Origin: Macrostomum lignano
Taxonomy: Eukaryota
Reading direction: 5' to 3'
Assembly: GCA_002269645.1 (NCBI GenBank)
Contig: NIVC01000882.1
Location: 186,001-250,000 of the forward strand
DNA: 64,000 nucleotides
The notes beneath the pieces are model-generated. The model made no database searches, was not told the origin of the DNA, and was given only the letters and a program-made list of their open reading frames with translations. How positions within the stretch are numbered: the stretch's first letter is position 1; the number at the start of each line of letters is the position of its first letter. Below are positions 1 through 64,000 of this stretch, one piece after another. The position numbers and the translations under genes were made by a program.

Positions 1-540
1 CTCCTCTCTCAAGATCTCCTCTCTCAAGATCTCCTCTCTCGAGATCTCCTCTCTTAAGATCCCCTCTTTTGAGATCCCTTCTTTTGAGATCCCCTCTCTC
101 AAGATCTCCTCTCTCAAGATCTCCTCTCTCAAGATCTCCTCTCTCAAGATCTCCTCTCTCAAGATCTCCTCTCTCAAGATCTCCTCTCTCAAGATCTCCT
201 CTCTCGAGATCTCCTCTCTTAAGATCCCCTCTTTTGAGATCCCCTCTTTTGAGATCCCCTCTCTCAAGATCTCCTCTCTTAAGATCCCCTCTATTGAGAT
301 CCCCTCTCTCAAGATCCCCTCTCTCAAGATCCCCTCTCTCAAGATCCCCCCTCTCTCAAGACCCCCTCTCTCTCAAGACCCCCTCTCTCTCAAGATCCTC
401 TCTCTCAAGATCCTCTCTCTCAAGATCCCTCTCTCTCAAGATCCCCTCTCTCTCAAGACCCCCTCTCTCTCAAGATCCCCTCTTCTCTCAAGACCCCCTC
501 TCTCTCAAGACCCCCTCTCTCTCAAGATCCCCTCTCTCTA
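1..540. repeat. 15-nt minisatellite (CTCCTCTCTCAAGAT)n, degenerating at its 3' end
   Basis: Unit read directly; produces the SRSPL 5-aa periodicity of ORF 69..608. Confidence 0.95.
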
Positions 541-1480
541 CTATATGGATGATGCAGCATTTTGCCACCCATCCAGTGGGATTCGCCACGGGACTGGCCA
601 GCCAATGAAAAAATGCACAGTGTCTCTCCGGACCCAGCAGAGTTAGGGGCGGCAGCCGCGGCAGGCATAAGAGTGGGGTTGCAGGCTGGGGCAAAAGTCA
701 GCTAACCGGCTTTGCCAATACTTTTATAAAGAGAGCGTCTCACCTATAGGGTCCCTGCAGGACTTCAGTATCAAGGTCAGAGAGAGAAGGCCTGAAGGAA
801 ACATCATCCAAGGCCGTTGATCCTCAGCTTCGGCTGACTGCCACACAGTCAGAGAGAGAGTAAAGTGCCAGCGGGTAAGTGACTGCTATTGACAAGGCTA
901 TATATGGCCTATGCAATGCCGATGCACTAGAACGAACAAAAATAGTGACAGATGAATCATTGGAGCACTCGAACGCTTCAACAGCCTCTTTAACTGGCTG
1001 GCTCTAAAGAAGCTTTCAAGAGCATTTTTCTCTTCGGGCAGAAGAAGAGAAAAGAGAAAGTTAAGGAGAGAAAGGGTGGCGGACCCCCTTGGGCGCCCAG
1101 CTTTCAACAAATCATCCAGCAGGTTGTGGCAGCCCTTCGTCAAGTCAAGTCCCGCCAAAAAATCCCCTATACTGCCTGCCAGTCGGCTTCCCCGTCCCCT
1201 CACCAAAACTCTCGCCCGCGGATATTGGAGCTTAGCGTGAGCTCCTCTGCAGCGGCCCCTCCCACCTGCAGGCGGTGACCGGTCTAATTAAAAAAAACTT
1301 TCAGGATCCCAACTCGCTGCAGCGGGCGGGCATCGATTTCACCCCCAGGTTTGACGCCAGCAACACCTGCCAGTCTGTCAGCGTGGCGGTCTAACGGGGC
1401 GAAAAACAGTCCTGGGGATTAGGGCGCTTATTTCTTAGCACACGCGACACAAACTGACGGAGAGAGAGAGGGAGAGAAGG

Positions 1481-1566
1481 GTAAGAGGGCGGAGCCGTCA
1501 CCTGCGATTTCTAAATCCTGTTGACTCTGAAATAGAGACCGGCCGCTTTTCAATCGCCTTTTTTAG
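1481..1566 (+). other. Probable 86-nt 5'UTR intron of the protocadherin
   Basis: AAGG|GTAAGA donor at 1481; CGCCTTTTTTAG acceptor ending at 1566, 24 nt before the ATG. Confidence 0.5.
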
Positions 1567-1590
1567 GCTACTATAAACATAGACTACGGA

Positions 1591-15119
<13,529 letters not shown>

Positions 15120-15135
15120 ATGTGAGCAGTAAGTC

Positions 15136-15780
<645 letters not shown>

Positions 15781-16684
15781 TTTATCTATCTGACCTAGGT
15801 TTTGAAGCTTCAATAAGACCTGCCACATAGCAGTTGATGAGGTGAACTCGTTGAAATCCAGCATTCCCACAGTACCCCCCAGGCAGTGCATGCATTGATG
15901 GATGACTTCTATCACGCCAAAAGCTCCCCCCAATCTCGTAGATGGAAGACGAGAGCGGAGGTGTGAATTCCTTGACAAGACTCGCCCTGGCCCACCCTGC
16001 CGCCCCCTGCAGTTCAGGCGTCAGCACGGAATGAATCGCGCCCAGTATTCGCACTGCATAATAAGTGTAGAGGGTTTGAACTTGGGAGAAAATTCGAACC
16101 AGAAATTTCTAATCTGCATCCGCAGTTGCACTACTCGAGTTACTTACGAGCTACGAGTAACTATAGGGAAAGCAAACTAGCAAAGGCTAAGGCGATGCCG
16201 ACACTTCTCAGCTTTCTAGCTAGTAGCTGCATGAGTAGTCTTCGGCGGCAAGGCTATATAATCTGCTCAAATTTCTCATAGATAATCTTTGCTCCTTTGC
16301 GGCTGAAATCAATTCTTCGATCGAAGCGGTGGTTGGAGCAGCTATTAAGGTGTACTCGGCTTATATCAAGCAGATTAGCATTTCTCTACCGAGATCCCAC
16401 AAGCAACACAGTTGACGAACGCTATACTACAGATTAATCAAATTGTGTGTAGTAGATGTATTGCTACTGCATTGACTCGCGCATTGTAACGGTACAATAG
16501 CACCCCTTCCCTATTCATTGATGCAGGACCATTGGCTCTCTAGTTTGGCTGGTCCCTAGGTCTGCATGTTCTCGCTCTGAAATTTATTCCCCCCCACCCA
16601 GCTCCATCCAGTGAGCTATTGATTTCTAATTACAGAAACTTGTGAGCGTGAAAACTTGGTATAAGCGATTTTGGTTAAATAGAC

Positions 16685-16890
16685 GCTCTGCAACTGTGGG
16701 TGTAGCAGCTCTGCAACTGTGGGTGTAGCAGCTCTGCAACTGTAGGGTGTAGCAGCTCTGCAACTGTAGGTTTAGCAGCTCTGCAACTGTAGGGTGTAGC
16801 AGCTCTGCAACTGTAGGTGTAGCAGCTCTGCAACTGTAGGTGTAGCAGCTCTGCCATTGTGCAGATCTGGCAAAGCCCACAACTGTAGCT
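16685..16890. repeat. About 20-21-nt repeat (GTGTAGCAGCTCTGCAACTGTAG-like)
   Basis: Read directly, about 8 copies. Confidence 0.9.
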
Positions 16891-18629
16891 GAGGTTCAGT
16901 CACAGCCGCCTCGCTCTGTCTTATCATCTTTTTCAGACCGAGTTCCAACCAACAGCTTCAAACTGTGCCGCTGCGATCCAACCGTGCGGAGAAGCCAGCC
17001 AAACATTGCGCGAACATTGCTAATAGAGAAAAATGTGTATATATGTCTTTTAAAGAACTTACCTAATGCTCGTCGATGTTCTTGATTTTGGGGGCTTCAA
17101 CATTCAACAACGCTCAGGGGGGGGGGCAGAATCTGATTCTACAGGAATTGACAGCCTCAGTTGCTGCGTCCCCAGCACAAGTCTGCCTGTCTGTCTCTCC
17201 TGTCTCTCGCCCAAGCAGAAACAACTTGCATACGCCAAGAGATTCGGCAACATACCATCGCGTTTGACCAGTTCAGCCTTTTGCTTTTGCGTTGCCCTGA
17301 AGAAGTCAAAACTGACCGAAAAAACCCCTATTATAACAAATCCTTCACTTTACTTTGCTTCATTTTTCTAACTAGTTTTTTGTCTCCGATTTCTTCTTAA
17401 GATCAATTTTTATCGATGTGTGGATCTCGGTTCTGGGCTTGGGACAGGCGCCGTTCTACAAACTGCAGTGTGTGTATTTGTGTGTGTGTGTGTGCGGCTA
17501 CGGGAAATCAAAAGGTGGTGGTCGGAAAGTCTACGTAGAGAGAAAGGCTTCAACCTCCTCACCTTAGCCATTAAACTCCCGCTGGTTTTGCTAACTCTCA
17601 CTCTCTCCCTCTCTCTCTTTCCCCCATTTCCCTCCCTGTGTTTTCCAACCTCTTTTAGTGGGCAAATCCGAACGGCGAGAGTGCTTCATAACTGATAACG
17701 CAGTCGACATTGCGATAAAAGAAAACAAAAACCGGGCCTTCCTTTCCAGCCTCCTCGGCCCTGCATCCGAATCTCCCCCATCTCTCCACAATTCCGTATA
17801 CTGTAGTATTCGGTGTTGCTTAAAAACCCACTTTTCCAAGAAAAATCCTATAAAAAACAGTCGATCCTGTGTGGTCCCAGTGTGAAAGTTTTTGGAGGCC
17901 CGATTTCGCTCCAAATTGCTATGGTTTAAGCAAGACAGGAATGCTTTTAATTGTTTTTTAGAACTAGCTGAATTGACAATAGTGCACTCGGCTTCTGAAC
18001 CACCAGTGTGCATGTAAGATGCAAGTTCGTTTGGCTGAAGGTTGACTGACAAGTTAACCTGTTTAAATTTGATATAAAATGTACACCTGGGGTTGTCGCC
18101 ATGGATTCTAAACATTATTTTAGGAACCACAGTGTTATTAGTACTAATTTTGGCGCCGCAGGCACTCACCTACAAGGGCGCTCACCCAGGGTGTACAGCG
18201 GTCCTGACTTTCTAATCGTCAGACATGTACATCTCTGTGACTCGGGAGGTTGGCCATCAAGAACGTTTGCGTTCGGCATCTCTCCGCGAATATTTATTTG
18301 TCTGTTTAGCTAAGCCACTGCACTGCAGGTTTTGCATTTATGTACAGAAATTGATGCAGTAAGTCTACTTTAATAACGCTGATATTTTGTTCTGACTAAA
18401 TTTCAATTAGAGAAATCTTGTTTTTTCTCAGCATCACAACAGACAACTGATTTTTGTCACTCATCATCAATACTGATTAGCAATCTGTGTATTTTATGTT
18501 TTGGTAACCTTCAATAGTAGTTTAATATTTAGTATATGGATTTCATACGAAATAATAAACTGCATTCATTGTTTTGTAAAATTTCAGCTAACGTTATTAT
18601 ATTTCTGTTCGCTTCTTTTGCACTGTTAA

Positions 18630-20065
18630 CTGCCCTATCTCACCCTGTCAGTATCTCACTCTGACAGTATCTCACCCTGTCAGTATCTCACCCTGACAGT
18701 ATCTCACCCTGACAGTATCTTACCCTGTCAGTATCTCACCCTGACAGTATCTCACCCTGTCAGTATCTCACCCTGTCAGTATCTCACCCTGTCAGTATCT
18801 CACCCTGTCAGTATCTCACCCTGTCAGTATCTCACCCTGTCAGTATCTCACCCTGAAAGTATCTCACTCTGTCAGTATCTCACCCTGACAGTATCTCACC
18901 CTGTCAGTATCTCACCCTGTCAGTATCTTACCCTGACAGTATCTCACTCTGACAGTATCTCACCCTGTCAGTATCTCACCCTGTCAGTATCTCACCCTGA
19001 AAGTATCTCACTCTGTCAGTATCTCACCCTGACAGTATCTCACCCTGACAGTATCTCACCCTGTCAGTATCTTACCCTGACAGTATCTCACTCTGACAGT
19101 ATCTCACCCTGTCAGTATCTCACCCTGACAGTATCTCACCCTGACAGTATCTCACCCTGACAGTATCTCACCCTGTCAGTATCTCACCCTGTCAGTATCT
19201 CACCCTGTCAGTATCTCACCCTGAAAGTATCTCACTCTGTCAGTATCTCACCCTGACAGTATCTCACCCTGTCAGTATCTTACCCTGTCAGTATCTCACC
19301 CTGACAGTATCTCACCCTGACAGTATCTCACCCTGTCAGTATCTCACCCTGACAGTATCTCACCCTGTCAGTATCTCACCCTGTCAGTATCTCACCCTGA
19401 CAGTATCTCACCCTGTCAGTATCTCACCCTGACAGTATCTCACCCTGTCAGTAGCTCACCCTGTCAGTATCTCACCCTGACAGTATCTCACCCTGTCAGT
19501 ATCTTACCCTGTCAGTATCTCACCCTGACAGTATCTCACCCTGTCAGTATCTCACCCTGTCAGTATCTCACCCTGACAGTATCTCACCCTGTCAGTATCT
19601 CACCCTGACAGTATCTCACCCTGTCAGTATCTCACCCTGTCAGTATCTCACCCTGACAGTATCTCACCCTGTCAGTATCTCACCCTGACAGTATCTCACC
19701 CTGTCAGTATCTCACCCTGTCAGTATCTCACCCTGACAGTATCTCACCCTGACAGTATCTCACCCTGACAGTATCTCACCCTGACAGTATCTCACCCTGT
19801 CAGTATCTCACCCTGTCAGTATCTCACCCTGTCAGTATCTCACCCTGAAAGTATCTCACTCTGTCAGTATCTCACCCTGACAGTATCTCACCCTGTCAGT
19901 ATCTTACCCTGTCAGTATCTCACCCTGACAGTATCTCACCCTGACAGTATCTCACCCTGTCAGTATCTCACCCTGACAGTATCTCACCCTGTCAGTATCT
20001 CACCCTGTCAGTATCTTACCCTGACAGTATCTCACCCTGTCAGTAGCTCACCCTGTCAGTACAGT
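18630..20065. repeat. 16-nt minisatellite (CAGTATCTCACCCTG[A/T])n
   Basis: Read directly, about 90 copies. Confidence 0.97.
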
Positions 20066-20589
20066 GTATCTCACCTACACCATGAACCGAATTAATTCTA
20101 ACTGTAGGCCCATCAGCCTCAACCTTTTCCCTTCCGCAGCTTCCAGCCTTCATCTCTCCCCACCTCCGGCTCACTAATATACCTGCATTTGCGCATGTGC
20201 GCAGTTATTTGAAAATGTCAGTTTCAGAAAAAATTCGAGGTTGAACTCGATTCTACGCCGACAGAAAATTTTCTCGATTATTCGCAATTTTTCCTCGAAA
20301 AGAATGATTGAATATCAATTTAAAAGTAATTTGGATTGAAGACAAGTCTCTATTTCAATAGTATTTTCATTCTTTAACTTCGAAAGTTAAATAATTCTTT
20401 AAATAATAATTATTTGGCAGACAATATCCAGCCTTCTTGTTTGAAGAAGACATTGATGCCATGTTGGCTAATCTCCAAGACAATTTATGAAATCTTTCTC
20501 AACACGCGTGAAAGTCCTGTTTTTGTAAACAAGGTTTTAAGCGAATGCTATCCATGATGCACATTGCGATTGAGGCCTTGCTTGTGTTT

Positions 20590-21275
20590 AGGATGTTCAA
20601 TGTGATTAGGATGTTTGCTTTAGTATGCTTGTGTTTATGATGTTTGTGTTTATGATGTTTGTGTTTATGATGTTTGTGTTTATGATGTTTGTGTTTAGGA
20701 TGTTTGTGTTTATGATGTTTTTGTTTAGGATGTTTGTGTTTATGATGTTAGTGTTTAGGATGTCTGTAAGGACCACTGGACAAACCATTGGTGTCTAGAG
20801 GTAAACATACGTATGTAAGGACCACTGAAGTCACTTCGTTTCTTCTTAATTAAGTCCTTGAACGTATGTCAGTACGTCTAGAGACAAACATATCCGTATG
20901 TCAAGATGTCTAGAGACAAACATATCCGTATGTCAAGATGTCTAGAGACAAACATATCCGTATGTCAAGATGTCTAGAGACAAACGTATCCGTATGTCAA
21001 GATGTCTAGAGACAAACGCATCCGTATGTCAAGATGTCTAGAGACAAACGCATCCGTATGTCAAGATGTCTAGAGACAAACGCATCCGTATGTCAAGATG
21101 TCTAGAGACTAACATATCAGTATGTCAAGATGTCTAGAGACTAACATATCAGTATGTCAAGATGTCTAGAGACAAACGCATCCGTATGTCAAGACGCCTA
21201 GAGACTAACATATCAGTATGTCAAGATGTCTAGAGACTAACATATCAGTATGTCAAGATGTCTAGAGACAAACTT
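20590..21275. repeat. Two arrays: 15-nt (TGTTTGTGTTTATGA)n at about 20590-20765 and 32-nt (TCTAGAGACAAACATATCCGTATGTCAAGATG)n at about 20875-21275
   Basis: Read directly; no spacers between units. Confidence 0.92.
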
Positions 21276-22439
21276 ATTGTCTATTTCTATAGTTAAAGAA
21301 AATTCAAAGAGCCAGCAGCCAGCATCAGATGCGGCAGACGGTAGTTTGCAAAATCGGTGATTAAAACGATTGGAATAATACGATCTATGAAATACAAAAA
21401 CGACCGCACTTGTTTATTTTATCAGCTACCTACCGACTTGTCACTGCTGGCTGCCAAAAGATAAATTGTGACAGGTTGTAAAATAGCAAACGTTTGTCTG
21501 GTCTGCTTCGGCGCAAACTTTTCTATAGCTATAGAGCGTCTAGGCTCGGACAAGAAATGATGCAGCTAGTTGCCAAGCGTAATTGTGACAGAGTGTAGAT
21601 CGCTGAATAATGAATGCATTTGGTGTATCTCTAGCTAGCAGACCGAGTGTCAATATGGTTGCAGCAGTGTATACACAGTATCCGCGTCACTAATATTCGT
21701 ACAAGAGAGGAGAAGCAGTATATTAAATTCCTAGTTGTCCAATGGTTACACATCTTTTTGGTTGCCAGACCCCCCCCCCCTCGCGTGCTGCTGCAAATCC
21801 TCTCGGATACGGCCGTTCGGGGCACAAGATTTGCGGACTTATGCCGCGTGCGTGTGCGGCTTGGGGATTCGGGAAGGCGATGGTGATGTACAGACCATCC
21901 AGAGATCGTGATCCCTATTTGTACCAGACGGCCGATATATGCGGAACTGCATTGGGAATTCAGTGAGGTTGCGCCCGGGACCAGTGGGGGTCGAAGGAGA
22001 TGACTCCGCGGCTATTCAGATACGGGCTGAGGGGAGGTGCGGGTGTAGTGGAAGGGGGGGATGGAAATCTTGCAGAAAATCTGCAGGCTGGCATGTATAT
22101 AGGCATGCCTATTGAAAGATGGTGCGGGGGGGACGCCGCGAACACACACACTGCCAGCTGGCAAGCTAGGAATCTGAATGATGCGCTGCCGTTTTTGGCG
22201 CGTCTTTGGGCCAAGCCTATAGCCGTGGCATTTGCTCGGTTAAAGCTCGCGCTATGGCCGCTATAGGGATTATTGTCGTTTTGGAATTGATCGGCATGCT
22301 TCCGCTAGCATAGCAGCAGAGATGCGGAAGTAACGCAAACACACCTTCATATATTTATCTTTCTTATTGTTATTTAATCAACTTGATCCCTATACTTTCA
22401 TTTCTCTCTCTCTCTTCCCATCTTAGTATATTTAGCATA

Positions 22440-23035
22440 CCTTGGTGCTGGCGCCCCTTGTTGCTGGTGCTCCTTGGTGCTGGCGCCCCTTGGTGCTGGT
22501 GCTCCTTGGTGCTGGCGCCCCTTGGTGCTGGTGCTCCTTGGTGCTGGCGCCCCTTGGTGCTGGTGCTCCTTGGTGCTGGCGCCCCTTGGTGCTGGTGCTC
22601 CTTGGTGCTGGCGCCCCTTGGTGCTGGTGCTCCTTGGTGCTGGCGCCCCTTGGTGCTGGTGCTCCTTGGTGCTGGCGCCCCTTGGTGCTGGTGCTCCTTG
22701 GTGCTGGCGCCCCTTGGTGCTGGTGCTCCTTGGTGCTGGCGCCCCTTGGTGCTGGTGCTCCTTGGTGCTGGTGCTCCTTGGTGCTGGCGCCCCTTGGTGC
22801 TGGTGCTCCTTGGTGCTGGCGCCCCTTGGTGCTGGCGCCCCTTGGTGCTGGCGCCCCTTGGTGCTGGCGCCCCTTGGTGCTGGCGCCCCTTGGTGCTGGC
22901 GCCCCTTGGTGCTGGCGCCCCTTGGTGCTGGCGCCCCTTGGTGCTGGCGCCCCTTGGTGCTGGCGCCCCTTGGTGCTGGCGCCCCTTGGTGCTGGCGCCC
23001 CTTGGTGCTGGCGCCCCTTGGTGCTGGCGCCCCTT
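22440..23035. repeat. 16-nt minisatellite (CCTTGGTGCTGGCGCC / CCTTGGTGCTGGTGCT)n
   Basis: Read directly; open in several frames only because the unit lacks stops. Confidence 0.97.
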
Positions 23036-24674
23036 ATGTGTAATAACATTCGAGTAATAATACGTCGTGTAAATGGCATTTCTATATAATTTCTACATTC
23101 TATTAAAGGCTGCTTTTGATGTTAAATTTACGTGTCGAAATTATTTGGGGATAAAGCTATTCACTCTTGAGAATATCATGGAATAATTATTATTGCAATC
23201 AATTAATATGCTCCTATTAATCTGCAGTCGCGGGCAAGTTTTAAATTTTTTAATGCTGAAACACGTACCGCAGCAGCGTCGACCAAGGCTGAGGATGTAA
23301 ACATAAATCGCGCTACATCTGATGTCGGTCACGTATAGACTGCCAATCATTAATAAAAATCTTTTTAGGAGGCTAGAAATAGTGTAGCATATAATAATAT
23401 TACATGTACAGCTGTTAGTCAAGGCTATAACGACATGCCCTGAGGGTGTTTAAAATATCTTACTCTCTGGGGGCCGCAGCGTCTGCCCGTCACGGAGGAT
23501 TCTCCGACCTCCGCACGTGCAATCACTTGTTCTGCGAATGGTTAGATAATCTTTACAGGCTCATTTTTTCATTCTAAATCATTTAGCTATGGATAAATTT
23601 ATGGCATGGTGATAATTTACGGCATTTTACAAGTGTATGGTACACTGCTCTGCTGTAGTATCTTCAGCAACCTTTTACGCAATATGCTGTAGATGTACAG
23701 GTATAGGTGGTTACATGTACATGTATAGTAATATCGTAAGTAAATATTGAGGCTCAGTAAACAGCTTTCATGCGCGCACATGTACTATTACATTACACAC
23801 GTACTATAGTATACGTCTAGCTACGTACATGTACATTTATAAAGTTGTCCACCAACACGGCACCAAATTAGCCCCACCGTGAACGTTCTATACAATAAAA
23901 GTGCATGTACTTTAACATCTTGCATGTGTTGTAGCTAGCATTAACATAAAGTTCAAAGCTGCATGGGCTCGTCGTATAATTGCGTAATAAATGCTACAAA
24001 TATGTGACAATTGTAATATGCATCAATCAGCTTTTAAAACATACAGTGTACATGTACGCCGAATCAAATGTCTTCGAAGTACACTAAACCAAGCACTTCA
24101 AATCGAAAATCGACAATCCAAAAATCTATGGCAGTAGCAGTGCCCTGCAGCTTCCACTGGGAACCATAGAACTGCATGCAAGCATTTATTTGACCATAAG
24201 ACAAAGCCAATCAAGTTGAAGAACAGCTAGTTAGTCAATTAGTAAATAGCTTGTAATTCTGAGAAGTAAGAATTGCGAGAATATTTTTCATGTACACGCT
24301 TTTGAGAACAGTACGCTAGTCGCTTGTGGAGAAATAGAATTAACAGTTACGTGCATGTATTGCTAGCTGTACATATACATGTACAGTTACAGTTTTTAAG
24401 TAATAAAAATCGTTATCCTCAAATTATAACAATCGTCTCTAAAAAGATGAAAAGACTTAAAACATGCACTAGACTCAATTAAAATTAAGCATTCGAAAAT
24501 CCGTATAAAAAGTTGTAATCTTTGCATTAAAAATTGATTATTTACAATATTTGTTTCTATGAATTTTTTTAAACGCAAACTAGTCCGGCATGAGTGTACA
24601 CATGCGAGGAGAGAGACGACGATGAATAAAAGGTATAAAGTAATTTTGTCGATTTCAAAACTAAGGCGTAGGCT

Positions 24675-25781
24675 ATGGAAAATTACTGCAAACAAAATTA
24701 CTTGAAAGTAAACGCAAGCAAAACAAAGTTCATGCAGGGCAATACCAGACAAAAAAACGACACAGAAAGCATTGCTACAAAAATATACTACGACAACCAA
24801 GAAATAGAGGAAGTAAATGAATTTAAATACCTGGGAATTATTTTTGAACCAAAAAACAGCTTTAAAAAATGTATTGAACACCAAACTAAGCAGGGATATA
24901 CAGCCATGTTTTCCCTACTCCATAGGGTAAAGAATACGTCCCTAGACATCACACTCATTCGCAGACTATTTGACGCGCTTGTTACCCCCGTTATCACTTA
25001 CGGTTGTGAGCTCTGGGGCCCTCTGGCTACCATGTCTGATACAAAAGCTATTGATAATATTCAGCTGAAATTCTACAAATATCTCCTCAATCTACCAAAA
25101 TTTGCTAGCAACAGTGTGGTATCATCAGAACTTGAGCTTACTCCAATCTCTCAACGAATCGCTAAAACCTACCTCATCTACTGGCTGAAGATTAGACACA
25201 AAAAACTCTGCCAAACGACTCTAGAAATTTTCTACTCAAACACCGGCCAAAAAAATCCATGGAAAATGAATGTACTAAAGAAACTAGAAAGTATAGACCT
25301 AAAAGCACTAACTGAAGATAAACTTTCCCAAAGCTTTAATAACGAGAAATACCTAGTGAAAAAGCACCTCAAGATACACAGAGAAAGAGAACTTAGCCAA
25401 AAGCTAGAGAATCAGCAACATATTAAATTCTACAAAAACGCCTATCTCTACAAAAAAATCTGCAGGCCCGACCTTTCAGATTTCTTTCCATGTACATTTA
25501 GAAACAAAAAATTCTTAACAACCCTCCTAAAACTGAAATGCGAGATTACACCCAACTTTTTTTCTCAAGAACCATGTAAAATGTGTGGAGCGCGAAATGG
25601 TTCTGACATTCTACACTACTTGACCGAATGTCCACAAACTGAAGAGATCAGGAAAAAATACTTCTGTCAATACCTCTTAAATAGCAATCAAATACACAAG
25701 ATAGGATATGCTACAAATGAAAAAAGAGTCAGAAAAGAGCTCACTGGTGTAGCTAAAATATATGAAGTCATGAATAGCTAA
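24675..25781 (+). mobile_element. 5'-truncated non-LTR retrotransposon ORF2 (end of RT, thumb, C-terminal CCHC zinc knuckle), 368 aa
   Basis: YC..NYLKVNASKTKFM and EEVNEFKYLG are post-YADD RT motifs. LFDALVTPVITYGCELWG and LPKFASNSVVSSELELTP are typical downstream motifs; CKMC..HYLTEC is the knuckle. There is an in-frame TAG at 24669 and no YADD motif upstream. Clade not assignable by eye. Confidence 0.85.
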
Positions 25782-27053
25782 AACAGTTAAACAAACTGAA
25801 TCAGATACATCAGCAGTGTAACAAATCCGCTTTTCAGTTGTTTATTCATTTACTGTCTTTTTTAATTTCCTATATTTAAATCGTCGTTATTCGTTAAACG
25901 TAAAATTCTTTCGAAGTATTGTTTATGTTCGTTTTTCACGCTTTGAAATATCACGCGCTTTCAAAAATACTACATCTTTTTTTTTTTTTTTTACAAACTC
26001 GCTTACCAAAGTAATCTCGCAATTAAAGCTATACCTCGTAATTTGTACTCATTTTTGTATTAATATTTATACTCGTTGTCACTTTTCGTCTAAAAATACC
26101 GTAAAAATTCTGGCGCGCTTTCAAATACTTTATCTTTTACAATAACTCAGCAAATCGTCGTCAAATCGTCTTTATAAACTTCTATATTCGAAAATTCCAA
26201 ATACATAGCTCTATAATATATTGGCCAAACAGGCTAATTGCCTGAGCCAAATTCTCTTACTACTACTACTAGTCTAATTGGCATAGAGTCCATAGACCAA
26301 CCAAGGCTAGCATCTTGGGCTAGAGCCAGCCATTTAGTTAGGCCTAGGCTTATTTGACCTAAATTCGGTTCAGCCCAGTCCCCTGGCCGCCAGGCATAAT
26401 TAGGCCGGCCCTAATATTCAATATCTGTTTATACAAGGGAATCGGGATTGACAAAATATAAAAAATAAAGTTTCCTATCTAGGGTCTAGGCGGCTAGATC
26501 ATATGTATGCACTATGTCTATCTATAACCAACCAATCATAGGCCTATTTATAGTAACAACTGTTATTGTTATTATGACTATGACATTACATTAGGGATTG
26601 GGCCTACAATTATTTGCATTTGGAAAATATGAAGTTTTATTTTTTACTTGTAACTCAAAAATACTGAGTACTATTAGTGCATATTTCCCTATAATCAATC
26701 ACAGAGCTAGGTACTATTCTCAAGATCATGTTTGCACCAGAAATTTCTGGTGCATATTTGTATCAGTTCACACATTGCACTTGCACAAGTTGCACATACT
26801 TGGCAGACAAATTTTCTTGAAAGTCTTATGGTGCCCATATGCCTGGATTATGGACATTCTTTTGTTTTACAATACCTAAAGTCCAATTGGTTACTTACTT
26901 ATGTCAATTTTGTTATATAATCAATACCAAGCCAATTTTAAAATAGACAGACATGCAAAAATGTTACAATCAAAGAATGCATCATAAAACAAAAGTGAGT
27001 GGTGGAAACAAAAATGCAAAGAATAGTAAGAATTGGACATAGACATAGAAGAT

Positions 27054-28257
27054 CCAGTCAAGATCATGTCATGGGCCTGGTATATGCCGGAATAAAAAGT
27101 CCCCTAAAAAAATCTATGCCACTTCATACTAAAACATACGCCAAGTTCCTAGGAACTTATGCCAGGTTTTCTAGGCTTTGCAACAATAAATGACCTTTTT
27201 TGTGTGTTACACATTTTTTTAACAATAAAAATTTAACAAATGTGTGGTTTTCCTTTAAAGTAAATTGGCTCACAGATAATGCCAACAAAAATCAATTTTT
27301 GTTTAAGTTTTTTTAGAAAATTAACATGATTAGTTTGCGTGGAATTTTAAATTTTTATAATAAGATTCTGAGGTTACGGCGTTATGCCAATAATTGTTAA
27401 TATTAACTTTGACATGAAGGTTGGAGTTGGCATACGCTGCTTGGCATATTTACGCCACGGCATCACGCCAAAAGGTACGCCAAATATATTTTGCCTCATT
27501 TTTTACGCCAATTGTATACCAAAAAAAGTAAAATTTTTAATTGTATGCCGGAAATTTCTGGCATAATGTACATCATCCTCACTATGGTAGAAGATTCCTA
27601 TAGTTGTAACAGTAAGTTAATAATAGGCCCTACTGTTATACCCATTTGTTTCTTTCTAGCCATGCCAGGTTGCGGATGGTATGCATATATGCTGGAACTT
27701 TTCCAGCATACAAAATGGCCACCTTAAGTCCTTGGCATACACAATCAGCGTATACAACCCCTGGCAAACTTTGTTGGCATACACTATTGGTGTGCACTAG
27801 GCCACTAGTAACATAGCCATGTATACTTTTTTGGCATACAGATTTTGGTGAATAAATTCATGCCATGCATGAAAATTGTAATGTAAATTACGTTTTTATG
27901 TAAAGTAATAATGGATTTGGATCGTCAGTGATAAAATTTTTGCTTCTTTTGAAATTAACAATGAATAAAATTAGTGTAAATTTTTGCTAAGAGTATCAAT
28001 TTTGTGTCATATTTTTTGTAGGTGTAATTTAAGTTTGTTTAAATTTAAAATATTTGTAATATTTTAAAAAAAAACTTTTCATACAAAAGCCTTTCTTAGA
28101 AAACTCTAGTCATGAACAATGAAAACCATATTACCTTTTTTAGGAATTTTTGGCATGCATTTTAGTGCAAAATTTTGTTTTTTGCGTACATTGGCGTACA
28201 AAGTCCTTGACATCTGAATTTGGTCCGGCGTACATGGATACATGATCCTTACACTGG
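27054..28257. mobile_element. Degenerate MITE-like element, copy 1 (imperfect TIRs CCAGT..AGATCATG..TAYGCCGGA)
   Basis: Left end CCAGTCAAGATCATGTCATGGGCCTGGTATATGCCGGA; right end (reverse complement) CCAGTGTAAGGATCATGTATCCATGTACGCCGGA. Many internal TAYGCC/GGCRTA motifs; no TSD found. Confidence 0.45.
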
Positions 28258-29486
28258 TAGCCATAGTAGCAAAACAAAATTCTCCTGGTTCCCTTTGCAT
28301 TTCCCCTACATGGGAACTATTTCCCTGCATTTTGTTTCTATCCCCCTTTATTTTTGTTTTACTTACAATGTATTTTAAACAATTTTTTTAATTAAGGTAT
28401 TATATAGTAGGGCCTAACAAAAGTGAATATAAGGATTGTGCTCTATATTAAGCTACAATTGTTGGATTCTTGCATGTCTACATCTAATTCCCCTCTCACT
28501 TTCATTTTACAATGCATTCTTAACAAATTCTTCATTTAGGATATCATATAACAAAAATTAATATAGGATTGAGCTCTATTAAGCTATAATTGTAGCATTT
28601 TTGCAATCATGTCTATGTCCCACTATTCTCATTTTCTCACTATTCTCACTATTTTTCATTGGGTATTGTATAACAAAATTGATGCAAAATGTGGATATTA
28701 TAAAACAAAAGGATGCCTAATATATATATATATTGTGCCATTATATGATACATATACTTATTTTGGATTTTAAAAAGGCCATGTGTTGCTAGTAGGGCCT
28801 ACATGCTTAAAAGAATCACATTAAAATTATAAAAAAATTGTACTTTCTTCAGTTTAAATAAGAAAATTTATGTAGTGTAAAGTTGTGAGTTCACAGTTTA
28901 ACATTTTTTGCAAAAATATTGTAAATACAAAAAAGGATAATACCTTTATAAAAATTGTTTATAGCTTTTTTATTCATATATATTTATATTGATTTGAGAG
29001 TAAGCTTAGGGACTAGGAGATTTCATACTCTACTTATTGCAAGCATACCCGGTGCACTATTATTTTGCCTTCTTCTTTTGGTGCATAGAAGTATATGCCA
29101 CTTCTAGTGCACATGTAATATGATTTTGACTAGGTCTATGGACAGGGTGGGCCCTAAGTAAAAACATATTTTTTTATATTTTATTAAAGATCTAGTCCCC
29201 AGCTTATGCCCAATGTTATAATGGCTTACAATAGGCCCTAATTATAATAAGATTATCTAAAAGCAGCTTATTTTTTAAATTTTTGAATAGGCTTAAAATA
29301 TAAAAATTAGAAAAATTCTTACAATTCTATTTCAAAATTCTTAGTTTGTGTTAGTTGGTCTTAATTCATTGCATACAACTATATATGATAAATAGTCAGC
29401 CATTGCAAACTGCTTACTATATTGTATGCAAATTATATTATATACCTTGGCTAGCACTCTATTGTATTCTTAGCCAATGACAGTTG

Positions 29487-29942
29487 CCATAGTCCAGAAG
29501 GTGGCCTGTACGCTGGAATTTTCCGGTGTATTTTTGCTTTCGCTGACAATCTTGGCATACACTTGGCGTATAGAATTTTCAGGTTCAACATGAAGTGTAC
29601 ACAGTTGGCATACAAAAATAGCCAAGTTCAAGGCTAATGTAATTGTGTAGTTAAATATCAACCAACGTAGAAGGCTCTTTAAAAATAATCGGAAACTAAA
29701 ATAGAAAATATGAACACAATCACGAGAAAATCAAAATTAAAACAGAATATCAGTTTTTAGCAAAAACAGCTGTTTTAAAGTTCAGTAAAAGTTTTGAGTT
29801 CCTAAAAATATATATTCATTAAAAATGGTATATAAACAATTTTAGTTTTGGCGTAAAATTTTTATTTTATTTTACATTGGCATAAAATTGAAAAAACATG
29901 AATTTTCATTCTGGCGTATACCTTCCATGATCTGGACTATGG
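29487..29942. mobile_element. Degenerate MITE-like element, copy 2 of the same family (TIR CCATAGTCCAGA)
   Basis: CCATAGTCCAGA at 29487 and its reverse complement TCTGGACTATGG ending at 29942; imperfect extension to about 33 nt; GGCRTA subterminal motifs. Confidence 0.55.
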
Positions 29943-30613
29943 GACAATTGCCTAAGTCCAACAATCTACATATAAGTCACAATAGTGTTGGCTATGGTAC
30001 CACCTATTGTTTGAGCTAGCTATATAAAGCCTAAGAAATATTCCTTGATTAGATGCTTGCTTGATAGGCCACTTTCATTTTGAACAAACCTAATAGAAAT
30101 AGAGTTACAGGCAAAAGACATCTATCATTTTGTCTATTATTACTGACCATTTAGGATTTGTTAGCATCCTTGATAATACACTGCTAAAGCTATTGTCCAA
30201 TAATTGATATAAGTTAATTTTGCACCTGTACCAAATAGTACCAAAATGCTTTAGTTTATTGAGATACCCTGCTAGTTCCACATCTCTAGAGGCTGCCTTT
30301 AATTGAAGTAAGGCTTGAAAGTTGCCTTCTATAGATTCTATGTCAACATCTGAGGATGGACAACATAGAGGCTTATCCTCACAATGACCACAAGTGGCAA
30401 TTCTACATCAAATCAAAGTCAAGACAATGCGTTACAGTCATTTCCTATTGTTGGCTATTTTAGCTATTAGTGCCTTGTCCTAGAGCTAGATGTTCAGCTA
30501 TTGACTACTCCTGTACTAACATAAAGTTAGTGGCTGTCTCCTTTGCAAACTTATGATAATGAGTTTTATTATGAGTCTTGACACCTTTGCTAGCCTTAAA
30601 AATATGTTTATAG

Positions 30614-31140
30614 TAGTGTTCTGCCATAAGGGGGTCCATACGCTATAGCCATAGCCGTAAGCAAAACTATGGCTTCTTCCAATTCTCTATATTCCGTAGC
30701 CATAGGGATCCCAATATTAGCATATTCCCATAGTTCCCTTTAGCCATAGCCATAGTTTTGACAAAAAGTCTAGGAAATAAAGTAATTTGAATCAGGAGCA
30801 TAACTTGGTACTTAAACAATTACAAATAAAGGTAGAAACTCAAACTAACACTCGATTGCCTTTTGTAAGATCACATTTCAATCATTTTTAAGTTTTTGAA
30901 TCTATGATGCAGTTTATACTAAATATCTCTGTTTTATTTTGCCTCTTTCTAATATTTATTAATTTTTTTAAATTTATAAATACAGCTGCAGTAATCTATG
31001 GAATGTGACTGCAATTACCATATTTCTGTAGTTGTAGCCATAAGAGCAGCTATCTACTGTAGGTGTATCTAGCTGCTGTAGGCAACTATTTTACCATATT
31101 TGCCATAGGATCCCATAGCCATAGCTATGGCGGAACACTA
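30614..31140. mobile_element. hAT-type non-autonomous element (MITE), 527 bp
   Basis: 15-bp TIR TAGTGTTC(T/C)GCCATA with 1 mismatch; perfect 8-bp TSD GTTTATAG at 30606-30613 and 31141-31148. An 8-bp TSD with a YARNG terminus is the hAT signature. Confidence 0.85.
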
Positions 31141-31358
31141 GTTTATAGTCCTTGAAAGCGGTATGAAATGGTACCTCATATATCAAAACTAGCCATGATT
31201 TGATTAGTATTGCATTTATTTTTATAGTGAATGGCAGCTATCTACATGTAACTCTTAATATTATTATAAAAAAAAACTTATCTTCTCATGACCTATACAA
31301 CAAAACCTGACACAATTGTTTATTAATGCCTACAATGAATTTTTAAGCTCTATTCAAA

Positions 31359-32575
31359 ATGAGTGAGGAGATGAATGAAATTCAAAAAGTATTCCAAGAT
31401 GAGGTGCACAAACAAATTGGCCTAATTGACAAACAGTACCTGCGCAAACTGCAAGCAGACACATTTCGCTGCTCAATTCGTTGCGTTGAAGATGTTCAGG
31501 TTAGTAGCTGGCAGATAAGTACTTCAATTATGTTTAGTATCTGGTTGTCTCATTTTAAGAAAGTTATTGCTGCTGTCAAGCAGTTCTTTAACATTTGACA
31601 CTATAGATTGACTAAAGATGGAATTGTGAATTGTTAATTTCAATGATAAATCCGAAATTAATATGTTGATAAATGGTAAATTATATATTTATTACCTATT
31701 CTAATTTTCTAACTCTTAATAATCCGATTGTCCTTAATATAATCCCGGTTCGTTAATCCTTAGTTGCTAGTCCCGAATTGCTAATTCTTAATAGCAAATC
31801 CCATTCTTTTTATCCTTAACTGCTAATCCCTATCCGTTAATCCTCAATTTCTAATCCCAATCATTTTATCCTTATTGCTAATCCTAATCCGTTAATCCTC
31901 AATTGCCAATCCCAATCGGTTTATCCTTAATCCTGAATAGCTAATCCCGATTGGTTAATCCTCCTGCTAATCCCAACCCGTTAATCCTCAATTGCTAATC
32001 CCGATTCGTTAATCCTTCATCGCTATTCCCAACATCGCTAATTCCCAATGCCTAATCCCAACATCGCTAAACCCCAATGCCTAATCCCAACATCGCTAAA
32101 CCCCAATGCCTAATCCCAACATCGCTAAACCCCAATGCCTAATCCCAACATCGCTAATCCCCAATGCCTAATCCCAACATCGCTAATCCCCAATGCCTAA
32201 TCCCAACATCGCTAATCCCCAATGCCTAATCCCAACATCGCTAATCCCCAACGCCTAATCCCCAAGGCCTATCCGAGCCCCCGCGACTCGCAGAGCTGCC
32301 TGGAGCGATGCGGCCAAGTTGTTCAACAGGCTGAGAAAGACATCGAAGTGGAGCTGTCGGGCTTTCAAAACCGAGTCCAGCGTTGCATGATGGACTGCGG
32401 CGACAGGGCGAAGGACGGCCTGCCGGCCTCGCCAAGCTCCGATCAGATCGCCAAAGCTCGAGTCGCTTCGGAGGCGTGCGCAGAGAAGTGCGTGCGCACC
32501 CATCTGGAGCAGCATCTGCCTACGGCGATGAAAAAAATTGGCGAACGACTCAAAGGCTACAAAGTGTCCTTGTAG
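31359..32575 (+). CDS. FAM136A: FAM136A (DUF842 twin-Cx3C protein), 149 aa; join(31359..31499,32267..32575)
   Basis: LRKLQADTFRCSIRC, CLERC, ELSGFQNRVQRCMMDCGDRAKD and CAEKCVRTH match the FAM136A pattern; phase-0 GT-AG intron. Confidence 0.92.
31730..32265. repeat. CTAAT-rich repeat resolving into a 29-mer (CCTAATCCCAACATCGCTAA[A/T]CCCCAATG) that runs into the FAM136A acceptor
   Basis: Read directly. Confidence 0.9.
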
Positions 32576-32809
32576 AAATGACTTGAACTTGGTCTTTGTC
32601 TATCCGTGCTTAAATGCGGTTCGAGTTAGAATAGCTTAATGATATTTTAACAACTATTTGTCTCCGACTATTGTTAGTTCAATTCAGACATCTGGGTTTG
32701 CTCGCAGCAATAATTATTCACTTTTAATTTTGTTAGTTAACTGTTCAAATAAATGAATTGATTTTGAAGTGTTCAACTCTTCTTTGGGATGATATGCTTT
32801 TCATGCAGT

Positions 32810-33440
32810 TGTCCCCATAGTGTATCTGGATTCCCCATAGTGTATCTGGATTCCCCATAGTGTATCTGAATTCCCCCATAGTGTAGCTGAATTCTCCCAT
32901 AGTGTAGCTGAATTCTCCCATAGTGTATCTGAATCCCCCATAGACAGTGTCTGAATTCCCCTATAGACAGTGTCTGAATCCTCCCATAGACATTTGAATC
33001 CCCCCATAGACACTGTCTGAATTCCCCCCATAGACAGTGTCTGAATTCCCCCAAAGACAGTGTCTGAATTCCCCCCATAGACTGTATCTGAATCCCCCCT
33101 ATAGACAGTGTCTGAATTCTCCCATAGACAGTATCTGAATTCCCCCATAGACAGTATCTGAATTCCCCTATATACAGTGTCTGAATTCTCCTATAGACAG
33201 TATTTTAATTCCCCCATAGTGTATCTGAATTCCCCATAGTGTATCCGAATTCACCCGTAGTGTATCTGAATCCCCCATAGACAGTGTCTGAATTCCCCTA
33301 TAGACAGTGTCTGAATTCCCCTATAGACAGTGTCTGAATTCCCCCATAGACAGTGTCTGAATTCCCCCATAGACAGTATCTGAATTCCCCCATAGACAGT
33401 ATCTGAATTCCCCCATGCTGTATCTGAGTTCCTTCATAGA
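32810..33440. repeat. About 20-22-nt repeat (CCCCATAGACAGTGTCTGAATT)n filling the FAM136A-INTS5 spacer
   Basis: Read directly. Confidence 0.93.
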
Positions 33441-33488
33441 CATTTAAATTGTCGGAATTCCCTGTCCCTCTGCAACAGCAGGCCAGCA

Positions 33489-36400
33489 ATGGCCGCACCG
33501 CAGGGCACAGAGCTGGGCCTGTTCATCGCGGCCAGCAGCGGCGGGGTCCAACTCAACTCGGAGGCTATGGCCGACCTGGCATTGAATCTCCTTCGCACAG
33601 TGCCGCAGGCGCGCCTAGCCGTGTTGGAGCACTTCAGCAGCGTGTTTAACGACTACGTGTGCAATAGCGCTTTGCACGCCAAATCAACCCAGTGCGAGCC
33701 GGTGCGCAAGACTCTAGCCAATCATATTAGCCGGCTTTGCTCGGCCTTGGATCAGCTGATGCCAACGGCTCCAACGGGATTCGCTAGCGACGTCTGCCGT
33801 TGGAGTTTGGACCTGTTGGCCAGCTTGTGCCTGAAGTACGCGCCGCATGTGATTGGCGAGGCGCATCAGATCCAGCGGAGCCGGGATGGTTGGTTGCTCA
33901 GACTGTTGTGTGGGATTATGGGACTATGGGATTATAGATTAGTGGCTGCGGGATTATTGAGGGATTATGGGCTGTGGAATTATTGAATTAGGGATTATGG
34001 GCTGTGGGATTATTGAATTAGGGATTATGGGCTGTGGGATTATTGAATTAGAGATTATGGGCTGTGGGATTATTGAATTAGGGATTATGGGCTGTGGGAT
34101 TATTGAATTAGGGATTATGGGCTGTGTTACGTTTAGACTGGGATTATTTACCGGCTTCCAATATACTAAAAATGATGGACTATAATTAGGACATATTTAT
34201 GAACTTAAAAATATTTACTGGAAAAGCAGCAGAGGATTAATAGTTTTAAGAAGAAACGAGTGCATGCATATTCGAAGAGGAAATTTTGATTGTAGTACAG
34301 CTCGTAACTGCTGATTAGTGTACGATATCCAAGATTCGAGCTCGGGACCTAATATATCCTCCTACCCCTCCCTTCGAATGCCTAAAAGCAGCGGACAGGC
34401 AGCCAATGGAGGAGCGCACCCGCCAATGGCTATCAGTTCCCGGCATCCCCGAGCTGCTGGGCATCGCTCAGCGATTCGGCGAGCGCGACGATTTCTCGGA
34501 CGGCCTTCTGGCCGGCCAGCCGCAGCTCGACTGGTTGCTGGCGGCGCCGGCCGCGACTGTCGGACTTTGCGGTCGTCGGAGCGCCTCGGCTTCGGCTGCC
34601 GTTCTGGACCGTCTGTTGGACCGCGCTATGCGGGACAGCTCGACTAGGTGAGTGAGCCTGCTCTGGTGGCTTTATGATGTGAGTGAGTTAGTTAGTTAGT
34701 TTGTTTGTTTGTTTGTTAGTTAGTTAGTTAGTTATTTAGTTTGTTAGTTTGATAGTTATTAAGTTAGTTATTTAGTTTGTTTGTTAGTTAGTTAGTTATT
34801 TAGTTAGTTATTTAGTTAGTTAGTTAGTTTGTTAGTTTGTTAGTTTGTTAGTTTGTTAGTTTGTTTGTTAGTTAGTTAGTCAGTTAGTTAGTTAGTTAGT
34901 TAATAGTAGGTTAGCCAGCCAGTCAGTCAGTCAGTCAGTCAGTCAGTCAGTCAGTCAGCCAGTCATGCCTGTCTCATATGCACCCCATTCGCAGAGACGG
35001 CTCCGGTCGGGTGCCGCCCAGCCTGCTGGATCTGCTGGCTCACCTGGCTGTCAACCGGCGTGGCGAACTCTGCGCCGCACTGCGCCGACTCTGCCGCAAA
35101 GCGGAGTCCGACCGGCGCCAGCTGGCCTCCTTCCTGCTGCACCTGGCCGCCTTTGGCTCGGCCGGGCTGTCCGGCCTGCTGGTCGAGCTGGCCGTCAGAT
35201 TCGCCTCGGCCAATCCAGAGCAGCTCGCTGGCGCCCTCGACGCGATGCTATCCGACAATCCCGACGCCGTGGTCGATGCTGCCGAGCGTCGACAGATGGC
35301 CGCCTCAGTGCTGCTTCGCTGCCAGGAGCCGTCCGGTCTCCGCATGCTGCGGCTTCTCCTTCAGGCGGTCCGACGGCGGCCAAACGCCGGCCAGTCGAAG
35401 ACCTGCGCCTTGTTGCTGGCCAGCGTGTCCTCATCCGCTCTGCGATCTCTGCCTGGCTCGCTGCAGCCGGGCCAGCAGGAGCCGCAGCAGGCGCTGCTTC
35501 GCCTGACTGACCGTCTGACAGCCAGGTGTCCGTATTCTGCCCGCCTGCTAGCTGCGGCCGCTGTCGCTGGCGGCCGGCCCGGCTGTCTGCAGCGGCTACT
35601 CCGGCCAGCTTTAACCGGACATCCGAAACTGCTGCTGCAGGCGCTGGATGTTATCGAACTGCACGATAGCGGTGAGGGCTGTTTGGAAGGATTAAGTTAT
35701 TGGCGTTAAAATATCCCATTAAGTTTCATGTTTCAGCCTTAAAATGCTCGTATTTGAACAACTTAACTATCGGGTGTCGGTTTAAAAGAACTACTTTTTG
35801 AGATATTTTTTGCCTTCTCAAAACTAGTTGCCTATCCTAAAATATCGGGCCTCGGCCTTCAAAAACTTTAAAAGTTGAAAGTGCCTTTGAGCTTTGAAAG
35901 TGCCAAAAAGGTCTTAATAAACCCCCCTTTGAAGAGATCCGCCTCTAAAAAAGCTTTCTTAAAAAATCGGCCTTCAAAATGCCTTCTGAAAAATCGGCTT
36001 TTGGAAATTGCTTCGAAAGAATCTGCCTTCATAAATTTCTTGAGAAAATCGGCCTTTAAAAGTGTCTTTTGAAAAAATAGGCCTTTAAAACTTTCTTGAA
36101 AAAAAAACCAGCCTTTAAAAGTTTCTTTTGAAGAAATCGGCCTTCAAAAATGCCTTTTTGAAGAAATCAGCCTTCAATACTGCATTTAAAAAATCGATAA
36201 ACACCTTATGAAAAAATTGGCTTTCAAAAGCAACGTTAAGATTTCCTTATCTTTGAAAATTTCTTGACCTCTTTAAGGACTCGTAAGGATTTAATTCGAA
36301 ATGATTTTTATAACAATCAAGTCAGCGGTAAGTCAATAAAACTGCCTTCTAGATGCCGCAGACGCCATTGCCGACTGCCTGCTTCAGCGGCTGCTGTCTG

Positions 36401-39400
36401 CTGCCGATTGGCGCCTTCGCCGGCACCTCCTACGCAGCGCCGGCGCTCTCCTAGCCGAAGAGGCCAGCCAGGAGCGGCGCCGATTGGCTGGCGCTCTCGG
36501 CCGCCAGCTGCCTCGCCTGCTGCGCCTGCTGGACGCCGGGCCGGGGCCGGCCGGTGTTGCCGACCTGCTGGCGCTGACTGGCCGGCTGGAGTTTCACAGA
36601 TCTGTGAGCGCTGCCGCTTTTACTGAACTGATTTGGGATTTAGGCGCTTTGCATAGGCTTGAAATTTCACACGTGTCTTGTTACTCACTTTTGCTAGCTT
36701 ATAACTTCACTCTGGCAGTTTCGAGTTGGAGAAGTTTTGATCTTGTGAAGTCTCGAGCTTGGGAAGTTTTGATCTTGTGAAGTTTCGAGTTTGAGAAGTT
36801 TTGATCTTGTGATGTTTTGAGCTTAAGAAGTTTTGATCTTGTGAAGTTTCGAGCTTGAGAAGTTTTGATCTTGTGAAGTTTCGAGTTTGAGAAGTTTTGA
36901 GCTTGTGAAGTTTCGAGCTTGAGAAGTTTTGATCTTGTGAAGTTTCGAGTTTGAGAAGTTTTGAGCTTGTGAAGTTTCGAGTTTGAGAAGTTTTGATCTT
37001 GTGAAGTTTCGAGTTTGAGAAGTTTTGAGCTTGTGAAGTTTCGAGTTTGAGAAGTTTTGAGCTTGTGAAGTTTCGAGTTTGAGAAGTTTTGATCTTGTGA
37101 AGTTTCGAGTTTGAGAAGTTTTGAGCTTGTGAAGTTTCGAGCTTGAGAAGTTTTGATCTTGTGAAGTTTCGAGCTTGAGAAGTTTTGATCTTGTGAAGTT
37201 TCGAGCTTGAGAAGTTTTGATCTTGTGAAGTTTCGAGTTTGAGAAGTTTTGAGCTTGTGAAGTTTCGAGTTTGAGAAGTTTTGATCTTGTGAAGTTTCGA
37301 GTTTGAGAAGTTTTGAGCTTGTGAAGTTTCGAGTTTGAGAAGTTTTGATCTTGTGAAGTTTCGAGTTTGAGAAGTTTTGAGCTTGTGAAGTTTCGAGCTT
37401 GAGAAGTTTTGATCTTGTGAAGTTTCGAGCTTGAGAAGTTTTGATCTTGTGAAGTTTCGAGCTTGAGAAGTTTTGATCTTGTGAAGTTTCGAGCTTGAGA
37501 AGTTTTGATCTTGTGAAGTTTCGAGCTTGAGAAGTTTTGATCTTGTGAAGTTTCGAGTTTGAGAAGTTTTGATCTTGTGAAGTTTCGAGCTTGAGAAGTT
37601 TTGATCTTGTGAAGTTTCGAGCTTGAGAAGTTTTGATCTTGTGAAGTTTCGAGCTTGAGAAGTTTTGATCTTGTGAAGTTTCGAGCTTGAGAAGTTTTGA
37701 TCTTGTGAAGTTTCGAGTTTGAGAAGTTTTGAGCTTGTGAAGTTTCGAGCTTGAGAAGTTTTGATCTTGTGAAGTTTCGAGTTTGAGAAGTTTTGAGCTT
37801 GTGAAGTTTCGAGTTTGAGAAGTTTTGATCTTGTGAAGTTTCGAGTTTGAGAAGTTTTGAGCTTGTGAAGTTTCGAGTTTGAGAAGTTTTGATCTTGTGA
37901 AGTTTCGAGTTTGAGAAGTTTTGAGCTTGTGAAGTTTCGAGCTTGAGAAGTTTTGATCTTGTGAAGTTTCGAGCTTGAGAAGTTTTGATCTTGTGAAGTT
38001 TCGAGCTTGAGAAGTTTTGATCTTGTGAAGTTTCGAGTTTGAGAAGTTTTGATCTTGTGAAGTTTCGAGCTTGAGAAGTTTTGATCTTGTGAAGTTTCGA
38101 GCTTGAGAAGTTTTGATCTTGTGAAGTTTCGAGTTTGAGAAGTTTTGATCTTGTGAAGTTTCGAGCTTGAGAAGTTTTGATCTTGTGAAGTTTCGAGTTT
38201 GAGAAGTTTTGAGCTTGTGAAGTTTCGAGTTTGAGAAGTTTTGATCTTGTATCCCATTTCGAGTTTGAGAAGTTTTGATCTTGTGAAATTTTGAGCTTGA
38301 GAAGTTTTGATCTTGTGAAGTCTCGAGCTTGAGAAATTTTGATCTTGTGAAGTCTCGAGCTTGAGAAGTTTTGATCTGTAACGTAACGTAACTGTAACGA
38401 TTCTATTTACAAGGCACCCTTAGCCGATTGCATAGCAGCCACAGGCGCTCTGTCCCGAGCTGTCGTTCACTGCCTGTTGGAATCTCCAGCCGATGAGACC
38501 GTCGGTCAAGTCGGCAGCCTGGCCGACCAGTTGGCCGACCAGCTGCTGGGCGCCGCCCGTCTCTATCCGCACTGCCGCGTCGCCGCCATCCGCCAGCTGG
38601 TCCAAGCCATGCTCTCGCCGTCGCCTCCGCCGCCTCCGCCTCCGTCGGCGTCGGTCGTAGCCGTCGACTCGCCGTCAACCGGCAGTGTGGCTTTAATCAC
38701 TTCGCGTCCGCCGAGTGTCGACGTCGCCGGCCAGCTGTTGAGACGGCGGGCACCGCTGGCCAATCGTTCTGCTGCCGCCGACGCTGCCAGCTCAATGTCG
38801 ATGACGTCGGCTGCCGAGATGCGCTGGTCAGCCGAGCAGGACCTGCTGGCTCTGCTGCACCGGCTGGTTATGGACGGCGACGCGGCCAAGTGTGGCGGCA
38901 GCGGCGGCTCCCAGGCCGCTGCCCGAGCCCTGGCCGTGGCCCTGTCTCAGGCCGCCTGTCCTGAGGGCGCCCTTCTGGCTATGGCCGCCACGCTAGACAA
39001 GGTGAGGCTGAGGTAGAGAGAGATGAGGCTGAAGTGGGGAGATGAGGCTGCGGTAAAGAGATGAGGCTGAAATGGGGAGATGAGGCTGAAGTGGGGAGAT
39101 GAGGCTGCGGTAAAGAGATGAGGCTGAAATGGGGAGATGAGGCTGAGATGGGAAGATGAGGCTGAGATGGGGAGATGAGACTGCGGTAAAGAGATAAGGC
39201 TGAGGTGGGGAGACGAGGCTGAGATGAGGAGATGAGGCTGCAGTGGGGAGATGAGGCTGAGATGGGAGATGAGGCTGAGATGGGAGATGAGGCTGAGGTG
39301 GGGAGATGAGGCTGAGATGAGGAGATGAGGCTGCAGTGGGGAGATGAGGCTGAGATGGGAGATGAGGCTAAGGTGGGGAGATGAGGCTGCGGTAAAGAGA

Positions 39401-40077
39401 TAAGGCTGAGGTGGGGAGATGAGGCTGAGATGCGGAGATGAGGCTGAGATGGGGTGATGAGGCTAAGATGAGGAAATGAGGCTGAGATGGGTAGATGAGG
39501 TTATACTAGGTAGAGAACAGGCTAAAGAAAGTCAGGTGATTTTCCACCCCAGGTGGGTCTGGAGTCCGGCACCCGAGTCCTGTCGCAGTTCCGCGCCCGC
39601 CCAGTCGCCCTGTGGGGCGCCCTGGAGCTCGCGGCCAGACTTGGCGAGCCGTGCGTGCTGGCCGAGGCCGCTCCGCTGCTGGCCGCCCTGCTCACCGGCC
39701 TGACCGTCCACTGGGGCTCCCGCCGGCAGCAGCCGCAGTCGTCGGCGTGCGCCGGCGCCGCCGCAGAGACCCGCCGGTTGATCGGCCTGCTCCGGGCCGG
39801 CCGCCTGCTGTCTCCTCCGCTGGACCGTCTGGACGCTATTGTCGACTGTCTGACACCGGCCGAGCTGCACCCGCTGCTCGAGGAGCTTCGCCGAGCCGTG
39901 CTGGAGGCGGCCGACTGGGCCAGACGGGAAGGACCGCAGGCGGTGGCAAAGGCCGGATTGGTCAGCGCCGAGCGGGCGGCGCCGCTGCTCAACCGGCTGC
40001 TGCATCGTCACGTGACCCGGCTGGCCCCGCTGTTTGGCGAGTTCTTTAGCCCGGGTGGCGGCTTGGCCTGTCACTGA
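33489..40077 (+). CDS. INTS5: Integrator complex subunit 5, 899 aa; join(33489..33888,34389..34647,34995..35671,36353..36603,38414..39001,39553..40077)
   Basis: LLRTVPQARLAVLEHFSSVF, WSLDLLASL and PQLDWLL match the recalled INTS5 N-terminus. LTPAELHPLL and LNRLLHRHVTRLAPLFGEF match the C-terminus. All five introns are GT-AG with matching phases (1,2,1,0,0); 2700 nt in total, open frame. Confidence 0.88.
33905..34130. repeat. 30-nt repeat (GGGATTATGGGCTGTGGGATTATTGAATTA)n, INTS5 intron 1
   Basis: Read directly. Confidence 0.92.
34685..34962. repeat. (GTTA/GTTT/GTCA)n microsatellite, INTS5 intron 2
   Basis: Read directly. Confidence 0.93.
36705..38378. repeat. 32-nt higher-order repeat (TTGTGAAGTTTCGAGC + TTGAGAAGTTTTGATC), INTS5 intron 4
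   Basis: Two related 16-mers alternate; 32-aa ORF period. Confidence 0.96.
39002..39500. repeat. About 19-nt repeat (GAGGCTGAGATGGGGAGAT)n, INTS5 intron 5
   Basis: Read directly. Confidence 0.9.
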
Positions 40078-42435
40078 TGATTTGATAATCTGACTGGTGA
40101 TTTAATAATCTGACTGGTGATTTGATAATCTGACTGGTGATTTAATAATCTGACTGATGATTTGATAATCTGACTGGTGATTTGATAATCTGACTGGTGA
40201 TTTAATAATCTGACTGGTGATTTGATAATCTGACTGGTGATTTGATAATCTGACTGGTGATTTGATAATCTGACTGATGATTTAATAATCTGACTGGTGA
40301 TTTGATAATCTGACTGGTGATTTGATAATCTGACTGATGATTTAATAATCTGACTGGTGATTTGATAATCTGACTGGTGATTTGATAATCTGACTGGTGA
40401 TTTGATAATCTGACTGGTGATTTGATAATCTGACTGATGATTTGATAATCTGACTGGTGATTTGATAATCTGACTGGTGATTTGATAATCTGACTGATGA
40501 TTTGATAATCTGACTGGTGATTTGATAATCTGACTGGTGATTTAATAATCTGACTGGTGATTTGATAATCTGACTGGTGATTTGATAATCTGACTGATGA
40601 TTTGATAATCTGACTGGTGATTTAATAATCTGACTGGTGATTTAATAATCTGACTGGTGATTTGATAATCTGACTGGTGATTTAATAATCTGACTGGTGA
40701 TTTGATAATCTGACTGGTGATTTGATAATCTGACTGGTGATTTAATAATCTGACTGGTGATTTGATAATCTGACTGGTGATTTGATAATCTGACTGGTGA
40801 TTTGATCATCTGACTGATGATTTGATCACTGATGATTTGATCGCTAATGATTTGATAATCTGACTGGTGATTTGATAATCTGACTGGTGATTTAATAATC
40901 TGACTTGTGATTTGATAATCTGACTGGTGATTTGATAATCTGACTGGTGATTTGATAATCTGACTGATGATTTGATAATCTGACTGATGATTTGATAATC
41001 TGACTGGTGATTTGATAATCTGACTGGTGATTTGATAATCTGACTGGTGATTTGATAATCTGACTGGTGATTTGATAATCTGACTGGTGATTTGATAATC
41101 TGACTGGTGATTTGATAATCTGACTGGTGATTTGATAATCTGACTGATGATTTGATAATCTGACTGGTGATTTGATAATCTGACTGACTGATGATTTGAT
41201 AATCTGACTGATGATTGGATAATCTGACTGACTGATGATTTGATAATCTGACTGATGATTGGATAATCTGACTGACTGATGATTTGATAATCTGACTGAT
41301 AATTTGATAATCTGACTGACTGATGATTTGATAATCTGACTGATGATTTGATAATCTGACTGACTGATGATTTGATAATCTGACTGATGATTTGATAATC
41401 TGACTGACTGATGATTTGATAATCTGACTGACTGATGATTTGATAATCTGACTGACTGATGATTGGATAATCTGACTGATGATTTGATAATCTGACTGAC
41501 TGATGATTTGATAATCTGACTGATGATTTGATAATCTGACTGACTGATGATTTGATAATCTGACTGATGATTTGATAATCTGACTGACTGATGATTTGAT
41601 AATCTGACTGATGATTTGATAATCTGACTGATGATTTGATAATCTGACTGACTGATGATTTGATAATCTGACTGATGATTTGATAATCTGACTGACTGAT
41701 GATTTGATAATCTGACTGATGATTTGATAATCTGACTGACTGATGATTTGATAATCTGACTGATGATTTGATAATCTGACTGACTGATGATTTGATAATC
41801 TGACTGACTGATGATTTGATAATCTGACTGACTGATGATTGGATAATCTGACTGATGATTTGATAATCTGACTGACTGATGATTTGATAATCTGACTGAT
41901 GATTGGATAATCTGACTGACTGATGATTTGATAATCTGACTGATGATTTGATAATCTGACTGACTGATGATTTGATAATCTGACTGATGATTTGATAATC
42001 TGACTGACTGATGATTTGATAATCTGACTGATGATTTGATAATCTGACTGATGATTGGATAATCTGACTGACTGATGATTTGATAATCTGACTGATGATT
42101 TGATCACTGATGATTTGATCACTGATGATTTGATCACTGATGATTTGATAATCTGACTGGTGATTTGATAATCTGACTGATGATTTGATAATCTGACTGA
42201 TGATTTGATAATCTGACTGATGATTTGATAATCTGACTGATGATTTGATAATCTGACTGATGATTTAATAATCTGACTGATGATTTGATAATCTGACTGA
42301 TGATTTGATAATCTGACTGATGATTTGATAATCTGACTGATGATTTGATAATCTGACTGACTGATGATTTGATAATCTGACTGATGATTTGATAATCTGA
42401 CAGACTGATGATTTGATAATCTGACTGATGATCTG
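40075..42435. repeat. 20/24-nt minisatellite (TG[A/G]TGATTTGATAATCTGAC[TGAC])n starting at the INTS5 stop codon
   Basis: Read directly; three subdomains of variants. Confidence 0.97.
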
Positions 42436-42806
42436 ACGGCTTCAAATTCAAATTCGGCTTGTTAGCTATTATTAATTTTTGGCAAGCATTTTTCATCAGT
42501 TCATTAACAGTTAACTTATTTTCTGTTAGTAGCAGCATGTGTATGTATGAGTTAGTGTTGGTTGCCGATTGAAATATTTCGTGTACTAATTATATAATAG
42601 ATATTACACAGCCAAGTTCCTTGTTGCTTTTAAAAACGCAGTTCAGCCAATTAAAAATATTCATCGCGCGCTTTTTTCACTCCAACTTTAAATTTTAGTT
42701 GCAAAATACAAAAAAATGCCTACTGACAAGTAGGATAGAGCGACTATCATTGCTTTTCTCGGTTAGATAGCTAAATAGTGTGTATAAATTTTTTCAGCGG
42801 CATATC

Positions 42807-45213
42807 ATGAAACGCCGCCGCTCGCCAGCCGCCGATGCGGCGACTCCGTCAGCCTCGTCGGATCCGATGTTCAAAACGCTGGAATTCGCTCGCAGTCTGA
42901 GGACTATACGGGATTATTTTAATTTAATAGACAAATGCGGCGAAGGCGCTTTCTCGGCCGTGTTCAGAGCCCGGCCGCTGACTGGCGGGGACCGTTGCTT
43001 AGCGGTTAAGGTCATCAGCCAGTGCTGCGACTTGCAGCGCACCTGTACGGAGATTCTTCTGTTGAAGGCCTTAAAAGGCTCGCCGAATGTCATCAGCCTG
43101 GTGTCTGCTGTGCGTGAGGCTGAAACTGTGCTGCTGGTGATGGACTACGTTGAGCACAGGCCGTTTGTGGAGTTCTATAGACAGCTGCAACCTGATCAGG
43201 TGCGTTGGCTGCAATTGTGTGCTATTATCCCCTTTTTAGATTCCTCTTATTCTTAGAATCGACCTGTTTCTTAGAATCGTCGTTCAGTTCTTAGAATCTT
43301 CGCTTCTTATGAGTAGAAACGGCTTTTTTTCTAATAATTTTATTGCTTTTTGGAATCGGCTCATTTCTTAGAATCTTTGCTTTTTAAAATAGGCTTGTAT
43401 TTCTAGGAATTTTATTGCTTCTTAGAATCGGCTGCTTAGAATATTATTGTTTCTTAAAGTCGGCTCATTTCTTAGAATCTTATTGTTTGTTAGAATCGGC
43501 TCATTTCTTAGAATCTTTGCTTTTTAAAATAGGCTTGTATTTCTAGGAATTTTATTGCTTCTTAGAATCGGCTGCTTAGAATATTATTGTTTCTTAAAGT
43601 CGGCTCATTTCTTAGAATCTTATTGTTTGTTAGAATCGGCTCATTTCTTAGAATCTTTGCTTTTTAAAATAGGCTTGATTTCTAGGAATTTTATTGCTTC
43701 TTAGAATCGGCTGCTTAGAACATTATTGTTTCGTAGAATAGGCTTATTTCGGAGAATTTTACTGTTTTTTAAAATTGGTTTATTTCTTACAATCTTATTG
43801 TTTCTAAGAATCGATTCCTTTTTGAGAATCTTGTTTCTTAGAATCGGCTCATTTTTAGAATCTTATTGTTTCTAAGAATCGATTCCTTTTTGAGAATCTT
43901 GTTTCTTAGAATCGGCTCATTTTTAGAATCTTATTGTTTCTAAGAATCGATTCCTTTTTGAGAATCTTGTTTCTTAGAATCGGCTCATTTTTAGAATCTT
44001 ATTGTTTCTAAGAATCGATTCCTTTTTGAGAATCTTGTTTCTTAGAATCGGCTCATTTTTAGAATCTTATTGTTTCTAAGAATCGATTCCTTTTTGAGAA
44101 TCTTGTTTCTTAGAATCGGCTCATTTTTAGAATCTTATTGTTTCTAAGAATCGATTCCTTTTTGAGAATCTTGTTTCTTAGAATCGGCTCATTTTTAGAA
44201 TCTTATTGTTTCTAAGAATCGATTCCTTTTTGAGAATCTTGTTTCTTAGAATCGGCTCATTTTTAGAATCTTATTGTTTCTAAGAATCGATTCCTTTTTG
44301 AGAATCTTGTTTCTTAGAATCGGCTCATTTCTTAGAATCTTATTGCTTCTCCTTTCTTAGAACAGATCTGTTTCTCAGAACTGTTTTTTCCTAGAATCAG
44401 CACCAGCCCAACCAGTGCCTGAGCTGACAGCCATCCCGGCACCATCTGCAGGTGCAGCACTACATGCGCTGCCTGCTGGACGCCCTCAGCCGAGTGCACT
44501 CAATGGGCGTAGTGCATCGCGACGTGAAGCCCAGCAACGCGCTGTACAATCCGGCCACCGGCCAGTTTGCTCTGGCCGACTTTGGTCTGGCCCACCTGGT
44601 GCAGCAGCAGCCGCAACGGCCGAGACCGGCCGCCCGGCCAGCCGCTGTTGGTTCGGCCGCGGTTTTCCCGTCCAATAAGTCCGCGGCCGCCTCGTGCCGC
44701 TGCGCCTCCGGGCTCGTGTGCGGCCCCTGCCTGTCCAAGCGGCCGATCCGAGCGCCACGCGGCGGCACCAACGGCTACAGGCCGCCGGAAGTGCTGCTGC
44801 AGGCCGACAGCCAGGACTGTCGGGTGGACACCTGGGCGGCCGGCTGCATTCTGGCCGCTTTCCTGTCCGGCCGGCAGCCGTTTCTCTGGTGCCGCTCGGA
44901 CACGGAATGCCTGTACCTGCTGTGCTGCCTGTTCGGCCTGAACTCCATGCGATCCGCTGCCGCCGCTGTCGGGCGCGAGCTGCGCGTGCTGCCAGTCGCC
45001 TCGGAGACTCTGCCAGAAGCCGAGTTCCCCTGTCGGCGAGACCGGCTGTCCAGCGTCTGTCGGTTGATACGCGGAACCGAGGCCGGCAGCTCCGATGGTC
45101 CGTCGTCGTCAGTGTTTGACCTGCTCAGCGGATTGCTGCAAGCCGATCCGGCGAAGCGGCTGACAGCTGCCGACGCTCTCAAGCATCCGTACTTTGCTTC
45201 GGCTAAGCGCTAA
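42807..45213 (+). CDS. CDC7: Cell division cycle 7 kinase, 384 aa; join(42807..43199,44452..45213)
   Basis: KCGEGAFSAV G-loop, HRDVKPSN and DFGLA are present. The Cys-rich insert CRC..CGPC is followed by APRGGTNGYRPPE (CDC7 has APRAGTPGFRAPE), and LSGRQPF follows. Phase-0 GT-AG intron. Confidence 0.9.
43250..44400. repeat. AATC...AG subunit repeat, organised into a 68-nt higher-order repeat at about 43790-44340, CDC7 intron
   Basis: Subunits of 18+18+15+17 nt; period 68 confirmed (43861 vs 43929). Confidence 0.92.
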
Positions 45214-45269
45214 TCCGACTGGGCTTTGCTTTGTTAACCGTAGTAGCCGGATTGGGGGTGTTGGTAACT

Positions 45270-45900
45270 GGGATTGTTGACCTTAGCAACCGGGTTGTTG
45301 ACCTTATCAACCAGGTTGTTGACCTTAGCAACTGGGTTGTTGACCTTATCAACTGGTGTTGGCCTTAGCAATTGGGTTGTTTACCATGCCAACTGGGTTG
45401 TTAACCTTAGCAACCAGGTTGTTGATCTAATCAACCAGGTTGTTGACCTTAGCAACTGGGTCGTTGACCTTAGCAACCGGGTTGTTGACCTTAGCAACCA
45501 GGTTGTTGACCTTAGCAACCGGATTGTTCACCATGCCAACTGGGTTGTTGACCTTAGAAACCAGGTTGTTGACCTTAACAGAGCAGCGGGTTCTTGACCT
45601 TAGCAACCAGGTTGTTGATCTTAGCAACTGGGTTTTTGACCTTAGTAACTGGGTTTTTTTCACCATGTCAACTGTGTTTTTGACCTTAACAGAGCAGCGG
45701 GTTGTTGACCTGGCAACCAGGTTGTTGACCTTAGCAACCAGGTTGTTTTCCTTAGCAACTGGATCGTTGACCTTAGCAACTAGGTTGTAGACATTAGCAT
45801 AACAGCGGGGTTGTTTCATACAATATAAGATATCGACCTTAGCAACCAAATTTGTTATCTTAAGAAACCATGCTGTTAGCCTTAGTAACAGAATTTTTGC
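45270..45900. repeat. 21-nt repeat (TTGTTGACCTTAGCAACCAGG)n
   Basis: Read directly. Confidence 0.92.
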
Positions 45901-46199
45901 TCTGTTAAAAACCAGTTTTTGTGCTATTATTGACCTGTGCATTTCCTATGTTAGTGAGCATTTCTGTATAATCTATGCATATACGAGCTACCAATGCCCA
46001 ACGTATTTGAATGTTTACAGCCAATGCCAGGAATCTTGACCGTCTGGCTGCACTATTTATTAATTTTTAATGCTGTTATAATATTTTCGCGTCAACTATA
46101 TAATTTTTGTGCAACTAATGGCAGTGCATTTCTTAGAATTTTATCTAAAGTACAAGTATTTTTCATATTAAAAATGCTTTTATGCCTGTCGAATATTAG

Positions 46200-47440
46200 C
46201 AGGCTGAGATATCCTTACTTGGGATTGGAAATAGGTTCGGATGTTCTCACGACTGGGTTATTCTCACCTTGAGATTGGAGATAGTTGAGATATTCTCACC
46301 ATGAGATTAGAGATCGGCTGGGATATTCTCACCTTGATATCGGCTAAGATTTTCTCACCTTGATATCGGCTGGGATTTTCTCACCTTGATATCGGCTGGG
46401 ATTTTCTCACCTTGATATCGGCTGGGATTTTCTCACCTTGATATCGGCTGGGATTTTCTCACCTTGATATCGGCTGGGATATTCTCACATTGAAATTGGA
46501 GATCGGCTAGGATATTCTCACCTTGAGATTGGGGATCGGCTGGGATATTCTCACCTTGAGATTGGGGATCGGCTGGGATATTCTCACCTTGAGATTGGGG
46601 ATCGGCTGGGATATTCTCACCTTGAGATTGGGGATCGGCTGGGATATTCTCACCTTGAGATTGGGGATCGGCTGGGATATTCTCACCTTGAGATTGGGGA
46701 TCAGCTGGGATATTCTCACCTTGAGATTAGGGATCGGCTGGGATATTCTCACCTTGAGATTGGGGATCGGCTGGGATATTCTCACCTTGAGATTGGGGAT
46801 CGGCTGGGATATTCTCACCTTGAGATTGGGGATCGGCTGGGATATTCTCACCTTGAAATTGGGGATCGGCTGGGATATTCTCACCTTGATATCGGCTGGG
46901 ATATTCTCACCTTGAGATTGGAGATCGGCTGGGATATTCTCACCTTGAGATTGGGGATCGGCTGGGATATTCTCACCTTGATATCGGCTGGGATATTCTC
47001 ACCTTGAGATTGGGGATCGGCTGGGATATTCTCACCTTGATATCGGCTGGGATATTCTCACCTTGAGATTGGGGATCGGCTGGGATATTCTCACCTTGAG
47101 ATTGGGGATCGGCTGGGATATTCTCACCTTGAGATTGGGGATCGGCTGGGATATTCTCACCTTGAGATTGGGGATCGGCTGGGATATTCTCACCTTGAGA
47201 TTGGGGATCGGCTGGGATATTCTCACCTTGAGATTGGGGATCGGCTGGGATATTCTCACCTTGAGATTGGGGATCGGCTGGGATATTCTCACCTTGAGAT
47301 TGGGGATCGGCTGGGATATTCTCACCTTGATATCGGCTGGGATATTCTCACCTTGAGATTGGAGATCAGCTGGATTATTCTCACCTTGAGATAGTAGATC
47401 GGATGGGGTATTTCCACCTTGAGATTGATATTCTCACCTT
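46200..47440. repeat. 33-nt minisatellite (GATATTCTCACCTTGAGATTGGGGATCGGCTGG)n with 22-nt deletion variants
   Basis: Read directly; 11-aa period. Confidence 0.96.
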
Positions 47441-47544
47441 TAGACCAGCGATCTAAAACTTCTATAATTTCAACCTATTAGATGGTGCTAGACTTCGCTA
47501 TATCAACTCTCTTGCTTGTTATCACAATTCCAGCAGGAACCAGC

Positions 47545-47913
47545 ATGCCAAAGGTGTACAAAACCACTCACCAGTTCGATGGCGACCTGCCCGCACTTGT
47601 TCACCTGAGCGTGCTGGAATTCTCTGACCGCCTGCTCCTGTCGGTGTCCGACTCGGGCAAGCTGGGCTGCTTCTTTGTGCCGGCGCCCGGCCTCCAGGCC
47701 GATGACGCGGAGGCTCGGTTCGGCGCGCCAAAATCGCCGGCCACCTCGCGGGCAGCGCGTCTCCTTGGCGACAGTCTTCGCCGAGGCGCCGACGCCGGGA
47801 GTAGCGCATCAACGGCGCCTGTCGTGAGCCTGTGCCTCGCGAACGAGAGCCGCAGTCGGGTCCAGCTGCTCTGCGAATTGGTGGCTCAATTTCGCACCTG
47901 GCCGCAGGCGTGA
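47545..47913 (+). CDS. PSMG3: Proteasome assembly chaperone 3-like, 122 aa, single exon
   Basis: VHLSVLEFSDRLLLSVSDSGKLG resembles PAC3 QVVCTAFSSHILVVVTQFGKMG. The C-terminus VSLCLANESRSRVQLLCELVAQFRTW resembles LLAVAVKDKSMEGLKALREVIRVCQVW. Length matches; comparison is from memory. Confidence 0.75.
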   Translation: MPKVYKTTHQFDGDLPALVHLSVLEFSDRLLLSVSDSGKLGCFFVPAPGLQADDAEARFGAPKSPATSRAARLLGDSLRRGADAGSSASTAPVVSLCLANESRSRVQLLCELVAQFRTWPQA

Positions 47914-48604
47914 ATTATTTTGATAATTTTTGAAAATGAAAATACTACTTGCAGCGTCTGTTTGGAGTTTTTTCCTGTAATTTTCTACGAGCAATGAAAT
48001 TCTAAAAGTGCGGCATTTATTTTTGTACTTTGGTGTAAATATCAATTGAAAGAATAATACAAGGAAATTGCCAAGCTGTTGTAATGTTGAAAATAATTCT
48101 AACTGCGCTTTGTTTCTTAATACCAGCTTTTGTATTTTTATTCTTACTATACAATAGGAAATCGAACTTAATAAATAGTACTAAAGGCTTATTGAGGGGT
48201 AATGCGCTGCACTGAAAACACAGAAAATAATTGCAGGAAAAACCCAGTTCCGATGTCTAAATCCTCTTGGAGGCACACGAGTATACTATAAGCGCATATC
48301 TTCGCTTTGGGGATATTACGAGTATTCCAGTTTCTTAGAAATAAAAAGAACTGTTTGGTGCCGTACAGTGTAGATGTAAATTGAATGCATTGGGTACGTT
48401 AAGATGCCCTAGGTACACGTATCTTTTGCAGATTAGCACTGCATTACAGTAATATATAATATAGTTCACTTTAAGCATTGGAACACAGGCGGGTGGTAGC
48501 GCTGAAGGAAACGGCCACCGGAACAGTTTTACGATCGAAGTTTTGGAATGAAACTTATTTGCACTGTCCTAATCTTCAACATTCTCGTATTCTTTATGGC
48601 TCGT

Positions 48605-48960
48605 ATTCCCGCACCAGCCAATAAGCGTCAAGTTTGGGTAAGAGGCCCTGTTTCCGCACCAGCCAATGAGCGTCGAGTCTGGCTAAGAGGCCCTGTTCCC
48701 GCACCAGCCAATAAGCGTCAAGTCTGGCTAAAAGGCCCTGTTCCCGCACCAGCCAATGAGCGTCAAGTCTGAGTAAGAGGCCCTGTTCCCGCACCACCAG
48801 CCAATGAGCGTCGAGTTTGGGTAAGAGGCCCTGTTCCCGCACCACCAGCCAATGAGCGTCGAGTTTGGGTAAGAGGCCCTGTTCCCGCATCAGTCAATAA
48901 GCGTCGAGTCTGGCTAAGAGGCCCTGTTCCCGCATCAGTCAATGAGCGTTGAGTCTGGGT
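48605..48960. repeat. 45-nt repeat (CCCGCACCAGCCAATGAGCGTCGAGTCTGGCTAAGAGGCCCTGTT)n between the convergent 3' ends
   Basis: Read directly, about 8 copies. Confidence 0.92.
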
Positions 48961-49152
48961 TGGGAATCAAGTTTGCGTACTCAACCCCAACTAAACTATC
49001 TTATTAATACTTTAATGGGTAAAGCTATTCTGCTGCAGTCATCAGTCATGCAATGTAAAGTTGCAAGTTGCAAAGTTTTCAACATTTCTCGAGTACGCGT
49101 ATATAAGCCGGCTAAAACTTTAATTGATTTTTATCCAATCGCTTCGAGTCGC

Positions 49153-50866
49153 TCACTGCAAGCCGAACGATACAGACGACATTCGAACTGTCGGGGCAGC
49201 GGCCGAGATCCTTCTCAGCTGAATCGGGGCCTTCGACTCCTTGTCCAGCTTCGCTGAGGCTGACCCGCTCCGGGACTGTCGCGGGCCGAGCGGCTGTCGC
49301 GGCTTGCCGAACGCGTCCCGAACGCCGCCCTCCCGCGCCACGTTGGACTGATTCTCGCCGTCTTCGCGAGCCCCGACGCCCAGCAGCAGCATGTCGAGCA
49401 GGCCGATGATGTTCAGCTTGCGTTGCAGCGGAAAATTCTTCGTCGACAAGAAGATGCCGCGCCGTTCGCGTTTAGTCATGTGCCAGGGAGCGTACAGGAT
49501 GCGCCCGGTCTCGCGATCGCGGAGCGGCTCCGTGGGCGACTTGAGGTCGTAGACTTCGCCATACTGGTGGTGTGTGATGCCGACTCGCTGGTAGCCGTAG
49601 ACCAGCGGCTTGTTGTCCGGCACGAACTCGTTGCACTGTAGGCGGGCCTTGGCGGTGTCGCGGTACTCCTCCAGGTTCACGCTGCCCGGCAGGATGCCCT
49701 CGATGAGCCGCTTGGCCTGGCGGGTGGCGCCGTGAAATGCGTGGGATTGTAAAGTGCATGTAGGCTGCTGTAGTACGAGTTTCGTTAGAGGGGATCGGCA
49801 TCGGCAAGCTAACAAAGTTTCGCCGGATTTAGCATTTAGTGAAGTGAAATAGCATTTGCATTTATGGAATTAATAATTTTGCTTCGGGGCAACTAAATAT
49901 AGCGCCTGCTAAACTGAAATGAGTGCCTGCGGCGCTAAAATGAGTGCCTCCGGCGCCAAAATGAGTGCCTGCGGCGCTAAAATGAGTGCCTCCAACGCCA
50001 AAATGAGTGCCTCCGGCGCCAAAATGAGTGCCTGCGGCGCTAAAATGAGTGCCTGCGGAGCCAAAATGAGTGCCTACGGAGCCAAAATGAGTGCCTGCGG
50101 AGCCAAAATGAGTGCCTGCGGCGCCAAAATAAGTGCCTGCGGCGCCAAAATGAGTGCCTGCGGTGCCAAAATGAGTGCCTCCGGCGCCAAAATGAGTGCC
50201 TCCGGCGCCAAAATGAGTGCCTGCGGCGCCAAAATGAGTGCCTGCGGAGCCAAAATGAGTGCCTGCGGCGCCAAAATGAGTGCCTGCGGAGCCAAAATGA
50301 GTGCCTGCGGAGCCAAAATGAGTGCCTGCGGCGCCAAAATAAGTGCCTGCGGCGCCAAAATGAGTGCCTGCGGTGCCAAAATATGCGCTGACAACACCGA
50401 TTCTCAAAAATAATATACATGTACACGTAGAATTCTTGGCTTTGTCCCCCAACCACAAAATCCATTGCGACGCCTCTGTGAAGCGTTGCCGCTCTCAAAT
50501 AACCCTCCAAGTTTCTCCAACAAACTTGTGAGGATAAAACAGCTAACATGGATTTAAAGTTCAGCTACATGGATTTGAGTTTATGGCATGCTAATCAATA
50601 TTCCACACCTGCGCATGTTTAGCCCGAGTCGGCGCCACCACCATGAGCAGCTGGTACTTGATCCAGGTGTCGCCAGCGCCGCGCCTGTACAGTGACCGAG
50701 TGTTCATGACCAGCTGGCAGCTGCACTTGGCCTCAATCATGTTCTTGTTAGCCGGCAGCAGCAGCGGGGTCAGCAGCTCGCTAACGGCCAGCAGCAGGTA
50801 CTTTCTAGTGGACTTGCCAGCCCCGATCGCGTTGAATGAGACGGTGAAGCCGCGGTATTTGGACAT
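49153..50866 (-). CDS. Uncharacterised protein, 289 aa; complement(join(49153..49764,50609..50866))
   Basis: Two GC3-rich open exons joined by a phase-0 GT-AG intron (KHAQ|PTCT); acceptor 13 nt before the ATG; no family recognised. Confidence 0.7.
49915..50385. repeat. 21-nt minisatellite (AAAATGAGTGCCTGCGGCGCC)n in the intron of the uncharacterised gene
   Basis: Read directly. Confidence 0.96.
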
Positions 50867-51224
50867 TGGCGAGCAAACTCTGGGACTATGAAATTCTATA
50901 TAACCACTGCACACTAGCCAAATTTTAGGCGTTGACTATCGATTGAAGGGAATAGTTTTGCCAGTTTGTCTCATCTACATCTGGTCAATGTCTATGGCTG
51001 AAACCCCCTGTTTGAGTTCGAGAATAGATCTTATATTCCCTCCCTCCTTAGCAAACTTTTTCACATTAGCTCCTATGGCCACATAAGTGGTTAATGAGTG
51101 GCCCATCTTGTGCATATACATATCTCATACATGTTTGATCTTTGGATTCGAGCACAGCAAATGGGCTGTGTAACTATCTAGAATGGAAATGGCTTATCAT
51201 AGCGGCAGCATAAGGAGCACAATG

Positions 51225-52630
51225 ATAAGAACAAGGACGAAAAGGAGGATAAGGAGGGTAAGGAGGATAAGGAGGGTAAGGAGGGTAAGGGTAAGGAGGA
51301 TAAGGGTAAGGAGCGTAAGGGTAAGGAGGGTAAGGAGGATAAGGATGGAAAGGAGGATAAGGACTAAGGAGGGCAAGGAGGATAAGGATGGAAAGGAGGA
51401 TAAGGAGGGTAAGGGTAAGGAGGGTAAGGGTAAGGAGGGTAAGGGTAAGGAGGGTAAGGGTAAGGAGGGTAAGGGTAAGGAGGAAAGGAGGATAAGGATG
51501 GAAAGGAGGATAAGGAGGGTAAGGAGGATAAGGAGGGTAAGGAGGGTAAGGGTAAGGAGGATAAGGGTAAGGAGCGTAAGGGTAAGGAGGGTAAGGAGGA
51601 TAAGGACTAAGGAGGGCAAGGAGGATAAGGATGGAAAGGAGGATAAGGAGGGTAAGGGTAAGGAAGGTAAGGGTAAGGAGGGTAAGGGTAAGGAGGGTAA
51701 GGGTAAGGAGGGTAAGGGTAAGGAGGAAAGGAGGATAAGGATGGAAAGGAGGATAAGGAGGATAAGGATGGAAAGGAGGATAAGGAGGATAAGGATGGAA
51801 AGGAGGATAAGGACTAAGGAGGGCAATGAGGATAAGGAGGGCAAGGAGGATAAGGATGGAAAGGAGGATAAGGATGGAAAGGAGGATAAGGGGGATAAGG
51901 AGGGTAAGGATGGAAAGGAGGATAAGGATGGAAAGGAGGATAAGGATGGAAAGGAGGATAAGGATGGAAAGGAGGATAAGGATGGAAAGGAGGATAAGGA
52001 TGGAAAGGAGGATAAGGGGGATAAGGAGGGTAAGGATGGAAAGGAGGATAAGGATGGAAAGGAGGATAAGGGGGATAAGGAGGGTAAGGATGGAAAGGAG
52101 GATAAGGAGGATAAGGATGGAAAGGAGGATAAGGAGGATAGGGATGGAAAGGAGGATAAGGAGGATAAGGATGGAAAGGAGGATAAGGAGGATAAGGATG
52201 GAAAGGAGGATAAGGAGGATAAGGATGGAAAGGAGGATAAGGATGGAAAGGAGGATAAGGATGGAAAGGAGGATAAGGAGGATAAGGATGGAAAGGAGGA
52301 TAAGGATGGAAAGGAGGATAAGGATGGAAAGGAGGATAAGGGGGATAAGGATGGAAAGAGGATAAGGATGGAAAGGAGGATAAGGATGGAAAGGAGGATA
52401 AGGAGGATAAGGATGGAAAGGAGGATAAGGATGGAAAGGAGGATAAGGAGGATAAGGATGGAAAGGAGGATAAGGATGGAAAGGAGGATAAGGGGGATAA
52501 GGATGGAAAGGAGGATAAGGGGGATAAGGATGGAAAGGAGGATAAGGATGGAAAGGAGGATAAGGAGGATAAGGATGGAAAGGAGGATAAGGAGGGTAAG
52601 GATGGAAACGAGGATAAGGATGGTAAGGAG
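51225..52630. repeat. Purine-rich low-complexity repeat (GAGGATAAGGATGGAAAG / GGTAAGGAG)
   Basis: Read directly; almost no C on the + strand. Confidence 0.95.
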
Positions 52631-53419
52631 AATTAAATTGATTGCAAAATCGATGTTAAGTAAATAAAAATAAATAATATAAAACAGATGAAAAGACTTT
52701 GAACAACACTGAGAGATCTGTTTTAGTCATATTTAAATTTTACGACACAATGTAAATGGTAACGTTTTCAATTATAAGTAGCATAGCTCATATGGTATCT
52801 TTATTTAATAAATATATATTCATACATCATAGATTCAAATATGTAGACTTGTCGGGCATCAAAGAAACAATCGGGGAGAGAAACACACGCCAGTGTACAG
52901 CACAAGCCGCTAGTTAATACGATAGCTTTATGACAAAATTCACCGCTTTTTCAATACAGTTACAAGTAGTATGAAGCGTACACGAAGCTATTTATTCATG
53001 TTAACATTAAAAAACTCCTGTTTTACCAAGAGCGAGCAAATTTCCAAGACAAGAGGAAGAGTTGTAATGCGCGGCTGGTCTTTGTGCGCGAGATTTCACA
53101 ATTAAACAGGCGGAATCCAACTGAATTATTAATATTGCTAAATCTATTCCTGTTGCAAATTCTAACGAGTATTGAGAACTGAAATTAGTAATTAGTTGGA
53201 TAAAATATTTTGGTTACAATTATAGCAATAGACAATTTGTAAGCGAAATGGGGATTCGTTAAACAAAAATAACTGCTAGAATTAAACTGAGGGGAATGTA
53301 TTTAATATACCAGTACATAATGTATATACTGCAGCAGGCAGTTTTATGCGTTGAAAAATAATGTTTTATGTTCATATAGGGCTGGCTGCTAGCAAATAAG
53401 TAGCAATTGCACATGCAGG

Positions 53420-54380
53420 GAGCAGGGAGAGGCGGCAGACAGCAGGGAGGGGCGGCAGACAGCTGGGAGGGGCGGCAGACAGCTGGGAGGGGCGGCAGAC
53501 AGCAGGGAGGGGCGGCAGACAGCTGGGAGGGGCGGCAGACAGCAGGGAGAGGCGGCAGACAGCAGGGAGGGGCGGCAGACAGCAGGGAGGGGCGGCAGAC
53601 AGCAGGGAGGGGCGGCAGACAGCAGGGAGGGGCGGCAGACAGCAGGGAGGGGCGGTAGACACAAGGCTGAGAAGGCCAGCAGACAGCAGGGAGAGGCGGC
53701 AGACAGCTGGGAGGGGCGGCAGACACAAGGCTGAGAAGGCCAGCAGACAGCAGGGAGAGGCGGCAGACAGCTGGGAGGGGCGGCAGACACAAGGCTGAGA
53801 AGGCCAGCAGACAGCAGGGAGAGGCGGCAGACAGCTGGGAGGGGCGGCAGACACAAGGCTGAGAAGGCCAGCAGACAGCAGGGAGAGGCGGCAGACAGCT
53901 GGGAGGGGCGGCAGACACAAGGCTGAGAAGGCCAGCAGACAGCTGGGAGAGGCGGCAGACAGAAGGCTGAGAAGGCCAGCAGACAGCTGGGAGAGGCGGC
54001 AGACAGAAGGCTGAGAAGGCCAGCAGACAGCTGGGAGAGGCGGCAGACAGAAGGCTGAGAAGGCCAGCAGACAGCTGGGAGAGGCGGCAGACAGAAGGCT
54101 GAGAAGGCCAGCAGACAGCTGGGAGAGGCGGCAGACAGAAGGCTGAGAAGGCCAGCAGACAGCTGGGAGAGGCGGCAGACAGAAGGCTGAGAAGGCCAGC
54201 AGACAGCTGGGAGAGGCGGCAGACAGAAGGCTGAGAAGGCCAGCAGACAGCTGGGAGAGGCGGCAGACAGAAGGCTGAGAAGGCCAGCAGACAGCTGGGA
54301 GAGGCGGCAGACAGAAGGCTGAGAAGGCCAGCAGACAGCTGGGAGAGGCGGCAGACAGAAGGCTGAAAAGGCCAGCAGAC
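53420..54380. repeat. Composite repeat: 20-nt (GGCAGACAGCAGGGAGG[G/A]GC) grading into a 42/62-nt higher-order unit
   Basis: Read directly. Confidence 0.92.
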
Positions 54381-55296
54381 AGTGATATGAGCAAGAAACG
54401 TAAAGAACTCGCAGGCCAGACAAAGGAAGCAGAATTAATAAACTGGCCAGCCTAGGCGGGCCTGAATCAAGCACTGATTCACACACGCGGCATGCATGAA
54501 GCAAAAGTGCATGTACACATTAAATGAGCACAGCGGGGTGGCGGGCAGGCAAGTTAAGTATTATACGAATTAATAATTTGAAACAAAAACCGACGGGCAA
54601 TAAAGGGGGTTTAAAATATTAATTAACCAATATTTATCTGCCGGCTAATTAACAGTTAAAACAAACAATCGATTGACATGTAGTTTTCTAAGAACTATTA
54701 CTCAGAATAACAAACTTTGGATTGATAATAAAAAAGCAACAAAAGAAAAATCAAAGATGACGCGACAGCAAAATAGCCAATTCGGAAGTATTCAATAGTT
54801 ATTTAACTGGATTTGAGATTCCGGCAGCCCCTGACATAATCAGTTATGATATTAGCTCATTAATTATTAATTGTTTAGTTAACAGCACGAATATCTGGAC
54901 ATATTTTCTCCTATAGTCTTCTAGATAAAGTTTATTTAAAAGTCGTTTCAGCTAATGTTCAATCAACTTTCTACTAACCACAGTAGGCTAGTTGGAGTTT
55001 TAATCAGCTATGGGTACTTTTGAGTCGGCAAACTGTTTTACAAGAAAGGCTAGATAAAAAAATCTAGCTCATGGCTGCGGACCAGATGAGAGAGGAAAAG
55101 AAGGCAGAGGTGAGAGTAGATATGAGAATAGATGAGGTGAGAGGGGGCGGGAGGAGAGAGTAGAGAGCAGAGAGGAGAAAGGAGAGAAAAGAGAGGAAAG
55201 AGCAGAGGAGAGAGGGAGAGAAGAAAGAAGAGAGAGAGACAGAGAAGAGACGCAAACCTTGAGCGGGCTGGATTGCTATTGTGACGTTTCCAAGGA

Positions 55297-55346
55297 CCCG
55301 AGGGCCGGATAGAGAGGCTTCGCGGGCCGCATTTGGCCGACCGCTG
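55297..55346 (-). mobile_element. Solitary hAT-Charlie-like terminal sequence
   Basis: Minus strand reads CAGCGGTCGGCCAAATGCGGCCCGCGAAGCC..TCCGGCCC, similar to hAT-Charlie MITE ends (CAGGGGTCGGCAAAC..CGGCCCGCG); partner end not found. Confidence 0.4.
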
Positions 55347-55507
55347 AAGTAAAAGGGGCTAAAAGAAGCTACACTTGCAAGTCTTGCTAATATTTCCACT
55401 AATTAGTGACACCGGCCAATGACGACAGTCAAATATTCTTTATGGTCCAGACTATCGGACAGATTTCTTAGAAACACATGGAACAGACAGGCGGGTCCAT
55501 TGAAATT

Positions 55508-58500
55508 CTACAGGAAAGGATTGGTACCGGCAGACGGAGGCTGCGGCTGCTGCTGATAATAAGGGGGCGGCGCCGGCCCGCCACCGAAGAACGGATTGGC
55601 CGCCTGCGCCTGCGGCTGCATGCCGAAGCCGCCACCTCCGCCTCCGCCGCCGCCGCCGCCACCTCCAAACGGATTAAACGGATTAGCAACAGGGCCGCTT
55701 GCCGTGGTGGCCGGGGCCGCCCAGGAGCCGCCGCCGCCGCCGCCGCCCCAGCCAGTATTCCAGGACTGCGACGCCGGAACGCCCATGCCGCCTCCCATGG
55801 AGTCCCAACTGGGCTGAGCACCGCCAGACCAAGGCGCTGTCGATATTGGCGCGCTGGTTGTGGCGCCGACGCCGCCGCTTCCGTTGCTGCCCCAGTTGAT
55901 GCCGACGCCGGCGTTGCCGCCGCCTCCGCCTGTCCAGTTGATTGGCCCGCTGTGCATTGCGGGCTGCTGGTGTCCGCCGAACACGGAGCCAAAGCCGCCT
56001 CCGCCGCCGCCTCCACCGCCGCCGCTGCCGCCAAAGCCTTCGCTTGAGAATGCGCTCGGACCTTGAAGGGGGATCCATTCAGATGGATATTAATAAACAT
56101 ATTCTGGCTTCTTAATAGGCCACTGTTCTGCCCTGTGACTCTTCTTGGTGGGTCACTGTTCTGTCCTGTGACTCTTCTTGGTGGGTCACTGTTCTGTCCT
56201 GTGACTCTTCTTGGTGGGTCACTGTTCTGTCCTGTGACTCTTCTTGGTGGGTCACTGTTCTGCCCTGTGACTCTTCTTGGTGGGTCACTGTTCTGCCCTG
56301 TGACTCTTCTTGGTGGGTCACTGTTCTGTCCTGTGACTCTTCTTGGTGGGTCACTGTTCTGTCCTGTGACTCTTCTTGGTGGGTCACTGTTCTGTCCTGT
56401 GACTCTTCTTGGTGGGTCACTGTTCTGCCCTGTGACTCTTCTTGGTGGGCCACTGTTCTGCCCTGTGACTCTTCTTGGTGGGTCACTGTTCTGTCCTGTG
56501 ACTCTTCTTGGTGGGTCACTGTTCTGTCCTGTGACTCTTCTTGGTGGGTCACTGTTCTGTCCTGTGACTCTTCTTGGTGGGTCACTGTTCTGTCCTGTGA
56601 CTCTTCTTGGTGGGTCACTGTTCTGTCCTGTGACTCTTCTTGGTGGGTCACTGTTCTGTCCTGTGACTCTTCTTGGTGGGTCACTGTTCTGCCTCTGTGA
56701 CTTCTTGGTGGGTCACTGTTCTGCCTCTGTGACTTCTTGGTGGGTCACTATTCTGCCCTGTGACTCTTTTTGGTGGGTCACTGTTCTGCCTCTGTGACTT
56801 CTTGGTGGGTCACTATTCTGCCCTGTGACTCTTCTTGGTGAGTCACTGTTCTGCCTCTGTGACTTCTTGGTGGGTCACTGTTCTGCCTCTGTGACTTCTT
56901 GGTGGGTCACTGTTCTGCCTCTGTGACTTCTTGGTGGGTCACTATTCTGCCCTGTGACTCTTCTTGGTGGGTCACTGTTCTGCTCATCTACATCCTTACT
57001 ACATCTGGATGGATCACTGCCCGGTCCTGTGAGCAGGTAAATGCCCATTGTTTCGGTAAGGGCAGAGAGTTGGCCTATTCATAGAATTTGGTTAAATCAT
57101 AATCACCAATTTGTTTTTAATAGGTCATTGCATGATAACAAACGGTTACAATAGAAAATGTAATAGATATAATAGGAATTGAGAGAAAAAATAATTAAAC
57201 CTGAAATAGCGCTGGAAAAACCTGAGTGCATATCTACAAATGCTTTACGACATATCTATCGCCCACAAATAAGTCAATATTGACGCACTTGCATAGAGCA
57301 GAATACGACTTATTCAGATCACATTCTGTGATAAAAAACCCAGCTGAAAATGCCGATGCGCCCCCAATTGCACCAGATAAAAAATTGTGCAACAACCTGA
57401 TAGGCTAAAAATAGAATAATTTAAGACTGTTGCTGATAAAGACAGAAAGATCAAGTGAAGTGGGAGAGGGGCACAGGGGTGCAAAAGACAAGTAGGTAGA
57501 GAACCAGAGAAGAGAGGACAGAGTGAGACAAGGAAGGGAAAGAGATAGTAGCAGACAAGAAGGGGAAGACAGGGGCAGACAAGAAGGGGAGAGACAGTGG
57601 CAGACAAGAAGGGGAGAGACAGGGGCAGACAAGAAGGGGAGAGACAGGGGCAGACAAGAAGGAGAGAGACAGTGGCAGACAAGAAGGGGAGAGACAGGGG
57701 CAGACAAGAAGGGGAGAGACAGTGGCAGACAAGAAGGCGAGAGACAGGGGCAGACAAGAAGGGGAGAGACAGGGGCAGACAAGAAGGGGAGAGACAGGGG
57801 CAGACAAGAAGGGGAGAGACAGGGGCAGACAAGAAGGGGAGAGACAGTGGCAGACAAGAAGGGGAGAGACAGGGCAGACAAGAAGGGGAGAGACAGGGGC
57901 AGATAAGAAGGGGAGAGACAGGGGCAGACAAGAAGGGGAGAGACAGGGGCAGACAAGAAGGGGAGAGACAGGGGCAGATAAGAAGGGGAGAGACAGGGGC
58001 AGACAAGAAGGGGAGAGACAGGGGCAGACAAGAAGGGGAGAGACAGGGCCAGACAAGAAGGGGAGAGACAGGGGCAGACAAGAAGGGGAGAGACAGGGGC
58101 AGATAAGAAGGGGAGAGACAGGGGCAGACAAGAAGGGGAGAGACAGGGGCAGACAAGAAGGGGAGAGACAGGGGCAGATAAGAAGGGGAGAGACAGGGGC
58201 AGACAAGAAGGGGAGAGACAGGGGCAGACAAGAAGGGGAGAGACAGGGCCAGACAAGAAGGGGAGAGACAGGGCCAGACAAGAAGGGAAAACAGGGCCAG
58301 ACAAAGCTCTCTTATGCTGAGTTAATAATGTAATGGCATTGTCTCCTGTAAAGAAAGTGAAAATTGACTCAAAAAGTCATGAAATCAATGCGAATCAAAG
58401 TGTTTTTGTGTAATTACAACAATTTCACAATATTATGAATGATTTGGTAAGCCTTCAAATCGAGTTTAATGATTGATATTTTTACAGACGGGTCCAGCTA

Positions 58501-61500
58501 AGCAATCGGTTAACTTACCGCTAGAGTGGCTAGCATCAGAGTGAGGGGTAGCTTGATCTATCGGTTGGCGAAACAGTTTAAAATGAAATTCATAACAAAG
58601 ATAATTTCAGCAAAAATTTAAACTCTATATCTGGTCATGGGTTAGATAATTACTTTTATTGTAATGTGCATTAACAAGAACACTTTAACTTGATATTGGC
58701 TTTTAGAAGCAGAACTAAAGTGACCATTTAATATTTTCTCCGGTTAACGGACCCTTGCTTTGCACTTTATATATTTGATTTAAATATCATTAAGTGCCTC
58801 TTTCAATAGCCAACTTTTTGTACACTACCATTTCGATAATGAATGGCTTGTAAAGTTGTGTTACGTGTGAATTTTTCAGCTTAGAGGGTACTGCTAAAAT
58901 TATTTAGGTTTTTTCCAGTTTATGAAACTTTGAGCTGGTAAACTCCCAGATCTTTCAGGCATGTGAACCAAATCTTTCAGGCATGTGAACCAGATCTTTC
59001 AGGCATGTGAACCAGATCTTTCAGGTATGTGAACCAGATCTTTCAGGCATGTGAACCAGACCTTTCAGGCATGTGAACCAGATCTTTCAGGCATGTGAAC
59101 CAGACCTTTCAGGCATGTGAACCAGATCTTTCAGGCATGTGAACCAGACCTTTCAGGCATGTGAACCAGATCTTTCAGGCATGTGAACCAGATCTTTCAG
59201 GCATGTGAACCAGATCTTTCAGGCATGTGAACCAGACCTTTCAGGCATGTGAACCAGATCTTTCAGGCATGTGAACCAGACCTTTCAGGCATGTGAACCA
59301 GATCTTTCAGGCATGTGAACCAGACCTTTCAGGCATGTGAACTAGATCTTTCAGGCATGTGAACCAGACCTTTCAGGCATGTGAACCAGGTCTTTGAGGC
59401 ATGTGAACCAGAATTCTCAAAATGATGAATTATCAAGCTTTGCCAGAGGACTAATTAAGCAATTCACTCTTACCCGAAGGTGCCGCATTGAACAGGTCGG
59501 CAAAAGCGGCATATTTATCGATGCCCGTGGCGCCACTGCTTGTCGACGCCGAGGAGGAGACAGCGGCGGCAGTGTTGCTGCTAGACATCGGCTGCAACGG
59601 GGCGCCGAACGAAGCAACTGGCTGTTGAGCGACCGACTGCGGCGGAAAGCCGCCACCGCCGCCGAAGAAGTCGGTCGAATTACCGCCTCCGCCGCCGCCT
59701 CCAGAGGCCAGCAGGTCAAAGTTGGCAAATCCAGTGTCAGCGGCCGATGAAGTCGGCGGTGCAGCCGCAGTTGTGCCGTTGCTGCTGCCGCCGAATAGAT
59801 CGGCGCCTAGCAGATCGACAGCGGCACCGCCGCCGCCGCCGCCAACAGCAGTTGGCGCAGCTGACGATGTGGCGGCGGCGACAGGCGCCACAGGCAGAGG
59901 CACCCCAACTGAGGTGGCGGCAGGCGCGGCAGTGGGCCTGGCCGTGGTGCTGGCCGAGCTGGCAGACGCTGGCGCCGGCGGTCCAGCCAGTTTAGCAGCC
60001 GCGGCAGACGGAGGCGCATTGATGCCCAGTATCGACCTCGCCCCCTTGGCGCCTTGGCCCTTCTCAATGCGATCGAACACCGGCTGATTGGCCGCGCGAG
60101 CCTCGGCGAACAGTTCTTCGCTTGGAGACACGTAGTAGCGCTTCTTCTCGTATTTAACGGCCATGAAATCGCGCACTGACTGCTCGTTGCTACGCGAGTC
60201 CGGTTCTGCCGGCATGCCGGCCTGCCGGTCGTGCAGGCCCAGCCAGACACGGCGGCACAGCTCGTTGCCGCGCGACTTCAAGAATTCCATCTCGTCCGCA
60301 GTGAAACTGGCCATGGAGATGGACTTGACCCGGTGGGGCGGGTTCAGGCCGCGACTGGGGGAAGGAGGAAGGATGTACAGAGCGCTGCTGTATCCAGATT
60401 ATGCCCAAGCAGAATTAATGTCAAATATTTCTACTTGGTCTAGGAATAAATAAAGTTATGACCATTTTACTATGACAATTCCTTTTAACTTTTGTAGTAT
60501 ATTTTCCCATAAGGACTGTAAACTGTTAAATGTACACAATAATTGAATAAATTTGTTGAAAAAATACAAGTCAAAAAATTGCATGAATAAATAGATTATT
60601 TTTCTAAATTTTGTAAATAGAAAAATAAATAATGAAAATAAATAAATAAATTCTTTCCTAGTGTTAAATGTTATTTTAGTATATTATGCCTTTTAACAAT
60701 TTATTGCTTTGCCATAAAGCATTTCTTGTGCTTTTGAACTGCATCATGTTTTCTTTTTATGTTCTTTTTCTTCATTTTAAGGTGGACACTGCGTCCTAGC
60801 TGTCAGTAATACTATACTTTATTGGGGAAGGGACATGTTTCAAATGCTTTACCTGTAACAAAATTTAAAATAAATTCTGAATTGAAAAATAGATGCCAGC
60901 AATGCGAGGCATTGGTCATGTATGTTAAAAAAGCATTTTGAAAAAAAAGTAAAGACATTACTAGTATTTTTACTATTATATCATAATTACAATATTGTTT
61001 TACTAAATGTTGGCACAATCATGTTGGCTAAATGACTAGAACAGATATGGAAAAATATTTTATTTACCATCCCCTCATGATTTCCTAAAATATGATTCCT
61101 AATTAGATATCTCATGACTTCTCAACCAAATGGATGATAGCTCTCAATTGGAAGAAATCAAATTCCATATGGTTTAATGTAATATAGATATAATGAAATT
61201 AGAATCCCATTATGCACTATAAATTCCTAAGCTCTAAAGTCTAGTCTATGAAAATTATGATGTCATGCATTTTTAAATGGTATTATATATAATTTACTTT
61301 GGAGTCTAACACTTTCTATTATGGTTCCTTAATTTTTGCTTATTTGGTATATATTGTACTATTTTTGTATATCACTTTTTTGTGACATCTTAATTATTTA
61401 GATATAGTATATAGTACATATATATATATGTATATATATATATTTATTTATAAGGAATACAACCCACTTTGGTAATAGCCATTTTGGTAAAAAAGCAGAT

Positions 61501-63727
61501 TTATGACTATAAACACTTCATTTTTATGATAATTAGGTTTAGCAATAATTATTTTAGTAATTAACATCTTAAATATCTTATTGCCACACATGGTCAATTT
61601 TTCTAGTTGAACTATATTATAAATTGTTTAAACTTGTGCATTAACTTTGTGAAAAATTTGAAAGCAAAAAAAAAATTAATGAAGAAAAAAATAGATTCTG
61701 TAATTTTAAGTCACTATTTGCTAACTAGATCAGAGATACTAATGCACACAATACACAATATTTGGTCAATTACAGGATGTCTCAGGTGCATATATCTGAT
61801 CTATCTAGAAATTAAAATAGATTGGTTAAAACACTTTTAAACAAGTTAAATGCATGCAGGTATGCATGTTTTGTCATTTTTTCTTTAAAGTTTGTCAACT
61901 GGCACATTCTTTTGGAGCATATCAATTAATATATGCAGACTGCATAACAATCCTCTGTCTATAGTCTGGAAGAGGATTATGGATAGGAAGATTATATGGA
62001 CAGAGGATTATATACGCTGGATTAATCTGGTGTATACTCATGATTTTTGGCATATAATTTTTTGGTTGTTTGAAATGTGGCATATTATCTGGCATCTAAA
62101 AATAGATAGTAAAAAAGTGGTATACATGTTCTTGCAGTTGCAGAATGAAATTGTAAAATAAATTTAATTTTAATTTAAATGGAAAATAATTATTTTTAAA
62201 GAATAAAAGAAATCTTGGCATATATTGACTTCCTACTATAAAGAATATCAGCAAAAAAGCAAAAAAGTGAAACAAAAGAGCAAAAAATGTCATTTGGTAT
62301 GCTGCAACACCAGAAACAAGGCTTGTAATAAGGCTCATTTTTTTCTAGGATTATGATTTTTGGTTGGAAAAAGTTTGGCATATACTGGTGTACCAAAAAA
62401 TTATGGGAGATTATAGTCTGGCATACATTCAGGGTATTCCAAACTATGGTCCTCTGTTTTAGAACTTCCAATAGGCTAGAAATCTATTTTTGCTATTATA
62501 CCAAATAGAAATGTGATGCAAACAATGTAGGTAATCCTTATTTGCACAGTAGGCTTACCAAGTAAATAGTGCCCACACTCTGGATCAGGTAGTATATGCC
62601 CAAAAATTTGGGCATGCATTAGCCTTGCACGCCAAAATTAGGCATGCACAGTTGGCATGCATCACTCCTGAGAAAATAGTATATGTGCACACCTGGCGTG
62701 TACTTTATAGAATCACACGTAAGAGATATTGTGAAGTAGAAAAAAGATGAAAAAAGTTCATTTTTAAGCACAAATTTCAAGCTTTCCAGTTTTTTCAAGC
62801 TTGTAAAAGAGCATTTAAACAAATCTTTTTGTGTATAAATTTTTCGCTGTAAATTGTATTGCCGAAAAAGCATAAAAAGCAACCAAATTATCTGGTAATA
62901 AAGGTCTATTATGCAATTTAAAAAAAGGTATTTTGTTGTCACAACAAAAAAAGGTCATTTAATATTGTCGCAATACCGACATATTTCAGAGAATGGGCGT
63001 GCACTAACTTTTTTTGCGTGCAGTTGTAATTATTTAATTTTTTAATAACAGCGCACAGATGGCGCACAGATGGCGCATAGATGGCGCACAGATTGTCCCT
63101 CTAAAATTTATTCTGGCACACACTCTGCCACCTTCCTGACTATGGCTTGCAAATAACAAGTGCCAACAATGTATGTTTTAGTTAGCAATAAAAATAATAC
63201 AAAATTTTTAATAGTATGTAAGTTCTATACTTTTTGGTTCTCTTAAAAAATTAACACCCAAACTGGTTTTCTTAAAAAAGATGGTTTTCAAACTGGTTAA
63301 CTGGTTCTCAAAAGGCACAGTTTTTGGCATCCATATTTGCAATTATTACTATTAGTATTAGTACCCTATCTTTTAGCTGAACTAGTCACTTTCTTTTGCC
63401 GAAATGTACATTTTATGTAAACTAAAAACTTTGCTGAAGATTCCCTCGCCAAAATGGGCTGCTCCCTAGCCTAGAGAGCCTACAGTGTACATCCATCTCT
63501 GCAAAATTAAAAAATATATTATAAATACAACTTCGAATTACAGATCAGATTTTTACTTACAGAATACCACTGCAACCAGTACAGATGAATGAACCGATTG
63601 TCATATTAACATAAGTAGGGCCACGTTGACTACAATCAAAGCAGTGTTTGTTTCCAGGCAATGAGACAAGCTCTCGCAAAATTTTTGTATTTTTTTCATC
63701 TTGCTTTTTCTTTGCCGCCGCAGACAT
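55508..63727 (-). CDS. AGFG1: ArfGAP with FG repeats (AGFG1/HRB/drongo family), about 533 aa; complement(join(55508..56061,59474..60354,63561..63727))
   Basis: KKKQDEKNTKILREL..NKHCFDCSQRGPTYVNMTIGSFICTGCSGIL|RGLNPPHRVKSISM is the AGFG ArfGAP zinc finger. The tail carries FG and NPF motifs (ANPFNPF, ANPFF, TNPFL*). Introns are GT-AG with phases 2 and 1 consistent. Confidence 0.93.
56118..56985. repeat. 33-nt minisatellite (CACTGTTCTGTCCTGTGACTCTTCTTGGTGGGT)n, AGFG1 intron 2
   Basis: Read directly. Confidence 0.96.
57510..58300. repeat. 25-nt minisatellite (GACAAGAAGGGGAGAGACAGGGGCA)n
   Basis: Read directly. Confidence 0.96.
58945..59410. repeat. 22-nt minisatellite (CAGATCTTTCAGGCATGTGAAC)n
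   Basis: Read directly. Confidence 0.96.
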
Positions 63728-64000
63728 TTTGACGCTTTTCAATAGGAAATTCTTTACTCGACCTGTGAAATTAAGCGTCCTATTACCATAAAAATATTAG
63801 ACTACGACAAAAGGGAGTTCAAAAGATTTAAAAACTTGTGATGGTGCGTTGATAGCACTATTTCATTCGTTAACAAGAAGATGAACGGACAGTGTGTTGT
63901 TGGATTTCCTAGAACACTGAATTAACCGTTTAAAACTTTTTTAAACAAGAAAATGCAGTTACAAAAAGCAGCTAATGTATTTTGTAGATGTAATACAGTA

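Follow-up and report, generated by a model that had tools for sequence, protein, structure and literature searches.

The locus described here raises the question of whether four adjacent genes are expressed from one precursor that is resolved by spliced-leader (SL) trans-splicing, as an earlier note on the same DNA had proposed. The window analyzed, a 64-kb stretch to which all coordinates refer, is Macrostomum lignano scaffold NIVC01000882.1:186001-250000 (assembly Mlig_3_7). FAM136A, INTS5, CDC7, and a PSMG3-like gene follow one another head to tail on the + strand, and in the deposited annotation these are the only genes (the last as a 125-aa product) on that strand between positions 21350 and 49152. 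No gene is annotated between the four on either strand, the other open reading frames of the region are encoded by repeats only, and a 10-kb block without annotated genes lies upstream of the cluster. The co-oriented cluster is closed by a convergent gene on the - strand (49153-50866, 273 aa). Rfam and tRNA searches gave no matches, and neither an SL gene nor an SL k-mer was found within the 64-kb window. A second genomic copy, on contig NIVC01002800.1, preserves all four genes, their order, and their unique flanks, with arrays of different length.

The co-oriented layout and the identities of FAM136A, INTS5, and CDC7 are as the earlier note had them; the name given to the fourth gene is not confirmed. 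The FAM136A (DUF842) CDS (31359-32575, +) consists of exon 1 (31359-31499), an intron filled with a 28/29-mer satellite (31500-32266), and exon 2 (32267-32575). Its spliced product matches Pfam DUF842 (PF05811, E=9.5e-31, 106.7 bits relative to a gathering cutoff of 25.1) and is 100% identical to NCBI BOX15_Mlig022310g2. The INTS5 CDS (33489-40077, +; deposited model 33474-40077, 904 aa) is divided into at least six exons, with a separate satellite in each intron and a stop codon that falls inside the first unit of the following array. This gene is identified by Pfam INTS5_N (E=2.7e-19, 70 bits vs a cutoff of 27); the match to INTS5_C is weak (25.3 bits, slightly below the cutoff of 27), and precomputed domain matches on the 904-aa product are consistent with this result. 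As a separate observation, the INTS5 model of the second copy is frame-shifted, and the INTS5 protein of an older assembly is frame-scrambled. The CDC7 CDS (42807-45213, +) comprises exon 1 (42807-43199), an intron with a 36/68-mer satellite (43200-44451), and exon 2 (44452-45213), and its 382-aa product is an exact match to NCBI BOX15_Mlig020213g2. The best PDB matches of this product are to human CDC7 (6ya7 and 4f99, E=4.8e-56 to 4.6e-49), with yeast Cdc7 at 1e-40; the next-best PDB family, CK2 (~5e-31), is matched over the N-lobe only. In Pfam, the kinase domain is interrupted by an insert.

The fourth gene (47545-47913, +) is a single exon encoding 122 aa, with AATAAA hexamers downstream at 48170 and 48340, and is a candidate PSMG3/PAC3-like gene. 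Its product has no Pfam match even at E<=10 and no PDB sequence match, and a search of 1.8 billion representatives gave no informative homologue. A BLASTP comparison with human PAC3 gives E=0.17 only, in a colinear alignment of two proteins that are both 122 aa long; the PAC3 query was checked against 2z5e (E=1.8e-74). The AlphaFold model of the product has a pLDDT of 49.6, at which a fold search is meaningless.

The spacers had been described as mostly repeat, and tandem repeat indeed accounts for 71% of spacer 1 (903 nt), 87% of spacer 2 (2720 nt), and 74% of spacer 3 (2320 nt). In TRF output on the + strand, spacer 1 contains a 23-mer satellite, TCTGAATTCCCCCATAGACAGTG, in ~26 copies (32800-33442; the corresponding array of the second copy spans ~1.3 kb), and spacer 2 contains a 20-mer, ACTGGTGATTTGATAATCTG, in ~114 copies (40073-42436). 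Spacer 3 is composed of a 21-mer satellite of ~25 copies (45266-45799), a unique middle segment (45800-46252) with an ATTAAA at 46167 that is a candidate CDC7 poly(A) signal, and a 33/66/99-mer satellite of ~38 copies (46253-47427). The unique sequence left before each acceptor, in line with the earlier description, is 36 nt for INTS5, 106 nt for the PSMG3-like gene, and 361 nt for CDC7. This last, AT-rich stretch (42437-42797, +) includes an ATTAAA at 42650, a TATAAAT at 42784-42790, and an acceptor, ttttttCAG, ending at 42797. The AATAAA that had been reported for FAM136A is present at 32748-32753 (+), 173 nt 3' of the stop codon, and the mRNA length that it implies is compatible with a published 725-nt transcript. 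By chance alone, an AT-rich spacer would be expected to hold about one canonical poly(A) hexamer.

Operons resolved by SL trans-splicing are a published feature of this species, repeat-inflated intercistronic spacers included, so the general premise of the earlier note holds. In M. lignano, ~30% of genes are trans-spliced to one 35-nt SL and ~15% are assigned to operons in which repeats inflate the spacers; with repeats subtracted, operonic intergenic distances are most frequent near 100 bp, and a threshold of 1 kb is applied (Ustyantsev & Berezikov 2021, PMC8629364). The four genes here are adjacent, on the same strand, without opposite-strand interruption, and at repeat-adjusted distances of <1 kb, which is the published operon criterion. 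The adjusted stop-to-acceptor gaps are 260 nt (325 nt by strict TRF coordinates), 361 nt, and 611 nt, and in the published distribution, which is bimodal, all three belong to the operonic mode; counted from the hexamer to the acceptor and minus repeats, the gaps are 82, 142, and 186 nt. SL addition to the first gene, optional in the published definition, is found for FAM136A, which has been listed as trans-spliced in published tables since 2016: its 725-nt transcript, RNA1509_6418, is flagged {TRANSSPLICED} in the source/supplementary data of a 2016 eLife paper. For INTS5 and CDC7, no entry was found in the published supplementary tables that were searched.

Each of the four ATGs is preceded at 9-11 nt by an AG, as had been claimed, with AG ends at 31347, 33478, 42797, and 47533 and exon lengths of 11, 10, 9, and 11 nt before ATGs 31359, 33489, 42807, and 47545. 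The proposed acceptors, all on the + strand, are tttttaAG/ctc for FAM136A (31346-31347), caacAG/c for INTS5 (33477-33478), the CAG described above for CDC7, and ttCCAG/c for the PSMG3-like gene (47532-47533). The description of these AGs as pyrimidine-preceded is right for the tract and fails at position -3, where three of the four are CAG and FAM136A has AAG. Across the window, 21-22% of ATGs have an AG that ends 9-11 nt before them; four of four would then arise by chance with a probability of ~0.002, a value to be read in light of a range picked post hoc and of several nearby AGs each at INTS5 and the PSMG3-like gene. The published trans-acceptor motif, [T/C]TNCAG, is present at CDC7 (TTTCAG) and at the PSMG3-like gene (TTCCAG), with a chance expectation of ~0.5-1% of ATGs; FAM136A (TTTAAG) and INTS5 (CAACAG) depart from it.

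The deposited transcripts of all four genes start within 16 nt of the proposed acceptor and lack an upstream 5'UTR exon. In the annotation of this assembly (Wudarski et al. 2017, PMC5730564), the pipeline yields AG-exact boundaries where an SL peak exists. The deposited 5' end of FAM136A is 31348, directly after the proposed AG, and its 5'-partial CDS begins with the first full codon at 31350. When 10 N-terminal variants of the PSMG3-like product were compared with the protein collection, only the variant starting at 47536 was present; a transcript from 47534 would have its first full codon there, and the deposited 5' end coincides with the proposed AG. The deposited 5' ends of INTS5 (33472-33474) and CDC7 (42811-42813, with the deposited CDS starting at 42813) lie 5-14 nt from the proposed AGs and have no AG directly before them, and both are the same in the two genomic copies. 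The earlier claim of an SL operon is partly supported: it agrees with the organism, the published criterion, the trans-splicing of FAM136A, and the 5' end of the PSMG3-like gene, and it does not agree with the 5' ends of INTS5 and CDC7.

Taken together, we judge it somewhat probable that the locus is an M. lignano SL operon of the known type, at least partly one precursor, with SL added at the four AGs. In this proposal, RNA from the four genes would arise, wholly or partly, as a common precursor whose promoter lies upstream of FAM136A. This polycistronic RNA would be cut by 3' cleavage and polyadenylation at the hexamers at 32748, 42650, 46167, and 48170/48340, and, coupled with this cleavage, the one 35-nt SL would be joined on at the AG 9-11 nt before each ATG, which predicts SL addition to INTS5 and CDC7 as well. 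The kb-long satellites would have entered short intercistronic regions as neutral insertions; arrays of this kind also fill all introns of these genes.

A TATA-like element stands 27-31 nt upstream of the deposited 5' end of INTS5, and likewise of CDC7 (ATTTAAAT at 33442-33449 and TATAAAT at 42784-42790, with TATAAA occurring at only 4.2e-4 per nt on the + strand), which makes internal promoters a live rival. Under this alternative, only some neighbours would be co-transcribed (for example FAM136A-INTS5 and/or CDC7-PSMG3-like), and INTS5 and/or CDC7 would also, or instead, use their own TATA-like promoters beside the satellites, with capped starts at 33472-33474 and 42811-42813. We regard such a hybrid or partial operon as possible but on balance unlikely. 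It accounts for 5' ends that are not AG-adjacent and are identical in both copies, and the 361 nt of unique DNA before CDC7 could house a promoter; however, 5' ends from RNA-seq and Trinity are ragged, and end-to-end mapping of SL-bearing reads may move them by a few nt. Moreover, a start at 42811 would lose the ATG at 42807, the very point at which GC content rises abruptly, from 0.30 to 0.63, an INTS5 promoter would have only ~30 nt of non-satellite DNA, and CDC7 has a perfect TTTCAG 9 nt before its ATG, at which the SL AUG is computed to be in frame. The transcriptional-unit prefixes of FAM136A (Mlig022310) and CDC7 (Mlig020213) differ, which speaks for separate units and against an operon, but this difference is uninformative about the precursor because, in the published account, such units are often split in repeat-rich intergenic regions. 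A more specific form, in which INTS5 and CDC7 start at the deposited 5' ends from TATA-like promoters at the satellite edges, promoter or enhancer activity comes from the arrays or from the degenerate units at their ends, and each gene yields both an SL-capped mRNA from the polycistronic precursor and an m7G-capped mRNA from the internal start, is highly doubtful.

Four independent units that merely share orientation are a rather improbable explanation. Each gene would then be driven by its own promoter, located in a repeat or in the unique part of a spacer, and trans-splicing would only remove a private outron. Such an arrangement would be in keeping with published figures, by which ~60% of the trans-spliced genes in M. 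lignano lie outside operons, with the unique DNA in spacer 2 (361 nt) and spacer 3 (453 + 106 nt), with an annotation that did not merge the genes into one unit, and with the complete "stringent neoblast" list, on which FAM136A alone of the four appears. Against it, only ~82 nt of non-repeat DNA separates the FAM136A poly(A) signal from the INTS5 acceptor, the three adjusted gaps are all operonic in size, and very short genomic 5'UTRs end near an AG in all four genes. Finally, mis-assembly of the gene order or satellite spacers, or mis-annotation, which a very repeat-rich genome and the disrupted INTS5 frames noted above might suggest, is extremely improbable given that the independent contigs NIVC01000882.1 and NIVC01002800.1 agree in genes, order, and unique flanks and differ in array lengths.

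Read as an SL operon, the locus is an ordinary example of a published pattern and not a discovery, and the earlier reading restates a known genome feature. SL operons with repeat-inflated spacers were described genome-wide on the same assembly in 2021, and the present case, from the same species, does not differ from them in kind: adjacent conserved genes on one strand, a candidate acceptor near each ATG, repeat-dominated spacers, repeat-adjusted gaps in the range of ~100-600 nt and under the 1-kb threshold, and four genes within the published 2-9. The locus thus matters little beyond annotation. It is a tidy worked example in an animal tractable to transgenesis, and it may serve as a test bed for read-through by RNA polymerase II of 2-kb satellites between cistrons and for internal promoters beside satellites.

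As in C. elegans, where SL2-resolved operons have intercistronic regions of ~100 nt, unrelated housekeeping genes share one orientation, and the upstream poly(A) signal lies ~100-200 nt from the next acceptor, here after repeat subtraction; hybrid operons with internal promoters also occur in C. elegans. Unlike C. elegans with its specialised SL2, M. lignano is reported to use one 35-nt SL for all sites, and the physical spacers at this locus are 0.9-2.7 kb owing to satellites. Resolution of polycistrons by a single SL class is shared with tunicates (Ciona and Oikopleura) and with Schistosoma, for which few operons are reported; in contrast to this locus, intercistronic regions of tunicates are nearly absent. 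We know of no tunicate or Schistosoma operon with kb-long satellite spacers. The flatworm SL ends in AUG, and that of M. lignano does likewise. As a point against the proposed operon, this AUG is computed to open, after trans-splicing, overlapping uORFs of 57 codons on INTS5 and 25 codons on the PSMG3-like gene.

The four co-oriented + strand genes FAM136A, INTS5, CDC7 and PSMG3-like are, by a modest preference, best explained as a spliced-leader (SL)-resolved operon of the published Macrostomum lignano type that is at least partly polycistronic. Co-transcription of at least one neighbouring pair is likely, and a single precursor common to all four genes is somewhat doubtful, at best evenly balanced.

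The genes lie on contig NIVC01000882.1 (the window spans its positions 186001-250000) of assembly GCA_002269645.1 (Mlig_3_7), from a free-living flatworm whose genome is very rich in repeats and partly duplicated. All coordinates given for them in the earlier note proved correct on re-checking. In the deposited annotation, these are the only + strand genes between 21350 and 49152, the 10 kb upstream of FAM136A holds zero protein genes, and a convergent gene occupies 49153-50866 on the − strand. Three of the four original names are borne out: FAM136A matches Pfam DUF842 (E=9.5e-31), INTS5 matches INTS5_N (E=2.7e-19; the INTS5_C match is weak), and the top PDB matches of CDC7 are human CDC7 (E=4.8e-56), with CK2 far behind. 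The spliced FAM136A product matches NCBI 'BOX15_Mlig022310g2, partial [Macrostomum lignano]' with 100% identity. The PSMG3 label of the fourth gene, in contrast, was not confirmed. Its 122-aa product has zero matches in Pfam, even at E<=10, or among PDB sequences, a scan of 1.8 billion proteins returned zero useful homologues, and an exact protein look-up of the 122- and 143-aa forms found none. The single-sequence AlphaFold model is of low confidence and its Foldseek search was uninformative; pairwise BLASTP against human PAC3 gave a weak (E=0.17), colinear alignment between proteins of equal length. The protein clusters of the locus genes contain only genome-derived members, from NCBI and UniRef. 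The deposited INTS5 protein is absent from the homologue search results, and 143 GT-AG splice models are compatible with its 904-aa length. P0005, a M. lignano UniRef protein (A0A1I8FP..) titled 'Fe_hyd_lg_C domain-containing protein', is actually INTS5; it was rejected as a paralogue, being the same gene, frame-scrambled, from an older indel-rich assembly.

The proposed trans-splice acceptors are AGs ending at 31347, 33478, 42797 and 47533, followed by ATGs at 31359, 33489, 42807 and 47545, all present in the sequence. The acceptor trinucleotide is CAG in three genes and AAG at FAM136A. About 21% of ATGs in the window have an AG at a matching distance; this spacing is weak evidence by itself, and the AG-to-ATG distance range was set post hoc. 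The published M. lignano trans-acceptor motif, [T/C]TNCAG, is found at CDC7 and PSMG3-like, against a background of about 1% of window ATGs. For FAM136A, the source data of Grudniewska et al. 2016 give the 725-nt transcript RNA1509_6418 the flag {TRANSSPLICED}, and this transcript is also on the stringent neoblast list of that study. FAM136A is the only one of the four genes found in the supplementary tables of four papers, and the gene identifiers of the locus are absent from the indexed main texts.

The deposited CDSs are 5'-partial, so that each CDS begins with the first complete codon that the annotated transcript contains. The FAM136A start at 31350 fits a transcript beginning at 31348, immediately after the AG. 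For PSMG3-like, the one of ten N-terminal variants tried that is in the protein collection starts at 47536, which fits a transcript start at 47534, immediately after the TTCCAG acceptor. SL addition to FAM136A is published, and its deposited 5' end agrees with the proposed AG; the deposited 5' end of PSMG3-like is compatible with SL addition, and those of INTS5 and CDC7 do not coincide with the proposed AGs. The INTS5 start (33474) has no AG directly before it and precedes the proposed one by 4-6 nt, and that of CDC7 (42813) lies 14 nt downstream of its AG, beyond the ATG; both are the same in the two genomic copies of the locus. As the annotation pipeline places gene boundaries exactly at the AG wherever an SL peak is present, these two ends are probably ragged RNA-seq or Trinity ends, worsened by end-to-end mapping of SL-bearing reads, or else are real transcription starts.

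If they are real starts, internal promoters would precede INTS5 and/or CDC7. Such a hybrid is unlikely overall and is nonetheless the main rival. It is kept as a serious one because each of the deposited ends, neither next to an AG, has a TATA-like element 27-31 nt upstream of it (ATTTAAAT at 33442-49 for INTS5, TATAAAT at 42784-90 for CDC7), and TATAAA occurs on the + strand at only 4.2e-4 per nt; the spacing could reflect internal promoters or coincidence. The earlier note had raised a promoter of its own for CDC7, and that suggestion is retained here, but a start at 42811 would lose the ATG at 42807. GC content rises from 0.30 to 0.63 exactly at this ATG, a perfect TTTCAG acceptor lies 9 nt before it, and the AUG that ends the M. 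lignano SL would be in frame with it if joined at 42798, adding MRHI. Joined at 31348, the SL AUG would open a 5-codon uORF overlapping the FAM136A AUG (AUGA); at 33479 and 47534 it would open overlapping uORFs of 57 codons (INTS5) and 25 codons (PSMG3-like).

The spacers agree with the operon reading. As described previously, they are mostly tandem repeat (71%, 87% and 74% of 903, 2720 and 2320 nt), with little unique DNA before the acceptors of INTS5 (36 nt) and PSMG3-like (106 nt), compared with 361 nt for CDC7. After repeat subtraction, the stop-to-acceptor distances are 260, 361 and 611 nt. A single canonical poly(A) hexamer lies in the unique DNA of each spacer, at 32748 (the AATAAA noted earlier for FAM136A), 42650 and 46167. 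The repeat-adjusted distances from these to the next acceptor, 82, 142 and 186 nt, fall squarely within the operonic mode; the hexamers themselves are consistency rather than proof, since chance gives about one per AT-rich spacer. Satellites are not peculiar to the spacers, because every intron of the four genes carries its own as well.

Between 31500 and 47427, a different private tandem array is seen in every intron and spacer, with units of 4, 19, 20, 21, 23, 28/29, 30, 32, 33 and 36/68 nt. The 23-mer unit of spacer 1 (32800-33478) includes an acceptor-like CCCCCATAG, and the 36-nt 'unique' stretch leading up to the INTS5 acceptor resembles a degenerate 23-mer unit (TCGGAATTCCC...). Within 40073-40100, the INTS5 stop codon (TGA, 40075-77) sits in the first unit of a 2.36-kb 20-mer array, and the INTS5 3'UTR therefore starts within satellite. 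Past this array, the ATTAAA at 42650 is the sole canonical poly(A) hexamer before CDC7.

Operons of this kind are documented in M. lignano. SL-containing and poly(A) reads were mapped to this assembly, about 7% of assembled transcripts were multi-gene precursors, and 'transcriptional units' were split into genes at SL/poly(A) peaks (Wudarski et al. 2017, PMC5730564). An estimated 30% of genes are trans-spliced to a single 35-nt SL and 15% belong to operons, 2-9 genes in size, the spacers of which are inflated by repeats; the repeat-subtracted distances that separate trans-spliced genes show a bimodal distribution whose main peak is near 100 bp, and 1 kb served as the operon threshold (Ustyantsev & Berezikov 2021, PMC8629364). 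The satellite-spacer operon of the earlier note agrees with this genome-wide feature but is not new, and amounts to its re-derivation from sequence: this type of system and its mechanism were already published, as was the SL assignment of one gene out of the four, FAM136A.

Four independent transcription units are a quite improbable alternative. The transcriptional-unit prefixes of FAM136A and CDC7 differ (Mlig022310 vs Mlig020213), and the two genes were therefore not assembled as a single unit; this difference is uninformative, because RNA-seq-derived units are prone to splitting in repeat-rich spacers, as the authors warn (PMC8629364). An assembly artefact is essentially excluded.

A near-identical copy of the locus on NIVC01002800.1 retains the gene order and unique flanks and differs in array lengths (spacer 1 array, 643 nt here vs about 1300 nt), compatible with array turnover as neutral insertions. 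Identity between copies is 99.7-100% across 38.4-48.6 kb, equal in coding and non-coding DNA, and footprinting between copies this alike is powerless. Identity steps up from about 94-97% in non-coding DNA at 29-36 kb to >=99.7% at 38.4-48.6 kb, pointing to recent gene conversion or to a mosaic duplication with its boundary inside INTS5. The second-copy INTS5 (L001, part of that copy, 13064-17587) is annotated at only 592 aa, with exon 5 read in another frame to an early stop, and may reflect a pseudogene, alternative splicing or an assembly indel. Given this frame change, it was rejected as evidence of units breaking in satellites.

Scans of the window returned no Rfam families or tRNAs, and no SL RNA gene lies within it. 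Upstream of FAM136A, an AT-rich block without annotated genes (24000-31300, GC about 0.30-0.34) contains a 369-aa ORF (24672-25778) with no Pfam match. The left end of the window (1567-5579, + strand) is occupied by a protocadherin-like gene, which encodes several cadherin domains, and an ArfGAP gene lies close to its right end (59454-60398, − strand).
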